The notes beneath the pieces were generated by a model that saw only the letters and a program-made list of their open reading frames with translations, did not search any database and had not been told where the DNA came from. From an uncultured bacterium (lineage in GTDB: Bacteria > Arandabacterota > Arandabacteria > JAGLYR01): a stretch of 64,000 nt of DNA. The stretch spans positions 91 through 64,090 of the forward strand of contig CAZSXU010000024.1 of assembly GCA_964610505.1 (NCBI GenBank). Direction: 5' to 3'. The position numbers were made by a program, and so were the translations under genes. Of the stretch, positions 1 to 64,000 are shown piece after piece; positions within the stretch are counted from its first letter, which is position 1; every line of letters begins with the position of its first letter.

Positions 1-163
1 TCATCAAGGCTTCGGCTCGAGCCATAGCATCATAGCTCTTGATCGTCATGTTGAACCCTTTGGAGACGTTCCTGAAACGCCAGCGGACGGTTGCGCCGCT
101 TGCGTTCGTACTGTTGATGATCATGTCGCACGTCCCGGTCGGAGTCCCAAGTTCCCTGGGCAT
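1..163 (-). CDS. Hypothetical protein, 5' portion only (gene runs off window start); begins MPRELGTPTGTCDMIINSTNASG...
   Basis: Minus-strand ATG at 163 preceded by a strong AGGAGG Shine-Dalgarno with ~8-nt spacer. The frame stays open to position 1 (54 codons). It lies directly downstream of the EEP gene on the same strand and is absent from the track because no stop falls in the window. Confidence 0.4.
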   Translation of the reverse strand, partial: MPRELGTPTGTCDMIINSTNASGATVRWRFRNVSKGFNMTIKSYDAMARAEALM

Positions 164-209
164 TTCACAATCCTCCTTTCAGTCGGAACTCGGCTCATTC
201 CCGGCCGGG

Positions 210-1415
210 CTAGTCGGCCCCCGGCACGGGCAATCGGAACCAGGCCGGCATGTGGTCGCTGACGTCGGCCTTGGATCGGGCGAAGAGATCTTTCTGCTTG
301 CTTTCCGACAGATCCTTGAAATCGCCGTCGTGTATCGCGCGAGCGAAGAGGTCGGTGAATCGGAACACGCCGTAATCGTAAGCGTCTTTGCCCCCGGTCC
401 CGGCCTTCTTGTTGTCGTCGGAAGTGGGAAGCCGCTTGTCGTGGGCGAAGATGGCAATCTGGTCGTACGTCTGGTCCTGCCGGGCGTTCGTCTTGAGCTC
501 CCCGTGTTTCGGATGAGGCGTCAGCAGCGGGAAGTTCACTTTTGCCGCCTTCTTGCTCTTCAGAACCTTCTTGTTGAGAGCCTTGAGATCGTCGTCGATT
601 TCCTTGCGCTTGGCTTCGGCCGATTTCAACTCAAGGTTACAGTCCCCCATCATCAGCAGGTTCTTGTGGTATAGATACTCTTTCTTCTTGGCCCGGATCA
701 TCAACCAGTGGATGAGCGCGTCGAACTCCTGCTTCCGCTCCTCCGCATCCTCTCCGTAGAGGAGATGGGCATTGACGCCGAGGAACTCCACGGATTCCGC
801 CTCGCCTCGGGGCTTGATCTGGAACGAAGCACAGTGAGGTTGCCGGATGAAGGTGAGGAACCGGGGAACGGTCAAAGCGGGCTCCGGCGGCACCTCGTCT
901 CCGAGCCAATCCGGCGCCTGGGCTTCTTCCCAGGCTTCCCGGGCGTCTTCGAACGCGTCCCACGAGACTACGAAGTCGTCCCGGTGGTCTACGAGCGTCT
1001 TCACCACCTTCGTGCGATCGTGCGTGACGTCGGAGGCCAGCTCGGTTCGCTGAATCCGGTCCCACCGGAAGAGGAACGCCAGCCGCTCCGCGTTGCCCCG
1101 ATCCCCGGGATACACGCCCGTCACGTCGCTGACGACCATTCCGTATTTCTTTCCCAGACGTTCCTTCAGATACCGGATGGCCTCCAGATTGTCGCCGACT
1201 TCCTGAACGGCCATGAGGTCAAAGCGCTTGCAGGTCATTTCCAGGAAATCCCACGCAGGGTCCGGGCGGCTCTTTCGCGTCCCGAACTCACAAATGTTGA
1301 AAGTGCCCAGCACGACCGAGTTTTTTCGGCGCACAGGCAGGCCAAGGGTATTGGCGCTCTTCTTGGCCAGTTTGTGGATCTTGTCCCAATCGCTTTGTTT
1401 GAATCGCTTCGCCAT
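210..1415 (-). CDS. Endonuclease/exonuclease/phosphatase (EEP) family protein
   Basis: LGTFNICEFG...MAVQEV N-terminal EEP motif, MMGDCNLE, and C-terminal SDHMPAWFRLPVP (the SDHxP catalytic His motif). Preferred start is ATG at 1415 (MAKRFKQ) with a GGAGG SD 6 nt upstream. The track ORF extends to 1646, but that N-terminal extension is low-complexity. Confidence 0.8.
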   Translation of the reverse strand: MAKRFKQSDWDKIHKLAKKSANTLGLPVRRKNSVVLGTFNICEFGTRKSRPDPAWDFLEMTCKRFDLMAVQEVGDNLEAIRYLKERLGKKYGMVVSDVTGVYPGDRGNAERLAFLFRWDRIQRTELASDVTHDRTKVVKTLVDHRDDFVVSWDAFEDAREAWEEAQAPDWLGDEVPPEPALTVPRFLTFIRQPHCASFQIKPRGEAESVEFLGVNAHLLYGEDAEERKQEFDALIHWLMIRAKKKEYLYHKNLLMMGDCNLELKSAEAKRKEIDDDLKALNKKVLKSKKAAKVNFPLLTPHPKHGELKTNARQDQTYDQIAIFAHDKRLPTSDDNKKAGTGGKDAYDYGVFRFTDLFARAIHDGDFKDLSESKQKDLFARSKADVSDHMPAWFRLPVPGAD

Positions 1416-1951
1416 GTTGGGCCTCCGGTCGAAAATGCCGGGAAACCTGCCTTCGGGTCCCCGGCGGCGCTCCTCCCAGGAAAGCAGTGCTTCGCTGTCG
1501 ACACCGCACGCGAGGTCCGGATTCAACTCGCAGGAATCCGACACAGGAAGATTCGGCACAGTGGTTCGAGAGGATCCCGTAGTATTAACCGGGTGAGGGG
1601 CCGGATTTCTGTCGAAGATTTTTCCGGGCGCGCGCTTTTTTTCCAAGGGTTTGCGGATTTTGGAGATAGGCCGATGGACGTCCAGGCTCGGTGGCGGTTT
1701 CTGGCGCCCTCAGCTCCACGCGCCTCGTCCGCCGCCGGAGTTCATTCCGGGAGAATACGGAACTTCAGATCCAATTGCGAGTTCATTCAATGATACGTTT
1801 CCGGCTCCCGAGTGCCTTTTCGGGCCTCGACATGTGCGATCGGCCACCCGGACCTCTTTAGGGTTGTCGAATGAAACCGGGATGAGTAGAATAGCGTCCC
1901 GGCGTTGAGGAAGGATTCCCTGATGACGACCCCTCCTGTGATGAGGTTTCC

Positions 1952-4486
1952 ATGCGGCCCAGTGCCACACGCGGCTTGTCGCATTGCAACTTGCCCCCGC
2001 CCTGTCTTAGAGCCCCTGCTGGCGGTCCTTCACGAAGACGCGCGACTGCTTTGCACAGCATTCTCAGACGGTTGGTCCCGGCGCTTTCTCTGATTCTCGG
2101 ATTCCCGTATCTGTCCAGCGTTCACGCCGAGGCCCAGTACGATCCCGGCGGAATCGCGGGAACCGTCGCGGCGCGAACGACCTCCGTACCTCTTGCCGGA
2201 GTCTACATTCAGATTCTCGACACCTCATCGCAGGCGGTTACGGATCAGGCCGGTTCGTACTCCATCGACGAGGTACCCCCGGGCATCTACAGCGTCGGAT
2301 TCGATCTTCCCGGCTATCGTACCCTGATTCGCACAAACGTATCCGTGGCCCCCGGACGAACCACCGAGCTCTCCGTCAGTCTGGACGCCGAGATGGCTAT
2401 TCAATCGGAGTTGAGAGTCTACGAGATCAACGAGCTGACGGTGGAGGGGGAGGTGTCCTACTTCGAAACGGATCCCGACATCGAGGTGTCGGGACGGAGC
2501 ATCTCGAGTGACGAGATCCTCTCAGCGTCAGGTGCAATGCGTGACATTCAACGGGTTGTCCAGATCCTCCCATCGGTAACCACCGGGTCGGATCAGATGA
2601 ACGAGATCATCGTGCGAGGGGGGAACTACGGTGAGAATCTCTTTCTGCTCGACGGACTCGAGATTCCCAATCCGAACCACTTCGCCTACCAGGGCGCGGG
2701 CGGAGGACCCATTTCGATTCTCTCCGCCGAGACGATTCGGGACGTCAACTTCATCGCCGGGGCTTTCCCGGCGCGCTACGGCGACAAGGCCTCTTCGGTC
2801 CTGGATATCACGCTCCGCAAGGGAGCACGGGACCGGCGGTTGGTCACCTTCGATACGAGCATGGGGGGCATCGGCGGCATTCTGGAGGGGCCGATCGGAA
2901 AAGGGGGGACGTATCTGGTATCGGGGAACAGGAGCTACCTCGAGCTCATTGCCTCCGGTTTCGGGCTGACCGCCGTTCCGAAATACGGCAGTTTGCAGAG
3001 CAAGGTGTCCTATGACGTCGGGCGGCACACGTTCCTGTGGAACACGCTGTACTCCACCGACCATATTGAGATCGAATCCGACGACGAGGACGAAGATTTC
3101 AACGTCGACTTCGACAGCGGACTTGTGATGAGCGGGGCGACGCTGAAGAGCCTCTTCGGCCGCTCTCTCCACACGGAACTCGCGCTGTCCCACGTCCGGA
3201 ATCTGTGGGACTACACGGCGGAGGAAGGCGCGCAGGGCCGAAGCCTCGACCGGATCAGCAACCGCTCCACGGAATCGGAAACCCAGATCAAGGGTCATGC
3301 GGCCTGGTCCCCCGGAAGCTATTCCCTATCGGGCGGGTTCTCCGTCAAGAACAGCCGGTTCGAACATGATATCGACACGGCGCCGGACACCACCTTCATC
3401 TTCGATACGGATTTCGCCTCGGCCGACGACGACACGATTATCGGAGTGCTGGACGACCATCCGGCCTGGCGGGTGCATCGGGACGTCAATGCCTACAAGA
3501 ATGCTGTCTACGGCCAGTTCCGCTTCAGCCCTCTGCGGCGGCTCACGCTGCGGCTGGGTGGGCGGTACGATTGGATGGATTTCACGGACGAATCACATCT
3601 GTCACCCCGAGTTGCGATCCGCCTGGCACTGTCCAATACTCTCTGGCTGAGCTCGGCCTATGGAATCCACTACCAGAGCCCTGCCTACCTGGCCCTGACC
3701 GCTCACGAGAACAACAGAGACAATCTCGACAGCTACTACACGGAGCAGTTGGTCGTCGGAACGGAGTGGCTTCCGCGGCCGGATACTCGCGTCACGCTGG
3801 AGGGCTACGCAAAGGAGTACCGGGATGTGCCGGTGGCCAAGGAGTGGCTGACGCCGGATCCCTGGGACGATTTCGACGGCACGGGAGAACTTGTTAATGC
3901 CGCCGAGGGCCGTTCCGAGGGAATCGAGCTCTACATCCAGCGCAAGAAGAGCACGTCCTATTCGTACATTCTCTCCCTGTCGCTCTACCGGGCCCGGTTC
4001 AAAGACCCGCGGACCGGAGAGGAGCGGCCGTGGGATTTCGACCACCGCCGCCTGTGCACCCTTTCGGTATCCAAGCACTGGCGCCTGTCGGGAGCCCCCT
4101 GGTACGAGAACATGAAGGACAAGCTCTGGTACCGGTTTTTCAGGGGATTTCTGCCGTTTGGCGACGAGGTTGAACTCTCGGCGCGCTGGCGGTTCGCGGG
4201 AGGGAGACCCTACACGCGACCCGAATATCTGCGCGAATACCACACGTGGATTACGCCGGCGGACGCGCCCCTCAACGCAGATCGCCATCCCGACTACCAC
4301 CGCCTCGACATCCGCCTCGATCGCCACTACTATCGCAAGAACATGAGCCTGACGGTCTATTTCGACCTGATGAACGTCTACGGGCGCAAGAACATCTGGG
4401 GCTATTCGTATGATGGGAACGGCGAAGTAGACCGGGTGAACCAGTTCTCCACGATTCCGTTCGTGGGACTCAGCATCAAATTCTGA
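1952..4486 (+). CDS. TonB-dependent receptor-like outer-membrane protein (CarboxypepD_reg domain + plug + beta-barrel)
   Basis: The signal-like region ILRRLVPALSLILGFPYLSSVHA is followed by a CarboxypepD_reg-like segment (GIAGTV...AGVYIQILD...TDQAGSYSIDEVPPGIYSVGFDLPGY), a plug-like IVRGGNYGENLFLLDGLEIPNPNHF, and a C-terminal ...GLSIKF ending in Phe. The true start may be an internal TTG/GTG just before the signal peptide. Confidence 0.85.
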   Translation: MRPSATRGLSHCNLPPPCLRAPAGGPSRRRATALHSILRRLVPALSLILGFPYLSSVHAEAQYDPGGIAGTVAARTTSVPLAGVYIQILDTSSQAVTDQAGSYSIDEVPPGIYSVGFDLPGYRTLIRTNVSVAPGRTTELSVSLDAEMAIQSELRVYEINELTVEGEVSYFETDPDIEVSGRSISSDEILSASGAMRDIQRVVQILPSVTTGSDQMNEIIVRGGNYGENLFLLDGLEIPNPNHFAYQGAGGGPISILSAETIRDVNFIAGAFPARYGDKASSVLDITLRKGARDRRLVTFDTSMGGIGGILEGPIGKGGTYLVSGNRSYLELIASGFGLTAVPKYGSLQSKVSYDVGRHTFLWNTLYSTDHIEIESDDEDEDFNVDFDSGLVMSGATLKSLFGRSLHTELALSHVRNLWDYTAEEGAQGRSLDRISNRSTESETQIKGHAAWSPGSYSLSGGFSVKNSRFEHDIDTAPDTTFIFDTDFASADDDTIIGVLDDHPAWRVHRDVNAYKNAVYGQFRFSPLRRLTLRLGGRYDWMDFTDESHLSPRVAIRLALSNTLWLSSAYGIHYQSPAYLALTAHENNRDNLDSYYTEQLVVGTEWLPRPDTRVTLEGYAKEYRDVPVAKEWLTPDPWDDFDGTGELVNAAEGRSEGIELYIQRKKSTSYSYILSLSLYRARFKDPRTGEERPWDFDHRRLCTLSVSKHWRLSGAPWYENMKDKLWYRFFRGFLPFGDEVELSARWRFAGGRPYTRPEYLREYHTWITPADAPLNADRHPDYHRLDIRLDRHYYRKNMSLTVYFDLMNVYGRKNIWGYSYDGNGEVDRVNQFSTIPFVGLSIKF

Positions 4487-4519
4487 GAGCCGAGAGCCGA
4501 AATCCGAGATCGGAGAACA
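4485..4519. repeat. Short CCGAGAGCC-type simple repeat tract (gagagccgagagccgaaatccgagatcggagaac), followed at ~4717-4760 by a (T)CAGAAC-periodic tract
   Basis: Read directly in the intergenic region between the convergent TonB-like and AhpD-like genes. The same repeat class recurs at 15853-15880 and 29589-29720. Confidence 0.55.
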
Positions 4520-4750
4520 GCGTTAATCCCCCCTTCCGCCGTGGCGTCGGCGACGCCGAGCCCTGCCCGCAGCGGAACGCCCGAATCCAGGACCACCAAG
4601 AAGGTAACGAAGCACACGAAGAAAACACGAAGGACACGAAGGGGGAAATCGGCGCCCTGCGGGAAAACCCATTTGCGAGTCCCGAGTCCCTTGTCCCGGG
4701 CCCTCGTCACTCGCTCTCAACTCAGAACGTAGAACTTAGAACTCAGAACT

Positions 4751-5089
4751 TCACTTGAACACATGATCCATCGCTTCCAGCGCGAAGCGCGCCGACACGG
4801 TCGCCCGTCCGCCTCCGATCTCCATGGCGACGCCGAGGGTCTCGACCATTTCCTCCATCGTCGCTCCCGCGCGGGCCGCCTTGCGAATGTGCCACTCCAT
4901 GCAGGATTCGCAGTCCGTGACGACCGAAATCCCGACGGCGATGAGCTCCTTGATCTTGACCGGCACATGTCCCGGTGAGAAGGCGGCCTCCTCCAGCTTG
5001 AGGAACGCCTTGTAGGCCTTGGAGTCCAGGTCCAGAAGCCTCTGGTGAGCCTGTCGCCTGGTCTCGACAATCTCTTGAATCTTGCTCAT
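4751..5089 (-). CDS. Carboxymuconolactone decarboxylase / AhpD-like family protein
   Basis: MSKIQEIVETRRQ... with the AhpD-core CxxC motif (VVTDCESCMEWHIRKA). Start is ATG at 5089 with a GGAGGA SD (revcomp of ggaggatttc). The track ORF extension to 5164 is not needed. Confidence 0.85.
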   Translation of the reverse strand: MSKIQEIVETRRQAHQRLLDLDSKAYKAFLKLEEAAFSPGHVPVKIKELIAVGISVVTDCESCMEWHIRKAARAGATMEEMVETLGVAMEIGGGRATVSARFALEAMDHVFK

Positions 5090-5254
5090 CGAAATCCTCC
5101 CTGACGTTGGAATGGTCTCACCGTCGTGCCCTCGGACTCTACGCGGCGCGTGTCCCGGGCGCAACGTCCAATGGAGTCTTCACTCATGGGACCAATGCGG
5201 GAGTTCAAGGGTGTTGCTTTCGAGGGCCGGTCAGGCAGGTGAGCGCGATCGTTC

Positions 5255-5488
5255 CTACTCCGGCAGTCTCCCAGTCAGTTTCCAGATCCAGCGGTGCATC
5301 CGGTGGAGAGATTTCACGGGCTCGGCGAACATCAGAATGCACTCCCCGGCGACAACGGAAATCCCATGTTCCTCGCAGAATCGAACGGCGGTGTCCGACG
5401 CGGCCCCGACCTGCACCCACACTCTCGAAATACCGAGGTCGGCCGCCTCGGCGACGATGTTCTCCGTCTCCGCCGGGCGGACGATCAT
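5255..5488 (-). pseudogene. N-terminally truncated CoA-binding domain protein (YccU/pfam13380-like) remnant
   Basis: 77 aa (MIVRPAETENIVAEAADLGISRVWVQVGAASDTAVRFCEEHGISVVAGECILMF) match only the C-terminal half of CoA-binding-domain proteins. The upstream space is taken by the FGE gene, which ends 22 nt away, so the Rossmann N-terminal half is absent. Confidence 0.4.
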
Positions 5489-5510
5489 GACAACACCGCC
5501 GCCGGCTCGA

Positions 5511-6299
5511 TCATTCGCCCACTTCCTTCACGCATCGGAATCCCACGTTGAAATCGATCCAGTGCGGGGGCAGCGCGTTTCGAAAGTACACGCGATTGCA
5601 GTAGGGCCCCGAATGCCAGCCGCCTCCTCGAATGACGCGGAACCTCCCCTTCTTGGGGCCCGCAGGATTCCGGTAGGGAGATTCAGCGTAATAGTCCTCG
5701 CCGTAGCGATCCGCCACCCATTCAACCACGTTCCCGGCCATGTCGTAGAGGCCGTACCCGTTGGGGGGATAGCTTCCAACAGGAACGGTTCCCTTCACGG
5801 ATTCTTTCTTGTAGTAGTTGGCCAGGGAGAGGTCAATGTCGTCGCCGTTCGGGTAGTTCTTGCCGGCCAGACCTCCTCGGGCGGCATACTCCCACTCCGC
5901 CTCCGTGGGAAGCCTCATCCCGCGCCATTCGGCGTACGCCTTGGCGTCTCCCGAGGTCACGCCGACCACCGGATGGTTCGGATAGTCGCTCCCGCAGTGA
6001 AACTCGTCGATTCCCCAGAGTTGAGGGAGGTCCCGCCCCGTCGCCCGGCAGAAGGCGAGGTAGTGGGCATTGGTCACTTCATGCGTGTCCATGGCGAAGG
6101 CATCGATGAAGACCTTGTGCGCCGGGTTGTGATCGCCCTCGGAATCGGAGCCCATCATGAACTCTCCGGCCGGGATCGGCACCGTTTCCGGCGCAACCAA
6201 ACCCCCGCCCGTCAGGTTCTCGCCCGGCCCTGGGGTTCGCGCACAGGAGACCGAACAGGCCGACAGTAGACATACAAAGAGAAGGGACGTTGAGTTCAT
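5511..6299 (-). CDS. Formylglycine-generating enzyme family protein (SUMF1/FGE-sulfatase domain), lipoprotein
   Basis: Lipobox signal MNSTSLLFVCLLSACS, then HKVFIDAFAMDTHEVTNAHYLAFC...RLPTEAEWEYAARGG...YDMAGNVVEWVADRY...RVIRGGGWHS, which are classic FGE motifs. Confidence 0.9.
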   Translation of the reverse strand: MNSTSLLFVCLLSACSVSCARTPGPGENLTGGGLVAPETVPIPAGEFMMGSDSEGDHNPAHKVFIDAFAMDTHEVTNAHYLAFCRATGRDLPQLWGIDEFHCGSDYPNHPVVGVTSGDAKAYAEWRGMRLPTEAEWEYAARGGLAGKNYPNGDDIDLSLANYYKKESVKGTVPVGSYPPNGYGLYDMAGNVVEWVADRYGEDYYAESPYRNPAGPKKGRFRVIRGGGWHSGPYCNRVYFRNALPPHWIDFNVGFRCVKEVGE

Positions 6300-6473
6300 T
6301 CGGTCAATCGTCCTTTGGATGGTTGCAGGTTCGGTTCCCGGTCACGAGGGGCACTCCGTAACCTTCATCGCGGCACCTCTCCCGGCGGCGGCTGCGTTGC
6401 CGTATGGTCGCGTGATTTCGGCGCGAAGGTCAACCCAGAAAACCCGGCAGGTTCGTCGGGAGTGAAGGGGACA

Positions 6474-7760
6474 TCAGGGTTGGGGGGTCTTGGAATCCGG
6501 CGTGGGGAGCAAGGGCCGTTCCCGGCGGTACGTTTGTTTGAGACGGCTCCAGGTGGCGGGTTCGACGGACATCTCTTCTCCGGCGGTGCAGGATTCCCCG
6601 AGTGCTCCGATCAATACGCTACACGAGTTGTTCTCGGGGAGACAGGGAGAGTCGGGCCCCACCCCGAAATTCCCCGCAGGCGGATCGCAGAACCGGGGAT
6701 CCATGGACAAATTTCCGTGGATCCCTTCGTGCTCGGCGATGCAGCCGGTCCAGTCGCCGCCTCCGTTTTCGAAGAGATTGCAGCACAGCAGATTCGGCTC
6801 GCTGCTGGCGCCGCAGGAGATGGTTTCTCCTCCGATGCTCATGGCGATGACCACTCGAATGAGTGTAGGGGAGGAGAGATCGCAGTGGATCGCGGCGCCC
6901 TCGATGCTTGCGCTGTTTCCCCAGAAGGTGCAGTAGGTGATCTCCGGCGAGGAGAGCTCCAGATATATGGCGCCGCCCACGTCGGCGACGTTGGAGACGA
7001 TGATACAGTGCTCAAGAGTCGGGCTGTAGGCGCCGCAGGTGAGCCCGCCCCCCTGGATCGCCGTGTTCTCTGAGATCGTGCAGTTCGTAATCAGCGGGAA
7101 GCTGTAGTAGAGGTACACTCCGCCGCCCGTGTAGGTGGCCGAATTTCCGGTGATGGTGCAGTTGTCGATGGTCGGGGAGGAGTCCTCGCGGCAATTGATG
7201 CCACCGCCGTAGCCCTGCACCCCCCCGGCGGTGTTGTCGGCGATTGTGCAATCGCTGATGGTGGGCGTTGAGGTTCCAATGCAGAGGATCCCGCCGCCCC
7301 GGGTCATCACGCCGCCGGTCTCGTTCTCGACCACGGCGCAATTGACGATCGAGGGAGAGGCGGATTCGCAGTAGATCCCGCCTCCCCCGGTGGCCGACGA
7401 GATATATCCGTGAGTGATCGTGACGCTGCGAAGGATCGATTCGGGACCTTCCGCCGTGTGGAAGTGAAAACCTCGATGAGGGTCGGATTCACTTCCTTCG
7501 CAATCGATGATGCACAGCTCGGGATCGTCGCTCTCGGATCGAACCGTGAGATCTTTTCCCAGAAAGTCGATGTCGCGGTTTCCCTCACCCGTAAAGGTGC
7601 CGTCGCCTAGGCTGACGGTATCCCCTTCCGCCGCGGCCGTGACCGCCTCCTGAATCGTGGCGTAGTCCCCCGTGCCGTCGGGCCGAACGAGATGCGTGGC
7701 CGCGAAGACGGGCGAAGCGATCGTAATCATCAAGGACAACGCGAGAAGCAAGCGGCGCAC
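6474..7760 (-). CDS. Secreted right-handed parallel beta-helix repeat protein
   Basis: Repeated NCTITGNSATYTGGGVY / NCTISENTAIQGGGL / CIIVSNVADVGGAIY beta-helix rungs. The likely start is GTG at 7760 (RRLLLALSLMITIASPVFAA signal) with a GGGAGA SD 5 nt upstream. The track start at 7994 probably over-extends. Confidence 0.75.
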   Translation of the reverse strand: MRRLLLALSLMITIASPVFAATHLVRPDGTGDYATIQEAVTAAAEGDTVSLGDGTFTGEGNRDIDFLGKDLTVRSESDDPELCIIDCEGSESDPHRGFHFHTAEGPESILRSVTITHGYISSATGGGGIYCESASPSIVNCAVVENETGGVMTRGGGILCIGTSTPTISDCTIADNTAGGVQGYGGGINCREDSSPTIDNCTITGNSATYTGGGVYLYYSFPLITNCTISENTAIQGGGLTCGAYSPTLEHCIIVSNVADVGGAIYLELSSPEITYCTFWGNSASIEGAAIHCDLSSPTLIRVVIAMSIGGETISCGASSEPNLLCCNLFENGGGDWTGCIAEHEGIHGNLSMDPRFCDPPAGNFGVGPDSPCLPENNSCSVLIGALGESCTAGEEMSVEPATWSRLKQTYRRERPLLPTPDSKTPQP

Positions 7761-8007
7761 AGCCGTCTCCCATGAGCGGGGATTCAATCCGACCCATTCC
7801 AGCCCAAGAGTGCGGTCTTTCGAGCATCTTGTCCATATGGAAAGTCGGCCGAAATCGGGTTTCGCTGAAGCGCAGGAACAGACTGGATGGTCGGAATTCG
7901 GACTGCGGGTCAGACTCCAAGATCCCCAACAGGCCGAAGAAACAGGGGCGGCCCGATGGCCGCCCCTGTAGGTCTCATTCCCGACCGCATGCATCCGGCC
8001 GGGATCG

Positions 8008-10269
8008 CTACTCCAGCACGAGCATCTTGGTCGTCACCGTCTCCCCGCTGGCCGACAGTCGCACAAAGTAGACGCCGCTCGCCAGACGCCTTCCATCGGC
8101 ATCCTTCCCGTCCCAGCGTATCGTGTAATCGCCGGCGGGCCTCGGACCGTCCATGAGGGTCGTAACCAGGCGTCCCCGGACGTCAAAAACGGTCAGTTTC
8201 ACACGGCTTTGCCTCTCAATGGCAAACCGGATCGATGAACCGGCCGGGAACGGGTTGGCGAAGTGAATGGCCAGCGGCCTCGTCCTCGGAAGCGGCGTAT
8301 CCGCGATATCCGTCAGACCCTGAGCCACCCGAAGACCCCAGGAGTCCAGCGTGAAAGCGGCAAGCGCCTGCCGATCCTTCGGTAGGAAGGTTCCGTTGAT
8401 CTCGATGTAGTCTCCCCATACGGCTCCGAGCGGCACCACATAGCTTCCCGGCTCATCGACGTAGAGCGTGATCTCCGGATTCTCCGACGCTGTTTGGACG
8501 GTGAGATCACCCGGGGACGTGACGTCCAGAATGTTGAACACGAGCTCCATATCGTCCCAGTAGGGATTGGGGTAATTCGTGTACGTCACAAAGAGATGTT
8601 CAACGGCAAAGGGACCGATCACCGCCGGGAGATCCTGCAGATTGAAGCCGTCCGCATCCACGTTGTAGACGTACAAATCCGGTTGCTCGATGTACATTGT
8701 GAATTCGTCGGAGCTGGAATCGTTTCCGCCCAGCGAGAACCCGGCGTACTCATGAGCGTTGGAGTACGATTCGGGAAGGGTTTGCTTCTGGGATGAGCTA
8801 ACGATCAATCGGTACTGGCTGTCGTCGTTGTGAATCAGGAACAAGCCGGTCGACGTGCTGTCGGCGTTGACCACGCGCCGTTCGTTTCCGGGTTGATGGC
8901 CGGCCGAGCCGGAAACGTTCCAGTTGAGCGTCACTTTTCGAATGGTGCCGTCCGCCCGAATTTCCCAGACCGTGCAGTTGCCGCAGCTGGACGACTCGCC
9001 GGAGAAGTCGAGAATCAGCTGACCGCCCGGGGGCACCTCGACCAGCTGCCACTCGCAGTATTCCTTCATTGGAAAGCTGCGCCAGTTGACGGAGTTGCCG
9101 CGGCGGCCCTCCAATCCCTGAGCCTTGAGCAAGCTGTCGTAAGCCGCAAGTCCATTGCGCACGGCCTCCTCGTAAGACTTGCCGGCCCTGAGGGCGTCGA
9201 TCTTCCTCTTGAGGTACGTGGCCCACCCGCCGTCGGCATGGTGTACGTCGCTTCTATGAGGATTCTGCCCGCCCGCGGCGGAGGATACCCGCATCGTGGT
9301 CTTGGCCTTATCATTCAGAGATCTCAAGGAATCCGCCGCCTGCCCGCCGTAGCACTGGACCATCTCCACGTACAGGGTGCCCAGGCACGAATCGATACAG
9401 GCCTGGATCATGCCGCGGTACTGCTGGGGGGTCATCGTTTCCGAACCGAGCATGTTGATGCGGCCGTCGCCCCTGCCGTGGTCCGTGATCAGGCTCTGCA
9501 GCGTGGCCTTCTTGTTGCGTCGATGGCACTCCGCGATCCTCTTCGCGACGGTCTCGTGTGCAGCCCGGACATTAGCCACCGTACAGGAGTCGACCGAACC
9601 ATGCGGAATGGCAGTGGAATCCTCACTGTCTCCCTTCCAATAGAGGACGAACACGTTGTGAGGACAGTAGCCCAGGCTGTCTACCTTCAGTTTGTAGAGC
9701 ATCTCGATGTTGTTCCAGTACCGAGCGTGGTTGTGATGGGCGCCCCCGCTCACGAGAATGGCGAACTTGCAGGAATCACAGGTCGCCCGGTACGGAATCC
9801 ACGCTCCAAGATCGGGCTCTTCCGGGATTTCACCCTCGGGTCCGACGGGCCCCTCTCCGGGCTTCAGAAGACCGTAGCTGATGTTCCGGAGGATGATTTG
9901 GACGTCGTCCTCCGGCCAGTAGGGGTCGTCCACGTGGAACGTGTCGACCGTACCTGTCACGCTCACCCACGCACCGTACCACATGGACACCGGCGGCGTC
10001 GCGCCGTCGAGGTAGACGATGGATTGGGGGGGCATCACTTCATCGTCCTGGAAGGCGTCGTAGTCCGCCACCAGATTGTGGTCCGCCGGGTTGGTGTAGA
10101 AGGCCTCTACGATCACATCCACTCCGACGATATCCGGGAGTTCACCGTAGAGATCCCCGATCGTGTACGTCTGGCACCTGGCGGCGCCAGGCTGAAAGAT
10201 CAGAACGGTCAGGATAGCGAGGAAACAAAGTGCACCGTATACGGCACGCCCGTTCATCCACGATTTCAT
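8008..10269 (-). CDS. Clan CD cysteine peptidase, legumain-like (C13 family), with Por_Secre_tail/FlgD-Ig-like C-terminal sorting domain
   Basis: Signal MKSWMNGRAVYGALCFLAILTVLIF. FAILVSGGAHHNHARYWNNIEMLYKLK resembles the legumain [22 protein letters not shown] block, with a putative His (ITDHGRGDG) and Cys (VEMVQCYGGQ) dyad. The C-terminal ~90 aa (NPFPAGSSIRF...VFDVRGRLV...GDYTIRWDGKD...SGVYFVRL...KMLVLE) form the sorting domain. Start is ATG at 10269 with a GGGAGG SD. Confidence 0.8.
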   Translation of the reverse strand: MKSWMNGRAVYGALCFLAILTVLIFQPGAARCQTYTIGDLYGELPDIVGVDVIVEAFYTNPADHNLVADYDAFQDDEVMPPQSIVYLDGATPPVSMWYGAWVSVTGTVDTFHVDDPYWPEDDVQIILRNISYGLLKPGEGPVGPEGEIPEEPDLGAWIPYRATCDSCKFAILVSGGAHHNHARYWNNIEMLYKLKVDSLGYCPHNVFVLYWKGDSEDSTAIPHGSVDSCTVANVRAAHETVAKRIAECHRRNKKATLQSLITDHGRGDGRINMLGSETMTPQQYRGMIQACIDSCLGTLYVEMVQCYGGQAADSLRSLNDKAKTTMRVSSAAGGQNPHRSDVHHADGGWATYLKRKIDALRAGKSYEEAVRNGLAAYDSLLKAQGLEGRRGNSVNWRSFPMKEYCEWQLVEVPPGGQLILDFSGESSSCGNCTVWEIRADGTIRKVTLNWNVSGSAGHQPGNERRVVNADSTSTGLFLIHNDDSQYRLIVSSSQKQTLPESYSNAHEYAGFSLGGNDSSSDEFTMYIEQPDLYVYNVDADGFNLQDLPAVIGPFAVEHLFVTYTNYPNPYWDDMELVFNILDVTSPGDLTVQTASENPEITLYVDEPGSYVVPLGAVWGDYIEINGTFLPKDRQALAAFTLDSWGLRVAQGLTDIADTPLPRTRPLAIHFANPFPAGSSIRFAIERQSRVKLTVFDVRGRLVTTLMDGPRPAGDYTIRWDGKDADGRRLASGVYFVRLSASGETVTTKMLVLE

Positions 10270-10397
10270 GGTAACCTCCCGATTTTCTCCCGGCTTTCTG
10301 TGGAAGAGCAACACGAGGACCTGTCCGGCATCCAACGGATCACGCGAAGGCCGGACGTCTCTCCATTTCGCCGATCAGCTCCTGGAAACTGCAATAC

Positions 10398-10426
10398 ATT
10401 CTACAATAGTAAATTGCTAGTTTCAA
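10398..10426 (-). promoter_or_regulatory. Candidate sigma70-type promoter (TTGAAA-17 nt-TAGAAT on minus strand) in an AT-rich island upstream of the C13 peptidase gene
   Basis: The only AT-rich stretch (10385-10440) in this 64%-GC window. On the minus strand it reads TTGAAActagcaatttactattgTAGAAT, ~115 nt upstream of the ATG at 10269. Confidence 0.35.
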
Positions 10427-10836
10427 GAACAAAGTCTTCAGAGACCCGGCTCGTAAGCCAATTCTCCTTGGAACCGGCGATGCCATTGCCAAGTCGGGTT
10501 TCTTATCCCGACCAATGATTACCTGGGTTGCGAGGGTCCATTGAAGGGTCTTGTCCGCGGACACACAGGCGCCCCGCCGCAGAAATCGGATGCTGTTGTG
10601 ATGCCAGCGGGGATCCCTGTGGTCACGGGTACCGGCGCTCTTTCAGCCGGGAAGAGAAGAGAGAGCCTGGAGGGCTACCGGGACCATCTCCGGCGCGATC
10701 TGGCCGGATTAGACGAGCGCAGGTGCGAAATCGAAGAGAAGTAGGGGGGAGCGTGCCGCATCAGGAGCGGGCGTTTCTGAGGGGCGGGGGAATTCCCTCG
10801 CCCCGGAATCAAATGGCGCGGGCGATCCGGCGGCGG

Positions 10837-12546
10837 TCAGGGTTTTCCCGGCAGTCGCGGCGACACGAACACCACCTCTTCGTTGGTCACGAGTGCGAGG
10901 CCCGGTTTTCCCTTGCGCGGCTTCCGCACGTATTTCTTCTCCGTGTAGGTCACGTCCACGGTTTTCGATCTTCGCCCCTTGCTGTAGTAGGCGGCGATTT
11001 GGGCGGCCTCCTGGATGGTCTTCCGGCTCGGCCGCTGGTTCCGATCGGGCCGCCGCAGAACGACGTGGGAGCCGGCCAGCCCCCGGGCGTGAAACCAGTA
11101 GTCGTGGGGCGCGGCGCGGGAGTGAGTGAGAAGATCGTTTTCTCGATCGTTACGGCCCACCCACACGGTCCATCCGGTAGTCGTCTGAAACGTCCGGAAG
11201 GGAGCAGGGACTTCCTTCTTCGAGACGCCCGCTGCCCGGCCCTCTCGGGGCAGCAGTCCCAGATTTCGCGCAACAGCCCGAAGCGCTTCTCGCTCCAGAG
11301 AGGGTAGATCGCGAATCTCCGCATCCAGCTCGTCTCGGCGTCTCGCCAGGCGCTCTCTCTCCCGGGCCAGTGCCTTCTTGGCGCGCTGGGCCTTCCTCGC
11401 CTTGGCGAAGTACATTTCGGCGTTGCCCCTGGGGGACTTCGCCGGATTCACGGGGATTCGTATGTGGGGGCGGTCGAGATTGTAGTGGTCGATGACGCTC
11501 ACCTCATCACGCCCCCGCGTCAGGGTTCCCAGGTTGGCCAGAATCAGTTCGCCGAATCGGCGGAACTCGGCCTCCCGGGCGGCCTGCTTCGTCCGGACCG
11601 CCACTCTTTCCAGGCTTCGCAGAACCCGCTTCGATTCCTCCCGGAGGCGCCGCTCGATCTTATCTCGAAGGGCAGCGTCCCGCTCGGCGGGCACCGTGGA
11701 GCGGTAGTAGGCGGATACGGCTTCGGACACCCGGCCGAAGCGCGTGCACGTCTTGCCCTCGAGATGACGGACGGGCACCGGCGAGACGGCCACGGGTGCC
11801 TTCGTCTCGGGATCCACATACACACAGGGCTCAAATCGGCCGGCCTTGATCAACGCTACCCAGGCGGCCAGATGGCTCCAGGTCAGATCCACCTGCCACG
11901 GTCTGAGCCTGCCCAGAGGTAGGGTGGGCTCCAGATCGGCCCGGAACAGAATCTCGTCGGCCCAGAAGGGTGAGATTCCCGTGAAGCGACGGACCAGCGC
12001 GTCGTGAAGACCCATGTCCGGGAAAGCTGCAAACATTTCCCTCACCGATTCGAGTGTCGTCGACAGAACTTCAAGGCGCGAAACAGCGGCGGTTCGTCCG
12101 CCCGGTTTACGGGACCGGGGAATCACGCCCGGTTTGAGGCTCACGAGCGATCCGTCCGACGATTCCAGATACAGATTGGCGCTCCTTCCGAAGAGGCGAA
12201 GCATGAGGGTCACTTGCTCGCTCGGACCGAAGGTCGGCCGTCTGGAGAAGCCGAAAGCAACCCTGCGATCGAAGCCGATTTGCCTGATTTCGGCAAGCAC
12301 GGCCCTCGACAGGTACACTTTCAACGTGTTGACGAAAGCCCCGGGCTCGATTCGGGGCTCCGGGACCGTGAGGGGCTCGACTCGGGGGAAGTCCGGATCG
12401 CAGGAGAGGGCCAGGTATCGAGTCTCGTCGTCCTTGCGAACGGCGATCTGGAGGGTCCGGGGGGCGGTTTGTTCAACGGCGCGGACGGAGCCGCCCGTCC
12501 ATCCCACCAGTTCGGGGAGCAGTGCATGGAGAAGGAACGCGTCCAT
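10837..12546 (-). CDS. rqcH: RqcH/FbpA (NFACT-family ribosome quality-control protein, fibronectin-binding protein A homologue)
   Basis: NFACT-N (…ILANLGTLTRG…DHYN) and a C-terminal NFACT-R/DUF814 block (GWTVWVGRNDRENDLLTHSRAAPHDYWFHARGLAGSHVVLR). Confidence 0.85.
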   Translation of the reverse strand: MDAFLLHALLPELVGWTGGSVRAVEQTAPRTLQIAVRKDDETRYLALSCDPDFPRVEPLTVPEPRIEPGAFVNTLKVYLSRAVLAEIRQIGFDRRVAFGFSRRPTFGPSEQVTLMLRLFGRSANLYLESSDGSLVSLKPGVIPRSRKPGGRTAAVSRLEVLSTTLESVREMFAAFPDMGLHDALVRRFTGISPFWADEILFRADLEPTLPLGRLRPWQVDLTWSHLAAWVALIKAGRFEPCVYVDPETKAPVAVSPVPVRHLEGKTCTRFGRVSEAVSAYYRSTVPAERDAALRDKIERRLREESKRVLRSLERVAVRTKQAAREAEFRRFGELILANLGTLTRGRDEVSVIDHYNLDRPHIRIPVNPAKSPRGNAEMYFAKARKAQRAKKALARERERLARRRDELDAEIRDLPSLEREALRAVARNLGLLPREGRAAGVSKKEVPAPFRTFQTTTGWTVWVGRNDRENDLLTHSRAAPHDYWFHARGLAGSHVVLRRPDRNQRPSRKTIQEAAQIAAYYSKGRRSKTVDVTYTEKKYVRKPRKGKPGLALVTNEEVVFVSPRLPGKP

Positions 12547-12552
12547 CGGCCC

Positions 12553-13614
12553 TCATTCGATCACACGAATTGTCCCGGCGGCTCCGTCCCGGATTTCGCC
12601 GATCCGGGCGACGGAATCGACCCCGGCGGAGGCCAGCCGTTCCGAGAGCACGGCGGCCTTCCCGGGAGGCGCTGAAATGAGCAACCCTCCGGAAGTTTGA
12701 GCGTCCGCCAGGAGGATGCGCGTGATCTCGTCCATCTTCGCCGGAAACTTGACGAAGGGCTCCAGAAACTCGAGGTTGTTCTTGCTTCCGCCCGGCACGG
12801 CGCCCTGGGACGCGTACTTGAGGGCCGAGGGGAGGATCGGAACGTCCGGGGCGGTAACGAGGGCCGACACTCCGGAGGCTGCGAGCATTTCGTGGAGGTG
12901 GCCGAGGAGGCCGAATCCCGTGACGTCCGTGCAGGCGTTGACGCCGACCTCGGACATCACCTCGGAGGCGGATCGGTTGAGCGCCGCCATGAGAGTCGTG
13001 ATCTCATCAATCTCGTCGGGGTTCGCCAGATCGCGCTTGATCGCCGTGGTGACGATTCCCGAACCCAGCGGTTTGGTCAGGAACAGGCGGTCGCCGGGGC
13101 GGGCGCCGGCGTTGGTGATAACGCGCTCGGGGTGAACCAGGCCCGTCACGGCCATCCCGTACTTGATCTCATCGTCCTTGACGGTGTGTCCACCGACGAT
13201 GCTCACGCGGGCCTCGACGGCCTTGTCCAACCCTCCCTGGAGAATCCGGACCAGGATTTCCAGGGGAAGTTTGTTCTCGGGGAAACCGATGACGTTGAGT
13301 GCGGTCACCGGCCGCCCGCCCATGGCGTAGACGTCGCTCAACGCGTTGGCCGCAGCCACATGGCCGAAAGCGTAGGGGTCGTCGACCATGGCCGTGAAGA
13401 AATCCACCGTCTGAACGAGGGCCAGATCGTCACGCAAGCGATACACGCCGGCGTCGTCCGCCGTGTTGGACCCGACCAGTACGTTGGGGTCCGGCGGAAT
13501 GTTCAACTGCTTCAGAGCCTGTTCCAAGCCCTCCGGGCTCAGCTTGCACGCTCAGCCCGCGCCGCTCGTGGTCTGGGTGAGCCGGAAGGGTTTGTCGTTC
13601 GAGGGCTTTCTCAT
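12553..13614 (-). CDS. selD: Selenide, water dikinase SelD (selenophosphate synthetase), selenoprotein with in-frame UGA (Sec) at 13552-13554
   Basis: The track ORF (12553..13527) starts at TTG inside the gene. Reading the same frame upstream through TGA (plus tca 13552-54) gives [58 protein letters not shown], which aligns with E. coli SelD [30 protein letters not shown]...DPNLLVGNETRDDAAVY with Sec at the Cys17 position. ATG is at 13614. The rest of the protein is typical SelD (AIR-synthase-like: [17 protein letters not shown]...[10 protein letters not shown]). Confidence 0.9.
13520..13551 (-). promoter_or_regulatory. Putative bacterial SECIS hairpin immediately 3' of the selD UGA
   Basis: The mRNA reads UGA GCG UGC AAG CUG AGC CCG GAG GGC UUG G. 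CAAGCUGAGCCC-GGA-GGGCUUGG folds into a ~8-bp stem (including G-U pairs) with a small G-rich apical loop starting ~6 nt after UGA. Confidence 0.5.
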
Positions 13615-13801
13615 GCGCTTGCTCCGTCGTCTCCGTGAGAACACCCAAGACTACTCAGGTCATGAGGAGAACGTCAAGACACAAAAGAGCCGAGAGTGGA
13701 TTTGCCCGAACATGGGCTTGTGTTCCGGGTCGATGTGTGATACGAGAACGGGGATCACTGTCACACGCCCGGTCTGTGTTTCTGATCTCATGGGGGTTCG
13801 G

Positions 13802-15757
13802 ATGAGGGCTTTACGATACCTGCTTATTGCCATCGCGCTCCTGGCGCCCATCCTGCTCGTGGTGCTGATCGGATCGGTGAGTACGTCGCCGCCGGACGAA
13901 GCCACACTGCTCCGCATTAAGGTGCTCGAAGACGATCGGTATCTCGAGAACTGGGAATTGGCGCGCTACACGAAAGACCCAAATCCGCAAGTCCGGTTGG
14001 CTGCGGTGTCGGCCCTGGGGCGGATCGGCCGCGAGGAAGGCGGGGTGAATCTGGTTCGCGCACTCGAAGATCCGGACGGGGACGTACGGGCGGCCGCGGC
14101 TTTCGGCATCGGTCTACTGGACGACAGCACACGGACCGGGGGGTTACTCCGGGCCTTGGAGGACCCCGTCCACGGCGTGCGCGCAAGCGTCGTCGAGGCG
14201 CTCGGGAAAGTGGGAAACTATAAGGTCACCCAACGCCTCCTGGACATGCTGGACAGCCCGTCCCCGGAACTGCGGGGAGAGATTGCACTGGCACTGGGCA
14301 GACTGGAAGACCCCACGGCAATCGAGCCCCTGATGCGCCTTCTGGAGAAGGATCCGGAATCGGGGGTCCGCTGGAAGGCCGCCTGGGCCCTCGAGAAATT
14401 CCACGAAGATCATGTCACGCAAGCTCTGGTTCGTGCCCTGGAAGACAAGGACCCCATGGTCGCCGTCCTGGCGTCCCGGGGATTGCAAAAGCGCGGCGAA
14501 GGCTTCGAGTGGGAGGCCGTCCTGCCTGCACTCAAACATCCGGACTGGCGCGTGCAGGTCAACGTGCTGATGGCTATCGGGAATTCGAGCGACTCCCTGG
14601 CGGTCCCGTCCGTGCTTGAATCCCTGGACTCCCCGAATCACCATGTGAGAACGGCCGCGTGTCTCATCCTCGGTGATCTCAAGGGTTGGCAAGCCGTCGA
14701 GGCGCTGAAAGAGCGGCTCGACGACCCAAGCCCCGATGTTCGAGGGGAGGCCGTCAACGCGCTTGCGCGAATCGGGGGCAGGCGCGTGTTTTCGGACGTT
14801 ACCTCCCGAACCGAGGATTCGGAGCGCTACGTTCGGGTTCGAGCCCACGAGGCACTGGGGCATCTTCAGCTGCCGAAGAGCGTCGCGTTTCTGGTCCCGC
14901 GACTGAAAGACCCGGATTCCCGAATCCGATCCGCCGCGGCCAAGGGGTTGTCCACCCTGAGGCAGAAAGGCTCCACGGAGGCGCTGGTGGGGGCGCTGGA
15001 AGATCCGGACTGGGTGGTCGTCGCCGTTGCCGCCGAGGGGTTGGGCACGTTACGGAGTCGCGGGTCAATACCCGCTCTCAAGAAGACCTTTCATTCATTT
15101 TCCGGAACAACGCTTCAGGACGCGGAGGTGCGACTGGCTGTGATCACGGCGTTCCGGAAGATGGCCGCCTTTGGAGTCGAGCCCATCTACAGGGCCGCTC
15201 TCGAGGACCCCGATATTCGCGTCCGCCGGTTGGCCGGGGATATTCTGCAGGAGAAGGGTGAAACCGCGGTCAAGATTGCTCCGGCGGTCTACGGCGACGG
15301 TTCGCGTGATGGAAGCGGTCTGGCGATGGGTCTCGGGGAGAGGAGAATCCGGATTGAAACCTCGCGCGGACACATTATATGTGTCCTTCACGGGGACGAC
15401 GCGCCGGAGACGGTGGCGAATTTCCTCCGGCTCGCGGGCGAGGGATTCTACGACGGACTGACCTTCCACCGGGTCGTTCCCAACTTCGTCATTCAGGGGG
15501 GATGCCCTCGCGGCGACGGCTGGGGAGATCCGGGATACACCATCCGCTGTGAGATCAACCGGCACCGCTACCTCACGGGAACGCTGGGGATGGCCCTTTC
15601 CGGCAAGGACACCGGGGGGAGCCAGTTCTTCATCACGCACTCGCCTCAGCCACACCTGGACGGCCTATACACGGTGTTCGGCCGGGTGCTCGAGGGGCAA
15701 GACGTGGTCGAGGCGATTGTGCAGGGAGATGAGATTCTGGCGATCGTCGAAATGTAG
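13802..15757 (+). CDS. HEAT/PBS-lyase repeat protein with N-terminal TM/signal anchor and C-terminal cyclophilin-type peptidyl-prolyl cis-trans isomerase domain
   Basis: [25 protein letters not shown] anchor. Many repeats of the form LEDPDxxVRxxAxxALG (HEAT-like). The C-terminus [29 protein letters not shown]...[13 protein letters not shown]...GYTIRCEI...[20 protein letters not shown] is a cyclophilin PPIase. Start chosen at ATG 13802 (alternative ATG at 13790). The track start at 13463 overlaps selD. Confidence 0.8.
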
Positions 15758-15885
15758 ACATCTGTCTCGGAGGAACGAACCCCCACCCGGCCACAGATTT
15801 CACGGATGCGGAGTGTACCCGCCCGGCCCGGCAAGGTGACGAAGATGGGACGAAGAACCGAGAACCGAGAGCCGAGAGCCGGAAT
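15757..15885. repeat. Partial REP/MITE-like element (CCACAGATTTCACGGATG motif) plus GAACCGAGA simple repeat
   Basis: ccacagatttcacggatgcgg lies at ~15791-15811 and gaaccgagaaccgagagccgagagccgg at ~15853-15880, between convergent genes. It shares the terminal motif of the elements at 19456-19560 and 39701-39836. Confidence 0.5.
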
Positions 15886-15957
15886 AGACCATCCCCGGGC
15901 CGCCCGCTCCGCAAGGCCCGCGCCGACAACACGACAAAGCGATAACTGCCGGATTGA

Positions 15958-18291
15958 CTATTCCCTGACGACCAGGAACAACAGGTTCGCGCTTTTCAGT
16001 CCCGCCATGAGGAAACACGTGTTCATCACGCCGAGGAGGGGAATCAGAAGGGATCCCACCAGAAGAGCTCCCAGGGCCGCGCCGAGATGATCGGCCGAAT
16101 CCACCAGACCGGCCGCCCTCGGGACGGTCGCGTTCACATCCAGATACAGCTGGCCCGCCAGTGGGAACTGGATTCCCGCCAGACATCCCGTAGCACCGGA
16201 CAACAGGAAGAACCACAGTTCGGTGGGAACGCCGATCGCCGTCCTTCCTGCATCCGACGGGAGAGCCAACAGCTCGGGTAGCGCCAGGCACAGAAGGATC
16301 ATGGCCGCGTCCACGCATCCCAGAACTCGCGCGGGCCGGATGGGTTTCGCCAAGCGCGCGCTTCCCAGCCGCCCGCCGAAGAAGAGCCCCAACATGAAGG
16401 TCGCCACGACGAGGCCCACTTTCTCATAGATGTATCCGAGCTGGTTCTGAAACGCGAACAGGATCGTAAGTTGAACGCCCATCGCCAGAAAACCGGTTGT
16501 GGCGATCGTCGAGAGGGCGTTGAAAGCGGGCCGGGAACGTTGAGACGAAGGATGCAGCGCGAGCCAGGCGAACCGGACCACCACACACAGAACGAGAGCG
16601 AGAAGCGGCATCCAGAGTCGAAGACCCGCGAGGCGCCTGAGAATGGGGCCGATCTGAGATTCCGAGAACCGGTCCCAGAGAAGCACCGTGTGAAAATAGG
16701 ATACGGGACGAGCGTCACGGTTGAGAATGCCTGCCGGGAAGGTCTCCAGCTCGGCCCGGAACCACGCGGTCCGCTCCGGCTGCACGAGATCGGAGTAGAG
16801 AAGAGGAGAGAAGTGCTCGGATGCAATGTTGCGGTCGGCGTATCGGGCGGCGAGCACGACCGGGTCTTTCGTGATCGAATCGGCGGATCGGGACGCGATG
16901 AACACATTCCGCTGCCCGGGAGTCACGAGGACGTGCGGGAACACCTTGAAGAGGGAATGGAAGAGAGTAGAGCGAAACGGCCCGACCTCCTCCCCCATGT
17001 AGTTGACGGCCCCGCCGACGCTGAAGGCAAAGGTGCCGCCCGGCCTCAGCCGGCCCGCCGCCTGCCGGAAGAACTCCACCGTGTAGAACCGGTTGAGCAT
17101 GGCCGTGGTGGGGTCCGGCAGGCGGGTGATCACGAGATCGTAGAGGTCCTCGGATATCCTCAGAAACGAGCGGCCGTCCATCATATGGATGTGAAGTCTG
17201 GGGTCATCAAACACCGACGCACTCTCTCCTCGGGAGAATCGGCGTGTGAGAGCAATCAGTTCGGGGTCGGTCTCGACGAAATCGAGACTTTCCACGGGGT
17301 GTTTGAGAATCTCCCGGAACATCTCGGGAGTTCCTCCGCCCAGGAGAAGAACCCGCCGCGGCTCGGGATGTTGAACGAGCAGCAGATGTGCCGCGATTGC
17401 CGCGTCGTACTCGTCGGGCAGCGAGAAGAGGGGAGCGCCGTTTCCGTAGAGCGTCGTCTGGCCGGCGAGTCCGCCGGCCGAGAGATGCTGATACTTGGAA
17501 TCCTTCCACTCGATCAGCTCGATGCCGGGGTGTCCGAATGTCCACCGGAGCAGGATGGTCTCCGTGTCAACCCATCGAGCGGCTCCGGCGAGCAGGAATC
17601 CCACGACGCCGACGGACAGAACGGTCACCGCCGTTCGCCCGAGGCGGGATCCGTTCCCTGATCCCGGCGCATGTAGAAGAACACACGCGGCCAGGAGCGG
17701 GAGGGCCGAGAGGGCCTCGACCGAGAGGTGATTCATGCGACCCGCAAACGCGTAGGTGAAGAGGGCGGCCCCGACCACGGACCCCGCGGTCTCGGCGACG
17801 TATATCGTCCCAATGCTCCGCGCCGGGCGAGAGGAGCGGCCCGCGTGGAGGGCGGAGGCCAGGGGAAACGTGAATCCGACGAAGAAGCTGAGGGGCATGA
17901 GGGCCAGGGCCGTCGCCAGGGTGATCTCTGCAAGCGGAATCAGCAGTCCCGGCGGGGTGCCCAGGATTCCGCGCAGGGCTCGAATGAGCACCGTCTGCAC
18001 CGGAAGGCAGATCAGCGCGATCAGGAGGGCACGAGACAGCCAGCGCCGGGGATCCTGAAGGCGGGGAATCGCGCGTGAAGCCACGGCCGCGCCCGCGGAT
18101 ACCCAGATGAGCCAGCACGCGAAAATGAGTCCCAAACTGAGCTCGCTCCCGTAGAAAATTACCAGGAGCTCTCGGACGAGAATGATCTGTCCGGTCATCG
18201 CGTAGAGGCCCATTCCGGCCAACGCCAGGAGGATCGACGCGCGCGAGACCTGTTCCCCCTCATGGTTGTCAAGCATCGCCATGTTCCACAC
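15958..18291 (-). CDS. Spermidine synthase (PABS)-like aminopropyltransferase fused between N- and C-terminal polytopic membrane domains
   Basis: An N-terminal multi-TM region is followed by a PABS/methyltransferase-fold core (VLLLGGGTPEMFREILKHP...VETDPELIALTRRF...HIHMMDGRSFL...YDLVITRLPDPTTAMLNRFYTVEFFRQAAGRLRPGGTFA), then another block of TM helices. Confidence 0.8.
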   Translation of the reverse strand: MWNMAMLDNHEGEQVSRASILLALAGMGLYAMTGQIILVRELLVIFYGSELSLGLIFACWLIWVSAGAAVASRAIPRLQDPRRWLSRALLIALICLPVQTVLIRALRGILGTPPGLLIPLAEITLATALALMPLSFFVGFTFPLASALHAGRSSRPARSIGTIYVAETAGSVVGAALFTYAFAGRMNHLSVEALSALPLLAACVLLHAPGSGNGSRLGRTAVTVLSVGVVGFLLAGAARWVDTETILLRWTFGHPGIELIEWKDSKYQHLSAGGLAGQTTLYGNGAPLFSLPDEYDAAIAAHLLLVQHPEPRRVLLLGGGTPEMFREILKHPVESLDFVETDPELIALTRRFSRGESASVFDDPRLHIHMMDGRSFLRISEDLYDLVITRLPDPTTAMLNRFYTVEFFRQAAGRLRPGGTFAFSVGGAVNYMGEEVGPFRSTLFHSLFKVFPHVLVTPGQRNVFIASRSADSITKDPVVLAARYADRNIASEHFSPLLYSDLVQPERTAWFRAELETFPAGILNRDARPVSYFHTVLLWDRFSESQIGPILRRLAGLRLWMPLLALVLCVVVRFAWLALHPSSQRSRPAFNALSTIATTGFLAMGVQLTILFAFQNQLGYIYEKVGLVVATFMLGLFFGGRLGSARLAKPIRPARVLGCVDAAMILLCLALPELLALPSDAGRTAIGVPTELWFFLLSGATGCLAGIQFPLAGQLYLDVNATVPRAAGLVDSADHLGAALGALLVGSLLIPLLGVMNTCFLMAGLKSANLLFLVVRE

Positions 18292-18524
18292 TCCGCCGAA
18301 AGCACCGGTTCCCTACAGTGTCCGAAAAGGCCGCTCACGTCAAGAACGACGGCGGCCGTTGACAGCGGCTTTGAGTGCATGCTAGCGTGCTGCATGTACA
18401 GACTCTCAGCGTGGGTATCACGGGGGGGATGGGGTGGAGCAGTAGATCATAATGCCTTTCTCCGAAATCTGTTGCTCTATTGGCCGATTGTTCCATGGCT
18501 CCGTCGAAACCGGAGATTCCGCGA

Positions 18525-19433
18525 ATGGACAGAATCTTTGACGTTGTCGGCGTCGGCTATACGGCGTATGACTACCTGGGCATTGTTCCGCACTTGCCGA
18601 AACCCGACACGAAGCTCGAGGTTCGTCAGCTGCTGGAGCAGGGAGGTGGACCGGTGTCCACGGCCCTGGTGACGGTGGCGAGACTCGGGAAAACGGCCGC
18701 CCTCATTGCGAAGATCGGCGGGGATACCCGCGGGCGCCTCATGCTGGACGACCTCAAGCGAGAGAACGTGGACACGAGCGGTGTTGTGGTTTCGCCCGAA
18801 CACCACTCCCAGTTCGCATTCATCATGGTGGAGCCCGGGAAGGGACACCGGACCATTCTGTGGGGACGCGCCGGACTACCCAACCTGGCCGAGGGAGAAA
18901 TCGACATCGATCTCGTCCGATCCGCGCGACTCCTCCACGTGGACAACCATGAGATTCCGGGCGCCATTCAAGCCGCCCGAGCGGCGAAGGCGGAGGGGAT
19001 TCCAATTCTGTTGGACGCCGGAACACCCGATGATCGAATCGAGGAATTGCTCTCCCTCGTGGATTTCGCCGTCGCTTCCCAGTCGTTTCCCGAGAAACTC
19101 ACCGGGCATGGGGATCGCCTCCGAGCCCTCCAGGCCATTCGGGACTACGGCCCGAAGGTGGCGGCCATGACACTGGGCCCGGACGGTGCCGTGGCCGTCA
19201 CGGAGGGCGGTGTCTTTCATTCACCCGGTTTCCCCGTGACGGTCGTGGATACCACCGGCGCGGGGGATGTCTTCCACGGCGCTTTCGCCTACGGGATCAT
19301 CGAGGGTTGGGCCATCCCGGAGATCCTGCGCTTCTCCAACGCCGTGGCGGCCATGAAGTGCGGTTCGTTGGGGGGAAGGACGGGGATTCCGAGCCGTTCG
19401 GAGGTCGAGGCATTTCTGAAGGGTGCAGGCTAA
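18525..19433 (+). CDS. PfkB-family carbohydrate/ribokinase-like kinase
   Basis: MDRIFDVVGVGYTAYDY...GGPVSTALV... with a C-terminal DTTGAGDVFHGAFAYGI (anion-hole/ATP motif). The track ORF starts at TTG 18480; ATG 18525 is preferred, with GGAG ~10 nt upstream. Confidence 0.85.
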   Translation: MDRIFDVVGVGYTAYDYLGIVPHLPKPDTKLEVRQLLEQGGGPVSTALVTVARLGKTAALIAKIGGDTRGRLMLDDLKRENVDTSGVVVSPEHHSQFAFIMVEPGKGHRTILWGRAGLPNLAEGEIDIDLVRSARLLHVDNHEIPGAIQAARAAKAEGIPILLDAGTPDDRIEELLSLVDFAVASQSFPEKLTGHGDRLRALQAIRDYGPKVAAMTLGPDGAVAVTEGGVFHSPGFPVTVVDTTGAGDVFHGAFAYGIIEGWAIPEILRFSNAVAAMKCGSLGGRTGIPSRSEVEAFLKGAG

Positions 19434-19455
19434 AGAGACTCGAAAGCCCAAACTC

Positions 19456-19560
19456 TAGCCACAGATTTCACGGATGGAATCGGGGCGATGGTTAAAGCCA
19501 TCGCCCCGAGAGTCTTCGCCGCAGTGAATCGTAGTCCATCTGTGAAATCTGTGGAAGGGG
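19456..19560. repeat. REP/MITE-like intergenic element: terminal inverted repeats CCACAGATTTCACGGATGG / CCATCTGTGAAATCTGTGG flanking GC hairpin CGGGGCGATGG-ttaaag-CCATCGCCCCG
   Basis: Read directly between the convergent PfkB (+) and YkgJ (-) genes. The same architecture, with the same CGGGGCGATG stem, recurs at 39701-39836. Degenerate copies are at 15791, 47989-48103 and 61136-61187. Confidence 0.6.
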
Positions 19561-19570
19561 TTACGCCTTG

Positions 19571-20131
19571 TCACCGTGTCGCGCTCTCGCGCTCGCGGAC
19601 CTTCACGCCGATGAACTTCAGGAAAGCCTCTTCGCTTCTGTTCTTTCTTCCCTTTCGGTTCCAACGCTTGACGATGTCGTCGAAGTCCCATTCCCGTCGC
19701 GAGAAAACGTCGTGGGATTTCTGGAGGTCCTTGAAAGCTTCGGGCGAGAGGGGCCCTTTGGTAATTCCTTTGCAGCCGTGGTGGCAATGAAGGTTGAACT
19801 CGGGTTCTTCCTCCGTCTCGTCCCGCGGGCAGTAAGGGTGCAGGGCGCACATGAGGGGGCGGTGGACGTAGATGGAACAGCGACCGTCACGGCGGAAGAC
19901 GCAGGTTTCGTTCCGGCGCTTCATTCCGATCATGCGGCGGCCGCCGTCCATCTCCAGCCACTGGTCGTCGGGCGCCGTACCTTCGTCGAAGTCATCCGGT
20001 TCGTAGAACTCGATGAAGTCCTCCGGGTCACACCCGACGTGCTTGATGATCACGTGTATGTCCCCGGCGACGATGAGCGGAATCTGCGAGCAACAGACTC
20101 CGCAGTTGCGGCATTCAAACTCCGGTGTCAA
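19571..20131 (-). CDS. YkgJ-family (UPF0153) cysteine-cluster protein
   Basis: An N-terminal CRNCGVCC cluster plus downstream C...C...CxxHxxC spacing is typical of YkgJ/Fe-S-cluster-oxidoreductase-like zinc/iron-binding proteins. Confidence 0.75.
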   Translation of the reverse strand: MTPEFECRNCGVCCSQIPLIVAGDIHVIIKHVGCDPEDFIEFYEPDDFDEGTAPDDQWLEMDGGRRMIGMKRRNETCVFRRDGRCSIYVHRPLMCALHPYCPRDETEEEPEFNLHCHHGCKGITKGPLSPEAFKDLQKSHDVFSRREWDFDDIVKRWNRKGRKNRSEEAFLKFIGVKVRERESATR

Positions 20132-20577
20132 AGAAACCCTCCCCCAAAAAGTAAATGCACGGGCCGGCGGCCTATGCGTCGGGCGTACGTCGATTCCAAA
20201 CTCTCGAAAGAATACGCCTATCCGCCGCGGCCGTCAAGCGCTTCCTCGAAGGAGGGATGTCGAATCGGGTGATTTTCCCCGCGGCGCGGGTTCCGCCCCA
20301 CCGACCTGCCGGCATCGTCCAACATACGCAAGCGGCCCCGTCGCTGCGGGATTCGTCGAATGCATTGTCAGGAAATGAAATTGACGGCTCCGGCGCAGGC
20401 TGCGTTCGGGGAACGGTTCTTGCATTGCTCCGGGAGGGGTGGAGATGAACAGGTCGATCCGGCCGGTGCCACCCAGGAGCGAACCCGATGACAATCCATC
20501 CCGGCACGTTCTTCGTAGATCAGCCGTTCGCACACCCCGGTCCGTATCGCCCCTGCGGATCGGGGTGTGTCGCTCGG

Positions 20578-22389
20578 ATGAGATGGGCCGTCGTTGTCGT
20601 CACCTGCATCGTGACGGCCGGATTCTCGAAGACCGCGACGGCCGGCGAAACGGTTCACGCCTCTCTCAAGTCGAAGATGCACGCGTCCGGTCCCGCCGAA
20701 CGAATTCCCGTAACCGTTGTGATTGACGCCGCCCCTGATGAATCGGGATTCAAGTGGAACCCGCCGCAATGTGAGACGGGGAGACGCCCGACTCTGGAGG
20801 AGAGACGTTGCGCGATCGCGGGACTCAAGGCGCGCTCCGAGGAGCGACGTGGTGATCTGCTCGAATGGCTGGCCGAGAACGGGAAAGGATCCGACACGGA
20901 CACGGCGCGGGCATTCTGGATTGTCGATGCCGTGACCGCTTCTCTGCCGCCGAGTGTCATCGCCGCGCTCGAGCACCATCCAACCGTTCGGTCGATCTAC
21001 CTGAGGGAACCCCGGGAGGTTCTCTGCACCACCGAGCGTACGGCGATTGCGACCGACGCCCCTCCTCCGGTGTGGTCCGTGACTCGAGTGGGCGCGGACA
21101 CCGTGTGGGCGCGGCACGGCATCGACGGCGCCGGGGTCCTGGTGGCCATGCTGGATACGGGCGTGGACTATACACATTCGGATCTCCAGAGTCGGATGTG
21201 GACGAATCCGCAAGAGATGCCGAACAACTTCATCGACGACGACGGCAACGGTTACGTGGACGATGTCTACGGCTACGATTTCGCACTCCGCGCCGGCGAT
21301 CCGATGGACGACGACGGCCACGGGACGCACACGGCCGGAAGCGTGGCAGGGGACGGCACGGGCGGTCTGGTGACCGGCGTCGCGCCGGGGGCCGGCATCA
21401 TGGCGCTCAAGGTCCTGGAGCATGGGATGGGAGAAGAAGAGGACGCATGGGAGGCCATCCAGTACGCGGTCGAGAATGGGTGCGACATCATCAACATGAG
21501 CATCGGCTGGATCCAGTGCGCGCATCATCCCGCCCGGGCGCTCTGGCGGCAGGCGTGTGAGAACGCCGTTGCGGCCGGGGTAGTGGTTCTGGCCGCGGCC
21601 GGAAACGAGCGGGACGATGAAGGGACCAGTCTATATTGCGATCCTCCCGAACAGATCCGGACCCCGGCGGACGTGCCGGCGGTGATTGCCGTCGGCGCGG
21701 TATCGGCCGGCGACTGGGTAAGCGATTTCAGTTCCGAGGGCCCTGTGACGTGGGCGTCGGTCGAAGGCTACGGAGATTACCCGTACCCGCCGGGACTCAT
21801 CAAGCCTGATTTCTGCGCGCCGGGGCAGAACATCAATTCGACTCTACTGGAGGGCGGCTACAGCGGCCCGACCCGGGCCGGCACGTCGATGGCCACGCCC
21901 CACGTGAGCGGCACCGTGGCGCTCATGCTCCAGGCCGATCCGTCTCTTGGGGTCGACGATATCGAGACCTTCCTTGAGGAAACCTGTCTGGATTTCTGGA
22001 TTCCCGGAAAGGACAACCTGTTCGGGTACGGGCGAATCCACGCGCTCTCGGCGGTCGAGGCCGTTCTCGCGGCCAGGACCACGGCCGTGGCGGCCGGCGA
22101 ACGGCCGTGGCGCGCGTCGTCCGATTTCGTCTGCCATCCGAATCCCTTCAATCCCGAGATCTTCCTTGAATTCAGCCTCGCCGCGCCGGGGACCGTGCGT
22201 CTCGCCGTCTATGACGTGGAAGGACGCATGGTCCGCTTGCTCGCCGAGGGAATGCTGCCGGCCGGGGGGCACCGGTTCCGCTGGGACGGAGTGGACGGAG
22301 GAGGTATCGGCGCCTCGAGCGGTGTGTACTTCTGCCGGTATGAATGTGATGGGATGGCCGACACTCGCAAAATCATTCTGGCGCGATAG
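20578..22389 (+). CDS. Subtilisin-like serine peptidase (S8) with Por_Secre_tail/FlgD-Ig-like C-terminal sorting domain
   Basis: Catalytic triad contexts VAMLDTGVDYTHSDL (Asp), HGTHTAGSVAG (His) and GTSMATPHVSGTVALM (Ser). The C-terminus CHPNPFNPEIFLEFSLAAPGTVRLAVYDVEGRMVRLL...GGHRFRWDG...SGVYFCRYE...RKIILAR is the sorting domain. Start is ATG 20578 (MRWAVVVVTCIVTAGFS signal). The track ORF begins at 20488. Confidence 0.9.
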   Translation: MRWAVVVVTCIVTAGFSKTATAGETVHASLKSKMHASGPAERIPVTVVIDAAPDESGFKWNPPQCETGRRPTLEERRCAIAGLKARSEERRGDLLEWLAENGKGSDTDTARAFWIVDAVTASLPPSVIAALEHHPTVRSIYLREPREVLCTTERTAIATDAPPPVWSVTRVGADTVWARHGIDGAGVLVAMLDTGVDYTHSDLQSRMWTNPQEMPNNFIDDDGNGYVDDVYGYDFALRAGDPMDDDGHGTHTAGSVAGDGTGGLVTGVAPGAGIMALKVLEHGMGEEEDAWEAIQYAVENGCDIINMSIGWIQCAHHPARALWRQACENAVAAGVVVLAAAGNERDDEGTSLYCDPPEQIRTPADVPAVIAVGAVSAGDWVSDFSSEGPVTWASVEGYGDYPYPPGLIKPDFCAPGQNINSTLLEGGYSGPTRAGTSMATPHVSGTVALMLQADPSLGVDDIETFLEETCLDFWIPGKDNLFGYGRIHALSAVEAVLAARTTAVAAGERPWRASSDFVCHPNPFNPEIFLEFSLAAPGTVRLAVYDVEGRMVRLLAEGMLPAGGHRFRWDGVDGGGIGASSGVYFCRYECDGMADTRKIILAR

Positions 22390-24133
22390 GATCAGACCGG
22401 TCCGATGCGGCCGACGACCGCAATAGCGCTTCGGCGCGCAACGTCGAGGCGGGAGCCAGCCCACTCGCCAGGGCTCTGGTGAGCTCCTCTCGGGCCCGCG
22501 CCGGATTTCCCGTCCGGGCATAGATCTGCCCCAGAAGGAAGTGGGGCTCTCCCTGCGTGGGATCCAGCGCGATCGATTGTTCAAGCGCGAGAACGGCCTC
22601 CTTGTCCCTCTTCGTCTGCGCGTAAAGAGCGCCCAGGCCCGTGAAGGCGTTGGCATAGGCAGGATCGATCTCGATCGCCTTCCGGAAATACCGTTCCGCT
22701 TGCTCCGTTTCACCCGCCGCCGCCGACATCCGCCCGAGATTGTTATGCGTTTTGGAGAAATCGGGATTGAGTTCAAGAGAGCGCTCGAATGCAAGGCGTG
22801 CGATCTCCCGGCGCCCGGCTTCGATGTAGGCGATTCCCAGGTTGTGGTGCGCCATGTAGTCGCCCGGTGAGCGAGTGGCGGTCGTTTCCCAGAGTGCCAC
22901 GCTGTTCTTCCAGATTCGGTTCTGTCCGATCGTGACCCCCGCGCAGAACACACACCATCCTGCGAGGACCATGGCAACGATCCTTCCCAGGGAACGGTTC
23001 TTCTCCCTCGAAATCTGAAAGAGAGCACCCAGCGCCAGACAGAATCCGACGGATGGAAGATACATGAACCGGTCGGCCCTGAGTGTCGAGAGAAGAACCA
23101 GATTGCCGGCCGGCAGGAGCGTCAGAGCAAACCACAGGGCGGCGAAACCGAAAGCTCTCCATCTTCGACCGATCCACACGGAGAAGAGGATCACCAGCAC
23201 AAGTCCGAGGATCGTTGCCACGGCTTCTGCGGAAGCGCCCGTTACGTACGCCGTGTCATAGCGAGGTGCGAGATGGAGAGGCAGCATCAGCGAGCCCAGG
23301 TAGGACAGGACGACCTTCGGCATGGTGAGAAGAGTGACGGCTCGACTCGCTGCATTCTCCGGATGAACGACGACGCCCGCGCGGCTGACGAAGAGCTCGA
23401 TCCACGCGAGTCCCAGACTCAGAAGGAGGTAGGGCAGATGTCTCGCGACGCACGCGCCCCGGCACACGGAGTCTCTCTCCCGGTTCCGGAGGAACCAGGC
23501 ATAGGTGGCGAAGAGCAGAAAAGGGAAGACCGCAGCCGTCACCTTCGAGAGAAGGGCAAGAGCCAGCAGGGCGAGAGACACTGCGTAGAGGCCCGGGTGG
23601 AATCGACCGGCGAGACGCGTTCGAAACGCGGCCAGGAGGTACGCGGCCAGGAAGAAGAGGGTCACGAGGACTTCGTTTCTGCCCGACGCCCACGCAACGG
23701 CCTCGACGTGAATCGGATGGACGGCGAACACAAGCGCCGCCGCAAACGCCGGTGCGGAGGCCAAACCCACGGCCAAAGCCAGAAGATAGACGAGGGTTGC
23801 GTTCAGCGAATGGAGGAGAAGGCTGTGCGCGTGAACCGCCGCCGGATTGAGCCCGCCCACCCGGTTGTCCAGAGCGTAGCTCAGCGTCCAGATCGGCCGG
23901 TAGATCCCTCGAATGCCGGACGTTCCCTCTTCCCCCGGCGTGAAGATCCGACGCACATGATCCGCATCCAATGTCCGGATGTGGGGGTTGTTGAGGATGA
24001 CCTCGGGATCGTCCCAGTTGGTGTAATCGTTGCCGATGGCGTTCACATAGACCAGCCACGCGGCCAGAAGGAGGATGGTGACGTGAAGCGCCGTGACTCT
24101 CGCGGAGGATCGCTTCGATGGCTGAGTGATCAT
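22373..24133 (-). CDS. Polytopic membrane protein with DUF2723/PMT_2-like N-terminal domain and C-terminal TPR repeats (TMTC/O-mannosyltransferase-like)
   Basis: ~11 predicted TM helices, then TPR units (YMAHHNLGIAYIEAGRREIARLAFERSLELNP..., NNLGRMSAAAGETEQAERYFRKAIEIDP..., FTGLGALYAQTKRDKEAVLALEQSIALDP...). Confidence 0.8.
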   Translation of the reverse strand: MITQPSKRSSARVTALHVTILLLAAWLVYVNAIGNDYTNWDDPEVILNNPHIRTLDADHVRRIFTPGEEGTSGIRGIYRPIWTLSYALDNRVGGLNPAAVHAHSLLLHSLNATLVYLLALAVGLASAPAFAAALVFAVHPIHVEAVAWASGRNEVLVTLFFLAAYLLAAFRTRLAGRFHPGLYAVSLALLALALLSKVTAAVFPFLLFATYAWFLRNRERDSVCRGACVARHLPYLLLSLGLAWIELFVSRAGVVVHPENAASRAVTLLTMPKVVLSYLGSLMLPLHLAPRYDTAYVTGASAEAVATILGLVLVILFSVWIGRRWRAFGFAALWFALTLLPAGNLVLLSTLRADRFMYLPSVGFCLALGALFQISREKNRSLGRIVAMVLAGWCVFCAGVTIGQNRIWKNSVALWETTATRSPGDYMAHHNLGIAYIEAGRREIARLAFERSLELNPDFSKTHNNLGRMSAAAGETEQAERYFRKAIEIDPAYANAFTGLGALYAQTKRDKEAVLALEQSIALDPTQGEPHFLLGQIYARTGNPARAREELTRALASGLAPASTLRAEALLRSSAASDRSDPIAPE

Positions 24134-24419
24134 TTGCTCGTCGCCCGGCTCGGGTAGTGAAGCTCAGTATCCGCCAGCGGGCACACGTGTGTCAATACTC
24201 CCTCGTGGGCGACGGGGCGCAGACCCAAACTCCAATCCCGGCCGACTTCGGTGTTCCAGCCTGCTTCATGCACAGACTTCCGGTCCTGGGGCCACGAATG
24301 GCCGCGGGCCGGAGCAATAGAGCAACTGGACAATAGGCCGCAATGGAGCCGGGTGTGCTTTTCTACGATGCCTCTTTCCGTAGTCTATTGCTCTATTGAT
24401 CGATTGCTCCATTGCTCTG

Positions 24420-24467
24420 CCCGGATGAAGCATGGCTCGGGGCACCGCGAGCCATGCTTCATCCGGG
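24420..24467 (-). terminator. Perfect 20-bp inverted repeat hairpin (CCCGGATGAAGCATGGCTCG-gggcaccg-CGAGCCATGCTTCATCCGGG) immediately 3' of the stop of the 24468..25157 gene
   Basis: Read directly. The stem abuts the stop codon (plus cta 24468-70). No U-tract follows, so intrinsic-terminator function is an inference. Confidence 0.5.
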
Positions 24468-25157
24468 CTAGTACCTGTACATCGACTTCATTTCACTCCA
24501 GGTTTGAAGCTCGTCTACGGGGCCGCCCTCGCACGGGTTGCCGATGGAGAAGCCATGGCCATAGATCACGGCGCCGTGGTGCTGGACGACGGGATCCTCC
24601 GCGAAATCGTCCGTGCAGTCGAGGGCGTAGTTGTGCGGGAAGGAGGCGTCGCTGTAGTTGCTCGGAGCGTAGTCGATGATGGTGGGTTCCATTCCGGAGA
24701 AATCAACCCGAAGGCGGCCGAAAACGACACCGCCGTCGGCTGACTGCGGTTCGAGACAGTGGGCGTTTCCCCAGGTGACGATGCGCCCGCCGCGCCATAC
24801 ATCTCCCAGGCTGGGAAACGCAGGGGCCGATCCGCACCATGTGATTTCCTCGAAAGACGCGCCGGAACCGGAAACAACCTCAAGAGCGAATTCGATCCCC
24901 GACAGTCCGCTCACGTTATACGCCACCAGGTAGATCGTCCCCTGATCGAAGGATGTGGCCAATTCCTCGGGCGTGAAGTCCCAGTCGATTTCCTCGCACG
25001 ATTGAGGGCAGTCGCTCGGGCAGCCGAGATAACGATCCGATGCCACGCAGTGCATGGCCAGCCGGACGCCGGTGTTCTCACCGGCGGCCGCGCGGCCGTC
25101 CCAGAGCGCTCCGGAAACCGTGATCACTGCAACCGACAGTAAGATTCGAATGTTCAT
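24468..25157 (-). CDS. Secreted hypothetical protein (Cys-rich N-terminal region)
   Basis: MNIRILLSVAVITVSGALW signal. No recognisable family. Start is ATG 25157 (the track starts at GTG 25181). Confidence 0.6.
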   Translation of the reverse strand: MNIRILLSVAVITVSGALWDGRAAAGENTGVRLAMHCVASDRYLGCPSDCPQSCEEIDWDFTPEELATSFDQGTIYLVAYNVSGLSGIEFALEVVSGSGASFEEITWCGSAPAFPSLGDVWRGGRIVTWGNAHCLEPQSADGGVVFGRLRVDFSGMEPTIIDYAPSNYSDASFPHNYALDCTDDFAEDPVVQHHGAVIYGHGFSIGNPCEGGPVDELQTWSEMKSMYRY

Positions 25158-25407
25158 ATCCACCCCCCTCACAAACTTCACCAGTGCATATCAACCGTAC
25201 TCACGAGACGCATGAGTGTCAAGAGACGCGATGAGATGAGGGAGAGACGGTGGGACAGACTCAAACCCGTGGGCCACGGATTTCGCAGAGGGCAACCCGT
25301 AGACTTTCAGCAGGGAGCCTTCACTACAGAGCACAGGGTCCACGAAGGGAGAAGGAAACGGGCGGTCTGCCGGCCGCCCGGGTCCAATCCTCCAATCGTC
25401 CGTTTTC

Positions 25408-27906
25408 CTATCGAATCAGTACCATCTTTCGCGTCAGGTTCTCGGCGCCGACGTCCAGGCGATAGAAGTACACGCCGGTCGAGACTTGGGCGCCCCGGTT
25501 GTCCTTGCCGTCCCATTCAACCACCCACTCCCCCGAGATGATCGAATTCTCGATGAGGGTCACGACCTGCCGTCCGGTGACGTCGAAGACGCGAAGCGTG
25601 GCCCTTGCACCGGATCCCGGTACGGAAAGCCGGATGGTCGTTTGCGGATTGAAAGGATTGGGTACGTTTTGCCCCAGCGCGATGCGGCCCGCCCTCGAGA
25701 CCTCCGTTTCGGCCGCGCCCGTCGTGGCCTCCTGGTACGTGACCAGGGAGAAGTCATCCACGCCGGCCTCTACAATCGAGCCGTCGCCCTCGTCCGCCGC
25801 GATGAATCGGAACTGCACCTGGTCGTTGAAGTCGACATAATCTTCGAGAGAAAACTCGACCCTGTCCCACTCGTGTGTACTTGCGGAAGTGGTTTGCAGG
25901 GTATCCCACGTCGCCCATCCGTCGTCGCTGACGTGGACCCTCCACACGTCGGTGCCCGCCGCGGAGCCGGTGTCGTTCGCGTACCAGTAGTGGTACCGGA
26001 CCGCCGCGTTGGTGTACATGGTGAGATCAAAAACGGGCGACACGAGCGTCGTCCGGCCGCCGTCCACGTCGTAGCTCCCCTGGCCGGAGCCCGCCGCGCA
26101 CTGGGTGATATAGGCGTCCACTCCCGGATCGGGCGTGTGATCGTCCTCGGGCTGGGCCTCGGTCCACTCGGGATCGCATCGCTCCCAGATCCCGGTCGTC
26201 GCGCCGTCGCCGGTCGCGCCCACGGTCCAACCCTTGTGCGTCTCGAAGTCGTCCTCGAAAAAGGCGGTGATGGTTCCGACGAAAAAGGTATACACGTCCG
26301 CAGGAGCGTTCTTCGGATTCATCGCCCGATTCCCGTCCGTGTCTTCCGCCACGATGTAGTACTCGACGAACGTCCCGCCCGGCTGTGGGGGGATGAAGGC
26401 TTCGTATTCATTCGGGGTTCCGGTTGCCGAGAGCTCCAACGTGTTCTCGCCCGCTCCGGTCGAATACCGGACCAGGAGAGAATCCGGATTCAAGGTGCCC
26501 GCGGCCACGATTTCGGTCACGACCCGGTACGGTTGGATGCTGTCCTCGGTGTTCTCCAGGGGGGTATCATGAAGGATCGAGAGCGAGAAAGGCTCGGCCG
26601 CCGTGGCTAGGAACGCGACCGCCGCCTTGACGGAGCGCTCGGCCAGAGTCGAGGAGTTGTAGCTCAGCCCCACCACGTCGCTCGTCGTATGAATGTACGG
26701 ACTGTAGCTGCCGCTGTCCTCGAAGAAGAGAACGGCGTCGTAGCCGTGGGCCCAGAAGGACGCGTGATCGCTGCTGGCGCCGCCGGGAAGATAACCGTCC
26801 ACGATAGGCAGATCCGACACGTAGAGGGCGGCCACATCTTCGAGCACGTCGCGCATCCACTGGGAGTTGGTGTTGCTGATGATGTCCAGATCCAGTGCGT
26901 CTCCGCCGGCCAGGTATCCGATCATGTCCACCGATATCATCCCGACGATGTCTTCGCCGCGTGCGGCCGCGTCCGCCGCGTACCCCTCACTTCCGTAGAG
27001 TCCCAGTTCCTCGCCGCCGAAGGCGATGAATACCAGCGTGTAGCTGAATTCGTAGTTGCTGAGAACCCGGGCGCATTCCAGTGCGCAGACCGTTCCGGAC
27101 GCGTTGTCGTCGGCACCGGGGCAGTTGTTCTGGTCGGACGTGATGGAGTCGTAGTGGCCGCCGATAACGAATACCTTGTCGGGGTCTCCCGAGCCCGGAA
27201 TGACGGCCACAACGTTGTCCTTGTAGATGGAGCTGAAATTGTGGAAATACACGCTGTCGATGCCGTACGATTCGAACTCGGCCTTGATCCATTCGGCCGC
27301 GGCCTGGCAGCTGTCGTGCGTGGCGTAGCGCGTGACGAAATCCTGCAAGCGCTGTACGCCGGCGTCTACTGCGGCGCTGGACACCTCATTGACCATTGCC
27401 TGAATGGCGGGGTCGGCCGCCTTGGCCGCCGTTCGAATCACCGGTCTCTCCACCGGCGCGGGTCGGATGGGCCGCATGAAGACCCGCGCGATCTCGAATC
27501 CCTCCGCCGCAAGGGAGTGAATCTCCCCCTCGGTTGCCTCCACGACGGCGTCGAACCCGACGTCATCGAATCCGACGGCATAGAGAATGCGGGCCCTGGT
27601 TTGGAGATCGGAGAGGCGAGCACGGTCCCTTACCCCGACGGTGTAGTACGTCTTTCCCTCGACGGACGCATCCAGGATCCGCCAGTCCACGTCCAACGCG
27701 TCCATTCGCTCGATGTCCCGAGGTCCTGCAACCACCAAGAGGTACCGTTCCATGTCCCGAACGACATTCACGTCTTCGGACAGAAGCCGGGTGGCCGTCC
27801 GAATCTCCGGACCGTTGACAACGATGAGAGCGTTTTCCACAGGCATCGCCGCGATGACCGGCGAAATCGGCATTGCGAAAAGCGCCAAAGCCAGAAGCGT
27901 ACGCAT
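25408..27906 (-). CDS. M28-family zinc aminopeptidase with shared ~175-aa jelly-roll-like domain and Por_Secre_tail/FlgD-Ig-like C-terminal sorting domain
   Basis: Signal MRTLLALALFAMPISPVIAA. M28 core VVAVIPGSGDPDKVFVIGGHYDS...GADDNASGTVCALECARVL...FIAFGGEELGLYGSEGY. A middle FFEDDFETHKGWTVGATGDGATTGIWERCDPEWTEAQPEDDHTPD... domain is shared with the giant C25 protein. The C-terminus LGQNVPNPFNPQTTIRLSVPGSGARATLRVFDVTGRQVVTL...WDGKDNRGAQVSTGVYFYRL...RKMVLIR is the sorting domain. Start is ATG 27906 with a GGAAGGA SD. The track ORF extends to 28227. Confidence 0.85.
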   Translation of the reverse strand: MRTLLALALFAMPISPVIAAMPVENALIVVNGPEIRTATRLLSEDVNVVRDMERYLLVVAGPRDIERMDALDVDWRILDASVEGKTYYTVGVRDRARLSDLQTRARILYAVGFDDVGFDAVVEATEGEIHSLAAEGFEIARVFMRPIRPAPVERPVIRTAAKAADPAIQAMVNEVSSAAVDAGVQRLQDFVTRYATHDSCQAAAEWIKAEFESYGIDSVYFHNFSSIYKDNVVAVIPGSGDPDKVFVIGGHYDSITSDQNNCPGADDNASGTVCALECARVLSNYEFSYTLVFIAFGGEELGLYGSEGYAADAAARGEDIVGMISVDMIGYLAGGDALDLDIISNTNSQWMRDVLEDVAALYVSDLPIVDGYLPGGASSDHASFWAHGYDAVLFFEDSGSYSPYIHTTSDVVGLSYNSSTLAERSVKAAVAFLATAAEPFSLSILHDTPLENTEDSIQPYRVVTEIVAAGTLNPDSLLVRYSTGAGENTLELSATGTPNEYEAFIPPQPGGTFVEYYIVAEDTDGNRAMNPKNAPADVYTFFVGTITAFFEDDFETHKGWTVGATGDGATTGIWERCDPEWTEAQPEDDHTPDPGVDAYITQCAAGSGQGSYDVDGGRTTLVSPVFDLTMYTNAAVRYHYWYANDTGSAAGTDVWRVHVSDDGWATWDTLQTTSASTHEWDRVEFSLEDYVDFNDQVQFRFIAADEGDGSIVEAGVDDFSLVTYQEATTGAAETEVSRAGRIALGQNVPNPFNPQTTIRLSVPGSGARATLRVFDVTGRQVVTLIENSIISGEWVVEWDGKDNRGAQVSTGVYFYRLDVGAENLTRKMVLIR

Positions 27907-28087
27907 GAGCGGTTCCTTCCTTGTGGGTTTGTCTGGACGTGACAAGACGCAAAATAACTTGCACTGTCTAATATAGCACATTTGGAGGTTTGCATCCAAC
28001 AAAACGCCGGGCCCGAACCCGAGCTTCGTCGCGCGAAACGGGCGCCTCACAAAGTCGAATCCCGTTTTGGAGTACGCCGCCGATCTC

Positions 28088-29575
28088 TCAGTCGCGGTTT
28101 CTTTCCCGCCACAACAGACCCGTGGTTCCGATCCACAGGATGGCAAGAACGCCGAAGCCGACCTGCCAGAATCGTCCGGCCGGAGTTGAGAGGGCGGTCG
28201 TCGCAAGGAAGAAGTTCTTGTGCTCAAATCCCCAGTACTGGAGAAGCGGTGACCACTGCCAGGCCCACCGCATGTCCGGATAATACGGGCTTCTGAGGAT
28301 GCCGTAGTGCGCCTTCATAACGGAGTAGTAGTCGTTGAAGCTCACGAGGATACCCGAGAAGGCGATCACGGCCGACAGGACGGCGACGACCAAAACGATC
28401 CAAGCCCCTGTCGGTCGATCCCGTCTCTCGTCAATCCAGTATCCGAGGGGCAGGACCAGAAGCGGAAGCACCGGCACGAAGAAGCGCGGGCCCCAGCACC
28501 ATCCGCCTTCCCACGACCACCATTTGGCGTGAAACAAAGCCGGGATCAGGAGCATGGAGAAGAGAAAGACCGAGAGTGCGCGGTCCCTCTTCCAACGGAG
28601 GATGAGAACGACCAGGGACAGGAGCGCGAGCGGGAAGTACAGAAACAGCCCGCGTCCGGGAGAGATCAGGAGTCCGATGACGCCGGACAGGAAAGGATGT
28701 GTGAAGTCGATCTTGGAGGAGTAGCCGGTTTCAAAGATCGTCCCGAATCGATACGCGTTGTAGTAGAGAATGATGGGGAAGAGGGAGATCAGTCCCAGTC
28801 CGAGAGTTGCCAGGTGCCGCAGACGGTCTTGCTTCGTCCACACGAGTACCGCGGCGAAAGGAAGAGCCGCGGCCAGGAATACGGCGTTCGCCGCCTTGAT
28901 CAGCAGGGCGGCGGAGAGAGCGACGCCGGCCCAGAAGAGCGAGCGCGAAGAGGCATCTTGCCGGTGCTTCAGCATCAGATACAGGAACAGCAGGAGCGCC
29001 AGGGCGGACATGGGCTCGCCGAAAAAGGTCTTCGAGTAGTGCCAGAGGGGAGAGGCGGCCCCGAGGATGAAGGCGAGAGCGAGGGACGTGCCTCGCCCGA
29101 GTCCCAGGGTGAGACTCACGGCATAGAGAAGCCAGACCACGCCGGCGGCGACGATCGCATTCGTCAGGGAAACACCCCAGATTCGAACGAACGTGTTGAA
29201 CTCGCGCGGGTGAAACAGCTTGAGTGGACGCTGGAATACGGGCTCGCTTGTCGCGGGGGCGATCTCCGCGACTCCCCGCCCCAGGAGGTAAAAGGGGACG
29301 GCCGCCAGCGAAGGCCCCAATCCGTAGATGGCGTATCGCCGCCCGTCCCGCCCGATCTCGGTGTGCCAGAAGGACCAGTCCCCCTCCTGTGTCGGGAGCG
29401 CCGGATCCCCGCGTTCGACCAGGCCCTCCGTCACCAGATACATCAACGTGCCGTCGGGTGTGAAGATGTGGCCGGACGTGGTGAGGAGATAGAAGAGGGC
29501 AAACCAGAGGAACAGAATCAGGCCGATTCTCCCCGGACCCCGGGGATCGCGCGTGTCGAAGCTCTCCTTTGGCAT
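28088..29575 (-). CDS. Polytopic membrane glycosyltransferase-like protein (GT39/GT83 ArnT/PMT-type fold, inference)
   Basis: 495 aa with ~12 TM helices, aromatic-rich loops, and an N-terminal periplasmic loop containing a VTEGLVERGD acidic motif. The family assignment is by overall topology only. Confidence 0.7.
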   Translation of the reverse strand: MPKESFDTRDPRGPGRIGLILFLWFALFYLLTTSGHIFTPDGTLMYLVTEGLVERGDPALPTQEGDWSFWHTEIGRDGRRYAIYGLGPSLAAVPFYLLGRGVAEIAPATSEPVFQRPLKLFHPREFNTFVRIWGVSLTNAIVAAGVVWLLYAVSLTLGLGRGTSLALAFILGAASPLWHYSKTFFGEPMSALALLLFLYLMLKHRQDASSRSLFWAGVALSAALLIKAANAVFLAAALPFAAVLVWTKQDRLRHLATLGLGLISLFPIILYYNAYRFGTIFETGYSSKIDFTHPFLSGVIGLLISPGRGLFLYFPLALLSLVVLILRWKRDRALSVFLFSMLLIPALFHAKWWSWEGGWCWGPRFFVPVLPLLVLPLGYWIDERRDRPTGAWIVLVVAVLSAVIAFSGILVSFNDYYSVMKAHYGILRSPYYPDMRWAWQWSPLLQYWGFEHKNFFLATTALSTPAGRFWQVGFGVLAILWIGTTGLLWRERNRD

Positions 29576-29588
29576 ATCTCTATCATAC

Positions 29589-29720
29589 GCGAATGGGCGA
29601 ATGGGCGAAAGGGCGAAAGGGTCCCGAGAGCCGAGAACCGAGAGCTGAAAGCCGAGAGCCGAGAACCGAGAACCGAGAGCCGAAGGCCGAGAGCCGAAAG
29701 CCGAAAGCCGAGAACCGGAG
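29589..29720. repeat. 9-bp-periodic simple sequence repeat (GCCGAGAAC / GCCGAGAGC / GCCGAAAGC, ~14 units) preceded by (GAATGGGC)2(GAAAGGGC)2
   Basis: Read directly in the divergent promoter region between the GT-like gene (minus, start 29575) and the response-regulator gene (plus, start 29911). A related CCACTTTCGACTCTCCACTTTCGACTTTCGG tract lies at 29771-29801. Confidence 0.65.
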
Positions 29721-29910
29721 TGCGGACCCTCTTCCCTTGTTCCTCGCCCATGTCACTTGCTCTCGGGTACGTCCACTTTCGACTCTCCACTTTCGACTTT
29801 CGGCATTGCATCGGGCCTTTCCCGCTGCGCAAGGCACGAGCCGAAACCGCGTCCCGGCCCCCTCGCGGCCTCTTGACAACCTCTCGGAGCGCGCATACGT
29901 TGGAGCCGTC

Positions 29911-30597
29911 ATGGATCCCACCATCCTCATCATCGAAGACGAGAAGAAGATCTCGGATCTCGTCGCCAAGAACCTTGCGGCGGCCGGGTTTCGTTGTCAC
30001 CAGGCCTTCGACGGAAAGAAAGGCCTCGACGAATTCAAGCGGTTGAATCCCGCCCTCATTGTGCTGGACCTTATGATTCCTCTCATCGATGGTCTCGAAG
30101 TGGCCCGGCGCGTCCGTCGCGAGAGCAACGTGCCCATCCTGATGCTGACCGCGCGGTCTACCGAGGGAGACAAGGTTCTGGGCTTCGAGATCGGGGCCGA
30201 CGACTACCTGACAAAGCCGTTCAGCACGAGAGAGCTGGTGGCGCGGGTTCGTGCGCTTCTTCGAAGATCGGCCGTGACTCCGGTGGACAAACCACTGGTC
30301 CGGGGGGACCTCGAGATCGACCCGTTCGCGTATGAGGTCCGGCTCGGCAAGAAGCCGATCGAGCTGACGACCCTCGAATTCAACCTGCTGTACTTTCTGG
30401 CGTCCCATCCGGGCCGCGTCTTCTCACGCGAAGCCCTCATGGAACGGGTCTGGGGAGACGATCGTATGGTGGATACTCGATCCATCGATAGCCTGATCAG
30501 CCGGCTGAGGCGGAAGATCGAAAAGGACTCGTCGAATCCCGAGTACATTCAGACCGTGTGGGGGGCCGGGTACCGATTTCCCCGGATCAGCTCATGA
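29911..30597 (+). CDS. OmpR/PhoB-family two-component response regulator
   Basis: Receiver domain (ILIIEDEKKISDLVAKNL...LIVLDLMIPLIDGLEV...) plus a winged-helix trans_reg_C domain (LEIDPFAYEVRLGKKPIELTTLEFNLLYFLASHPGRVFSREALMERVWG...TVWGAGYRF). The track ORF starts upstream at 29569 inside the SSR. ATG 29911 is the real start. Confidence 0.9.
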   Translation: MDPTILIIEDEKKISDLVAKNLAAAGFRCHQAFDGKKGLDEFKRLNPALIVLDLMIPLIDGLEVARRVRRESNVPILMLTARSTEGDKVLGFEIGADDYLTKPFSTRELVARVRALLRRSAVTPVDKPLVRGDLEIDPFAYEVRLGKKPIELTTLEFNLLYFLASHPGRVFSREALMERVWGDDRMVDTRSIDSLISRLRRKIEKDSSNPEYIQTVWGAGYRFPRISS

Positions 30598-32108
30598 CAA
30601 AATGGCCAGGGACCCGCAGTCTCTTCTGGACATTCGCCGGTGCCTTCCTCGCCGTCCTTGTTGTCGCCACAGTGCTGCAGCTGTTCGCCGTCGGCACCGT
30701 GATGCGGCCCATTGCAGAGAGGTGGGTCCGCACGCATGCCGAACTCCTCGCTCAGAGGGCTGCGAGTGACATCGGCAATCTGCCGCCCACGGCGGGAAAC
30801 GCCGACATCGAGAACATCCTGGTCTCCTACCGGAAGGAGATGGAGAGTGTTCGGCTGGTTTTTCGGAAACCCGGCGGCGAAGTCCTGACCGGACGACGGA
30901 TGCCTCCGGGCATGGTGCGGCTTCTGAGCGATCATCCCGTGGAGGAATGGGATCACCTGGATCCGGCCGACCGCGAGCCGCCTGATCCGGAATCACCCGA
31001 TCGCCCGCGGGGCCCGCGCCCCAGAGGTCGGGACCGGAGGGACCGACCTCGATCCCGGGTTCTCAGCCGGCAGCCGGTGGACACGTCGTCGCGTGTTCAG
31101 GGAGAAGTGATTGCCCTCGGGTTCCACGTTCCCCGCCGCTTTCATGTTCTCCCGCACGATATTCCCCGCCCGCTCCTCCTGTATCTGCCTTTGGCCCTTC
31201 TGCTCTCGGGAGCCGCAGGGCTGATCATGGTGCGGCTGCTGTTACGACGGCTTCGGGCGCTCGAGGATCTGGCCGGGCGTGTCAGCGAGGGAGATCTGGA
31301 TGCCCGGGTGCCGAATCCGGGCAGAGACGAAATCGGAAGATTGGGCGAGCGGCTCAATCGCATGACGGAGAAACTGAAGGAGGCCAGACGGCATCTCGAG
31401 GAGAGCGATAGGCAGCGGCGGCAGCTCTTCGCGGACATTTCCCACGAGCTGGCCACACCTCTCACCTCCATTCGGGGCTACACGGAAACGCTTCTGGAAC
31501 CGAAGGTGCCGGTATCGGACCAGGAGCGGGTCACATTCCTGGCGAACATCCTTGAGGAATCAGAGCGGATGGACCTTCTGATTGACGACCTTCTGGATCT
31601 CACGCGGCTCGAGGCAGGGGCAACGAATCTCGAGACGACGGTGTTGGACTGGACCGAGCTCTGCCGCAACACGATGGACCGGTTCCGGCCCCGGTTCGAG
31701 CAGGCCGGTCTGAAGATCCACTGGACGGGTCCCGCTGATCCGGTCCGGGTGGTGGCCGACGGACGCCGCCTCGAACAGGTTCTGGACAATCTGCTCGTGA
31801 ATGCGCTGCGGTATGTTCCTTCGGGGGGAACGGTGACACTCTCGCTGGACCCGGCCCCGGATCCACCGGACCGAGCCCGCCTCACCGTGAGCGATGACGG
31901 TCCCGGCTTCCCGGAAGAAGACCTTCCACATATCTTCGACCGCTTCTATCGGGCGTCCGCGGCCCGCGCGGCCACGGGTTCCGGACTCGGACTGGCGATC
32001 GTCAAGGAGATTGTCGACCAGCATGAGGGCGAAGTCCGCGCCGAGAACCGGAAGCCCTCGGGAGCGACCATCCTCATTGACCTGCCCGCGGAAAAGCAGG
32101 GCACCTAG
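30594..32108 (+). CDS. Sensor histidine kinase (TM sensor, HAMP-like linker, HisKA, HATPase_c)
   Basis: H-box FADISHELATPLTSIRGYTETL and an ATPase domain (LVNALRYVPSGGTVTLS...DDGPGFPEEDLPHIFDRFYR...GSGLGLAIVKEIVDQHEGEV). ATG at 30594 overlaps the RR stop (ATGA). The track ORF starts at 30558. Confidence 0.9.
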   Translation: MTKWPGTRSLFWTFAGAFLAVLVVATVLQLFAVGTVMRPIAERWVRTHAELLAQRAASDIGNLPPTAGNADIENILVSYRKEMESVRLVFRKPGGEVLTGRRMPPGMVRLLSDHPVEEWDHLDPADREPPDPESPDRPRGPRPRGRDRRDRPRSRVLSRQPVDTSSRVQGEVIALGFHVPRRFHVLPHDIPRPLLLYLPLALLLSGAAGLIMVRLLLRRLRALEDLAGRVSEGDLDARVPNPGRDEIGRLGERLNRMTEKLKEARRHLEESDRQRRQLFADISHELATPLTSIRGYTETLLEPKVPVSDQERVTFLANILEESERMDLLIDDLLDLTRLEAGATNLETTVLDWTELCRNTMDRFRPRFEQAGLKIHWTGPADPVRVVADGRRLEQVLDNLLVNALRYVPSGGTVTLSLDPAPDPPDRARLTVSDDGPGFPEEDLPHIFDRFYRASAARAATGSGLGLAIVKEIVDQHEGEVRAENRKPSGATILIDLPAEKQGT

Positions 32109-32338
32109 GTCAGGTTCCTATTTCCGATTTCCTATTCACCATTTCCCATGCACTGCTGTTCGCCGGTTGCCTATGGCATCGCCGGAACCTACAAGTCAAT
32201 CGGAAACCGCCAATCGGAAATCGAGCCCCGGAAACGGGCTTGTCGCCCTTTGTCCCACCTGTGCCATAATTGTGCAACATCTGACCCGTATCATAGGGGT
32301 GAAGATCGGAATGAATCGAACCCTTAACGTGGACGGGC

Positions 32339-33280
32339 ATGGGCATGAGAATCGAAATCATGAGAAGAATGCGGCGGGACAAAACGCTGATCTCAACGGT
32401 GATCGTTCTTCTCTCAGCGGTTCTTCTCCAGGGATGTGGTGGGATGAAGCTGGAGAGCCGTTGGCGGGATCGGGAGATCTCGATCGATGGAATGATCGGA
32501 AGTCCCGGCGAGGTCGACCGGGAGTGGGCGGGTGCCAGAACGGCCCTGGAAGACGAGAACGTTTCGGTCGGCCTGGTCAATGACGAAGAGTATCTGTATA
32601 TGAGCCTCGTTCTGGGAGACGCGTCATTCGGGCGTCAAGTGGTGGGAATGGGGTTTACCCTCTGGTTCGACCCCGATGGAGGGAACAACCGGGAGTTCGG
32701 AATTCGGTTCCCCCTCGGAGTGGGCCAGAGCGGGTTTCCCCTGGCGGGGTCCGGCATGCCTTCCTTCGCAAGACCCGATGTGGGAAGTGACCGGGAGGAT
32801 GGAGACTTCGAGGCGCATCTTCAGGAGACCCTGGAGGCAATGACGCAGCTGGAGATTCTCGGACCCGGGGAAAGGGACCGCCGGAAGCTCCATGTTCACG
32901 ATGCGGGCGGGATCGACGTGGAAATGGGAACATCCAATGGAGCGTTGGTCTACGAGCTGAGGGTTCCCCTTGCCGGGATGGTCGATCATCCCTACGCGAT
33001 CGGCGCAAAACCGGGAAGCGTTATCGGTGTGGGATTAGAAACGCCCAAGATCGACGTGAGTGCGATGAGAGATGAAATGAAAGGTAGGGGCCGTGGGGGC
33101 GGCGGGCGGCCGGGTGGTGGTATGCGGGGCGGTGGCAGGCCGGGGGGTGGAATGCGGGAAATGCGTCCCGAAATGCCGGAACCACTGAACGTCTGGGGCA
33201 AGATTCGCCTGGCTTCGGTCGAGGAGTCACCTTCGGCGATCAACGAGACAGGTGCGTCGGTCATTTCGGCGGAGATGTAG
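32339..33280 (+). CDS. Hypothetical lipoprotein (Gly/Arg-rich C-terminal tail)
   Basis: The lipobox is TLISTVIVLLSAVLLQGC. No family was recognised. The C-terminus is a GRGRGGGGRPGGGMRGGGRPGGGMREMRPE repeat. The start is ambiguous (ATGs at 32339, 32345, 32360, 32369). Confidence 0.6.
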   Translation: MGMRIEIMRRMRRDKTLISTVIVLLSAVLLQGCGGMKLESRWRDREISIDGMIGSPGEVDREWAGARTALEDENVSVGLVNDEEYLYMSLVLGDASFGRQVVGMGFTLWFDPDGGNNREFGIRFPLGVGQSGFPLAGSGMPSFARPDVGSDREDGDFEAHLQETLEAMTQLEILGPGERDRRKLHVHDAGGIDVEMGTSNGALVYELRVPLAGMVDHPYAIGAKPGSVIGVGLETPKIDVSAMRDEMKGRGRGGGGRPGGGMRGGGRPGGGMREMRPEMPEPLNVWGKIRLASVEESPSAINETGASVISAEM

Positions 33281-33338
33281 CGGGTTTGAATCGTCATCCG
33301 GGTTTCAGACTCGGGTGCGCAGAGAAAGGGAGGGTATC

Positions 33339-34475
33339 ATGAGACGCGTGAAGTTCCTGATCGCTGGTTTGGCTCTAGCGGGTTTGATTGCGGCAGCGGC
33401 GGGCTGCAGCGAGTCGGAGGGCGAGTCGGATCCGATGGCGCTTCTCTCATCGTCCAGCGCGGCGGTGGCCGCGGAGGCATCCGCATGGATCCCGGACATC
33501 TCTGAGATCACCACGGCGCTCGGTCTCACGGTGGCTGAAGCGGAGGCGCTCGAGACTGCCCTTGACGGTGTTCGAGAAAAGGCTGGTACGATGGGGCGGG
33601 GCATGCACGAAGGGCGCCGCGGCGGAAGGCGAGGTCACGGCTTCGGCCAGGGAGGAGTCGATTCACCGCCAGACGGCGAACCGCCTTTCTTCGGTTTCCT
33701 CGAGGCATGCTCGGAGATCCTCGAGCCGGCCAAGTTTGCCGAGCTGCTGAATCTCATGGCTGAACGGCATGAGGCGCACAGGGATGCGATGGCCGAACAT
33801 CGGGGAGAACGGCCGGGCCGAGGTAGGGATCGCGGATTCCAGGGAAGGGGACAGGGGCCGCGCGGGGCCGGCAGAGTTGATGATCTCGCCGAGGCGCTGG
33901 ACCTCACGGATGAGCAGAGGACGGCCGTCCAGGGTGTGTTCGAGGACATGCACGAGGCTTTGCAGGAACACCGGCAAGCGTGTCGCGACAGCGAGACGGC
34001 CCGGGGAGAGGGCCGGGAGCAGGCGCAGGCAATTCACGAGGAGTTCCGGGAGGAGCTGAAAGACATCCTCACGGCCGAGCAGCTGGAACAGATGGACGCG
34101 CTTCGCGAAGAGCATCGCACCGATCGGCAGGAAGACATGCAGGCCCGAGCCGGGGAGCACATGGATCGGGCGGTTGAATTCATGACCCGGATCCTGGATC
34201 TGGATGGTTCCCAGGCCACGGGTATTGAGGACATCATGGACACGGCGCACGAGCAGGTCCGGGCTCTCCACGAGGCCGTGCGAAATGATGAGATGGAGCG
34301 TGAGGCAGCCCATGAGCAGGGCGAGCAGATTCGGGATGAATCGGTCTCGGCGATTCGCGGCCTACTCAACGAGGACCAAGCGATCGTGTTTGAGGCTCTT
34401 TCGAACCTTCTCCCGCACCACGGCGCCGGGTTTGGACACGGCCCGGCCCGTGGGTTCCGAGGTTCCAAGCACTAG
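33339..34475 (+). CDS. Periplasmic LTXXQ-motif (Spy/CpxP-family-like) lipoprotein
   Basis: The lipobox is LIAAAAGCSE. Two LTXXQ motifs are present (DLTDEQRTAVQGVFEDMHEAL and ILTAEQLEQMDALREEH) in a long helical Glu/Arg/His-rich protein. A strong AAGGGAGGG SD lies before ATG 33339. The track ORF starts at 33252. Confidence 0.7.
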   Translation: MRRVKFLIAGLALAGLIAAAAGCSESEGESDPMALLSSSSAAVAAEASAWIPDISEITTALGLTVAEAEALETALDGVREKAGTMGRGMHEGRRGGRRGHGFGQGGVDSPPDGEPPFFGFLEACSEILEPAKFAELLNLMAERHEAHRDAMAEHRGERPGRGRDRGFQGRGQGPRGAGRVDDLAEALDLTDEQRTAVQGVFEDMHEALQEHRQACRDSETARGEGREQAQAIHEEFREELKDILTAEQLEQMDALREEHRTDRQEDMQARAGEHMDRAVEFMTRILDLDGSQATGIEDIMDTAHEQVRALHEAVRNDEMEREAAHEQGEQIRDESVSAIRGLLNEDQAIVFEALSNLLPHHGAGFGHGPARGFRGSKH

Positions 34476-34658
34476 GAACCGGGACGTTCACCGGTTCCGC
34501 TGCGGCCGATACGACGCCGGCCGCACGCGGGTGGGGGTGGGGCAGCCGGCGAAAACCCTGCCCCCTTCTTCTGCAACCACGGATTGTGCCAACGGACGAG
34601 GGGCGATGGTCGCGTCGCCCCTCACGGTTTCTCTCTCGGTCTCGATGTGACTTGCGGT

Positions 34659-34910
34659 TCAGTCCTTCAGATCCTTCTTCCTTCGTTTGACCTCCGCCTT
34701 GGCGAGCTTCTTCTCAATCTTGGCCTGTCGCTTCGAGGCGTCCTTAGCGGCCGGAGGAGAAGAGGGAAGAACTCCTGCCGGTGCGGCGGGCCGAGTGCGG
34801 CGGCGCCTTCGGCTCACGACCCAGGACGCGAGCAGCTTGCCGAAGCCGGCGATCACCCCGGTGACGAATACGATCAGAACCCATTTGCCGATATCCCAGA
34901 ACCCGTCCAC
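34659..34910 (-). CDS. Small membrane protein (single TM helix, highly basic C-terminal tail)
   Basis: MDGFWDIGKWVLIVFVTGVIAGFGKLLASWVV followed by RRRRRT...KKLAKAEVKRRKKDLKD. There is no homology; only ORF structure supports it. Confidence 0.4.
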   Translation of the reverse strand: MDGFWDIGKWVLIVFVTGVIAGFGKLLASWVVSRRRRRTRPAAPAGVLPSSPPAAKDASKRQAKIEKKLAKAEVKRRKKDLKD

Positions 34911-35227
34911 TCTTCTACCTCATGGGCCAGGGTACCACAAGAATGGGGATCCCTCAGCATGTTTCCACAGGTTTCGTCTTTCTGGATGCGCCGGCGAAGA
35001 CCCGCGTGGATGAACTGCGTGTCACCTGGAGGGATGGAACGACATCGGGTGGAGTTTCTTCAGAAATAACAACTTCCAAGCGATCGGGCGCGCAAAAACC
35101 CGAAACCTGTTGATTCTTAAGGTCCAATGTGCTACCCTTGAAGCAGTGATCGATTGGGTTTTGCTCTTTAAGAACCTTCGAGACCGTTTCCGTAATTATC
35201 TGGTCGCTGCCAGAGAGGGAGGGATCC

Positions 35228-38200
35228 ATGCGCTGTGCTACGATTCTGTCCATCGTACTCGTCGGTCTGCTGTGTCTTGGGGTGGTGCCCGCCGCCGCCT
35301 CGGAGATGACTCACACAGTGATCTTCGACCCCGATCGGATGTCGATCGAAAGCCGAGAAGGGTTTGATGTGGTCCGGGTCGGGGAATGCCGGTTTGAACT
35401 GGTAGCCGGCAAGCCCATGATTCCGGTGCGAACGATCCACTTTTCCATCCCCGCCGGGATGGTCGCGACGGCCCTGGAGATTCGCTCCCTCGAGCAAATC
35501 GAGCTGGACGCCGACCTCTACCTCCACCCGTCTCAACCCCCCGTTCGTCTGAGCGACAAGACCACTCGCCAATTCATCGGCCCGGACCCGGTCGTCTATG
35601 AATCCGCGGAGCCGTATCCGGGAAGTGTGGCGAAGCTGATGACCAATGGGCACATGGGCGGTTACGCGGTGGTGGGCGTTCAGGTTTATCCCGTGGAGTA
35701 CCGGCCCGCCCAGCGAAAGGTCTATCTGAACCGGCGGATCGAGCTGGCTCTGATTCTGGGGCCGGCCGAGGAGCCGGCGGGAATCATCACCGGTCGTACG
35801 GAGGCGGGCGAAAGGGCCGTCATGGACCGGGTGCGCGCGCTGGTGGTCAATCCCGAACAGGTAGCCGAGCACATCGGTCCGAGGCCCAAGGGCGACCGGC
35901 AGAGCATCGTCGAGTACGCCATCATCACCGGCTCGAGCTACGTCGACGAGTTTCAGCCTCTAGCCGACTGGAAGACCAAGAAGGGCGTTCCTACGGAGAT
36001 TTTCACCACGGATTGGATCTACGCCAACTACACGGGTACGGATAACCAGGAAGAAATCCGGAACTTCATCAAGGACTACGAAGCCACCGAGGGGCTGGTC
36101 TACGTTCTCCTGGGTGGGGACGACGACGTCGTTCCGGCGAGAATCGCCTGGGACGATCTCGGCTACGACGGCATCCGGGCCGATCTCTACTACTCCGACA
36201 CCGATGGGAGCTGGAACTGGGACGGCGATGGGTACTGGGGCGAACATCCGGCCGATGACGTCGATATGTACGGCGATGTCTACGTAGGCCGGGCGCCGGT
36301 CAACACCTCTTCCGAGGCGACGAACTTCGTGGACCAGATTCTGATGTACGAAGCCTCGAGCGCCGGCGCGACCCTGCCGACGGATTTTCAGGAAGACATG
36401 CTGTTCATGGCCGAGATCCTCTGGGACGATCCCGATCCCTATACGAACGGCGGCATCGCCAAGGATATGATTGACACCGGCTACGTACCTTCGCGTTTTG
36501 ACCCGATCACCAAGCTCTACGAAGCCGACGGCAACCTGAACTACACCTCGGCGATGAATGCCATGAACGACGGGCCCGGAATCACGAACCACTGCGGGCA
36601 CTGCAACTACAACGTGATGAGCATCGGGCCGAGCGCGCTCTACAACAGCGACATGGACGCCCTCACCAACGGTTCGCGCCAGGGCATTTACTACACGATC
36701 GGGTGCTGGGCGGCCGCCTTCGACTACGACAATATCGCCGAGCACTACGTCAACAACACGGGCGGTGGCGGAGTCGCCTTCGTCGGCAACAGTCGCTACG
36801 GCTGGGGGTGCCCGGGATATCCGGGTGAGTGCGTATCGGATCTCTACGATCAGGAGTTCTTCCGGGCCCTGTTCACGGACGATCTCTACAACCTCGGCAT
36901 CACGCACGCCGATGCGAGGGATTACTACGTGCCGGATTCCCAGTCCGATGCCTACATGCGGTACGGACTCTACGAGCTGAACGTGCTCGGGTGTCCCGAG
37001 ATGCCCATCTGGACTCGGACGCCGCAAACGCTGGCCGTGAGTCATCCGTCGACCCTGCCGATGGGATCGTCCTACTTCACCGTCCAGGTGAACACGGCGA
37101 AGGCCGCCATCGTGGGCGCGACCGTGTGTCTCATGAAGGACGATGAGGTCTACGAAGTCGATGTTACGGACGGAAGCGGGCAGGTCACATTCGAACCGAC
37201 ACCCGCCACCGGCGGCACCATGACGGTGACGGTTACCATGCATGACTACCTGCCGTACGAGGGCGAGGCGACGGTCGAGGTTGGAACGCCTCCCTCGGCA
37301 CCGACCGGCCTTGCGGCGGTCGGCGGCGACGGTCAGGTGACGCTCTCGTGGAATACAAACCCGGAGCCCGACATCGACTACTACATCATCTACCGTGCGA
37401 CCACACCGGCCCCGGCCGGATCACTCACCACGGTGATGTCCCCCGGGTATCTCGACACCGACGTGGTGAACGATACGACCTACCACTACCGTTTGAGGGC
37501 GGTTGATACCGAGGGGGATAAGAGCGGCTACTCCAACGAAGCGAACGCAACTCCGCAGAAACCGCCCGTGATCTTCATCACACACACACCGCTTACGGAC
37601 ACGGATGATTCCAACAACCCGTATCCGGTTGTGGCCACGATCACGGCGACCGAAACGTCCCTGGACCCGGACTCCCTCCTCGTGATGTACGAAACGCAGA
37701 CGCGAGTCTGGGAATCCGTCGTCATGACCGGCACGGGCACCCCCGACGAGTACCGGGGCGATATCCCGGCTCAGCCGTGCGGGACGCTGGTCGACTACTA
37801 CATCCTGGCGGTGGACATGAACAGCAACCGCGAGACCCATCCGGACCTGGCGCCGGCAAGCACGCATTCCTTTGCCGTCAACTTCACGGTGGTCTTCGAA
37901 GATGATTTCGAGACCGATAAGGGGTGGACGGTGGGAGATGCGGGCGACGACGCGACGACCGGAATCTGGGACCGCTGCGACCCTGAGTGGACCGAGGCCC
38001 AACCCGAGGACGATCACACGCCCGATTCCGGTGTGCGGGCCTACATCACGGATTGCGACGCGGGAACGAGCCAGGGGTCCTACGACGTGGACGGCGGCAA
38101 GACCACTGTGTTGTCGCCGGTGTTCGATCTCTTGGACTATGCCAGTGCGTCGGTCCGGTACTACCGGTGGTACTCCAATGACACGGGCTCGGAGCCCGGC

Positions 38201-39670
38201 ACCGACTACTGGGTGGTTCAGGTCTCGGATGACGGTTGGACCACGTGGGCCACGCTGGAGAACACCAACGTGACGAACCGCAGTTGGCTCATGATGCAGT
38301 TTGACGTCGGCGGCTACGTGGATCTGACGGGCACCGTTCAGTTCCGCTTCATCGCCAGCGATGAAGATCCGGGATCGCTTGTGGAAGCGGGCGTGGACGA
38401 CTTCCTGTTGATGGGGTGTCCAGATCTCACCGATGTGGAACCCCCGACGGTGACCGTCGTGGATCCCAACGGCGGGGAGGCGCTGACGGGCGGCCAACCG
38501 TACGATATCGAGTGGACGTCATCGGACAACGTCGGTGTCGTCTCGACGACCATCCTTCTCTCGACCGACGGCGGCGGGTCGTATCCGACGATGGTTGCCT
38601 CGGGATCCCTGACGTCCCCCTACAGCTGGGACGTTCCGAACGAGGACCAGGCGAGCTGCCGGATCAAGGTAACGTGCGTGGATGCGGCGACGAACGAGGG
38701 AAGCGATGAGTCGGATGCGAATTTCGCCATCGTCTGGCAGGATTACGAGGCCCCCACCGTGACCGTCGTGGATCCCAACGGCGGCGAGGCGATTCAGGGT
38801 GGAGATCCGTACGACATCGAATGGACATCCTCGGACAACGTCGGTGTCGTCACGACCACGATTCTTCTCTCCACAAACGGTGGATCCACGTATCCGACGA
38901 CCATCGCGAGCGGCTCGCTTGCATCACCATATACCTGGGACGTGCCGGATGTGGATGAGCCGTCCTGCCGAATCCGCGTGGTGTGCGAGGACGCCGCAGC
39001 GAATCCGGGCAGCGACGATTCGGACGCGGATTTCTCCATCCTTCCCATCGATCACGAGCCTCCGACGGTGACCGTCCTCGATCCCAACGGGGGCGAGGAG
39101 ATCTTCGGCGCTGGTCCCTATACGATTCGCTGGACGTCGGATGACAACGTCGGCGTCACGCTGACGGCCGTTTTGCTCTCGGTGGACGGCGGTCTCACGT
39201 TCCCCGACACGCTTACCGCCGGGGGGCTGGACTCCGCTTGGGTGTGGGACGTACCGGATGTGGACGAGACGAGCTGCAGGGTCAAAGTCCTCTGCTGGGA
39301 CGCGGAATCGAACGAGGGGAGCGATGCATCGGACGGCGGTTTCACGGTGATCAGTACGGTGACGGCGGTGGCCATGCTGGAAGCGGCTCCGGCGGAACTG
39401 GTGCTTCGCCAGAACCGGCCGAATCCGTTCAACCCGGTGACGGAGATCGAGTTCGGTCTTCCCGAGACCGGGTCGGCACTTCTCGAGGTCTACAACGTGA
39501 ACGGTCGATTGATTACGACACTGGCGGATGGTGTGTTCAACGCCGGCTACCACCGAGTGGTCTGGAGAGGCACGGATGCATTCGGCGCCGAGGTCTCGAG
39601 CGGGATGTATTTCTACCGGCTCGTGACGGAAGAGAAGGTGTTGACGAAGAAGATGTTGATGCTCAAGTAG
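35228..39670 (+). CDS. Giant secreted multidomain peptidase: C25 (gingipain-like) catalytic domain, FN3/Ig-like domains, shared jelly-roll domain, 3 x ~102-aa Ig-like repeats, Por_Secre_tail/FlgD-Ig-like sorting domain
   Basis: Signal MRCATILSIVLVGLLCLGVVPAAAS. C25 blocks are VYVLLGGDDDVVPARIAWDD...DLYYSDTDGSWN...GDVYVGRAPVNTSSEATNFVDQILMYE, ITNHCGHCNYNV (His) and YYTIGCWAAAFDYD (Cys). VVFEDDFETDKGWTVGDAGDDATTGIWDRCDPEWTEAQPEDDHTPD... is shared with the M28 protein. Three TVTV(V/L)DPNGGE...IEWTSSDNVGVV...C(R)I(K/R)V repeats follow. The C-terminus is RQNRPNPFNPVTEIEFGLPETGSALLEVYNVNGRLITTL...GMYFYRL...KKMLMLK. Confidence 0.9.
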   Translation: MRCATILSIVLVGLLCLGVVPAAASEMTHTVIFDPDRMSIESREGFDVVRVGECRFELVAGKPMIPVRTIHFSIPAGMVATALEIRSLEQIELDADLYLHPSQPPVRLSDKTTRQFIGPDPVVYESAEPYPGSVAKLMTNGHMGGYAVVGVQVYPVEYRPAQRKVYLNRRIELALILGPAEEPAGIITGRTEAGERAVMDRVRALVVNPEQVAEHIGPRPKGDRQSIVEYAIITGSSYVDEFQPLADWKTKKGVPTEIFTTDWIYANYTGTDNQEEIRNFIKDYEATEGLVYVLLGGDDDVVPARIAWDDLGYDGIRADLYYSDTDGSWNWDGDGYWGEHPADDVDMYGDVYVGRAPVNTSSEATNFVDQILMYEASSAGATLPTDFQEDMLFMAEILWDDPDPYTNGGIAKDMIDTGYVPSRFDPITKLYEADGNLNYTSAMNAMNDGPGITNHCGHCNYNVMSIGPSALYNSDMDALTNGSRQGIYYTIGCWAAAFDYDNIAEHYVNNTGGGGVAFVGNSRYGWGCPGYPGECVSDLYDQEFFRALFTDDLYNLGITHADARDYYVPDSQSDAYMRYGLYELNVLGCPEMPIWTRTPQTLAVSHPSTLPMGSSYFTVQVNTAKAAIVGATVCLMKDDEVYEVDVTDGSGQVTFEPTPATGGTMTVTVTMHDYLPYEGEATVEVGTPPSAPTGLAAVGGDGQVTLSWNTNPEPDIDYYIIYRATTPAPAGSLTTVMSPGYLDTDVVNDTTYHYRLRAVDTEGDKSGYSNEANATPQKPPVIFITHTPLTDTDDSNNPYPVVATITATETSLDPDSLLVMYETQTRVWESVVMTGTGTPDEYRGDIPAQPCGTLVDYYILAVDMNSNRETHPDLAPASTHSFAVNFTVVFEDDFETDKGWTVGDAGDDATTGIWDRCDPEWTEAQPEDDHTPDSGVRAYITDCDAGTSQGSYDVDGGKTTVLSPVFDLLDYASASVRYYRWYSNDTGSEPGTDYWVVQVSDDGWTTWATLENTNVTNRSWLMMQFDVGGYVDLTGTVQFRFIASDEDPGSLVEAGVDDFLLMGCPDLTDVEPPTVTVVDPNGGEALTGGQPYDIEWTSSDNVGVVSTTILLSTDGGGSYPTMVASGSLTSPYSWDVPNEDQASCRIKVTCVDAATNEGSDESDANFAIVWQDYEAPTVTVVDPNGGEAIQGGDPYDIEWTSSDNVGVVTTTILLSTNGGSTYPTTIASGSLASPYTWDVPDVDEPSCRIRVVCEDAAANPGSDDSDADFSILPIDHEPPTVTVLDPNGGEEIFGAGPYTIRWTSDDNVGVTLTAVLLSVDGGLTFPDTLTAGGLDSAWVWDVPDVDETSCRVKVLCWDAESNEGSDASDGGFTVISTVTAVAMLEAAPAELVLRQNRPNPFNPVTEIEFGLPETGSALLEVYNVNGRLITTLADGVFNAGYHRVVWRGTDAFGAEVSSGMYFYRLVTEEKVLTKKMLMLK
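38441..39362 (+). repeat. Intragenic tandem repeats, 3 x ~306 bp (~80% nt identity), encoding the three Ig-like modules of the giant C25 protein
   Basis: Repeat starts are at ~38444, ~38753 and ~39059. The opening of each unit (gaccgtcgtggatcccaacggcgg...) is nearly identical. Confidence 0.7.
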
Positions 39671-39700
39671 GCTGCGGAAGGGCGAGAAGTCTAAACCCTC

Positions 39701-39836
39701 GGCCACAGATTACACAGATAGGTTCGGGGCGATGCGATACGCATCGCCCCGAAAGTCTTTCCCCTTGTATTCTTGTGGTCCCCGTGGTGGAGGCTCTTGG
39801 TTTTTCAAATCTGCGAAGATCTGTGAAATCTGTGGC
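39701..39836. repeat. REP/MITE-like intergenic element, second full copy: GGCCACAGATTACACAGATAGG ... CGGGGCGATGCG-atac-GCATCGCCCCG hairpin ... ATCTGTGAAATCTGTGGC
   Basis: Read directly between convergent genes (giant peptidase + / hypothetical -). The hairpin stem is the same as in the 19456-19560 copy. Confidence 0.6.
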
Positions 39837-40891
39837 TAGCCCGGGTTATTCACCGACAATCCCAGGACACCCACGGCGGAGTTGCCCTCGAATACAATGG
39901 GAATCAGGAATAGGCCTTTTTGCGGCACGAGGATCGTCCGACAGACGAGAGTGCTCACGGGATGGGAAACAGCGAGGTTCTTGAGAAGGCCGATGCCGTC
40001 ATCTGCATTTCCCTCTTGGGCGGCCAACGCACTCTGAACCGGGGCCGGGTCGGGCGTGTCGCCACCCGATCGCAGGACCTCAACCGAGGCCCGGTACCGG
40101 GTCAGGAACTCCTCATACGGCTCCCTCCCACCGGAGAGGGAGATCGCCAACTCCCGAACGAAAGCCTTGCGGGTGGGGCTCCGGGTCAGCGAGCCTCGAA
40201 CGGATTCGGAAACCTCACGATCGGCCAGAAGATAGTCGATGCATATACCCACGGCTTCGTCGTCGCGCCCCGTAACAAGAGCCTTGTAGAACTTCTCTCT
40301 CCTCTCCAGATGCTTGAAGTGGAAATCGATGGCCTGCTTCTGAAAGAGAGGCTCGAGCGGATTCTTCAGCCGAAGGGCGAGGATGAACGTTCGTGCAGCG
40401 GAGTTCAGGGTGGAGGACAGGGTGGTTTCGGTCGCGTCCCCTGAGGAATCCGGCACGGTCGTCGATTTCAGCGTCCGAAGACCGGACGCGACCAGGTCTC
40501 CGACGCGCTGGTTCCGCGTACCCAGGTACTCCAGGGCGTCCGCAGCCGAAGCGTAGGAACCCTTCGATATCGCGCGCTCGGCCAATTCTTCCACGAGGTC
40601 CCGGGGAGGATCAAAAGGTGCGGACAGAATCCGGTCGCCGTACCGGTCGCGAATGTCCCGAGCCGTTTCCTCGTACGCCGTTCGCTCGGCTTCGTCCACG
40701 GCTTCGGGATCCAGGAGCGTCCGCGGCAGCTCGCGGTCGATCAGACTCTGGACTCCCCGGTCCATGGCCAGGCGCAGCTTGGATTTCGGATGGATCAAGT
40801 CTCTGACCGCCAGAAAATCGGCGGCGAAGACCGCCCCGGCGAGGATTTGAATCGCCATTTCCCCTGCTGCTTCGGCGCCTGTGGTTCGCAT
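39836..40891 (-). CDS. Hypothetical protein (no recognisable family)
   Basis: The ORF is long and has coding-like composition. The preferred start is ATG 40891 (MRTTGAEAAGEMAIQIL...), which puts it directly downstream of the small HMA-like ORF. The track ORF extends to 41002. Confidence 0.55.
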   Translation of the reverse strand: MRTTGAEAAGEMAIQILAGAVFAADFLAVRDLIHPKSKLRLAMDRGVQSLIDRELPRTLLDPEAVDEAERTAYEETARDIRDRYGDRILSAPFDPPRDLVEELAERAISKGSYASAADALEYLGTRNQRVGDLVASGLRTLKSTTVPDSSGDATETTLSSTLNSAARTFILALRLKNPLEPLFQKQAIDFHFKHLERREKFYKALVTGRDDEAVGICIDYLLADREVSESVRGSLTRSPTRKAFVRELAISLSGGREPYEEFLTRYRASVEVLRSGGDTPDPAPVQSALAAQEGNADDGIGLLKNLAVSHPVSTLVCRTILVPQKGLFLIPIVFEGNSAVGVLGLSVNNPG

Positions 40892-40971
40892 GCTCACGTC
40901 CGGTTCTCCGTCGATCTCGAAGGCTCCCGCATTCTCCTTGGAGAATGCGACGGAGCCGTTTGCGATCCACC

Positions 40972-41226
40972 TCAAGTGTCGACGACACGGGGTATGAAAC
41001 ATCCGTTCTGGCCCGTCGGCAGTTTGGAGATGACTTCCAGAAGATCTTGTCGAGAGATCTTCTCGGGGTCATGCTCGACCTCGATTCGGTTGTCGAGGTG
41101 CTGGGAGAAGCGCGTCACACCGTCCAGAGATTCCACCGTGTCCTTGATCTCCTGAACGCAAACTCCGCACTGAAAACCGCAGCCCGGAGGTATTTCACCG
41201 CAATCGAGATCTACGATCGTCCTCAT
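40972..41226 (-). CDS. Small heavy-metal-associated (HMA)-fold-like protein with atypical Cys-rich loop (DCGEIPPGCGFQCGVC)
   Basis: MRTIVDLDCGEIPPGCGFQCGVCVQEIKDTVESLDGVTRFSQHLDNRIEVEHDPEKISRQDLLEVISKL follows the HMA beta-alpha-beta-beta-alpha-beta pattern (compare ...CxxC...IEKALxxLPGVxxVxVNLxxxKAxVxYDPxKVSxxDLxxAI), but with an expanded cysteine loop. ATG is at 41226. The track ORF (to 41415) has an unsupported N-terminal extension. Confidence 0.5.
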   Translation of the reverse strand: MRTIVDLDCGEIPPGCGFQCGVCVQEIKDTVESLDGVTRFSQHLDNRIEVEHDPEKISRQDLLEVISKLPTGQNGCFIPRVVDT

Positions 41227-41499
41227 CACGCGCCGCCTTCCCCGGCCGGGTTCCCGACCGCCACCGCACCATGGTAGCGCAAACGCGAAGGAAAGCAAGG
41301 TGGAATCGGCAAGGCCCGATGAGCTCCCGAGGCGCGGATTGCACAGATCCTGAATCCAGATTCTTTTCCTCTGTATCCCCCGGAGCGAAATCTTTTTTTG
41401 GCTTGTTTTCCTCACGGGCTCCGCTACCTTCGTGGTTCAGACGCGGTTCCAGCCGAGTGCCGGATGCAGGAACAGGCCCTCGACTCTTGGAGAGTCTCG

Positions 41500-42246
41500 A
41501 TGCATTGGAAAACGAACTGGTGGAAGAGTTTTTTCTCAGACGCCTGGCTGGAGGTCCAGCGGGAAACCTGGACGCCCGAGGAGACGAAGCGGGAGGCGGA
41601 TTTCATTCAGCACGTTCTGGGTTTCTCGGCCCCCGCTGAGATTCTGGACGTTCCCTGCGGCGAGGGACGGCACGCCGCCGAGATGGCCTCGCGCGGGTAC
41701 CGAGTGACGGGAGCCGACATCACGCTTCCGCTCCTGGAGGATGCGCGGCGGCGGGGGGCGGAACGGGGTGTACCTCTGAACCTCGAGCTGGCGGACATGC
41801 GGGACCTTCCCTGGGAGAATCGTTTTGACGGCGCGTTCTCCTTTTGGGGCAGCCTGGGCTACTTCGACGAAGAGGGAAACACGGCCTTCCTCCACAGCCT
41901 CGCGCGAGCCCTCAAGCCCGGAGGGCGATGGGTGCTGGACACCCACATCGCGGAAACCATTCTGCCGCGGTTCGAGGATCGGGCGTGGCGATACGCGGGA
42001 AAGACCCTGGTCCTTGAGGAGCGATCGTACGACCATCAGACCAGCCGCATCGAGGTCGAGTGGACTTTCGTGAAGGAAGGACGGACGGAGACAGCCTCGA
42101 GTTCCATGCGGATCTACACGTATCAGGAACTCTGTCTGCTCCTGGAAGAGGTAGGACTGGAGAGCTTGGACGCCTACGGATCTCTGGATCGAGAGTCCTT
42201 TGCCGTCGGGGCCGAGAGGTTGCTGCTCCTGGCTACCCGGCGATGA
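41500..42246 (+). CDS. Class I SAM-dependent methyltransferase
   Basis: Motif I ILDVPCGEGRHAAEMASRGYRVTGADI, post-I LELADMRDLP, and motif II/III GAFSFWGSLGYF...LKPGGRWVLD. ATG 41500 has a GGAGAG SD. The track ORF starts at 41398. Confidence 0.8.
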   Translation: MHWKTNWWKSFFSDAWLEVQRETWTPEETKREADFIQHVLGFSAPAEILDVPCGEGRHAAEMASRGYRVTGADITLPLLEDARRRGAERGVPLNLELADMRDLPWENRFDGAFSFWGSLGYFDEEGNTAFLHSLARALKPGGRWVLDTHIAETILPRFEDRAWRYAGKTLVLEERSYDHQTSRIEVEWTFVKEGRTETASSSMRIYTYQELCLLLEEVGLESLDAYGSLDRESFAVGAERLLLLATRR

Positions 42247-42614
42247 GATCGAACTCGGAATCGGCCGAACGGTTCCGCCCCGCCTCTTCGGCGATCCTGT
42301 GCCGAAAGTTCCTCACGTCACTCCTCGACGGACACCCACCGATCTCTAGAATGTGAATCGGTTTTGAACGGGCAGCGCAGAATGGGCATCCCCGTTTCGT
42401 CGGACGCCGGTACAATCCGGTCCCACTCTGCCCGTTCCCGGCTTAAGATTGAAGTGGAAAAGCCGATACAACATAGGGAAGACAGTCTCGATCTCATCAA
42501 CGGTTTCCACCTCCCGACTCAGCCGGAATGTCCCGTGGTGACTCCGGTGGGGAGCATCCCGGCAATGGGAAGTTTCCGGCGGGCGTGAGGCGGATCGAGC
42601 TCCGAGGATCGCGT

Positions 42615-44198
42615 ATGGGAAGCGGAGGAGTACCCCAGGATGGCGACGGTGTCATTCGCGCTCTCTTGATTGAGAGTGACCGGTCACATGCCGAGATTCT
42701 CCGCCTGCGGATGAGTGAGCTCCCGGCGGGTCCCGCCCGGTCTCCGCTTCACATTGAGTGGGAGGGGAGTCTGTCCAAGGGACTCCGGCGGATTGCCGAG
42801 GGCGGTGTAGACGTGCTCCTGCTTGATTTGATGCTCGAAGATTCGCAGGGGCTGGCGACGTTTACCGCCGTGCGTAGTGAGGCCCCTGGCCTGCCGGTGG
42901 TGATCCTCTCGACGGTGGAGGCCGAGTCCATGGCCGTCCTGGCCGTGCAGCGAGGGGCACAGGACTATCTTGTCAAGGACGGTCTGGACTCTAACGTAGT
43001 GGCGCGGGCGCTCCGCTATGCTGTGGAACGCCGGACGCTCCAGACGGAATCGGAGCAGCAGCGACGCCGGATGGGACGGATGCTTCGCGAGAGCGAGGAC
43101 CGCGGCCGGGGTCTCTTCGAGGGGGTCCCGATTGGACTCTACCGGAGCACGCCCGAGGGATTGATCCTCGACGCGAATCCCGCCCTTGCGGACATGCTGG
43201 GGTATCCCTACCGGGAGGCGCTGCTATCCGTGGATTCGGCCGATCTATACGTGAACGTCGAGGATCGCCGCAGGTGGCGGGAACAGATCGAGAGAGATGG
43301 AGTTCTGCGCCATTTCGCGATGAGGCTTCGCCGGAAAGACGGGGAGATCATCTGGGTCGAAGACACCGCTCGTACGGTGCGAGGCCGCGACGGGGGCGTC
43401 CTCTACTACGAGGGGGGCCTGGAAGACGTCTCCGATCGAGTTCACGCCGAGGAAGCCCTCAAGGCCAGCAGGGCCAGCTTCCACAGCATCGTCGAGGCGT
43501 CGACCGACGGCGTGGTGGTCATCGGCCGAAACGGCCTCGTTCGCTTTGCCAATACGGCGGCCGGAGATCTCCTCGGGCGGCCGGTCGAAGATCTCGTGGG
43601 CAAAGTGTTTGAATTCGCCATGGCCATCGGGGAGGGGGCGGAGATCGATCTGCCCTCCGAATCAGACGAGGCCCGGGTGGCCGATGTGCGGGTGACCGAG
43701 ACCGAGTGGGAGGGCGAGCCCGCTTACCTCGCTTCTCTTCGCGATATCACCGGTCGCAAGGCGGCCGAGGAAGCCCTGGCGAGAAGCGAAGAGCGCTTCC
43801 GCACGCTGGTCGAGACCATCCCCTACGGGGTGGAGGAGATTGATGCCTCGGGAATGCGTCTCTTCGCCAACCGAACGCTCCACCGGATGTACGAGTCTGA
43901 GGAGGGCGATCTCGTCGGCAAATCCATTCTGGATTTGGCGCCGACCGATTCGGACCGAGAACGGCTCCGGAAGCATCTGGAGCGATTGGTGAGAGAGCAA
44001 CCCCCTCCCACCACCTATGTGGGCAAGAAGGTGACTCGAACCGGGCGCGTGATCGACGTCGAGATGGCTTGGGAATACCGACGCGACCCCGACGGCCGGG
44101 TGATGGGATTCACCACGGTGATTGCGGATGTCACGGGTCGCAAGGAAAAGAGACCGGTGCTCACCTCGCCCACAGCGGATGCTCACCTCGTCCGGTAG
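42615..44198 (+). CDS. Response-regulator receiver domain protein with three PAS domains and no recognisable output domain
   Basis: REC (IRALLIESDRSHAEILRLRM...VDVLLLDLMLEDSQGLATF...VVILSTVEAESMAVLAVQRGAQDYLVKD) is followed by PAS-like segments (LFEGVPIGLYRSTPEGLILDANPALADMLGY...; FHSIVEASTDGVVVIGRNGLVRFANTAAGDLLG...; FRTLVETIPYGVEEIDASGMRLFANRTLHRMY...). Confidence 0.8.
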   Translation: MGSGGVPQDGDGVIRALLIESDRSHAEILRLRMSELPAGPARSPLHIEWEGSLSKGLRRIAEGGVDVLLLDLMLEDSQGLATFTAVRSEAPGLPVVILSTVEAESMAVLAVQRGAQDYLVKDGLDSNVVARALRYAVERRTLQTESEQQRRRMGRMLRESEDRGRGLFEGVPIGLYRSTPEGLILDANPALADMLGYPYREALLSVDSADLYVNVEDRRRWREQIERDGVLRHFAMRLRRKDGEIIWVEDTARTVRGRDGGVLYYEGGLEDVSDRVHAEEALKASRASFHSIVEASTDGVVVIGRNGLVRFANTAAGDLLGRPVEDLVGKVFEFAMAIGEGAEIDLPSESDEARVADVRVTETEWEGEPAYLASLRDITGRKAAEEALARSEERFRTLVETIPYGVEEIDASGMRLFANRTLHRMYESEEGDLVGKSILDLAPTDSDRERLRKHLERLVREQPPPTTYVGKKVTRTGRVIDVEMAWEYRRDPDGRVMGFTTVIADVTGRKEKRPVLTSPTADAHLVR

Positions 44199-44815
44199 GC
44201 TCCGGGCACCCCTCGCGTGAAGAGGTCCTTGAGAACCACGCGGTACGCCGGCTTGTAGGCGCCCCGGTAGTCATCCGAATGGTGAAGCGGCGGGTAGTCT
44301 CGGTCCCTGGCGAAAGCGTCGACGGCCTCGAAGTCTTCCATCGGAATGTCGATCTCCTCACGCTTGACCAGCTCGCGAAACGCGTTCCACCGCCCGAGAA
44401 AGAGCGCTGTATCCGCCTGCACGGTCGCAGCCGTCTCCATCATCACGGTGAGGAGTGCGTCCCGTGAGAGGTTCTGGGCCACGAACGGTCTCAGATTGAC
44501 GCGCACCATGCGGCCGCGAGGATCCAGAGGTTCGATGAGGGGCTCGTGCGCCTTTGGAGGGCCCAGGGTGAAGATCTCCCTCTCGAGAGCCGTTCGCGCG
44601 GACGCCTCGCCCTTGATTAGGTGGCCGATGCCGAATACCGACTGGGAGATGAGTTTATAATAATCCTCGGCGCGGGATTTCGGAAAACGCTGTTCATGTT
44701 GCAGAAGGAGCCTCTGAAACGCTTCCCGCTCAACCGAATCCAAAGCATCTTCCCCCTGTTCCGCACACGCGCAGAACAGCAGCGCCCCCAAGCAGATGAG
44801 AATCCCAGCCCGCAT
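44183..44815 (-). CDS. Hypothetical lipoprotein
   Basis: MRAGILICLGALLFCACAEQ lipobox. No family was recognised. Start is ATG 44815; the track ORF extends to 44917. Confidence 0.55.
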   Translation of the reverse strand: MRAGILICLGALLFCACAEQGEDALDSVEREAFQRLLLQHEQRFPKSRAEDYYKLISQSVFGIGHLIKGEASARTALEREIFTLGPPKAHEPLIEPLDPRGRMVRVNLRPFVAQNLSRDALLTVMMETAATVQADTALFLGRWNAFRELVKREEIDIPMEDFEAVDAFARDRDYPPLHHSDDYRGAYKPAYRVVLKDLFTRGVPGAYRTR

Positions 44816-45064
44816 ACCGAATCCTCCCCCGGACGGTCCATGATCACGCGGTCTCAGTTTGGAGCGAGCGAGGGATCGATGCAAGGATTTTCGACGAGAG
44901 GACGCGCTCGGAATCAAAGGGAACGGAGAAGATCTCGCGCGGGAGGGAACGGAGCGAGGGGCGATCGGGACGGGACCGTTCGCGCGATCTCGATGGATCT
45001 GTGACGCCCGGATTCGCCGGATGGGGCTTGCTGCCCTCCGGTTATCGGGTGAGACCGCGTGGCA

Positions 45065-45850
45065 CTACTCCCGCCCTCTGCGGTCGAGGAACGTCTTCAC
45101 TCTGCCCCACGTCTCCTCGATCGTGGCCGAGGGGTAGCAGGGTGAATCCCAGGTGATATCGTGGGACGCTGCGTTCGTACAGGCGACGAATTCCGAACGG
45201 CACATCTTCGAGGCGTCGCCGGGAGCCGAATCCTTCCGCTCGCGGTCCAATGCGACCGTTGATACGGCATCGTGCCGGAAGGTGACTCCATAGAAGTCGA
45301 AGTGGATCGTGAGACCGCCGATCATCCGTAACGGGTGAACCTCGATCGGTATCTCCACGGTGTCCTTGCGAGCCACGCCGGTTCCTATGCGAACGAAGAC
45401 CACGCCTTCCGCCCCGTTGTAGAGTGCGGATTCGCCGTCGCCCGGTCGATTGCCCGCAGGGCCGAACGGCTCGCCGTTATTGTCGTAGAAATCTTCGCGT
45501 GTGACGACCCAATTCCCGACGTCGATGGAAGAGAAATCCCCGTCCTTGTAGGCCAACAGGAAAACCAGGTCGTCCAGCGGATGCTGGCCGTTGTTGTAGA
45601 TGGCAATCGGAAAATCATATCGATCGATGATCACATCGGATTCGCAGAACCACTCGTCTTCACAGTCGTACCAGTAGTCGGGGCCTTCGTCGAAGACCCC
45701 GTCCGTAGCGGCCTTCAACTTCACGGGGATGGCACCCGACCAGTCCATCGCGCGGACTTCCTCCAAGGTTAGAACCTGAGCGTCGGCCGTTGCGGCGAGC
45801 AGGGCAAGGAGTGCCACGGTCGATGTGACGTTTCTCGCTATGGATTTCAT
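45065..45850 (-). CDS. Secreted hypothetical protein, paralogue A of a tandem pair
   Basis: Signal MKSIARNVTSTVALLALLAATADA. It shares blocks with the 46069..46791 product (EEVRAMDWSG/DDVRALSWPV; ...PFGPAGNRPGDGESALYNGAEGVVFVRI / PFGPTGNRPGAGESALYNTADGIVFLRI). Confidence 0.65.
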   Translation of the reverse strand: MKSIARNVTSTVALLALLAATADAQVLTLEEVRAMDWSGAIPVKLKAATDGVFDEGPDYWYDCEDEWFCESDVIIDRYDFPIAIYNNGQHPLDDLVFLLAYKDGDFSSIDVGNWVVTREDFYDNNGEPFGPAGNRPGDGESALYNGAEGVVFVRIGTGVARKDTVEIPIEVHPLRMIGGLTIHFDFYGVTFRHDAVSTVALDRERKDSAPGDASKMCRSEFVACTNAASHDITWDSPCYPSATIEETWGRVKTFLDRRGRE

Positions 45851-45920
45851 GTGAGCAACCTCCGGGAATGGCCGCCGAGCCCTCGGTACTCGCTGGCGGG
45901 GTCCTATTCGGCCGGTCTAC

Positions 45921-46074
45921 GGCGATGTCGGTTCCATGATCAGCTTCTGCCAATCTAAGGCGATGTCGGTTTCCGGATCAGTTTCGGCCAATCTAAGGCG
46001 ATGTCGGTTTCCGGATCAGTTTCGGCCCGTCTAGGACCATGTCGGTCTCTGAATCAGCCTCAACCAGTCTATGG
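45921..46074. repeat. Tandem repeat, ~38 bp x 4 (GGCGATGTCGGTTTCCGGATCAGTTTCGGCCAATCTAA consensus, last unit degenerate) between the two paralogous genes
   Basis: Read directly. The units are contiguous with no spacers. The last unit overlaps the stop of the 46069..46791 gene. Confidence 0.7.
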
Positions 46075-46791
46075 TGAAAAGAGGCCCCTGGCCTCTCCGC
46101 GAACTTCCGTCGGTGTTGCCGTCGCGCTCGGAACCGGCCTGCACGTCACATCGCTCGTGGACGGGCAGGAACAGAACACCCTGGACCGCCGGAGGCCGTA
46201 GACGTCGAAGTGCATCACGAAATCGACGCCCTTCGGCAGGACCTCCACCGGAATCTCGGCGGTGCTCTGTGGAAGAACGGCCCGCGGGATCCGCAGAAAC
46301 ACAATGCCGTCCGCCGTGTTGTAGAGAGCCGACTCTCCGGCGCCGGGGCGATTCCCGGTCGGGCCGAAGGGAGTGCCCTTGAAGGGTTTGAAATCGTCCG
46401 GGCCCAAGGCATACCCGTCGACGGTCATGGCGGAGAAGGTTCCTCCCTTGTGCGCGATCAGAAAAAGAACACTGTCCACCAAGTAGATGTTGGTGTTCCG
46501 GATCGAAATCGTGAAGCCGCGGCTGTGCTCGACGACGTCCGACTCGTTCAACCATGGGTCGTCGTCGCCATAGACATAGTCCCGACCACCGTCGAACACT
46601 CGGTCCGACGCCGCCAGGAGAGTCATGGGAAGCGCCACCGGCCAGCTCAGCGCCCGGACATCGTCTTCGGACAGGATCTCGCCGTGGGCATCAGACTGCG
46701 CCGGCATGACGAGGAAAACCGTCACGAGCAACAGAAAGGTCTCGGCGTGCTTCAAGGAATCACCTCTTCGAATCACGACCGGCGTGATCAT
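46069..46791 (-). CDS. Secreted hypothetical protein, paralogue B of a tandem pair
   Basis: MITPVVIRRGDSLKHAETFLLLVTVFLVMPAQSDA signal. It is homologous to the 45065..45850 product. The start is uncertain (the track ORF extends to 46839). Confidence 0.6.
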   Translation of the reverse strand: MITPVVIRRGDSLKHAETFLLLVTVFLVMPAQSDAHGEILSEDDVRALSWPVALPMTLLAASDRVFDGGRDYVYGDDDPWLNESDVVEHSRGFTISIRNTNIYLVDSVLFLIAHKGGTFSAMTVDGYALGPDDFKPFKGTPFGPTGNRPGAGESALYNTADGIVFLRIPRAVLPQSTAEIPVEVLPKGVDFVMHFDVYGLRRSRVFCSCPSTSDVTCRPVPSATATPTEVRGEARGLFSP

Positions 46792-47129
46792 TCGGACTTC
46801 CGAGGTCGGGTTCCAAGGAGCGTCCTTCTTCTCATCCATCGACCTGCGGGAAAGACTGCTTTAGGATTGGCTTTCCCGGATATGGAGGTCCTGCCGGCGG
46901 ATGGATCCCGGGGAGGGGCGTGGGTGGTGAAGCGCGCGCAACTTTGGGCGGGTTTGGGCCGGATTGGCATCCGATCGGGGGAGCAGACGGGAAGGAATCT
47001 CGGTCTCGGGAGAATTGAGGCGGCGAGCCGGCGGTGTTAGCATTCGTCGCGCCGGGGGGCTGCGGGAGAACGGTCGATGCCGGGGTCAACGCATGGAGTG
47101 CGGGGCGAATGCGAACAATCGCCACGACA

Positions 47130-47474
47130 TCATTTCGCCGTCTTCGGCACCATACACAAGAACCGCAGCGGGCCGTCGCCCACGTTCCTGAACTGGTGTT
47201 CCTCGCCCGCCGGCATGAGAACCGCCGATCCCGAACGGAGGTTCTTCTCCCCACCCGTCCCGTAGACCGTGCCCCGGCCTTCCAGGACAAACACCTCGTG
47301 CTCGTAGTCGTGAGAGTGCCGGGGGCTGCACCCTCCCCTCTCGACCTCGAACAGTCGCATGTAGAAATTCGGGGGATCGTCCTCCTCGCCGACGAGCCAC
47401 TGGATCGTGACATTCTCGGCTCCCGGGATATCCATCTTCTCTTTGACGATCTCGGATTCGTGAACCACCTTCAT
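47130..47474 (-). CDS. Cupin-domain protein
   Basis: GGCSPRHSHDYEHEVFVLEGRGTV...AVLMPAGEEHQFRNVGDGPLRFLC matches cupin motifs 1 and 2 (G(X)5HXH(X)3-4E(X)6G ... G(X)5PXG(X)2H(X)3N). Confidence 0.8.
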   Translation of the reverse strand: MKVVHESEIVKEKMDIPGAENVTIQWLVGEEDDPPNFYMRLFEVERGGCSPRHSHDYEHEVFVLEGRGTVYGTGGEKNLRSGSAVLMPAGEEHQFRNVGDGPLRFLCMVPKTAK

Positions 47475-47569
47475 GCCGTCCTCCTTCTGTGATTGCCGTT
47501 ATGATAGGAGTCATCGGTCGAGGTGTCAACCGGGCCCGCGCCCGACCCGGCGATGGTGTGTTCCGGCTC

Positions 47570-47933
47570 TCGGTCGCGTGGGCCTTGCGCTTCGGGAAAG
47601 GTTCGGCGTCGTCCGGGCCAAGGCGGAAGGGGGGATTGCATTTGTGGAGGAGGGTGGCGACCCCCTGCGTTGAAACACACTCGCCGTGGCCCTTCCTCCG
47701 GCGAACCCTCCCCGTCGCCGGCCCGCGGTATGGGGGGGCGGCTTTCGCATTTCGGTCGCGTGGGCCTTATGCCGCGGAGAAGGCTCGGCGTCACTCCTCC
47801 ACCGCGTGAATGGGGGATTCGGATCGGCGGAGAGGGTGGCCACCCGCGGCGTTGAAAGACCCCACGCGCTGTCGTCGTTCCGCGAACCTTCCCCGCGCCC
47901 GGCCGCCGTACGGGGTCTCGCCTCTCAACTTTC
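47570..47933. repeat. Tandemly duplicated ~182-bp element (2 copies, ~70% identity; each starts TCGGTCGCGTGGGCCTT and contains GGGGGATT...GGAGGGTGGC.ACCC..GCGTTGAAA), then a cluster of AATCTGTGG-type motifs at 47989-48103
   Basis: Read directly in the 660-bp non-coding gap between the cupin and DUF401 genes. Unit A can fold into a long imperfect stem (GGAGGAGGGUGGCGA...UCGCCGUGGCCCUUCCUCC). Confidence 0.55.
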
Positions 47934-48133
47934 AACTCTCGACTCTCTGCCTTACGGTCCCATCTTCGTCACCTTGCAGGGAAGGTCGCTCTGTGGAATC
48001 TGTGCAATCTGTGGTTTCGGGGTTCGAGTTTCTGTATCTGCGCAATCTGCGTAATCTGCGGACAAAGGTTGTGGGTTTCGAATCCGTGAAATCTGTGGCT
48101 GGGATTACGGTTGACTCGCCGTCCTGCTCTCGA

Positions 48134-49354
48134 TCAGAGATACACGTGCACCGCCAAGAGAGCGAGGGCGCCCAGCTCCACCATGATCGCGGCCGGGATG
48201 AGGAGCCGGTAGACGGACGGGTAGTGGGCGGCGAAGTAGTTCTTGGTCAGGAGCAGGCAGAGATGCACGGGGGAGAGGAGGACGCCCACGAATCCGCTCA
48301 CATAGGCCAACATCACGAGTGAGAGGTTCGGATTCGAACCGCCCATGAGAGGAACCAGCATCGGGAAGGCCACTCCCACGTAAGCCTGATTGACACCGGT
48401 CAGAATCCCGACGGCAAAGGGGGCCAGCACCAGGAGCAGTGCGGGAGGGACGCCGAGGTTCTCGAAAGCACCGGGAATTCCCTCCACGGCCGCGGACGCT
48501 TCGAGAACCTCCTTGAAGATCATGACCGAAATCAGAACCAGCGCGGTCCGCCACGAGAGGCTTCTCCAGAGGAGCGTTCGGAACCGGACCCATTTCATCC
48601 GGCATATCAGCACGACGGCCAGAACGGTTGCCGCGAGGGCCGCAACCATGGGGATGTGAAGCGCGAGAACAAGGACGAGCACCAGCCCGATCGGCCACGT
48701 GCTGACCGCCAGGAATCGGAGCCCGGTGATCACGTCTCTCTCCACACGGGTTCCGGGCGGTTGCTTCGGCAGGCGGAGAATCCCGAACAGCACACCCGCC
48801 GCGATGGCGACAAGCGTGAGCGGATACTGCGCCGCCATCATACTCGTGATGGGTATTTCCAGAATCGTGGCCCCGATGATGAGCCCGGGATACAACGGCC
48901 AGAAATACTCCCAAAGGTGCCGGAACCAGTAGTTGATGAAGGTCTTCATCTCCGCTGTCAGATTCAGGGCCCGGCCGCCCTCCTCCACCATCGGCGCCGA
49001 AAGCATGGCCCCTCCGGGCATGGGCAGGAGGCCGATGAACGCGGGCGGAAGGACGAGGCTGATTCGCCGGTGGGGGATCAAATGCTCCAGGGACGTCGCT
49101 ATGTTTCGAAGGTTTCCCGTCTCTCCCAGAACGCTGCCCAGCAGGAGAATCAGCTCGATGATGGCGACCAGCTCGATGGTGGGAACCTGGAAAGTCCCGA
49201 GACCGAAGGAGCGCAGAACGTCGGGAAACGGCATTCCGAAGAGCACGCCCAGCAGGAGCGACGCGATGAGAATGCAGACACCGAGGTTCGCCCGTTTCAT
49301 CACGAGGAGGACGAACACGGCGATGACGATGAACAGCTTCAGCAGGATGATCAT
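48134..49354 (-). CDS. DUF401-family polytopic membrane protein (~12 TM)
   Basis: MIILLKLFIVIAVFVLLVMKRANLGVCILIASLLLGVLFG... hydrophobic throughout. ATG 49354 overlaps the MarR stop (ATGA), so the two are co-transcribed. The track ORF's 94-aa N-terminal extension overlaps marR and is rejected. Confidence 0.75.
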   Translation of the reverse strand: MIILLKLFIVIAVFVLLVMKRANLGVCILIASLLLGVLFGMPFPDVLRSFGLGTFQVPTIELVAIIELILLLGSVLGETGNLRNIATSLEHLIPHRRISLVLPPAFIGLLPMPGGAMLSAPMVEEGGRALNLTAEMKTFINYWFRHLWEYFWPLYPGLIIGATILEIPITSMMAAQYPLTLVAIAAGVLFGILRLPKQPPGTRVERDVITGLRFLAVSTWPIGLVLVLVLALHIPMVAALAATVLAVVLICRMKWVRFRTLLWRSLSWRTALVLISVMIFKEVLEASAAVEGIPGAFENLGVPPALLLVLAPFAVGILTGVNQAYVGVAFPMLVPLMGGSNPNLSLVMLAYVSGFVGVLLSPVHLCLLLTKNYFAAHYPSVYRLLIPAAIMVELGALALLAVHVYL

Positions 49355-49803
49355 TCCCGAGTCCCCTCCGGCTCGCGCATCAGGCCTTCCAGCAGAGCGG
49401 ACAACGCACTGGCAAGGGTCTTTCGCTGGTATGGTGTCAGCTCGGCGGCCGCGCGGGTCAGATCTCCCTCCGACCCCGATCGGATTTTCCGAACCAGAAC
49501 CCGCCCTCGCTCGGTGAGCCGGATCGGACACACCCGCCGGTCGTTGGGATAACGAGACCGGACCAGGAGGCCGGCCTTTTCGAGATGATCCAGGGATGAC
49601 GACACCGTGCTCTTCGGCATTCGGAGATCCATGCAAAGTTCCGAGAGCCGGGTCTCACCCCCGGACGCAATCGACGACAGCACCCTCGCCTGCGAGAGAC
49701 TCAGACCCGCCCTGGCGAGAGTCGTCTTTTCACAGGTCCGCATTCGAGTGAAGATCTCACCCAGCACTTGTGTGAGTCTGAGAACCGATGGGGGCGGCTG
49801 CAT
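49351..49803 (-). CDS. MarR-family transcriptional regulator
   Basis: A winged helix-turn-helix (LSLSQARVLSSIASGGETRLSELCMDLRMPKSTVSSSLDHLEKAGLLVRSRYPNDRRVCPIRLTERG) is typical of MarR. It is transcribed divergently from the OFOR-Hdr operon. Confidence 0.85.
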   Translation of the reverse strand: MQPPPSVLRLTQVLGEIFTRMRTCEKTTLARAGLSLSQARVLSSIASGGETRLSELCMDLRMPKSTVSSSLDHLEKAGLLVRSRYPNDRRVCPIRLTERGRVLVRKIRSGSEGDLTRAAAELTPYQRKTLASALSALLEGLMREPEGTRE

Positions 49804-50038
49804 GGGAATCCCCGTGAAAGTTCATGAACGGAACAGTTCGTTAACTGAACCATTCTGGCCCCAAGCGTCTAGGATGTCAAGCGTTAGTCTCGCACGGCAA
49901 TGGCGAATGTTCATTCTCACATCGATATTTTCCGTTGACAAACCGTTTCAAAGACGGCTAGAATTGGCGGCTAAGGTTGTGCGCCATGTCCACTGTGGCC
50001 CACGGTTCCTAAAGACACAACGCCAAAGGATTGGATGC

Positions 50039-50599
50039 ATGAGTTTTCGTTACGAGGTACGCTTGAGCGGCGCCGGAGGTCAGGGACTCTTGTTGATCGG
50101 AAAAGTCCTGGCCGAAGCCGCGGCCGTTTACGATGGGAAAAACGCGACGCAGTCACAGTCGTACGGCCCCGAAGCCCGTGGGGGCGCCAGCAAGAGCGAA
50201 GTCATCATCAGCGACGAAGAGATCGACTACCCCAAGGCGACGGAGATCGATTTCCTTCTGGCCCTGACTCAGGAATCCTGCGACAAGTACTCGGGTGACC
50301 TCAAGCCCGGCGGTATCTTGTTGGTGGACACAACGTTCGTCAGCCGGGTTCCGGAAGGCCAGTTCAAGATCTACCAAGCCCCCATCACTCAGAAAGCCAA
50401 GGACGTTCTCGGGAGCGCGACGGTGGCCAATGTGGTCGCTCTCGGAATGATTTCGGCATTGACCTCGGTCGTCACTTCGGAATCCATCGAATCCGCCATC
50501 CTGGCAAGGGTTCCAAAGGGGACCGAGGATCTGAACACGAAGGCGTTTCAGCTGGGAAGGACGCTCGTCGAGGAAGCCAGCGCGGGTCAAGCGTCATGA
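50039..50599 (+). CDS. 2-oxoacid:ferredoxin oxidoreductase gamma subunit (copy 1)
   Basis: MSFRYEVRLSGAGGQGLLLIGKVLAEAAAVYDGKNATQSQSYGPEARGGASKSEVIISDEEIDYP... is the canonical POR/KOR gamma fold. The track ORF 49607..50599 carries an unsupported N-terminal extension. Confidence 0.9.
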   Translation: MSFRYEVRLSGAGGQGLLLIGKVLAEAAAVYDGKNATQSQSYGPEARGGASKSEVIISDEEIDYPKATEIDFLLALTQESCDKYSGDLKPGGILLVDTTFVSRVPEGQFKIYQAPITQKAKDVLGSATVANVVALGMISALTSVVTSESIESAILARVPKGTEDLNTKAFQLGRTLVEEASAGQAS

Positions 50600-50654
50600 G
50601 GGTTTGCAGGCGGTAGCTTGGGCCGGCGCACGTGTCGAAGATGGAGGCTCAAGA

Positions 50655-50948
50655 ATGAAGTTCTGGAGAACCCCCCTAGATCAAGATCGCCTCAAGGTTC
50701 CCCACGGGGAAGTCCACATCATCAAGGACCGCTGCAAAGGATGTGGGTTCTGTGTAGAGTATTGCCCCCGGGGGGCTCTTGAAATGTCGGACGAGTTCAA
50801 CGTCAAAGGCTACCACCCCCCCCGAGTCACCGAAGAATCTCTCTGCGTGAATTGCAACCTCTGCGAAATGCTCTGTCCCGAATTCGCGATTTTCTGTGTG
50901 CTCAAGGATGAACCGGAATCCGGGGAGGTGAAGCAAGTTGAAGGCTGA
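50655..50948 (+). CDS. 2-oxoacid:ferredoxin oxidoreductase delta subunit (2x[4Fe-4S] ferredoxin)
   Basis: CKGCGFCVEYCP and CVNCNLCEMLCP motifs. ATG 50655 is preceded by GGAGG. Confidence 0.9.
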   Translation: MKFWRTPLDQDRLKVPHGEVHIIKDRCKGCGFCVEYCPRGALEMSDEFNVKGYHPPRVTEESLCVNCNLCEMLCPEFAIFCVLKDEPESGEVKQVEG

Positions 50949-52095
50949 TCCGAAGGGCGTCCTCACGGGCGCACACTACATCGACGGCAACTATGCGATT
51001 GCAGAAGGAGCGCTCGCGGCCGGGTGCCGTTTCTTTGGCGGATATCCCATTACCCCTTCCACCGAGATTGCGGAGCGGTTCGTTCAGCGAGCTCCTTTGG
51101 TGGGTGGCGTCTTCATACAGATGGAAGATGAGATGGCGTCCATGAATGCGGTTCTGGGCGCGTCGTGGGGCGGTGTGAAGTCCATGACCTGCACCTCGGG
51201 ACCGGGGTTCTCCCTCATGATGGAGAATTTCGGATTGGGTCTGATGCTGGAGACTCCCTGCGTTCTGGTGAACGTTCAGCGGGGCGGACCATCGACCGGT
51301 CTTCCCACCCTCCCCGGCCAGGGCGACATGATGCAGGCGCGGTGGGGGTCCCACGGAGACTATGAGGTCATCGCCCTGGCGCCCGATTCGCCGCAGGAAG
51401 GGTTCGAACTGGCCATCGACGCCTTCAATCTCTCCGAGACGTACCGGATGCCCGTTCTGATGATGACCGATGAGTGCGTGGGACACATGACGGAGAAGGT
51501 CGTGATCCCTCCCGCGGAGGAAATCGACGTCGAGCCGCGGCGGTACACCAAGAAGCCGCCCGCGGAGTTTCTGCCCTATGCCGTGGGCGACGATCTGGTG
51601 CCGGACGCTCCCCCGCCCGGGAAGGGTTACCGATTCCACGTGACGGGCCTCACGCACGACGAGCGCGGCTATCCGGTGATCAATGCCGAAGCTCAAGACA
51701 AGCTGGTCCGGCGACTGGTGGACAAGGTTAAGAAGAACGCTAAGGATATTATCCGTTTCGAGGAGATGGATACCGACGGAGCGGACGTCGTGGTGGTGTC
51801 CTACGGGATCACGTCCCGCGTGGTGCAACCGGCCATCGAAAAAGCGAAGAAGAAGGGAATCAAAGTCGGCCAGATCCGCCTGATCGTGGTCTGGCCCTTC
51901 CCGGAAGAGAAGATTCGGGAGCTGGCCGGCAGGGTCAAGACCCTCGTCGTTCCCGAGCTCAACCTGGGACAGGTTGTCCTCGAGGTGGAGCGGTTGAGCG
52001 CCGGCAAGTGTGGAGTGACCCCCGTGACCCACGCCGGCGGGGGCGTGCACGATCCGGAGGCCATCTTCCAGGCGATCAAGGAGGGCGTCAAATGA
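50938..52095 (+). CDS. 2-oxoacid:ferredoxin oxidoreductase alpha subunit
   Basis: The N-terminal alpha-subunit domain is …GNYAIAEGALAAGCRFFGGYPITPSTEIAERF...MEDEMASMNAVLGASWGGVKSMTCTSGPGFSLMMENFGL...NVQRGGPSTGLPT. The start is TTG with a GGGGAGGTG SD, overlapping the delta stop. Confidence 0.9.
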   Translation: MKADPKGVLTGAHYIDGNYAIAEGALAAGCRFFGGYPITPSTEIAERFVQRAPLVGGVFIQMEDEMASMNAVLGASWGGVKSMTCTSGPGFSLMMENFGLGLMLETPCVLVNVQRGGPSTGLPTLPGQGDMMQARWGSHGDYEVIALAPDSPQEGFELAIDAFNLSETYRMPVLMMTDECVGHMTEKVVIPPAEEIDVEPRRYTKKPPAEFLPYAVGDDLVPDAPPPGKGYRFHVTGLTHDERGYPVINAEAQDKLVRRLVDKVKKNAKDIIRFEEMDTDGADVVVVSYGITSRVVQPAIEKAKKKGIKVGQIRLIVVWPFPEEKIRELAGRVKTLVVPELNLGQVVLEVERLSAGKCGVTPVTHAGGGVHDPEAIFQAIKEGVK

Positions 52096-52961
52096 AAGTG
52101 GATGCGCCGGTGAGAGAACACCCGATGGAAGGCCTTCTCAGGATGGACCGGATTCCGCACATCTGGTGCCCGACCTGTGGAATCGGAACGGCGCTGACCG
52201 CGTTTGCGAGCGCTCTGGAGGAACAGGAGGTCTCCCCGGATTCGGTCTCCATCGTTTCGGGCATCGGTTGTACGGGGCGGGTGGCAGGCTACACCAAGCT
52301 CGATTCCTATCACACGACACACGGTCGGGGGATTCCGTTTGCCGTGGGACTCCATCTGGCCAACCCATCTCTGAAGGTCGTGGTTTTCAGCGGCGACGGA
52401 GACCTGGTAGGGATCGGCGGGAATCACTTCATTCACGCCGCCCGGCGGAACGTGGATATCACCGTGGTCTGCGTCAACAACTTCCTCTACGCCATGACGG
52501 GAGGGCAGGTGGCCGCGACGAGTCCCGTCACGGCAAATACATCCACCTCTCCCTACGGCAATTTCGAGCAGCCTTTCAGCCTGCCCCTCTTGGCGCAATC
52601 TTGCGGCGCCGTGTACGTGGCCCGGTGGACGGCTCTTCACATCCGGCGGATGACCAAGGCGTTTGGTGAGGCGCTCCAGAAGAAGGGGTTTTCCTTTGTG
52701 GAGGTCATCGCTCCCTGCTCGACGCTCTACGCCAGACGCAACAAGCTGGGCACGGGGCTCGACCTGATGAAATTCTATCACGACAACAGCGAAATCCGGC
52801 ACGGGGCCGATCCCAACGACCTGGACATCGGGTTTCAGCAGAAAATCGTCTGCGGCAAATTCGTGGATATTGAGAAGCCGACTTTCCTCGACGCGATGAA
52901 CGACGGATACCGCCGCGCATTCGGGGACAGGTACGAAGAATACGGAGGAGCCCATGCCTAA
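52092..52961 (+). CDS. 2-oxoacid:ferredoxin oxidoreductase beta subunit (TPP-binding)
   Basis: WCPTCGIGTALTAFA...GIGCTGRVAGY...VVFSGDGDLVGIGGNHFIHAARRNVDITVVCVNNFLYAMTGGQ is the TPP/GDG motif. ATG 52092 overlaps the alpha stop (ATGA) and has an AGGAGG SD. Confidence 0.9.
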   Translation: MKVDAPVREHPMEGLLRMDRIPHIWCPTCGIGTALTAFASALEEQEVSPDSVSIVSGIGCTGRVAGYTKLDSYHTTHGRGIPFAVGLHLANPSLKVVVFSGDGDLVGIGGNHFIHAARRNVDITVVCVNNFLYAMTGGQVAATSPVTANTSTSPYGNFEQPFSLPLLAQSCGAVYVARWTALHIRRMTKAFGEALQKKGFSFVEVIAPCSTLYARRNKLGTGLDLMKFYHDNSEIRHGADPNDLDIGFQQKIVCGKFVDIEKPTFLDAMNDGYRRAFGDRYEEYGGAHA

Positions 52962-53523
52962 GACAACCGAGATTCGGGTGAGCGGTTTCGGCGGGCAAGG
53001 CGTCATCATGCTGGGCCACATCATCGGGAAGGGAGCCTCGATTTTCGATGGGCGGTTTGCGACGATGACTCAGAGCTTCGGCCCGGAAGCACGCGGGTCG
53101 GCCTGCAGTTCCCAGGTCATCGTTTCGGACGATCGAATCCTGTACCCGTATTTGAGGACGGCGGACGTCTTGATCGCCATGTCGCAGGAGGCGTACGACA
53201 AGTTCCTGCCCGGGCTGGGCGCCAAAGGGACGCTTCTCGTCGATGAGGATCTGGTGAAGATGGGAAAGACCCCGGACGGGATCAAGGTGCACAGGGTCCC
53301 GGCCACCCGATTCGCCGAGGAACTCGGCCGGAGAATTGTCCTCAACATCGTGATGACGGGCTTCTTCACCGCTATTACCGGCGTGGTGAAGCCGGAGTCG
53401 ATGCGGGAAGCCGTGAAGACGTCGGTGCCCAAAGGCACCGAGAACCTGAACCTCCAGGCGTTCGACAAGGGGTTTGAGTACGGGCGCGAGCAGGTAGAGG
53501 GACATGCTGCAAGCAAGCGATGA
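52954..53523 (+). CDS. 2-oxoacid:ferredoxin oxidoreductase gamma subunit (copy 2, paralogue)
   Basis: [65 protein letters not shown]... is ~35% identical to copy 1. It overlaps the beta stop and the hdrA start. Confidence 0.85.
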
Positions 53524-56500
53524 CGGCGATCGCGAATACTCCGGTGGAGACGTCCCTGAGGCGGAAGGACCTCTCGTCGAGGAGACCCTCGGTGAGACCG
53601 CCGAAGAGCCCGCGTCCGAAGAACCCCGGGCGGCCCTGGTCGTCGGAGGCGGGATTGCGGGTATCCAGGCGGCCATCGATCTGGCCGACTCCAATCTCCA
53701 GGTGTACCTGGTGGAACGGTCTCCGAGCCTGGGTGGACGCATGGCCCAGCTCGACAAGACCTTCCCGACGATGGACTGCTCCATCTGAATTCTCGGTCCT
53801 CGAATGATGGATGCCGGTCGGCATCCCAACATCAAGGTTCTGACCTACTCGGAAGTCACGGGTCTCACGGGCGAGGCCGGAAACTTCACGGCCACGGTGC
53901 GGCGTCACCCCCGCTTCGTCAGAGAAGATCTTTGCACGGGGTGCGGCCAGTGTGTGGAGAAGTGTCCCGTGGTCGTCCCCAACGAGTTCGACGAGGGACT
54001 GGGCGCGCGAAAAGCCATCTACTCGCCCTTCGCCCAGGCCGTTCCCAACGTCTACGTCATCGATCGCGAACATTGCCTGAACAGCGACTTCCTGGTTTGT
54101 GAGAACTGCAGCAGATCCTGCGAGAGAGACGCGATCGACTACGACATGAAGCCCGAGGATCTCGACCTCCGGATCGGGGCCGTGGTGGTCGCTACGGGTT
54201 TTGATCTGTTTGATGCCCGCGCGATGAAGAACTACGGCTACGGTCTCTATCCCAACGTGCTGACCTCCCTTGAGCTCGAACGGATGCTGAACGCATCGGG
54301 CCCCACCCGGGGACACATCTTTCGGCCCACGGATCGGAAAGTCCCGCGATCGATCGTCTTTGTCCAGTGCGTGGGAGCCCGGGGAGAGGCGGGCCAGCAG
54401 TACTGCTCACAGTTCTGCTGCATGAACTCGGTCAAGGACTGCATGCTGGTCAAACAGCACGCGCCCGAGATCGAGCGGCTCGAGATTCTCTACACCGACG
54501 TGAGAGCCGCCGGAAAGGGGTTCGAGGAGCTCTACATCCGATCGCTCTCGCAGCCCGAAGTGTCCTATACGCGGGGCCGGCCCTCGAGGATCGAAGAAGA
54601 TCCCGACACGCAGGACCTCATCGTTCACGTGGAAGATACGAAAACGGGAAAGATCGAGAACGTTCGGGCCGAGATGGTTGTCCTCTCCTCGGCCGCCATT
54701 GCGGGGGCGAGGAATCGAAAGCTGGCCGAGGGCCTGGGAATCGATCTGGATCACCACGGGTACTTCCTGTCTCGGGAGGCGGAGGGAGAGTTGTTGGAGA
54801 CGACCCGTTCGGGCGTCTATCTGTGCGGGTGTGCCGGCGGCCCGAAGGACATCTCGGACTCGGTGGCCCAGGCCTCGGGAGCGGCCGCACGGGCGGAGGC
54901 TCACCTCGCGAATTGCCGGAGGCCTACGGAGAAGACGGAGGTCGAACCCCTGGATCTCTCGGGGCCTCCCCGGGTCGGCGTATTCCTTTGCCACTGCGGG
55001 ATCAACATCGCGGGGGTTCTGGATATTTCGACGTTGGGGGAGTCGGCCCGCGCCCTCCCGCACGTGGTCCATGTCGAGGAGAATCTGTTTCTCTGTTCGG
55101 ACACGGGACAGCGGGCGGTGCAGGAGGCCATTCGGGAGCACAAACTGAATCGTGTGGTGGCGGCGGCGTGCACGCCGCGAACGCACGAGCCGATCTTCCG
55201 CCAGAGCTGCCTGGAAATGGGCCTTAACCCTTATCTTTTCGAGATGGTCAATGTGCGGGACCAGTGTTCCTGGGTTCACACCCAGGAGCCGGCCCTGGCC
55301 ACCGAGAAGTCATTGGACCTTCTCCGGATGGCGGTGGCCCGGGCCGTCCGGCTGGAGCCTCTGGAGGCCCAGGAGATTTCGGTCGAACAATCCGCCATCG
55401 TGATCGGTGGGGGAATCGCCGGGATGCAGGCGGCCCTCGACCTGGACCGGCAGGGATTTCCGGTTACTCTCATTGAACAGGGAGACGCCCTGGGCGGGCG
55501 GCTGCTCGAAATCCACCGTCTCTATCCTGATTTCCGCGAGACACGCGTGCTCCTGGACGCCAAACGCCGAGACGTGGAGGCGAGCCATGTCGTGGTTCAG
55601 ACCGGAACCGAGGTGCGGTCGATCGGGGGCTTCGTAGGAAACTTCGAGGTGACGACGGATCACGGTACCCTCAAGACGGGCGCGATCATCCTGGCGATCG
55701 GTTCGGACCTCTACCGGCCCAAGGGGGAGTACGGCTTTGGCACGTACCCGAACGTGATTACGGGGCTGGATCTGGAGAGGCTGTTCTCCTCCTCGGGTGA
55801 GACCCTCATGCAAGACGGACGAGAGATCAAAACGGCGGCGTTCATCCAGTGCGTGGGATCTCGAGATCCCGAGGGACGCATCAGCTGCTCCCGTTACTGC
55901 TGCCCCACGACGGTGAAGCAGGCGATCGAGATGAGAGACCTCGGTGTGGAGGCGGTTGTTTTCTACCGCGACATGCGAACGGTGTCCCAGGGAACCGAGG
56001 AGCTGTACCGTCTGGCCCGGCAGAAAGGCGTACGTTTCATTCCCTACACGCCCGAGTATCGGCCGCGCGTTTCCGGGAACGAGGTCGCCCAGTCCGTAAA
56101 GGTGTTCCACGACATGCTCGGGGACGACGTCGAGGTCGACGTGGACCTCGTCGTGCTGGCCACGGCCATGGTGCCCCGCGAGAAAGAGACGGCCGATCTC
56201 CAGATGCTCCTGAAAGTGCCTCGCGGGACCGACGGCTTCTTCATGGAGCGGCACGCGAAGCTGGGACCCGTGGAGACGGTGGTGGAAGGGGTCTTTGTCT
56301 GCGGAACGGTCCAGGGGCCGAAGGACATCGCCGAATCCATCGCGCAGGCATCGGCGGCCGCGGCCAAGGCCGCCGCCCTGATCTGTCGCGAACGAATCGA
56401 GCTGGAACCCACGACGGCGGTCGTGGATACGGCCCTCTGCAGAGCCTGTGGCCGGTGCGTGGAGATTTGCGATTTCCATGCGCCGGAGATCCAAGATCTG

Positions 56501-56659
56501 CCGACCGGGCTTCGGGCCGCCGTGATCAACCAGGCCCTGTGCAAAGGATGCGGCACCTGTGCTTCGTTGTGCCCGACCGGAGCCATTGCGGCCCGGCACT
56601 TCACCGACGAGCAGATCTTCGCCATGATCGAATCGTTGCTCCTGGGAGAGGTGGTGTAG
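53504..56659 (+). CDS. hdrA: Heterodisulfide reductase subunit A-like flavoprotein, selenoprotein (in-frame UGA at 53786-53788), double-module ~1051 aa
   Basis: Track ORFs 53504..53788 and 53804..56659 are in the same frame, separated by TGA. Read-through gives ...[36 protein letters not shown], matching the conserved HdrA FAD-domain motif KTFPTxDC(S/A)xCIL(S/T)PKM(V)E(A)GRHPNI with Sec replacing the second Cys. Module 1 is GxGxxG FAD ([20 protein letters not shown]), Fd ([13 protein letters not shown]), and CVGAR...YCSQFCC. Module 2 is a Cys-rich N-domain ([14 protein letters not shown]...), a second FAD domain ([17 protein letters not shown]), CVGSRD...CSRYCC, and a C-terminal 2x[4Fe-4S] ([24 protein letters not shown]). 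Confidence 0.85.
53809..53826 (+). promoter_or_regulatory. SECIS-like hairpin GGAUGCC-GGUC-GGCAUCC downstream of the hdrA UGA
   Basis: A perfect 7-bp stem with a GGUC apical loop begins 21 nt after UGA. GGUC is also the apical loop of the E. coli fdhF SECIS (GGUUGCA-GGUC-UGCACC). Confidence 0.6.
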
Positions 56660-57160
56660 ATGGCCAGGAAGAAAACGCCCGGAGCGAAAACCCCCGCACG
56701 GGGCCGGAAGAAAGCGGTGGAATTCGTTCCCCGGATCATCGTTTTCGCGTGCAACTGGTGCAGCTATGCCGGGGCGGACAACGCCGGGGTCAACCGGATT
56801 CAATACTCCCCGCATTTCCGGGTCATCCGGACCATGTGTTCGGGACGCGTTCATCCCTCCTTCGTTCTGAGGGCCTTCGAACTGGGCGCGGACGGAGTTC
56901 TGGTCTCAGGATGCCACATCGGGGATTGTCACTACATCTTCGGAAATGAGAGGGCCATCGAGAACTTCGAGAAGACCAAGGCTTTGGTCAAGACCCTGGG
57001 TCTCGAAGAGGGCCGGATCCGGCTGGAGTGGGTTTCGGCCGCCGAGGGCCCTCGTTTCGGACAGGTCATCGATGAATTCGTCGATGCCGTTCGCAACCTG
57101 GGGCCCTCGCCGATCGGGAAGAATGGAGGGGCGGCCACGGGTGCTGAACCACGAAAGTGA
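56660..57160 (+). CDS. mvhD: MvhD-like (methyl-viologen-reducing hydrogenase delta subunit family / FlpD-like) [2Fe-2S] protein
   Basis: [18 protein letters not shown]...[39 protein letters not shown] is the hallmark MvhD motif. Confidence 0.85.
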   Translation: MARKKTPGAKTPARGRKKAVEFVPRIIVFACNWCSYAGADNAGVNRIQYSPHFRVIRTMCSGRVHPSFVLRAFELGADGVLVSGCHIGDCHYIFGNERAIENFEKTKALVKTLGLEEGRIRLEWVSAAEGPRFGQVIDEFVDAVRNLGPSPIGKNGGAATGAEPRK

Positions 57161-57198
57161 GCATCGTCGGGCCGGAATGTGAAACCCCTGAGCGCGGG

Positions 57199-58350
57199 AT
57201 GAGCAACGTGGAGATCTTCTGGAAGAGTATCAAGTCGAGCAGGGCCTACTCCTGTCTGGAGTGCGGCAAGTGTACGGCCTGCTGCCCGGTCTCCCGCTAC
57301 AACGGGGTGTTCTCGCCGCGCCGTGTGGTGGCCGAGACGATCGAGGGAGGTGGGGAGGGCCTGATCTCGAACGCCGCCCTTTGGGAATGTCTCACCTGTG
57401 GGATGTGTGAAGAACGCTGCCCGATGGACGTGCACTTCTCAGAGTTCATGAGGTCCCTCAGGACCGTCGCTCTGGATCGGGGATTCTCCTCGGTGCCGTC
57501 GCACGGAGGCGTGCTCCAGTCTCTGATGCGGATGATGGTGTCTCCCACGATGAAACAGGATCGGATGTGGTGGGTGACCGAGGATTTGGAGATCGAGTCG
57601 CGCGGGGAGATCCTCTACTTCGTCGGGTGTCTGCCCTATTTCGACGGTCTCTTCGCCCCGGATTTCAAGTTCAAACCTACGGACATCGCACAGGCGACGG
57701 TCCGGATTCTCAATGCGGCCGGAATCCAACCCGTGGTCGATCCCAACGAGCGGTGCTGCGGGCACGATCTCCTCTGGTCCGGAGACGAGAAGAACTTCAA
57801 GATGCTGGCAGAGCAGAACGTCGCAGCGATTCGGGAGACGGGGGCCTCGGTCGTGGTCACGGCCTGTGCGGAGTGCGCCTCGACGCTGAGAGACGTGTAT
57901 CCGGCATACGTCGGTGCCCCGGGCTTCGAAGTGAAACACCTGGCGGAACTGGTGACCGAGCGATCGGGGGACCTCTCCTTCAAGGAAGCCGCAGCAAGCG
58001 TGACCTTTCAGGATCCGTGTCGCTTGAGTCGGCATATGGGACTGAAGGACGCCCCCCGGCAGGCTTTGGACCTCGTGCCCGGTCTCACACGGGTGGAAAT
58101 GCTCCATTCCGGGTCGAACGCGATGTGCTGCGGTACCAGCGCCTGGATGAGCTGCGACCAGACATCCAAACGCATTCAGGGCGACCGGTTGGCGGAAGCC
58201 GAGGACACGGGGGCGGACACCCTGGTGACCGCGTGTCCCAAGTGTCAGATCCATTTCCGGTGTGCCCTTTCCGACGGACAGACGAGTGGACAACCCCAGA
58301 TGGATATCCAGGATCTGAGCGTTTTCCTGGCATCCTGCCTGCAGCGGTAG
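57199..58350 (+). CDS. hdrD: HdrD-like heterodisulfide reductase subunit (HdrC-type 2x[4Fe-4S] fused to HdrB-type tandem CCG domains)
   Basis: CLECGKCTACCPV and CLTCGMCEERCPM (HdrC part). The CCG domains are VGCLPYFDG...ERCCGHDLL and QDPCRL...MCCGTSAWMSC...ACPKCQIHFRC. ATG 57199 (MSNVEIFW) is preferred. The track start 57157 overlaps mvhD. Confidence 0.85.
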   Translation: MSNVEIFWKSIKSSRAYSCLECGKCTACCPVSRYNGVFSPRRVVAETIEGGGEGLISNAALWECLTCGMCEERCPMDVHFSEFMRSLRTVALDRGFSSVPSHGGVLQSLMRMMVSPTMKQDRMWWVTEDLEIESRGEILYFVGCLPYFDGLFAPDFKFKPTDIAQATVRILNAAGIQPVVDPNERCCGHDLLWSGDEKNFKMLAEQNVAAIRETGASVVVTACAECASTLRDVYPAYVGAPGFEVKHLAELVTERSGDLSFKEAAASVTFQDPCRLSRHMGLKDAPRQALDLVPGLTRVEMLHSGSNAMCCGTSAWMSCDQTSKRIQGDRLAEAEDTGADTLVTACPKCQIHFRCALSDGQTSGQPQMDIQDLSVFLASCLQR

Positions 58351-58371
58351 TTCAGCAGGAGGTGAATACGG

Positions 58372-60873
58372 ATGTTCGAGACGGCAAAGACAGACGGGAT
58401 CAGGGTCGGCGTGTTCGTCTGCGATTGCGGACTGAATATCGCAGGCACCGTGGATACGGAGGCGGTGGCGGAATACTCCCAGACCCTGGACGACGTGGTC
58501 GCCGTGATCCGCAACAAGTATACCTGCGCCGACCCCGGGCAGAATGAGATCAAGAAGGCGATCGTCGAACACAACCTGAACCGTGTGGTCGTCGCCTCCT
58601 GCACGCCGAAGATCCACGAGCCGACGTTTCGAAACTGCGTGGCCGAGGCGGGACTCAATCCGTATCTCTTCGAGATGGCCAACATCCGGGAGCACGTGAG
58701 CTGGGTCCATCAAACCGAGAAGGAAGCCGCCACCCAGAAGGCAAAGGACATCGTCAGGTCCGCCGTGGCTCGGGCCCGGCTGCTGGAAGCCCAGACCGAG
58801 GCAGAGGTGAAGGTCACACAGGCGGCCCTGGTCATCGGTGGGGGGGTGGCGGGAATCCAGGCGGCGCTGGATCTGGCCGACTCCGGCCATACGGTCTACC
58901 TGGTGGAGAAAGAGCCGACGATCGGCGGAATTATGGCCGCCCTCGACAAAACCTATCCGACCATGGACTGCTCCATATGAATTCTCGGTCCGAAAATGAT
59001 GGATGCCGGTCGGCATCCCAGGATCCGGCTTCTGGCCAACAGCGAAGTCACCGACGTCAAGGGATACATCGGGAATTTCACGGTGACGATCAGGCGCAAG
59101 GCCCGCTACGTGGACGAGACCGAATGTACCGCTTGCTCGGAATGCGCCAAGGTCTGTCCGGTTGCGGTGCCGGATGAGTACCAGCAGGGATTCTCCTCAC
59201 GGAAGGCAATCTATATTCCTTTCCCTCAGTCTGTTCCGTCCTCCTACATCATCGACATGGAGAGCTGCCTCGGGAATAACCCCATCGCCTGCGGGAAATG
59301 CCTGGAAGCGTGTGACAAGGACTGCATCGACTTCGACGCCAAGGACGAGTTCATGGAGGTCGAAGTCGGGACCGTCATCGCCGCCACCGGGATGGATGTA
59401 TTCGACCCGTCCGGCCTGGATGAATACGGGTACGGCAAGTATGAGAACGTGATCACGAGCATGGAGTTCGAGCGGTTGATCTGCGCGGGAGGGCCCACGG
59501 AGGGACACTTCATCCGGCCGAGCGACCGGAAGCTGCCGATGAGAATCGGATTCGTCCAGTGCGTCGGCTCCCGGTCCGAGAGAGGGGGCGTCCCGTACTG
59601 CGGCAACATCTGCTGCATGAACACCATCAAGGATACCCTTCTGCTGGCGGATCACTACCCGGACGTGGAATCCACGGTGTTCTACATGGACATTCGAGCT
59701 TTCGGGAAGGGATTCGAAGAGCTCTACCGGCGAAGCAAGGAGGAAGGGGTCCGCTACATTCGAGGCCTTCCGGGGGAGATCCTGGAGGATCCCAAGACCC
59801 GGAACCTCCGCGTGCGGGTGGAGAACACCACGGCCGGACGCCTGGAAGAGCACGAGCTGGACATGGTGGTCCTCTCGGTGGGAGTGATTCCCCGTCACGA
59901 TTCTCCCGCCATTCGCCAGCTGCTGACCCTCTCGAAGACGGCGGACGGTTTTCTCATGGAATCGCACCCGAAGCTGAAGCCCGTGGATGCCCCGACCCGG
60001 GGTGTATTCTTCGCCGGTTGCGCCGAGTATCCCAAGGACGTCAAGGATAGCGTGACGCAGGCGTCCGCTTCCGCTGCCCGCGCGGAGATTCTGCTCAACC
60101 AGGGGAAGGTGACCATCGAGGCCATCACGTCGAGGATCGACGCCGAGAAGTGCATCTTCTGCGGCCGGTGCGCGAAAGTCTGTCCGTATAACGCCATCAC
60201 CCAGCCCGATCGGAAGAAGAAACTGTTGCCCATGGTGGTGGAGGCTGCGTGTGCCGGGTGTGGAACCTGTGCGGCCGAGTGCCCGACGGATGCCATTGCG
60301 ATGCGGCATTTCACGGACGAGCAGATCCTGGCTCAGATCGATGCCTATCTGGCGGAGAAACCGGAAGAGCAGATTGTCATCTTCGCGTGCAACTGGTGTT
60401 CGTACCCGGGTTCGGACCTGGCCGGGACCTCGAGAATTCAGTATCCGACGCACGGCCGAGTGATCCGCACGATGTGTTCGGGGCGCGTGGACGAGAAATT
60501 CGTTCTCCGCGCCTTTGAGCTGGGGGCGCCGCTGGTGCTCGTGTCGGGGTGTCATTTCTCCGATTGCCACTACATCAGCGCCGTGCAGTGGACGCAGGCG
60601 CGAATCGAGAAGCTCTGGGACAAGCTCGAAAAGCTGGGCATCCGCCCCGAAAGGCTCCAGCTGGAGTGGATCAGCGCGGCGCAGGGCCAGAGATGGGCCG
60701 AAACGATGAAGGCCCTGGAGGATCTGCGTGGGAAGGTGACGAGGGAGGAGATTCAGGAAACCCGGAAGATCCTGACGGATCTCCGGGCGAAAAAGGGTGC
60801 GGGAAAGACGAAAGCCAAGGCCAAGGCCAAAACCAAGGCGAAGGCCAAGGCTAAAACCGGCACGTCGGAGTGA
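58372..60873 (+). CDS. hdrA: HdrA-like flavoprotein fused to C-terminal MvhD domain, selenoprotein (in-frame UGA at 58978-58980), ~833 aa
   Basis: Track ORFs 58372..58980 and 58996..60873 share a frame across TGA: ...[36 protein letters not shown]. Domain order is Cys-rich N-domain ([14 protein letters not shown]), FAD ([20 protein letters not shown]) with Sec, Fd ([13 protein letters not shown]), CVGSR...YCGNICC, and 2x[4Fe-4S] ([24 protein letters not shown]), then MvhD ([18 protein letters not shown]...[39 protein letters not shown]). An AGGAGGTGA SD sits before ATG 58372. Confidence 0.85.
59001..59018 (+). promoter_or_regulatory. SECIS-like hairpin GGAUGCC-GGUC-GGCAUCC downstream of the second hdrA UGA
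   Basis: The nucleotide context is nearly identical to the first hdrA: ccatggactgctccat(a/c)tgaattctcggtcc...aatgatggatgccggtcggcatccca. Confidence 0.6.
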
Positions 60874-60882
60874 GGGAGAACC

Positions 60883-61029
60883 GTGGCGGACGAAGCGGAT
60901 TTCAAGTGCCTCCGGTGTGGGGCGGATCTGAAGTTCCCCTACACGGAAGGAGAGGGGCCCAAAGAGCGGGCCTGCCCGAAATGTAAGAGCAACAGTGTGC
61001 GCCGGATCAAGAAAAAGAAAGACGAATAG
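60883..61029 (+). CDS. Small zinc-ribbon protein (48 aa; CxxC...CxxC), not in ORF track
   Basis: GTG start 4 nt after a GAGGGAG SD, immediately after the hdrA' stop. The product is VADEADFKCLRCGADLKFPYTEGEGPKERACPKCKSNSVRRIKKKKDE. It is too short for the track cutoff. Confidence 0.4.
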   Translation: MADEADFKCLRCGADLKFPYTEGEGPKERACPKCKSNSVRRIKKKKDE

Positions 61030-61099
61030 CGGCTCAGCTGCTGCTGCGGGTGGACCGATACGCATATCGGAGGGCGAACCTGAGGGATCGCCCTCCGCG

Positions 61100-61190
61100 C
61101 TGTCGGGGCGAACGGGCGGCAGCCCCCACCCCGAACCACAGATTAGCTGCCTCGCAAACGAGGCGGCGCACAGATTGCGCAGATTCAAAT
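61100..61190. repeat. Degenerate REP/MITE-like element (CCACAGATTAGCTGCCTCGCAAACGAGGCGGCGCACAGATTGCGCAGATTC; contains CGGGGCGA and GCCTCG-caaa-CGAGGC hairpin)
   Basis: Read directly downstream of the zinc-ribbon ORF. It shares the CCACAGATT / CACAGATTG motifs with the other copies. Confidence 0.45.
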
Positions 61191-61290
61191 GTGCATGGAG
61201 GCAAGAACCGGCCTCCATGCAGCAGCTATTCCCTTCGTGCTCTTCGTGATTCCGACTTTGGGTTCCGGCCGTAGCGGTTGAGGGTCGCCG

Positions 61291-64000
61291 ATGGACGCGC
61301 TCGCCATCCTGAAAGACCGGGCCTCGATTCTGGGCAATCACAACCAGAAATACATCCGGACCATCGAGACGTTCGAAGACCGCCTCACGCGGCGGCTTGA
61401 GCTTCGAGGGGTTCGCGATAAGGTCCATCTCTATCGCGACGCACCGAATCCGGGTCCCGAGATGGACGCGATCGTCTCGGTGTCCGACGACGGACAGGAC
61501 GTTCTCGATTTCCTCGGTTGCTATTACGCCTTCCGCTTCCTGGGGATGAATCTGGGGTTGTTGGACGCCCTTCACCTGGATCTCCTCTCGGAAGACGATC
61601 GCCCTTCGGTCTTGTTCCGACAATTCATGAAACAGTCCGGGACGGAATTCCGGATGCTGACCACGCATTACATGCAAAGGCTTCTGGACCTTTTCGTCGG
61701 CCGGGGAGAGGTGCCGGAATTCGTGCTTCTGGGTACGGGAACCCGGGCGGATCAGGACGATATCGACGTGGGGGTCGTGGTGAGTGGAGAGGGCGACCGG
61801 GACTGCCTGGATCGCGCCATCGGGCGGCTCCGGACGGAAATGCTGCGCCGGGCCAGCTGCCTTCATTTCCATCTCTCCGAACACGTCGGAACTCGGGTGT
61901 ACTCGGCCACGATCGAGGAGTACCAAACCCTGCTGGCCAAACGGATCCACGATTTCGTTATCATTAGCGAGATGCTGGGCGCGGCGCACATCCTGGGCAG
62001 CCGCCGGTTGTTCGAGGTGTTTCAGAGGGACGTGACGGACCGGTACTACTACCGGTTCGGGGAGAACATCTATCACGAGGGATTTCTCCGCGGCATCGTA
62101 GGTGAAATCCGTGCACTGGTCGCGCATCCGGTGCAGCTGGAGTCCATCCACCCGAAGAACGATGGGCTGAGGATGATCAAGGGGCTCATCGCCGCGATGA
62201 AGACCATCTTCGGCGTGCAGAAGGTCAATGCCTGGGACATTCTCGATGACCTCAGGGTCCGGGACGCCGACAACGCCCAGATCTACGAACAGCTGGATGA
62301 GGCGCTGACCTTCCTGGAGATCTTCCGGCACATCTATCAGCTCCTGGTGGTGCAGGAAGAGGACATTCCCCTCAGAGATGAGAACATCCGGCAGAATCTC
62401 CAGGTTGTCGCTACCCGCATGGGATACCACGACGTGGGGATCGTAAAGGCCTGGAATCACCTGGTCATCCACTACAACGAACATGTGAAACTCGCCCGGG
62501 AGGCGGTGACCGCCCTCATGCCTGACTTGACCGCGCACCTGGGGGAGTTCTCGATCTTCAGCTCGATGGCCCAGACGGCCAACCTCTCGGACGTGGCTGA
62601 GAACGTGAAGCAGAACCTGGCGGTGGGCTTCATCTCCGAAGCGGCGTTCTTCGGCGGAACGCGTTATTGGGACGACGTTCTGACCCGCCTGGAGGAAGAG
62701 AGCGGCCGGGTCCTGGGCCGATTCGTGGCGGACATAGCGGTTCTTGACAAACGCGTGCGAACCCAGCTTCTTCGGCGCTACGCCACCTGCGCAGGGTTCG
62801 CGCCCTATTCCATCCTGCGACTCCTCGTCGTCGTCAAGAGATACCGGGGGCACCCGGAGTCGGGCGCGATCTTTGAGGAGCTCACCCGCTTCGTTCTCGA
62901 GGAACTGAAACCGAGAGCCAACACGCCCACCCGGTTCTGCATGCTGTTCTACCTCTACCCGGAAGTCATGAACGGTTTCCTGGATCTCTGCTCCGACGAG
63001 GACCGCCTCCGGGTGAGGGAGCTGGTCCAGGGCCCCATCCACAGCGAGGAGTTCGTCGGTGTCCGGGAGGCCCTTCTCTACCTCTGCGATCTTCATATTC
63101 AATCGAGCCGCGCCTTCAAGCGGCAGATCATGAGCGTGGTCAAACGCCATCCGACAGTGCTCCATCATCTCCACGATTTCGACCGGCTGTGGGGCATGGC
63201 CCGGGGGTACTTCGCGGAGAGCCAGAGGATGCCCCAATTCAGGCGGCGAAAGGAGCTGTTGGGCGATTATTACGATCTCTCCTACCTGACCGTGGCGCTG
63301 GAAACCCTGGAGGGGAAGCCGATCGAGGACATCAATGCCCGGTTCACGGAGTTCTCGGACAACTACGTTCAGGTCCTCTTTGACATCTGCAGGCAGGAGG
63401 TCGAGGAGGAGTCCGGAGAACCCGTGGCGACGCGTGATTTGCTGGCCGTCTACGCAGCGGGGGGGAACGCGAGGGAACAGGCCTTCGACGACGATTACGA
63501 CATGTTCTTCGTGCTCAATTCCACGGACGAGGATGTCCGGATGCACTGCAACCGAATCGCTGGCAAGATGAACAGCGAGATCGGCAAGAGAGGCATCCTG
63601 CCCCACTATCGTCTGGCGGACCACTTCGGTCACTACGTGACGCTGGCGTCCGAGATTGAAGAACTTCTGACCTCGGAGAGCGAGGACGTGTTTGTGGATC
63701 AGTCACAGATCCTCGGATCGAGAATGGTGGTGGGCAGCCGAAAATTCGCGGAAAACTTCGAAGAGCACGTGATCGGCCCCCTCATCTTCCGGGACTCTGA
63801 GCGGTACGCGAAGCACATGATCAAGGAAATCCGATCGCGGCACGGGGAAGAGTCCCCCGGCGCACCCTGCCTGGACGTCAAGGAGTGCGCGGGCGGGCTC
63901 CGAGACATCGAGATGATGCTCCTGGTTCTCAAGGCTCGGTACGGCGTCCGGATGCATCTGGGGGAGAAGTTCGTCGATCTCATGGTGGACATCGCCAAGG
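61291..64000 (+). CDS. GlnE-like bifunctional adenylyltransferase/adenylyl-removing enzyme homologue (two nucleotidyltransferase domains + GlnD/GlnE-type helical domains), 3' end outside window
   Basis: The frame is open from ATG 61291 (GAGGG SD 6 nt upstream) to the window end (~903 codons). It is absent from the track because there is no stop in the window. NTase motifs are FVLLGTGTRADQDDIDVGVVV and VYAAGGNAREQAFDDDYDMFFVL. A GlnE/GlnD-type CAGGLRDIEMMLLVLKARYG motif is also present. The 1478-aa antisense track ORF 59197..63633 is its shadow. Confidence 0.6.
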   Translation, partial: MDALAILKDRASILGNHNQKYIRTIETFEDRLTRRLELRGVRDKVHLYRDAPNPGPEMDAIVSVSDDGQDVLDFLGCYYAFRFLGMNLGLLDALHLDLLSEDDRPSVLFRQFMKQSGTEFRMLTTHYMQRLLDLFVGRGEVPEFVLLGTGTRADQDDIDVGVVVSGEGDRDCLDRAIGRLRTEMLRRASCLHFHLSEHVGTRVYSATIEEYQTLLAKRIHDFVIISEMLGAAHILGSRRLFEVFQRDVTDRYYYRFGENIYHEGFLRGIVGEIRALVAHPVQLESIHPKNDGLRMIKGLIAAMKTIFGVQKVNAWDILDDLRVRDADNAQIYEQLDEALTFLEIFRHIYQLLVVQEEDIPLRDENIRQNLQVVATRMGYHDVGIVKAWNHLVIHYNEHVKLAREAVTALMPDLTAHLGEFSIFSSMAQTANLSDVAENVKQNLAVGFISEAAFFGGTRYWDDVLTRLEEESGRVLGRFVADIAVLDKRVRTQLLRRYATCAGFAPYSILRLLVVVKRYRGHPESGAIFEELTRFVLEELKPRANTPTRFCMLFYLYPEVMNGFLDLCSDEDRLRVRELVQGPIHSEEFVGVREALLYLCDLHIQSSRAFKRQIMSVVKRHPTVLHHLHDFDRLWGMARGYFAESQRMPQFRRRKELLGDYYDLSYLTVALETLEGKPIEDINARFTEFSDNYVQVLFDICRQEVEEESGEPVATRDLLAVYAAGGNAREQAFDDDYDMFFVLNSTDEDVRMHCNRIAGKMNSEIGKRGILPHYRLADHFGHYVTLASEIEELLTSESEDVFVDQSQILGSRMVVGSRKFAENFEEHVIGPLIFRDSERYAKHMIKEIRSRHGEESPGAPCLDVKECAGGLRDIEMMLLVLKARYGVRMHLGEKFVDLMVDIAK

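Follow-up and report, generated by a model that had tools for sequence, protein, structure and literature searches.

Conserved linkage of a 2-oxoglutarate synthase-like operon with selenocysteine-containing HdrA in uncultured bacteria

Gene content and layout of the locus

The window analysed here, a stretch of 64,000 nucleotides from an uncultured bacterium, carries ten co-directional genes on the + strand between positions 50039 and 61029 (Table 1). They encode the delta, alpha, beta and gamma subunits of a 2-oxoacid:ferredoxin oxidoreductase (OFOR), an extra gamma-like protein, two HdrA proteins, one of them fused to MvhD, a separate MvhD, HdrD and a small zinc ribbon. The tight packing described in the first-pass annotation was borne out by the ORF coordinates: the successive junctions measure, 5' to 3', 4, −11, −4, −8, −20, 0, −4, 21 and 9 nt, with an ATGA overlap between alpha and beta and a 20-nt overlap between gamma2 and hdrA. 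Every annotation proposed for the operon was upheld by Pfam, NCBIfam or PDB sequence searches.

A promoter scan of 49–62 kb returned three promoter-like matches, all in the intergenic region 5' of gamma1 and none within the operon. Terminator-like matches in the operon were at chance level and none was convincing; no separate promoter-like site or convincing terminator, features proposed at the outset as evidence against a single unit, was found between the OFOR and Hdr halves. The MarR regulator is divergently transcribed, as had been noted, and two − strand promoter-like sites (49880–49852 and 49941–49913) lie on its side. The membrane protein of the MarR operon matches Pfam DUF401 (1.3e-63), NCBIfam TIGR00529 (1.9e-82) and, weakly, GntP_permease, and by these matches may be an organic-acid transporter. 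The MarR–DUF401 pair likewise lies upstream of the cluster in an Eisenbacteria relative (locus L087). The spacer 3' of the zinc ribbon folds at −127 kcal/mol, against −105.8 ± 5.4 for shuffled sequences (z = −3.95), and is likely the operon's 3' end or an attenuation point; just 13 nt occupy this position in L087.

Table 1. Features of the cluster and its flanks (window coordinates)
Feature	Position	Strand	Basis or remark
DUF401 / TIGR00529-family membrane protein	48134..49354	−	Sits in divergent MarR operon
MarR-family regulator	49351..49803	−	Pfam MarR + MarR_2; divergent from operon
Sigma-70-like promoter match	49935..49964	+	TTGACA-18-TAGAAT, 11/12; 75 nt 5' of gamma1 ATG
gamma1, extra OFOR gamma-like (domain III) paralog	50039..50599	+	Pfam POR 6e-38
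KorD/OorD delta, 2x[4Fe-4S] ferredoxin-like	50604..50948	+	Pfam Fer4; two CxxCxxCxxxC motifs
KorA/OorA alpha	50938..52095	+	POR_N 3e-68 + PFOR_II
KorB/OorB beta, TPP site + [4Fe-4S] cluster	52092..52961	+	TPP_enzyme_C 4e-33
gamma2, canonical KorC/OorC gamma	52954..53523	+	POR 6e-33
Fused-dimer HdrA, 1051 aa	53504..56659	+	PDB 5odc_A 5e-196, three stretches
Sec codon UGA 53786-53788 + SECIS-like hairpin 53809-53826	53786..53826	+	In HdrA
MvhD-type [2Fe-2S] adaptor	56660..57160	+	Pfam FlpD 5.5e-51; five Cys
HdrD (HdrC-HdrB fusion)	57157..58350	+	Pfam CCG 4.7e-32 + Fer4_8; alternative start 57199
HdrA2-MvhD fusion, full-length canonical Sec-HdrA	58372..60873	+	Pfam FlpD 3e-42; Lys/Ala-rich tail
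Sec codon UGA 58978-58980 + SECIS-like hairpin 59001-59018	58978..59018	+	In HdrA2-MvhD
FmdB-type zinc ribbon, small	60883..61029	+	CxxC...CxxC, basic tail; weak Zn_ribbon_8 + TIGR02605
Structured spacer, 261 nt	61030..61290	+	Three strong hairpins
BIG, GlnE-like tandem nucleotidyltransferase	61291..64000	+	1104 aa in full; extends past window end

Subunit assignments and selenocysteine codons

Sequence comparison assigns the OFOR proper to korD-korA-korB-korC, with gamma2, the gamma' of the first-pass annotation, as the canonical gamma subunit. It is 56–65% identical to the gamma encoded after beta in Zixibacteria and KSB1, and genes of its type adjoin a beta subunit in 28 of 37 cases. The substrate is most likely 2-oxoglutarate/succinyl-CoA, judged by homology: delta best matches OGOR_delta and OorD in NCBIfam, alpha scores 558 bits against NF006412 (cutoff 411) and is closest in the PDB to 1yd7 (2-keto acid:ferredoxin oxidoreductase) and 8ys5 (2-oxoglutarate synthase alpha), and the best PDB match of beta is 8ys5_C (2-oxoglutarate ferredoxin oxidoreductase beta). 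The position of sucCD directly 5' of korD in a KSB1 locus also counts for this assignment. Beta retains the GDG-X27-NN motif and Cys26, 29, 60 and 209; delta may start at TTG 50604 or at ATG 50655, the latter chosen by some gene callers. The D-A-B-C order and the TPP and Fe-S motifs are shared with OorDABC/KorDABC enzymes (8ys5; NCBIfam PRK08659, PRK09627, PRK09628), whereas the present kor genes are translationally coupled to hdrA and have, in this lineage, an extra gamma paralog on their 5' side.

The identities in the gene order first proposed stand; the reading of the leading gamma as a subunit of this OFOR does not, gamma1 being a separate paralog by ancestry. It is 47% identical to a divergent gamma of Zixibacteria and 43% to gamma2, and 14 of the 16 genes of its type adjoin BIG, while none adjoins a beta subunit. 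These comparisons point to gamma1 as the ortholog of a gamma elsewhere paired with the GlnE-like BIG, and to BIG as its conserved partner. In this lineage BIG has a C-terminal HdrC-like 2x[4Fe-4S] domain; the top fold matches of its AF2 model (pLDDT 84) are the N- and C-terminal domains of E. coli GlnE, 1v4a and 3k7d.

The first HdrA is a fused dimer. Module 1 comprises TrxR1 with FAD, a CxxU motif and an inserted 2x[4Fe-4S] domain, and module 2 an HdrA N-domain, a TrxR2 that lacks the insert, and a C-terminal 2x[4Fe-4S] domain; residues 44–483, 490–716 and 653–1045 align with 146–575, 5–232 and 257–649 of 5odc_A, respectively. HdrA2, by contrast with this arrangement in three stretches, aligns end to end with residues 5–649 of 5odc_A (1.8e-244), and the MvhD domain fused to it matches 5odc_D. 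The stand-alone MvhD, unlike that domain, matches the MvhD part (positions 646–774) of NCBIfam hetero_SS_HdrA2. HdrA2B2C2 of Methanosarcina acetivorans reportedly also contains an HdrA-MvhD fusion. The two systems share this architecture, and relatives of the present cluster have hdrC and hdrB adjacent; here, by contrast, a bacterial host has a selenocysteine-containing protein, F420 context is lacking and the gene lies inside a kor operon. HdrD matches HdrC and HdrB in the PDB and has a pair of cubane-cluster motifs as well as two complete CCG motifs, with all ten cysteines in place (C158, 200, 201, 237 and 240; C288, 324, 325, 360 and 363).

Each HdrA gene has an in-frame TGA that aligns with Cys197 of M. 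thermolithotrophicus HdrA, and the identical hairpin, GGAUGCC-GGUC-GGCAUCC, stands 23 nt further on in both. Automatic gene callers split both genes at these codons, as expected if the TGAs were true stops or pseudogene lesions in a decaying cluster. We consider this highly improbable: the TGA falls exactly on the Cys197 position, homology runs on past it on both sides, and nearly all of the 120 matches listed are about 950 aa long, cut at the same codon. In both paralogs of every bacterial relative examined the TGA and hairpin are kept, the hairpin co-varying through compensatory changes, and an archaeal relative has a cysteine codon (TGC) there. The selenocysteine proposed for both genes is confirmed by the alignment and the conserved hairpin.

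Conservation of the cluster and its closest known systems

The neighbourhood of OFOR, HdrA, MvhD and HdrD, whose conservation the first-pass annotation had suggested checking, recurs across many phyla. An OFOR adjoins hdrA in 30 of 36 HdrA relatives at least 48% identical to the present protein and in none of 64 more distant HdrAs (Fisher p = 7e-20); on inspection, the OFOR proved to be present in three of the six that had seemed to lack it, raising the count to 33 of 36. OFOR linkage thus defines an HdrA clade. Colinear korDABC-hdrA-mvhD-hdrD clusters occur in Eisenbacteria, Zixibacteria, KSB1, Planctomycetota and Gemmatimonadota, in MAGs of Deltaproteobacteria and in Thermoplasmata archaea, and the distance from the gamma2 stop to the HdrA Rossmann motif is 14–122 nt in 25 of 28 relative loci. 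The zinc ribbon after HdrA2-MvhD is kept in many relatives. The conserved system also takes in HdrC and HdrB, encoded within the cluster in relatives and beyond the window end, on the opposite strand, in the present genome. Since no other gene family recurs in these neighbourhoods, we take the listed proteins to be the system. Finding this arrangement again in many phyla of uncultured bacteria makes it very likely that the operon is one working unit.

Coupling of an OFOR to Hdr is not without precedent, having been proposed earlier for a tubeworm-symbiont cluster. In Endoriftia, the Escarpia symbiont and Thioflavicoccus mobilis, an rTCA cluster hdrCB-korDABC-hdrA-flxDCBA occurs with tfrAB and aclAB; hdrCB-korDABC-hdrA-flxD is co-expressed as an operon in Endoriftia and Thioflavicoccus, and the Hdr-Flx complex was proposed to shuttle bifurcated electrons straight to OGOR/KorABCD (Rubin-Blum 2019, PMC6315080; Mitchell 2024, PMC11636981). 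By gene order, both systems have KorDABC directly 5' of hdrA, an MvhD-type gene (flxD) and hdrC/hdrB in the cluster. The present one lacks the FlxABC NADH-dehydrogenase module, TfrAB and ATP-citrate lyase; it adds the fused-dimer Sec-HdrA, HdrD, the second HdrA-MvhD fusion, the zinc ribbon and the gamma1 and GlnE-like pair, and its hosts are uncultured, mostly heterotrophic members of FCB-group and other phyla.

The same trio of fused HdrA dimer (BamE, likened by description), MvhD (BamF) and HdrD (BamD) is found in class II benzoyl-CoA reductase, where BamE of Geobacter metallireducens feeds BamBC through an inserted ferredoxin domain (bioRxiv 10.64898/2026.04.10.717634). Selenocysteine, a second bifurcation module and, as proposed here, a catalytic module on the low-potential branch are common to both. 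The output enzyme would be an OFOR here and is the tungsten BamBC there, HdrA2-MvhD takes the place of the HydBC-like BamGHI as second module, and the selenocysteine lies in HdrA (CxxU), whereas the Bam preprint describes Sec19 of BamF. In a methanogen, an Hdr-Vhu-Fwd super-assembly has been described in which H2 oxidation is coupled to CO2 reduction (PMC13518236). Against MvhAGD-HdrABC and the Fdh/Vhu-Hdr-Fmd/Fwd complexes (5odc, 7bkb, 8rvu, 9sw2; PMC13518236), HdrA2 matches end to end with selenocysteine in place of Cys197, and the principle of a bifurcated low-potential electron passing straight into a CO2-fixing enzyme would be shared; here hydrogenase, formate dehydrogenase and CoM/CoB context are absent, HdrD is present besides HdrBC, and the partner is an OFOR.

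Possible coupling of the OFOR to electron bifurcation

The likeliest interpretation is that the four-subunit KorDABC is built in as the dedicated low-potential partner of a flavin-based electron-bifurcating module of the HdrA type, in place of free ferredoxin, the whole forming one redox machine. We regard the chances of this interpretation as even. BamE with BamBC and the methanogen super-assembly offer precedents for attaching a catalytic module to the low-potential branch of HdrA. The bifurcating FAD would reside in the first TrxR module of the fused HdrA, beside the Cys-x-x-Sec pair. Low-potential electrons would be exchanged between the inserted two-cluster ferredoxin domain and, on the OFOR side, the clusters of KorD and the TPP site, and the high-potential electron would pass through a flavin-side cluster to HdrD, whose substrate may be a disulfide/dithiol, since two intact non-cubane-cluster motifs point there. 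A mid-potential partner, probably the second module, HdrA2-MvhD, together with HdrCB from the nearby genes, would be reached through the MvhD adaptor and the ferredoxin domain at the C terminus. A point against this wiring is that both TrxR modules of the fused HdrA keep the bifurcating-flavin Lys, where TrxR2 of BamE has Gln, so that either flavin could be the one that bifurcates. The need for bifurcation is also not obvious, because 2-oxoglutarate synthase is usually served by ordinary reduced ferredoxin.

Many OFORs operate with free ferredoxin, and the operon could encode an OFOR that reduces ferredoxin alongside an Hdr-like, soluble ferredoxin:disulfide oxidoreductase system, the two being co-regulated but physically separate and linked through that carrier. 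The absence of OFOR-Hdr gene fusions among 42 gamma2/hdrA junctions agrees with this, as do relatives (L086, L110) in which hdrCB or a Fic gene lies between kor and hdrA or the two are divergent. We nevertheless find two separate enzymes rather unlikely: the korC-hdrA junction is very tight and kept across phyla, the linkage is confined to one HdrA clade, the cluster has no conserved ferredoxin gene, and in known HdrA systems the partners dock directly.

An OFOR built into the bifurcating machine could instead be its electron input, replacing the MvhAG hydrogenase or FdhAB. Electrons from the 2-oxoacid (~−500 mV) would then pass through MvhD to the HdrA flavin, which would bifurcate, sending electrons through HdrD/HdrCB to a disulfide and through the inserted ferredoxin domain to free, very low-potential ferredoxin or another acceptor. 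MvhD adaptors do stand between donor module and HdrA in known systems (BamF), and the setting of a proteolytic heterotroph, where a putative organic-acid permease and MarR lie upstream, would suit a 2-oxoacid donor. Hydrogenase and formate dehydrogenase, noted at the outset as missing from the operon, are annotated nowhere in the window; more broadly, a mid-potential input module, whether hydrogenase, FDH, Flx or NuoEF-like, is neither encoded there nor recurrent in relatives. This leaves the role of donor vacant for the OFOR and, for the reading of Kor as low-potential partner, means that the reaction stoichiometry cannot be closed. Against an input role, Kor is the proposed acceptor and Flx the donor in Endoriftia, the sole interleaved precedent; the genes are ordered in parallel with bamBC-D-E-F-GHI, the OFOR standing at the output end, where BamBC is; and a donor already at ferredoxin potential would require an even lower acceptor, for which there is no known physiological need. 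We judge it unlikely.

With Kor as the low-potential partner, the machine could run in either direction. Forward, disulfide reduction would drive succinyl-CoA's reductive carboxylation to 2-oxoglutarate; backward, by confurcation, 2-oxoglutarate oxidation would pull thiol oxidation. Numerous secreted peptidases in the window give the host the look of a peptide-degrading heterotroph, which the oxidative direction would fit better than carbon fixation.

Layout, protein identities and selenocysteine

The ORF map and translations agreed with the first-pass annotation of a tight co-directional operon: ten genes lie on the + strand between 50039 and 61029, with junction gaps, in gene order, of 4, −11, −4, −8, −20, 0, −4, 21 and 9 nt.

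Features of the operon and its flanks (positions in the window unless stated)
Feature	Position	Strand	Match or description
Sigma-70-like match	49935-49964	+	TTGACA-18-TAGAAT
gamma1 (G1)	50039-50599	+	Pfam POR
korD (delta)	50604-50948	+	2x[4Fe-4S] protein; Pfam
korA (alpha)	50938-52095	+	Pfam POR_N + PFOR_II
korB (beta)	52092-52961	+	Pfam TPP_enzyme_C
gamma2 (G2, korC)	52954-53523	+	Pfam POR
HdrA	53504-56659	+	FAD/Fe-S protein, fused dimer
MvhD	56660-57160	+	Pfam FlpD
HdrD	57157-58350	+	Pfam Fer4_8 + 2xCCG
HdrA2-MvhD	58372-60873	+	FAD/Fe-S protein, FlpD domain at C-terminus
Zinc ribbon	60883-61029	+	Weak Pfam match
BIG	61291 to beyond window end; full protein 14632-17946 of L001		GlnE-like tandem nucleotidyltransferase

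The subunit assignments of the 2-oxoacid:ferredoxin oxidoreductase (OFOR) held in searches of Pfam, NCBIfam and the PDB. The alpha subunit scored 558 bits against NF006412 (2-oxoacid:acceptor oxidoreductase alpha; curated cutoff 411) and contains POR_N (3e-68) and PFOR_II. The beta subunit carries a TPP site (GDG-X27-NN from residue 101), a TPP_enzyme_C domain (4e-33) and the [4Fe-4S] cluster cysteines Cys26, 29, 60 and 209; delta has 2x[4Fe-4S] motifs, and the gene order D-A-B-G2 is kept in relatives. The best-scoring NCBIfam models for delta and beta were those for 2-oxoglutarate (Oor/OGOR, including OGOR_delta). For both gammas generic 2-oxoacid gamma models came out on top, with OorC in third place. 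The nearest PDB chains to the OFOR subunits were 1yd7, 8ys5 (2-oxoglutarate synthase) and 6n2n. In a KSB1 contig (L086), sucC-sucD lies immediately 5' of korD, and 3' of the cluster come two genes for malic enzymes and one more OFOR, neighbours that amount to a TCA-cycle context. On homology and this sucCD adjacency, 2-oxoglutarate would most likely be the substrate.

The identities given to HdrA, MvhD and HdrD were likewise borne out by PDB, Pfam and motif checks. HdrA2 aligned end-to-end with residues 5-649 of 5odc_A, the HdrA chain of M. thermolithotrophicus (E 1.8e-244), and its C-terminal domain aligned with the MvhD chain, 5odc_D. The HdrA motifs were found (TrxR-fold FAD domain, QCVGSR...C...CC...K flavin-adjacent cluster, CxxC/U pair), as were the N-domain cluster and the inserted and C-terminal ferredoxin domains. 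HdrA itself (1051 aa) is a fused, permuted dimer, in which each accessory domain occurs in a single copy across two TrxR modules. Residues 44-483 correspond to 146-575 of 5odc_A (TrxR1 plus its ferredoxin insert), residues 490-716 to 5-232 (N-domain and start of TrxR2) and residues 653-1045 to 257-649 (the remaining TrxR2 and the C-terminal ferredoxin domain); by motif and alignment, TrxR2 lacks the inserted ferredoxin domain and the CxxC/U pair. Both modules have, by motif position, the flavin-adjacent cluster motif and a Lys matching Lys409 of 5odc_A, which we take to be the residue marking a bifurcating flavin. HdrA is a predicted electron-bifurcating subunit. FlpD was matched by the stand-alone MvhD (5.5e-51), which has five Cys, and by the fused MvhD domain (3e-42). 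HdrD, an HdrC-HdrB fusion, has two motifs for cubane clusters and every one of the ten cysteines of its two CCG motifs (Pfam CCG 4.7e-32).

Selenocysteine had been assigned to both HdrA proteins, and each gene does contain one in-frame TGA, within the motif MDCSI-U-ILGP, whose U aligns to Cys197 of 5odc_A. An identical hairpin, GGAUGCC-GGUC-GGCAUCC (loop GGUC), begins 23 nt past each UGA. Bacterial relatives from several phyla retain the TGA in both paralogs, and the hairpin covaries among relatives by a compensatory C-G to U-A change plus G-U wobbles. In a Thermoplasmata genome (L014), TGC (Cys) replaces the Sec codon in hdrA2-mvhD, the single motif match of that locus in the scan. Nearly all of the 120 database homologs listed are ~950 aa long; gene callers therefore truncate at the Sec codon. 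The selenoprotein reading is sound, because the TGA is conserved, the hairpin covaries, the archaeal gene has TGC and the database homologs are cut at the codon. That the genes are instead broken is extremely improbable. A search for tRNA-Sec in the window returned no tRNA gene of any kind.

Separate promoters or terminators between the OFOR and Hdr halves had been named as evidence against a single unit, and no promoter-like site was detected within the cluster. All three sigma-70-like matches within 49-62 kb fall in the MarR/gamma1 intergenic region. Terminator-like sites were at chance level (12 observed versus 9.0 +/- 3.3 in shuffles), and one of them is the SECIS-like hairpin as read from the opposite strand. 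The 261 nt that separate the zinc-ribbon gene from BIG (61030-61290) have a folding energy of -127 kcal/mol (z = -3.95 versus shuffled sequence) and contain three long hairpins; the equivalent spacer in the closest relative (L087, Eisenbacteria) is 13 nt. This spacer is probably the end or an attenuation point of the transcript. Against Rfam (E<=1), the 49-62 kb region gave two chance-level matches, no SECIS or riboswitch family, and no match to the spacer. The start of korD is ambiguous between 50604 and 50655, and that of hdrD between 57157 and 57199, with public gene calls varying by sample; the overlapping or abutting junctions of these two genes are those from the longer start choices.

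Conserved synteny and the HdrA clade

Related loci were collected by scans of species-representative genomes and of metagenomes, the latter with a single protein, and were then compared with the proteins of the window by tblastn. Neighbourhood conservation of OFOR with HdrA, MvhD and HdrD, which the proposed functional unit presupposed, was found as a colinear arrangement across many phyla: korD-A-B-C, a double hdrA, mvhD and hdrD, to which hdrA2-mvhD and the zinc ribbon are usually added and hdrC-hdrB often. The hosts include Planctomycetota, Gemmatimonadota, Deltaproteobacteria MAGs, Zixibacteria, KSB1, Eisenbacteria, many unassigned contigs and archaea of the Thermoplasmata; L009, a short contig from Holophagae, carries the hdrA-mvhD-hdrD portion alone. 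Two Thermoplasmata/Thermoplasmatota MAGs (L014 and L016) have korDABC-hdrA-mvhD-hdrD, the former with hdrA2 too. These archaeal copies imply, from sequence, a putative movement of the cluster between domains.

The association with OFOR sets one HdrA clade apart. We considered HdrA homologs whose contigs extend 4.5 kb or more upstream and measured identity on module 1. Among the matches listed, same-strand OFOR alpha and beta genes lay upstream in 30 of 36 HdrAs at least 48% identical, versus none of 64 less similar ones (Fisher p = 7e-20). Three of the six misses still have an OFOR, one slightly beyond the distance limit, one frameshifted and one divergently oriented. The distance between the korC stop and the HdrA Rossmann motif is 14-122 nt in 25 of 28 loci. 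By synteny, the reading as a functional unit is well supported.

A rival reading has OFOR and Hdr as separate enzymes joined through free ferredoxin. Gene fusions were sought and none was found at 42 gamma2/hdrA, 41 beta/gamma2 or 53 hdrD/hdrA2 junctions; the fusions that exist are HdrA-MvhD and a few MvhD-HdrD, the latter outside the OFOR clade. This reading is rather unlikely. When the ORFs of 48 related loci were clustered for a third partner, only spurious antisense ORFs recurred beyond Kor, Hdr, MvhD, gamma1 with BIG, and the zinc ribbon. Tandem duplicates of the fused-dimer HdrA occur inside the cluster at eight loci (L113, L115-L118, L127, L129 and L131).

The window corresponds to JGI contig Ga0180432_10000488, and ENA has an identical contig that continues further. 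Among the 120 homologs listed, Candidatus Eisenbacteria has the nearest HdrA (80% identity); those at ~60% belong to Zixibacteria, KSB1, Calditrichota and further members of the FCB group. Positions 1-47000 of the window encode many secreted peptidases, several of them FlgD_ig-tagged, including a C25 peptidase of 1480 aa (35228-39670); one FlgD_ig protein has a faint Por_Secre_tail match. A TonB-dependent receptor is encoded there too, and the window outside the operon also has two-component systems. The gene content points to a proteolytic heterotroph as the putative host, which fits the FCB group.

A gamma-like paralog and a GlnE-like partner

The leading gamma had been counted as a subunit of this OFOR. 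It proved to be a separate paralog, the canonical gamma being gamma2. Gamma1 is 47% identical to a gamma located divergently upstream of korD in Zixibacteria, versus 43% to gamma2. Among gamma1-type genes, 14 of 16 adjoin BIG and none adjoins a beta subunit gene, whereas 28 of 37 gamma2-type genes adjoin beta and none adjoins BIG. A recent duplication of gamma2 as the origin of gamma1 is rejected by the identity patterns. Gamma1 at the operon head with BIG after the zinc ribbon, the pair thus split to both operon ends, occurs in this lineage alone.

BIG belongs to a family of about 350 members, all annotated as 'hypothetical', whose phyla are those that also have the cluster. They are typically ~985 aa long, and the BIG of the gamma1-BIG module is ~985-1104 aa. 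Two G-x-(9-13)-D-x-D nucleotidyltransferase motifs (residues 150-159 and 724-737) and GGLRDIE (868-874) are invariant, and Pfam GlnD_UR_UTase is matched at 1.2e-12. An AF2 model (pLDDT 84) gave as top fold matches 1v4a (E 2.5e-8) and 3k7d (E 3.6e-7), both from E. coli glutamine synthetase adenylyltransferase (GlnE), whose N- and C-terminal domains they represent; each nucleotidyltransferase domain of BIG precedes a helical GlnE/GlnD domain. BIG is a predicted GlnE-like enzyme. Its Eisenbacteria versions have an additional C-terminal HdrC-like two-cluster (Fe-S) domain. The conserved pairing of gamma1 with BIG suggests a putative nucleotidylylation-based regulation and hints at post-translational control, of which we know no case in this enzyme class. 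In the KSB1 contig a Fic (AMPylase) gene lies between korC and hdrCB, a second kind of nucleotidyltransferase beside the cluster.

The inventory of ten genes stands for the operon, and is incomplete for the conserved system, to which hdrC and hdrB also belong. In relatives hdrC-hdrB (48-60% identical) lies within the kor-hdr cluster on the same strand. Here, on L001, a longer contig identical to the window that extends beyond its 3' end, hdrB-like and hdrC-like genes and the beta gene of a second OFOR occupy 18362-20501 on the opposite strand, converging on BIG; hdrC/hdrB are ~4 kb past the zinc ribbon, behind the second OFOR and outside the window.

Electron flow and precedents

In anaerobes, 2-oxoacid:ferredoxin oxidoreductases stand where the TCA cycle is entered and left, and the source or sink of their very low-potential electrons is often obscure in uncultured phyla without Rnf or suitable hydrogenases. 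We give about an even chance to the reading in which the bifurcating flavin, located in TrxR1 of the fused HdrA, has OFOR as its dedicated low-potential partner. KorD would dock on the inserted ferredoxin domain of HdrA; HdrD, and HdrCB with HdrA2, would act on disulfide/dithiol couples at the high-potential end; and the MvhD domains would connect the two HdrA modules to each other or to a donor.

By gene order, the nearest precedent is an rTCA cluster found in tubeworm symbionts and in Thioflavicoccus (tfrBA-hdrCB-korDABC-hdrA-flxDCBA-aclBA), for which a complex passing electrons directly to OGOR was proposed (PMC6315080); its operon status was later backed by co-expression (PMC11636981). The two share korDABC-hdrA-mvhD, and hdrCB lies upstream of hdrA or korD in four relatives (L086, L095, L108 and L125). 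By contrast, FlxABC, TfrAB and ATP-citrate lyase of the Endoriftia type are absent from the window, and none recurs in the 48 related loci. Mvh/Hdr, PFOR and OGOR genes are also clustered in Zixibacteria RBG-1 (Castelle 2013). In the Bam system of class II benzoyl-CoA reductase, a 2026 preprint describes BamE as two HdrA units fused in one chain, of whose flavins the first bifurcates and whose inserted ferredoxin domain supplies the catalytic BamBC; the MvhD adaptor, BamF, comes from a second bifurcating module, and BamD takes the high-potential electron away (bioRxiv 10.64898/2026.04.10.717634). As in BamE, compared here by its description, HdrA has two TrxR modules in one chain and a single inserted ferredoxin domain, and MvhD and HdrD genes adjoin it, here in the order HdrA-MvhD-HdrD; the three proteins have the BamE/BamF/BamD architecture. 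However, TrxR2 has a Lys (K806, by motif position) where the non-bifurcating second flavin of BamE has Gln. A further precedent comes from methanogens, in which an Hdr-Vhu-Fwd super-assembly is reported to link the oxidation of H2 with CO2 reduction via flavin-based bifurcation (PMC13518236).

The system described here is a variant of the proposed OFOR-Hdr kind, that kind being itself a proposal. No description of this variant was found in the accessible literature, where earlier mentions are possible; the features not previously described are the pair of gamma1 with a GlnE-like protein and the pairing of two HdrA modules.

Operation in the direction of 2-oxoglutarate synthesis would fit all biochemical and genomic precedents, which run toward the low-potential enzyme, and the presence of a GlnE-like regulator would likewise suit a control on how much 2-oxoglutarate is supplied. 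Oxidation of 2-oxoacids with confurcation would fit the proteolytic host and the putative upstream permease. Another rival reading, with OFOR as the donor module, is unlikely.

Should OFOR and HdrA form a hard-wired complex, OFOR would be a third enzyme plugged straight into the low-potential arm of a bifurcating HdrA flavin, after the Hdr-Fwd and BCRII complexes, and would give experimental footing to the rTCA model of vent symbionts. The clade is a practical target, being defined by sequence (about 48% identity or more over HdrA module 1) and present in at least eight phyla, and the Cys-type archaeal versions should express more easily than the Sec forms.

A joint reading, which we consider quite unlikely, is a widespread, unrecognised HdrA supercomplex in which two bifurcation modules would work in series with a 2-oxoglutarate synthase/oxidase, one made of a BamE-like fused dimer plus HdrD, the other of HdrA2-MvhD plus HdrCB. 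It would have no NADH, H2 or formate input module, and its activity would be switched by the dedicated GlnE-like nucleotidyltransferase and the free gamma-like subunit. If true, this would be reversible nucleotidylylation of a ferredoxin-dependent oxidoreductase, tied to 2-oxoglutarate/nitrogen status.

Three of the proteins have low-complexity extensions: HdrA an acidic leader of ~40 aa (53504-53630), MvhD a basic N-terminus (56660-56730) and HdrA2-MvhD a tail rich in Lys and Ala (60790-60870; 15 protein letters, not shown). Their opposite charges might aid assembly.

Follow-up and report, generated by a model that had tools for sequence, protein, structure and literature searches.

A fused double HdrA gene of an uncultured bacterium with a probable in-frame selenocysteine codon and coding-region SECIS hairpin

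Introduction

HdrA proteins with a CxxU motif were catalogued as a bacterial selenoprotein family in 2006, fused hdrA-hdrA genes included (PMC1794560), and the known hosts of the family are methanogens, Deltaproteobacteria/Desulfobacterota, and Clostridia (PMC1794560; PMC13188914). The residue concerned, position 197, is flanked on one side by the bifurcating FAD and on the other by the [4Fe-4S] cluster that the partner protomer contributes from its N-terminal domain. Published work assigns it one of two roles, that of a ligand to this cluster or that of a partner in a Cys-Sec redox relay (PMC9012536, PMC13518236). In the HdrA of M. maripaludis, Sec197 has been seen structurally (PMC13518236).

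Here we describe a 64-kb stretch of DNA (the window) from an uncultured bacterium, probably of the FCB group, with T9SS and TonB genes in the window pointing that way. This host was not among the Sec-HdrA lineages named in 2006. Its hdrA-1 gene shares with the described family its HdrA homology, a UGA in place of the second Cys of DCSxC, and a putative coding-region SECIS element just downstream. Because the HdrA selenoprotein family has been known for about 20 years, hdrA-1 is in itself ordinary and of low novelty. How Sec197 acts beside a bifurcating flavin is, on the other hand, a question of real biological interest.

Results

One reading frame interrupted by a single TGA. The hdrA-1 gene (53504..56659, + strand) is a fused double HdrA of 1051 codons, with a single internal TGA in its translation. 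Frame and translation bear out the original prediction that two open reading frames, 53504..53788 and 53804..56659, lie in a common frame and are parted by this codon alone: the TGA at 53786-53788 is the sole stop between them. The start codon is uncertain, the first ATG being that at 53504, which overlaps the end of porG. A GC3 coding signal is present on either side of the TGA, and tblastn alignments of relatives continue across it. Among the 7985 homologues found, many carry HdrA as their name, and the homology to HdrA spans the FAD/thioredoxin-reductase domain, as expected of a member of the HdrA selenoprotein family (CxxU). Pfam domains for an FAD/NAD Rossmann fold and for 4Fe-4S clusters are found in both halves of the protein. 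Module 1 (approximately residues 29-468) carries the CxxU, while module 2 covers approximately residues 490-1046.

Both modules map by BLASTP onto the product of a second gene 5 kb away, hdrA-2 (58372..60873, + strand), with 50% identity over 441 residues for module 1. This paralogue is a full-architecture HdrA with a C-terminal MvhD domain, matching the solved HdrA structure 5ODC_A over residues 11-659 (E=1.6e-244) and MvhD chains over residues 665-784. It has an in-frame UGA of its own (58978..58980, + strand), at residue 203 and opposite Cys197 of 5ODC_A, followed by a putative SECIS core hairpin (59001..59018, + strand), GGAUGCC-GGUC-GGCAUCC, identical to that of hdrA-1 in sequence and spacing. 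We accordingly list hdrA-2 as a second predicted selenoprotein gene; neither it nor the Sec form of selD described below appeared in the original prediction.

The UGA of hdrA-1 falls at residue 95, the second Cys position of a motif that reads C-S-I-U (CxxU). Reading through it rebuilds the conserved HdrA motif, as had been expected, with the UGA at the second Cys of DCSxC and Cys opposite it in 111 of 120 aligned homologues. The comparison with the conserved Cys/Sec of HdrA that had been proposed as a check came out as a match, since alignment through hdrA-2 places the UGA at Cys197 of 5ODC_A. A pattern scan specific for TGA recovered at least 120 species genomes or loci that have it at precisely this codon; they are not phylogenetically independent of one another. 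All 121 matches listed from these loci are genuine HdrA read-throughs, spread over many bacterial phyla and Asgard archaea.

Gene callers were expected to split hdrA-1, and public calls for the same contig do list proteins of 94 and 950 amino acids. The nearest database homologues (58-65% identity) are truncated calls that begin just past the TGA, at M(M/L)DAGRHP. With this truncation repeated in the nearest relatives, HdrA-type selenoproteins are undercounted in uncultured bacteria. In this contig alone, public calls split or truncate two large redox genes along with selD, which gives the corrected reading some value for annotation.

A hairpin that agrees with published SECIS rules. Downstream of the TGA lies GGAUGCC-GGUC-GGCAUCC (53809..53826, + strand), encoded by the codons for (M)-D-A-G-R-H-P, in which the arms GGATGCC (53809-53815) and GGCATCC (53820-53826) form a perfect 7-bp stem around the 4-nt loop GGTC (53816-53819). 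A perfect hairpin 21 nt downstream had been predicted, and the stem does begin at the 21st nucleotide, 20 nt separating it from the TGA and 27 nt separating TGA and loop (A53788 to G53816). The 18-nt hairpin alone folds at -11.5 kcal/mol and a 71-nt context at -19.5 kcal/mol, and the minimum free energy (MFE) fold of the region suggests a weaker lower stem at about 53793-53843.

We compared this candidate with the consensus bSECIS model (PMC13188914, Fig. 2A), which calls for an apical loop of 3-9 nt on an upper stem of 4-16 bp (here 4 nt and 7 bp), at least one G in loop positions 1-2 (G[G|U]; here GGUC), a spacing of 16-37 nt between UGA and apical loop (here 27 nt), and an MFE of -7.5 kcal/mol or lower (here -11.5 kcal/mol). 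Rfam searches of the whole window at the gathering threshold, and of 53700-53900 at E<=10, returned no match to the hairpin; the lone match in these searches was a chance miRNA match.

The predicted resemblance to the apex of the E. coli fdhF SECIS also holds, in that the fdhF element folds with a GGUC apical loop; the sequence used for it occurs under fdhF in 5419 of 5426 E. coli genomes. Like the hdrA-1 hairpin, the fdhF element is a stem-loop inside the coding region, 3' of the UGA, that agrees with the consensus bSECIS model. In fdhF, however, the distance from UGA to loop is 18 nt rather than 27 nt, and the upper stem contains a bulged U where that of hdrA-1 is an uninterrupted 7 bp without a bulge; sequence similarity is confined to the loop. 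An fdhF-type element combines an important bulged U in its upper stem with a GU in the apical loop.

Comparative tests of the hairpin. Taken on its own, the hairpin is only weakly unusual: its z score is -1.45, 15 of 200 dinucleotide shuffles fold equally well, and synonymous-codon resampling yields a stem of 7 bp or more without interruption at P=0.065, with 0.083 as a second resampling value. Given the weakness of such single-sequence statistics, we relied on comparative tests. The MFE of whole segments, set against synonymous resampling, yields a moderate aggregate signal (mean z=-0.99), whereas counts of pairs and codons in a specific register are much sharper. At least 6 of the 7 pairs occur in the same register in 67 of the 121 segments (the matches listed from at least 120 loci), and 63 of these 67 have the GGTC loop. 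Compensatory stem variants occur, with GCC/GGC replaced by GUC/GAC and GAU/AUC by GAG/CUC, and other TGA-bearing lineages have shifted-register hairpins of their own.

Codon choice points the same way. Among 52 sequences encoding D[AV]GRHP, GAT is used in 51 (background, 37%), GGT in all 52 (16%), and CAT in all 52 (36%), while for the A or V residue the codons are GCC (26 of 26) and GTC (26 of 26). As the loci are not phylogenetically independent, fewer separate events lie behind these counts than the numbers suggest. In a same-peptide control, all 54 sequences of the TGA type reach at least 6 pairs and 51 have the GGTC loop, whereas among those of the TGY (Cys) type 6 pairs are reached in 2 of 8 and GGTC occurs in 1 of 8. 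That single GGTC-bearing Cys-type sequence is likely a remnant SECIS. Four Asgard copies of the Sec type have no excess structure after the TGA, as expected if the archaeal SECIS lies in the 3' untranslated region. Judged from these alignments, the comparative evidence for the hairpin is far beyond chance. The peptide itself differs as well, being D-A/V-G-R-H-P beside the UGA and IEC(F/L)RHP in most of the nearest Cys forms, and the data offer a clean example of a putative SECIS within a coding region that fixes the encoded peptide in its codons as well as in its amino acids.

These data bear on whether the TGA is a true stop, which would make hdrA-1 a split gene or pseudogene with two products, an FAD-binding fragment of 94 aa and a protein of 950 aa with a start of its own. 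Such products are what the public gene calls contain, an ATG stands 5 codons past the TGA, and other genes of the window end in TGA as a normal stop. Termination here, however, would break up both the Rossmann fold that binds FAD and the invariant DCSxC motif, and the same "split" recurs, codon for codon, in at least 120 genomes as well as in the paralogue. The five codons from TGA to ATG encode a conserved ILGP(K/R), and the downstream hairpin is under RNA-level selection tied to the TGA. We therefore consider a true stop very improbable.

A selenium donor gene in cis. SelD is the selenium donor enzyme in Sec synthesis, and the window carries selD (selenide, water dikinase; 12553..13614, - strand; NCBIfam TIGR00476, 3.9e-109, above cutoff). 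This gene too has an in-frame UGA (13552-13554, - strand), with U21 opposite Cys17 of E. coli SelD (3U0O_A), and a candidate SECIS hairpin, CUGAGCCC-GGA-GGGCUUGG (13524..13542, - strand; -9.8 kcal/mol, from a single sequence), whose loop lies 17 nt past the UGA. A same-frame junction at 12553, where the selD stop is followed by an NFACT gene, was rejected as a Sec site and is an ordinary gene boundary. With selD, the window supplies one component of the Sec-decoding trait of the host. Pfam and NCBIfam scans found no selA or selB among about 40 large open reading frames of the window, ARAGORN found no tRNA or tRNA-Sec in its 64 kb, and the called products listed for a longer ENA contig, covering about 10 kb further downstream, include no Sec genes. 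Since selA, selB, and tRNA-Sec are absent from these 64 kb, the trait is partly documented.

That absence leaves some room for the UGA to be recoded to something other than Sec, either to Cys by a SelB-dependent tRNA(UCA) charged with Cys or through genome-wide reassignment of UGA. SelB-dependent recoding of UGA to Cys has been proposed in a few bacteria, and Cys is the residue found in the aligned homologues. Genome-wide reassignment is excluded, because many full-length genes with full Pfam coverage end in TGA, among them the porA reading frame (50932..52095) and mvhD (56660..57160). A selD with UGA at the catalytic Cys17 position is sensible only in a Sec-decoding cell, and Sec197 is the residue observed in the M. 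maripaludis HdrA structure (PMC13518236). We give non-Sec recoding as slim a chance as a true stop. Slighter still is the chance that TGC or TGT was misread or misassembled as TGA: a one-base change would suffice and the data are metagenomic, but TGA-containing 100-nt segments are identical in two public assemblies, from JGI (3300017989, contig Ga0180432_10000488) and ENA (ERZ27256770, k141_458568), which may share the same reads, TGA stands at a Cys position in three different genes of the window, the nearest relatives have it too, and hairpin-specific rare codons go with it.

The TGA at 53786-53788 is thus very probably a Sec codon within a single hdrA gene, and GGAUGCC-GGUC-GGCAUCC its bacterial SECIS, the reading originally predicted; it draws support from the alignment with Cys197, agreement with the four SECIS rules, and a covarying hairpin tied to Sec-type bacterial homologues. 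By analogy with the established bacterial pathway, SelB carrying Sec-tRNA(Sec) would bind the hairpin with its GGUC cap while a ribosome is at the UGA, where Sec would be inserted in place of termination. Translation is predicted to yield a fused double HdrA of 1051 residues with C-S-I-U. Its module 1 has the CxxU and is without the N-terminal domain, while module 2 has the N-terminal domain and is without either Cys. Because the modules are complementary in this way, the cluster in module 2 is probably served by the module 1 Sec of the same chain, a residue that would have a redox role.

A por-hdr gene cluster. Directly after the hdrA-1 stop is an mvhD/flpD-like gene for an iron-sulfur subunit (56660..57160, + strand; Pfam FlpD, 5.5e-51), which also has a VhuD-like NCBIfam match. 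It is followed by a gene for a fused HdrC/HdrB-like protein of GlpC/TfrB-like type (57157..58350, + strand), with two CCG domains (Pfam, 4.7e-32) and a 4Fe-4S dicluster (Fer4). Both belong to families that can contain Sec, but Sec was ruled out for both, as they are Cys forms with full domain coverage. The fused protein falls below all NCBIfam cutoffs for HdrB, HdrC, GlpC, and TfrB, scoring 25.7 bits against the HdrB cutoff of 345.15 and 60.3 against the HdrC cutoff of 160; its best match, still below threshold, is TfrB. By these scores it is not a bona fide equivalog of the HdrB or HdrC of methanogen-type CoB-CoM HdrABC. Upstream, genes for a 2-oxoacid:ferredoxin oxidoreductase (50039..53523, + strand; gamma, delta-ferredoxin, alpha, beta, and a second gamma; Pfam POR, POR_N, PFOR_II, and TPP_enzyme_C) seem to run in the same direction as the hdr genes and to form one cluster with them. 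The order por-hdrA(double)-mvhD-hdrCB-like-hdrA::mvhD is kept in Planctomycetota, Holophagae, Zixibacteria-like, and other uncultured bacteria. A Zixibacteria metagenome-assembled genome supplies the best relative of hdrA-2 (75%).

Discussion

The gene neighborhood raises the question of what such a cluster might do. CoM-S-S-CoB is an unlikely substrate in a bacterium. One possibility, which we put forward as speculation of fairly low probability, is that the por-hdr cluster encodes an undescribed flavin-based bifurcating or confurcating complex that would link 2-oxoacid oxidation, or ferredoxin, to some disulfide or other acceptor, with two Sec197-type residues tuning the low-potential branch. 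One of these residues would belong to an HdrA heterodimer formed by a single chain, the other to an HdrA::MvhD homodimer. If this were true, the cluster would provide a bacterial, MvhD-fused, naturally asymmetric system in which to address the role of Sec197.

Compared with the described Sec-HdrA family, the locus has neighbors of familiar kinds, mvhD/frhD-like and GlpC-like genes being common to both, although here MvhD and GlpC are Cys forms. It differs in having no adjoining hydrogenase (frhA/frhG) and in the 2-oxoacid:ferredoxin oxidoreductase genes that precede the cluster. The architecture of hdrA-2 is that of the HdrA in HdrABC-MvhAGD (5ODC), with an N-terminal FeS domain, a thioredoxin-reductase/FAD domain, an inserted ferredoxin, and a C-terminal ferredoxin, and Sec at the residue-197 position would be common to hdrA-2 and the M. 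maripaludis Hdr-Vhu-Fwd super-assembly (PMC13518236). In contrast to the 5ODC and M. maripaludis assemblies, hdrA-2 is fused to MvhD, hdrA-1 consists of two complementary degenerate modules, and the HdrB/HdrC partner is one GlpC/TfrB-like protein. A close parallel to hdrA-1 is found in the fused or tandem "complementary" HdrA pairs of ANME archaea and of Moorella MetFV-HdrABC-MvhD, in which the module with the Cys197 equivalent is likewise without the N-terminal domain (PMC9012536). Because the modules of hdrA-1 complement each other as those pairs do, an intramolecular heterodimer is implied, but one in which the order is reversed, with the CxxU module first, and in which residue 197 is predicted to be Sec rather than Cys.

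Reading frame and identity of the internal UGA

Open reading frames 53504..53788 and 53804..56659 share a single frame, as the original prediction claimed, and translation of hdrA-1, the double hdrA at 53504..56659 (+), gives 1051 codons in which the TGA at 53786-53788 is the sole internal stop. The GC3-based coding signal is of the same strength on either side of it. We consider it very probable that this TGA is a selenocysteine codon with its SECIS, and the prediction was right in both its observation and its interpretation.

A homologue search with the read-through N-terminal module of hdrA-1 as query returned 7985 homologues, and the expected cysteine was aligned with the UGA in 111 of the best 120 of these (FPTxDCSxC-IL). 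Another eight of the best 120, which include every closest homologue among them (58-65% identity), start at M(M/L)DAGRHP or MD(A/V)GRHP; in these the gene call was cut short right after the expected TGA site. The one left among the best 120 lies outside the search pattern.

The window also holds hdrA-2, a full HdrA fused to MvhD (58372..60873, +), with an in-frame TGA at 58978-58980 in the same motif and an identical hairpin, GGAUGCC-GGUC-GGCAUCC, at 59001-59018 (+). Aligned to the crystallised HdrA 5ODC_A (E=1.6e-244), hdrA-2 places its TGA at Cys197, and module 1 of hdrA-1 aligns to hdrA-2 in identical register. The selenophosphate synthetase gene selD (12553..13614, -; TIGR00476, 3.9e-109) carries an in-frame TGA as well (13554..13552, -), its U standing opposite Cys17 in E. 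coli SelD, and an 8-bp hairpin with a GGA cap (13524-13542, -) has its loop 17 nt past the UGA. This second Sec-type hdrA and Sec-type selD support selenocysteine decoding in the host organism, as does the presence of the window's TGA-bearing DNA in two assemblies, a JGI contig (3300017989 Ga0180432_10000488) and an ENA contig. No selA, selB or tRNA-Sec gene occurs within the 64-kb window. Genome-wide reassignment of UGA is excluded, since TGA is the ordinary stop of many complete genes in the window.

The practical use of these findings is in annotation, because public gene calls split hdrA-1, hdrA-2 (into pieces of 202 and 625 aa) and selD; such a misannotation of hdrA-1 had been forecast.

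Hairpin downstream of the UGA

The hdrA-1 hairpin is the perfect one described from the sequence, a 7-bp stem of GGATGCC (53809-15) and GGCATCC (53820-26) closed by a 4-nt GGTC loop (53816-19), and by itself it folds at -11.5 kcal/mol. It agrees on all points with the published model of bacterial SECIS elements, which asks for a loop of 3-9 nt, a stem of 4-16 bp, a UGA spacing of 16-37 nt, an MFE <= -7.5 kcal/mol and at least one G in the first two loop positions (PMC13188914); here the spacing is 27 nt and both first loop positions are G. Taken singly it is mildly unusual (z = -1.45, with 15/200 shuffles folding as well), and in synonymous resampling with the gene's own codon usage 6.5% of trials formed an unbroken stem of 7 bp or more. 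Because these single-sequence statistics are mild, the case was built on comparison.

A DNA pattern scan of one genome per GTDB species (PT-x-DC-[SA]-x-TGA-I-L-x-P), restricted by design to Sec-type genes, found at least 120 loci, and all 121 matches listed translate to true HdrA sequence before and after the TGA. Bacterial hosts among the matches listed include Desulfobacterota, Chloroflexota, Planctomycetota, Bacillota, Acidobacteriota, Gemmatimonadota, Zixibacteria, Krumholzibacteriota and others; Asgard archaea and cultured strains such as Desulfosarcina variabilis and Desulfospira joergensenii also appear. Two loci sit oddly with their labels: L005, from a MAG labelled Bathyarchaeota, has a coding-region hairpin of bacterial type, and L048, from a MAG labelled Bacteroidales, has an Asgard-like HdrA sequence and no hairpin. 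They may be misbinned contigs or cross-domain transfers. A metagenome contig (L157, Ga0326728_10004037) encodes a Sec-type HdrA with a divergent peptide after the UGA, IEGPRMVEVLRHP, and a very stable downstream fold (-26.7 kcal/mol) other than the GGUC hairpin.

When the 66 nt downstream of the TGA were compared across the 121 sequences listed, 67 formed 6 or all 7 of the stem's pairs in the window's exact register, 63 of those 67 with a GGTC loop. Compensatory stem types were GGAUGCC/GGCAUCC (n=16) and GGAUGUC/GACAUCC (n=17), with a G·U intermediate (n=6) and xGAGGCC/GGUCUCC (n=12) besides. Other lineages have their own hairpin shifted by a few nucleotides, for example CUGGUCG-AGGU-CGGCCGG or, in Chloroflexota, GGUGUCC-GUU-GGACGCC. 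Asgard copies gave weak folds (-5 to -7 kcal/mol), not above synonymous resamples, as expected if the archaeal SECIS sits in the 3' UTR.

Whether the hairpin exceeds the demands of the peptide was asked of 52 sequences encoding D[AV]GRHP. Codon choice was nearly fixed, with Asp as GAT in 51/52 (37% gene-wide), Gly as GGT in 52/52 (background 16%), His as CAT in 52/52 (background 36%), and Ala as GCC and Val as GTC without exception. As a control, a metagenome scan seeded with Cys-type proteins recovered 75 TGC/TGT and 5 TGA loci. Among distinct D[AV]GRHP sequences, at least 6 pairs formed in 54/54 with TGA (all 7 in 44) compared with just 2/8 with a Cys codon. The counts in these comparisons are phylogenetically non-independent, yet the TGA-linked contrast is clear. 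A single one of the eight, a TGT locus (L187, Ga0101944_10008857), keeps GAUGCC-GGUC-GGCAUC at the SECIS position, probably as a remnant SECIS after recent Sec-to-Cys conversion; remnants of this kind were already described in 2006 (PMC1794560).

Gene neighborhood and host

Cluster 50039..60873 (+) runs gamma, delta, alpha, beta, gamma, double hdrA, mvhD, HdrCB-like CCG, hdrA::mvhD, with the 2-oxoacid:ferredoxin oxidoreductase subunits upstream of hdrA-1, a neighboring mvhD of Cys form, and a fused HdrC/HdrB-like CCG protein that scores under every HdrB/HdrC equivalog cutoff. The same arrangement, por-hdrA(double)-mvhD-CCG-hdrA::mvhD, is also present in Phycisphaerae, Planctomycetaceae, Holophagae and unclassified MAGs (loci L111, L016, L091, L097, L047, L012 and L015). 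The cluster may encode a POR-linked Hdr complex that has not been described before. The preferred reading of the complex is a bacterial module for flavin-based bifurcation, Hdr-like in type, with no CoM-S-S-CoB reductase role implied.

Farther along, ORF 61282..63999 (+) runs past the window end and matches nothing except, weakly, a GlnD-like nucleotidyltransferase. It exceeds 906 aa in the window and reaches 1104 aa in the longer ENA contig, where the genes beyond it are HdrB-like, HdrC-like and TPP-enzyme genes in divergent orientation (L201). Genes for a T9SS sortase-like protein (PorU), T9SS-tail and FlgD_ig-tailed proteins and a CarboxypepD_reg TonB receptor (35228..39670, +; 8008..10335, -; 20488..22389, +; 1952..4486, +) indicate an FCB-group bacterial host. 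The nearest relative of hdrA-2 is in a Zixibacteria MAG (75%).

Comparison with known systems

In 2006 HdrA already ranked fourth in size among bacterial selenoprotein families, with seven copies counted in Syntrophobacter fumaroxidans alone and with both hdrA-hdrA fusions and clustering of hdrA with frhD/mvhD and glpC reported (PMC1794560), and current reviews catalogue it with the motif CxxU (PMC13188914). hdrA-1 adds a member to this established family. Its hairpin had been called fdhF-like, a description that holds for the GGUC loop shared with the E. coli fdhF SECIS but extends neither to the spacing, which is 18 nt there and 27 nt here, nor to the bulged U, which hdrA-1 lacks.

Any novelty would have to come, with modest probability, from the Hdr cluster, por-linked and with two Sec-containing members, and from the role of Sec197. 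In a 2026 cryo-EM structure from M. maripaludis, Sec197 sits between the N-terminal-domain cluster and FAD and could form a selenylsulfide with the adjacent Cys, its role being called unresolved by the authors (PMC13518236). The CxxU motif of hdrA-1 lies in residues 29-468, together with a FAD/thioredoxin-reductase domain and an inserted ferredoxin domain, and domain loss is complementary between this module, which lacks the N-terminal FeS domain, and residues 490-1046, which have that domain but neither Cys. In ANME archaea and Moorella, fused HdrAs show the same complementarity, read as a single-chain heterodimer because the N-terminal-domain cluster in one protomer has Cys197 of its partner as a ligand (PMC9012536). 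The ANME fusions differ in that their module order is opposite to that of hdrA-1, which has Sec at the position of Cys197.

Follow-up and report, generated by a model that had tools for sequence, protein, structure and literature searches.

Two hdrA genes in one operon of an uncultured bacterium as probable selenoprotein genes with a SECIS hairpin under joint protein and RNA constraint

The 64,000-nucleotide stretch of DNA from an uncultured bacterium analysed here (the window) contains two hdrA genes, both of which are, with a probability that we put at about 90%, selenocysteine (Sec) genes that use a SECIS hairpin under joint protein and RNA constraint. In the proposed mechanism, a bacterial SECIS hairpin that lies within the coding sequence 21 nt past an in-frame UGA, and that consists of a 7-bp stem capped by the apical loop GGUC, would cause this UGA to be decoded as Sec; by analogy with E. 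coli fdhF and Moorella fdhA, it would recruit SelB·GTP·Sec-tRNASec as the ribosome reaches the UGA. The 18 nt of the hairpin would be doubly constrained, as an RNA structure and as the code for a conserved peptide, M-D-A-G-R-H-P. The reading frame, the hairpin, its conservation and covariation, the contrast between Sec-type and Cys-type genes and the family membership are direct observations, from which we infer actual Sec insertion at both UGAs. The case is a clear but ordinary instance of a known mechanism, HdrA having long been known as a selenoprotein family, and existing knowledge of selenocysteine decoding and of HdrA is left unchanged.

The second gene, hdrA2 (58372..60873, + strand), encodes an HdrA-like flavoprotein that is read through one UGA, as judged from its translation and profile matches. 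The initial annotation had placed the open reading frames 58372..58980, which ends in TGA, and 58996..60873 in frame with each other, and both the coordinates and the translation bear out that they form one frame. The product comprises an N-terminal [4Fe-4S] domain, an FAD domain, inserted and C-terminal ferredoxin domains and, fused to these, an MvhD/VhuD domain (residues 666-784 match VhuD), and it scores 1181 bits on the NCBIfam model NF040770 for HdrA2 (cut-off 1100). It aligns over residues 141-563 with the HdrA structure 5odc_A (E = 3e-159), with correspondence of both the cluster motif (...YC..CCM) and the DCSI[C/U] motif. The hallmarks of the HdrA family are all present, namely a thioredoxin-reductase-like FAD domain with GxGxxG, the CX12CX3CC cluster motif and the Cys197 position. 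A 1478-aa antisense ORF overlapping hdrA2 was rejected as a shadow ORF on the basis of codon-position G+C. The same contig was found in three metagenome assemblies, and the hdrA2 end also occurs on two shorter Logan contigs. Accessions for this contig are ENA ERZ27256770 (k141_458568) and JGI 3300017989 and 3300029258.

The first gene, hdrA1 (53504..56659, + strand), is a homologue of hdrA2 in the same operon, 5.2 kb away, and its translation and BLASTP comparison with hdrA2 (50% identity in the FAD domain) identify it as a fused 'double HdrA'. Its first half has Sec at the Cys197 position and no N-terminal cluster domain; its second half has the N-terminal cluster domain and no Cys197 motif. 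The score of hdrA1 on NF040770, 1090 bits, falls just below the cut-off of 1100, as expected for a rearranged double HdrA. The two architectures thus differ, hdrA2 being a canonical HdrA with a C-terminal MvhD/VhuD domain. Between the two genes lie, on the same strand, an mvhD/vhuD-like gene (56660..57160; Pfam FlpD; NCBIfam VhuD-like, 113 bits), in which we found no in-frame UGA, and a gene for an HdrC/HdrB-like fusion (57199..58350), a GlpC/TfrB-like iron-sulfur protein with a CCG domain. Upstream, and in the same orientation, 2-oxoacid:ferredoxin oxidoreductase genes (gamma, delta, alpha, beta, gamma; 50039..53523, + strand; Pfam POR, Fer4, POR_N and TPP_enzyme_C) abut hdrA1; these Pfam matches were made on an identical contig (L001) and transferred to window coordinates with an offset of 48995. 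The operon order is therefore 2-oxoacid:ferredoxin oxidoreductase genes, hdrA1, mvhD, hdrCB-like fusion and hdrA2-mvhD. The oxidoreductase, MvhD and HdrCB-like neighbours suggest a ferredoxin-linked, flavin-based electron-transfer complex, and reduction of the CoM-S-S-CoB heterodisulfide is an unlikely physiological role in this non-methanogenic bacterium. Elsewhere, the window encodes a gingipain-like C25 peptidase, FlgD_ig-type C-terminal domains and a TonB-dependent receptor, which point to a host from the Fibrobacterota-Chlorobiota-Bacteroidota (FCB) group.

The in-frame UGA of hdrA2 (58978..58980, + strand) forms the last position of a CxxU motif, DCSIU, and aligns with Cys197 of 5odc_A. 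That of hdrA1 (53786..53788, + strand) stands in the context DCSI-U-ILGP, as in hdrA2. Cys-type homologues (e.g., P0003 and P0005) have Cys at the position of the hdrA2 UGA, reading DCSICVLGPKMMD. In methanogen HdrA, Cys197 coordinates the [4Fe-4S] cluster in the N-terminal domain of the partner protomer (PMC9012536), a role in which Sec would probably replace it in the products of hdrA1 and hdrA2. Of the 23 Pfam-supported genes in the window, 11, hdrA2 itself among them, have TGA as their normal stop codon, so the recoding is site-specific and does not reflect a change of genetic code. A scan of the whole window returned 154 in-frame TGAs with an open frame on both sides, a number that represents noise due to the G+C-rich sequence; a redox motif and the hairpin occur together at the two hdrA sites only. 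No selA, selB or selD among the ORFs scanned, no tRNA-Sec gene and no tRNA gene at all was found within the 64-kb window, and the Sec-decoding machinery of the host is presumed.

In hdrA2 the hairpin occupies 59001..59018 (+ strand), with positions 59001-59007 pairing with 59012-59018 around the loop GGUC (59008-59011); the hairpin of hdrA1 (53809..53826, + strand) is identical in sequence. This sequence (GGATGCC-GGTC-GGCATCC), which contributes to the codons for M-D-A-G-R-H-P, forms a perfect 7-bp stem with a 4-nt loop, with a folding energy of -11.5 kcal/mol for the 18-mer alone. The hairpin starts 21 nt after the TGA, and 27 nt separate the UGA from the loop (58981-59007 in hdrA2 and 53789-53815 in hdrA1). 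On the + strand of the window there are exactly two copies of the 18-mer GGATGCCGGTCGGCATCC, at 53809-53826 and 59001-59018, and shuffled sequence yields 0.26 matches to it even with three mismatches allowed. The folding energy compared with shuffles is unexceptional for a G+C-rich sequence (z about -1), and it is the comparison with other genes, not thermodynamics, that speaks for the hairpin. Searches of Rfam, with the whole window at gathering thresholds and with 53700-59100 at E <= 10, gave no relevant match.

Both hairpins agree on all four counts with the bacterial SECIS consensus model quoted in PMC13188914, which describes 3-9 nt in the loop and 4-16 bp in the upper stem, a G at loop position 1 or 2 or both, as a rule with G or U after it, a distance of 16-37 nt from the UGA and an MFE of -7.5 kcal/mol or lower. 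The corresponding values in both genes are a 4-nt GGUC loop on 7 bp, a distance of 27 nt and -11.5 kcal/mol; the loop reads G-G-U-C, and among 82 sequences three of its columns (37, 38 and 40) never vary and conservation at column 39 is 90% or more. Further properties of bacterial SECIS elements are likewise present: the in-frame UGA aligns with Cys in homologues, the ORF is conserved on both sides of it, and the structure is conserved, shows a compensatory change and is specific to Sec-type genes.

The conservation was followed across Sec-type hdrA genes by combining a metagenome scan with HdrA1 (79 loci) and a one-genome-per-species scan with an HdrA2 alignment (80 loci), from both of which we took every P[ST]xDC[SA]x[U/C] site, giving 43 sites with Cys and 165 distinct sites with Sec. 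The latter belong to metagenome-assembled genomes (MAGs) labelled Calditrichota, Zixibacteria, KSB1, Ignavibacteria, Acidobacteriota, Gemmatimonadota, Planctomycetota, Chloroflexota, Desulfobacterota and others. The paralogues hdrA1 and hdrA2 each have a separate set of Sec-bearing orthologues in MAGs of many phyla, and the nearest genome matches to HdrA2 are in Calditrichota, Zixibacteria and KSB1 MAGs (73-75% identity). Almost all of the 165 Sec sites carry the hairpin core GAU-GYC-GGU-CGR-CAU, and 159 of them form at least six of the seven pairs, with a mean MFE of -10.8 kcal/mol; in six Sec sites of the LVEVGRH type the hairpin is a different one, shifted and with 5 bp and the loop AGGU. 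Across 82 Sec sites, the third positions of the D, A/V, G and H codons have an entropy of 0-0.4 bits, compared with 1.3-2.0 bits in the flanking codons. The Asp codon in the hairpin is GAT in 76 of 76 cases, whereas at codon -4 GAC (55) and GAT (27) are both used.

Base pairing itself is maintained, with 96.5% of paired cells complementary over 82 distinct sequences as opposed to 22-57% when the partners are slid, and RNAalifold recovers the same hairpin core. One of the seven pairs covaries; the other six are invariant and uninformative by themselves. The covarying pair, 35-42, joins the second base of the Ala/Val codon with the third base of the Arg codon, and it occurs as C:G (43), U:A (26) or U:G (13), being unpaired in 0 of the 82 sequences; a C·A mismatch appears at 1 of 151 sites. 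A neighbour-joining tree, in which the SECIS-encoded residues were masked and which is crude and built on short sequences, so that the counts are possibly inflated, requires no fewer than 24 changes on one side of this pair and no fewer than 23 on the other. The change at pair 35-42 clearly happened many times.

Comparison of the two paralogues within the window shows how local their similarity is. The initial annotation had described about 60 near-identical nucleotides including the hairpin in proteins that differ elsewhere, and this description holds: 55 of 60 nt are identical between 58961-59020 and 53769-53828, the 18-mer is the same in both, and amino-acid identity over the FAD domain is 49%. 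The longest identical run in the UGA region covers 26 nt (58995-59020). The 60-nt window around the UGA is the best of the whole FAD-domain codon alignment, with 92% nucleotide and 95% amino-acid identity, the domain mean at the nucleotide level being 58%. The proportion of synonymous differences (pS) between hdrA1 and hdrA2 is 0.00 in five hairpin codons and 0.16 over UGA+1 to +13, compared with 0.62 in the remaining FAD domain. In the 12 codons just upstream of the UGA, where the protein is equally conserved (pN 0.03), pS is 0.55. A dN/dS-type comparison, as proposed with the initial annotation, thus sets the hairpin apart from its flanks (0.00 versus 0.55-0.62). Where the two genes encode the same amino acid, the codon is identical at 9 of 10 positions from the UGA to the hairpin end and at 111 of 204 elsewhere (p about 0.02). 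The identity over 60 nt has two causes, a very conserved protein motif, to which much of it is simply due, and selection on the synonymous sites of the hairpin; an identical hairpin and 92%-identical 60 nt in paralogues that share 49% of their amino acids and are synonymously saturated elsewhere are explained by this double constraint of protein and RNA.

If both UGAs were true stops, the hdrA genes would be split or decaying, and gene callers do annotate separate products (94 + 950 aa for hdrA1, 202 + 625 aa for hdrA2). We consider this extremely improbable, given that the break sits exactly at the Cys197 codon inside an invariant motif, that TGA at the Cys197-equivalent position is kept and the frame maintained across it in 165 distinct homologous sites, with strong purifying selection on either side, and that the ATG codons 3' of the UGA are merely the conserved Met-Met of the motif. 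Amino-acid conservation combined with genome codon bias, in the absence of any selected RNA element, would account for part of the picture, since the 60-nt window is also the most conserved protein stretch and the motif LGPKMMD[AV]GRHP is present in Cys-type homologues as well. The Cys-type genes nevertheless make this explanation very unlikely: those with the same motif vary their codons (e.g., GAC GTG GGC CGT CAC), and in six that encode the same MMD[AV]GRH peptide, codon use is free and 3-6 of the 7 pairs form. None of the 43 Cys-type homologues has the full 7-pair hairpin, and their mean MFE is -3.6 kcal/mol. It is further opposed by the compensatory base pair, by the pS of 0.55 in the equally conserved upstream codons and by the composition of the shared hairpin, which is built from codons that are in the minority in the window (GAT 41%, GGT 14% and CAT 33% of their families). 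At the hairpin positions, Sec-type genes are nearly confined to D-[A/V]-G-R-H, whereas Cys-type genes vary (E/D/A at the first position, G/S/A at the third), so the RNA element limits the protein too.

Two further explanations concern the history of the paralogues. That hdrA or this segment was duplicated recently might be expected from two homologous genes 5.2 kb apart in one operon, and the initial annotation had tied such an event to identity just as high over the whole FAD domain; the observed contrast, 92% locally and 58% overall, together with 49% amino-acid identity and a pS of 0.62 in that domain, refutes it by flank divergence. The domain architectures of hdrA1 and hdrA2 differ, and in dozens of genomes of several phyla both copies have separate orthologues at a spacing of 5.1-5.5 kb, leaving practically no chance of a recent duplication. 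A short conversion tract, or other concerted evolution, could instead have copied the hairpin from hdrA1 to hdrA2 in addition to selection on the RNA, which we regard as unlikely. The nearest orthologues of hdrA2 (74-78% identical) mostly have the V-type hairpin GAT GTC GGT CGA CAT (U:A), whereas hdrA2 of the window and that of an 84% identical relative (L006) are A-type (C:G), each with the same hairpin as the hdrA1 of its own genome. Of 25 free third positions, 18 agree between the two genes of the window, which is the maximum over 42 genomes (mean 13.1 within and 11.4 between genomes, sd 2.6). Identical 16-nt cores occur within 20 of the 42 genomes compared with 15.5 +/- 1.8 after shuffling (P = 0.007, in a test that ignores phylogeny and shared codon bias), and a unique GGUA-loop variant is common to both paralogues of L106. 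An extended tract is contradicted by the pS of 0.55 just upstream of the UGA, which is near saturation, and the lowered synonymous divergence beyond the constrained sites that conversion would leave is seen neither there nor in the rest of the domain (0.62). The 26-nt identical run consists almost entirely of sites that are invariant across the family or non-degenerate, including two Met codons, and the V-to-A plus A-to-G switch took place repeatedly across the tree, L089 having what looks like an intermediate state, so two point substitutions suffice. Of the two causes offered in the initial annotation, selection on the RNA element is therefore supported by the pS of 0 in the hairpin and the Sec-wide conservation, and gene conversion is not needed; any tract, itself improbable, would be at most 26 nt long and limited to the hairpin. 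It is conceivable, though doubtful, that the paralogue hairpins within a genome are not independent, owing to micro-conversion or to shared adaptation to the SelB of that genome, and their likeness would also fit with clade structure and with a codon bias that the paralogues share.

Joint selection on peptide and hairpin, our preferred reading, has practical consequences. Public data hold two fragments for each gene, and each pair should be joined as one selenoprotein. The core TGA-ATH-N18-GATGYCGGTCGRCATC provides a simple and specific metagenome marker for Sec-type hdrA. The genes also illustrate neatly how an RNA signal can occupy the same bases as a protein motif, with an Ala/Val change in the protein coupled to a synonymous change in the Arg codon.

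Like the elements of E. coli fdhF and Moorella thermoacetica fdhA, the hdrA hairpin lies in the ORF just 3' of the Sec UGA and has a small loop starting with GGU(C). This apical loop is the part bound by SelB in fdhF and fdhA, an analogy that makes SelB binding by the hdrA hairpins likely. In fdhF, however, the loop starts 18 nt after the UGA and the stem has a bulged U, whereas the hdrA loop starts 27 nt after the UGA on a perfect 7-bp stem with no bulged U; the hdrA hairpin also encodes a peptide different from those of fdhF and fdhA and matches no Rfam family.

HdrA has been described as a CxxU selenoprotein family (PMC1794560; PMC13188914), and Sec-HdrA is known in Deltaproteobacteria and Clostridia, with seven copies in Syntrophobacter fumaroxidans and with hdrA-hdrA fusions (PMC1794560). 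The genes of the window resemble these in family, in the CxxU motif, in the presence of several Sec copies, in fused or tandem hdrA and in having mvhD/frhD and GlpC-like neighbours; they differ in that the operon follows 2-oxoacid:ferredoxin oxidoreductase genes and not hydrogenase genes, that the MvhD and GlpC-like genes of the window are without Sec, and that the host is an uncultured bacterium. With the Sec-HdrA of Methanococcales and Methanopyrus they share Sec at the Cys197 equivalent and the association of HdrA with VhuD, which in hdrA2 takes the form of a fusion. In archaea the SECIS element is located in the untranslated region and is structured differently (PMC13188914), whereas the element of hdrA1 and hdrA2 is a bacterial-type hairpin within the ORF. 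In the fused HdrAs of ANME (HdrA3/4) and of Moorella (MetFV-HdrABC-MvhD), the Cys197 ligand and the N-terminal domain are split between the two halves (PMC9012536), which suggests an internal heterodimer. The same complementarity is seen in hdrA1, but in reversed order, with the Sec197 half preceding the half that carries the N-terminal domain, and with Sec in place of Cys as the ligand.

The codon immediately 5′ of the hdrA2 UGA is ATA (window 58975-58977, forward strand; columns 4-6 of alignment A1, which aligns Sec-hdrA sites around the UGA). At Sec-type sites, the isoleucine codon in this position is ATA in 104 of 156 sequences; ATA occupies the equivalent position in 7 of 28 Cys-type genes and is the codon used at a different isoleucine position, 15 codons downstream, in 24 of 151, all of these being raw counts that ignore kinship. 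Across the window, only about 1% of isoleucine codons are ATA. Judged from codon choice, ATA preceding the UGA may be a contextual signal in the decoding of Sec.

The hairpin itself varies among genomes. Both hdrA paralogues of a Zixibacteria MAG carry GAT GTC GGT AGG CAT, which yields a GGUA loop (L106:2170-2215 and L106:7595-7640); this loop variant is absent from all other sampled genomes, and the synonymous sites flanking the hairpin are unlike between the two copies. The shared variant hints at micro-conversion or at co-adaptation to SelB. One Sec-hdrA, from an Ignavibacteria MAG (L089:2689-2735), reads GCC...CGA, placing a C·A mismatch at the covarying pair; at the sequence level this state resembles a step on the way from one form to the other, Val/U:A and Ala/C:G. 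A further Sec-hdrA subgroup, encoding LVEVGRH[LF] and found at six homologous loci (L057:158, L061:8169, L065:2653, L072:474, L075:701 and L080:5618), is without the standard hairpin; its replacement is a 5-bp hairpin, GGUCG-AGGU-CGGCC, located 3 nt further upstream and retaining GGU in the loop.

Very long ORFs that overlap hdrA2 and its neighbours on the reverse strand occur at window 59197-63633, 57439-59016 and 51801-53024, and the antisense ORFs reach lengths of up to 1478 aa. Because their codon-position G+C (GC1 about 0.8, GC3 about 0.62) is the mirror image of that of the window's real genes, we rejected them as genes and regard them as shadow ORFs of a G+C-rich genome. On its own strand, hdrA2 ends in a Lys/Ala-rich low-complexity C-terminal tail (window 60790-60870), of which two relatives with 88-89% identity, P0034 and P0039, have a shorter form.

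Other genes of the window bear on the host's affinity. A secreted-protein set encoded at window 35228-39670, 20488-22389 and 1952-4486 on the forward strand and at 8008-10335 on the reverse strand comprises a gingipain-like C25 peptidase of 1480 aa, a TonB-dependent receptor that carries a CarboxypepD_reg domain, and proteins whose C-terminal domains are of the FlgD_ig type. Such genes are typical of the FCB group, which agrees with the nearest hdrA matches being in Calditrichota, Zixibacteria and KSB1 MAGs.

The paralogue hdrA1 (window 53504-56659) encodes a double HdrA whose two halves complement each other: the first has Sec197 and lacks the N-terminal cluster domain, and the second has the N-terminal domain and lacks the Cys197 motif. 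In the fused HdrA3/4 reported from ANME archaea, the halves come in the opposite order.
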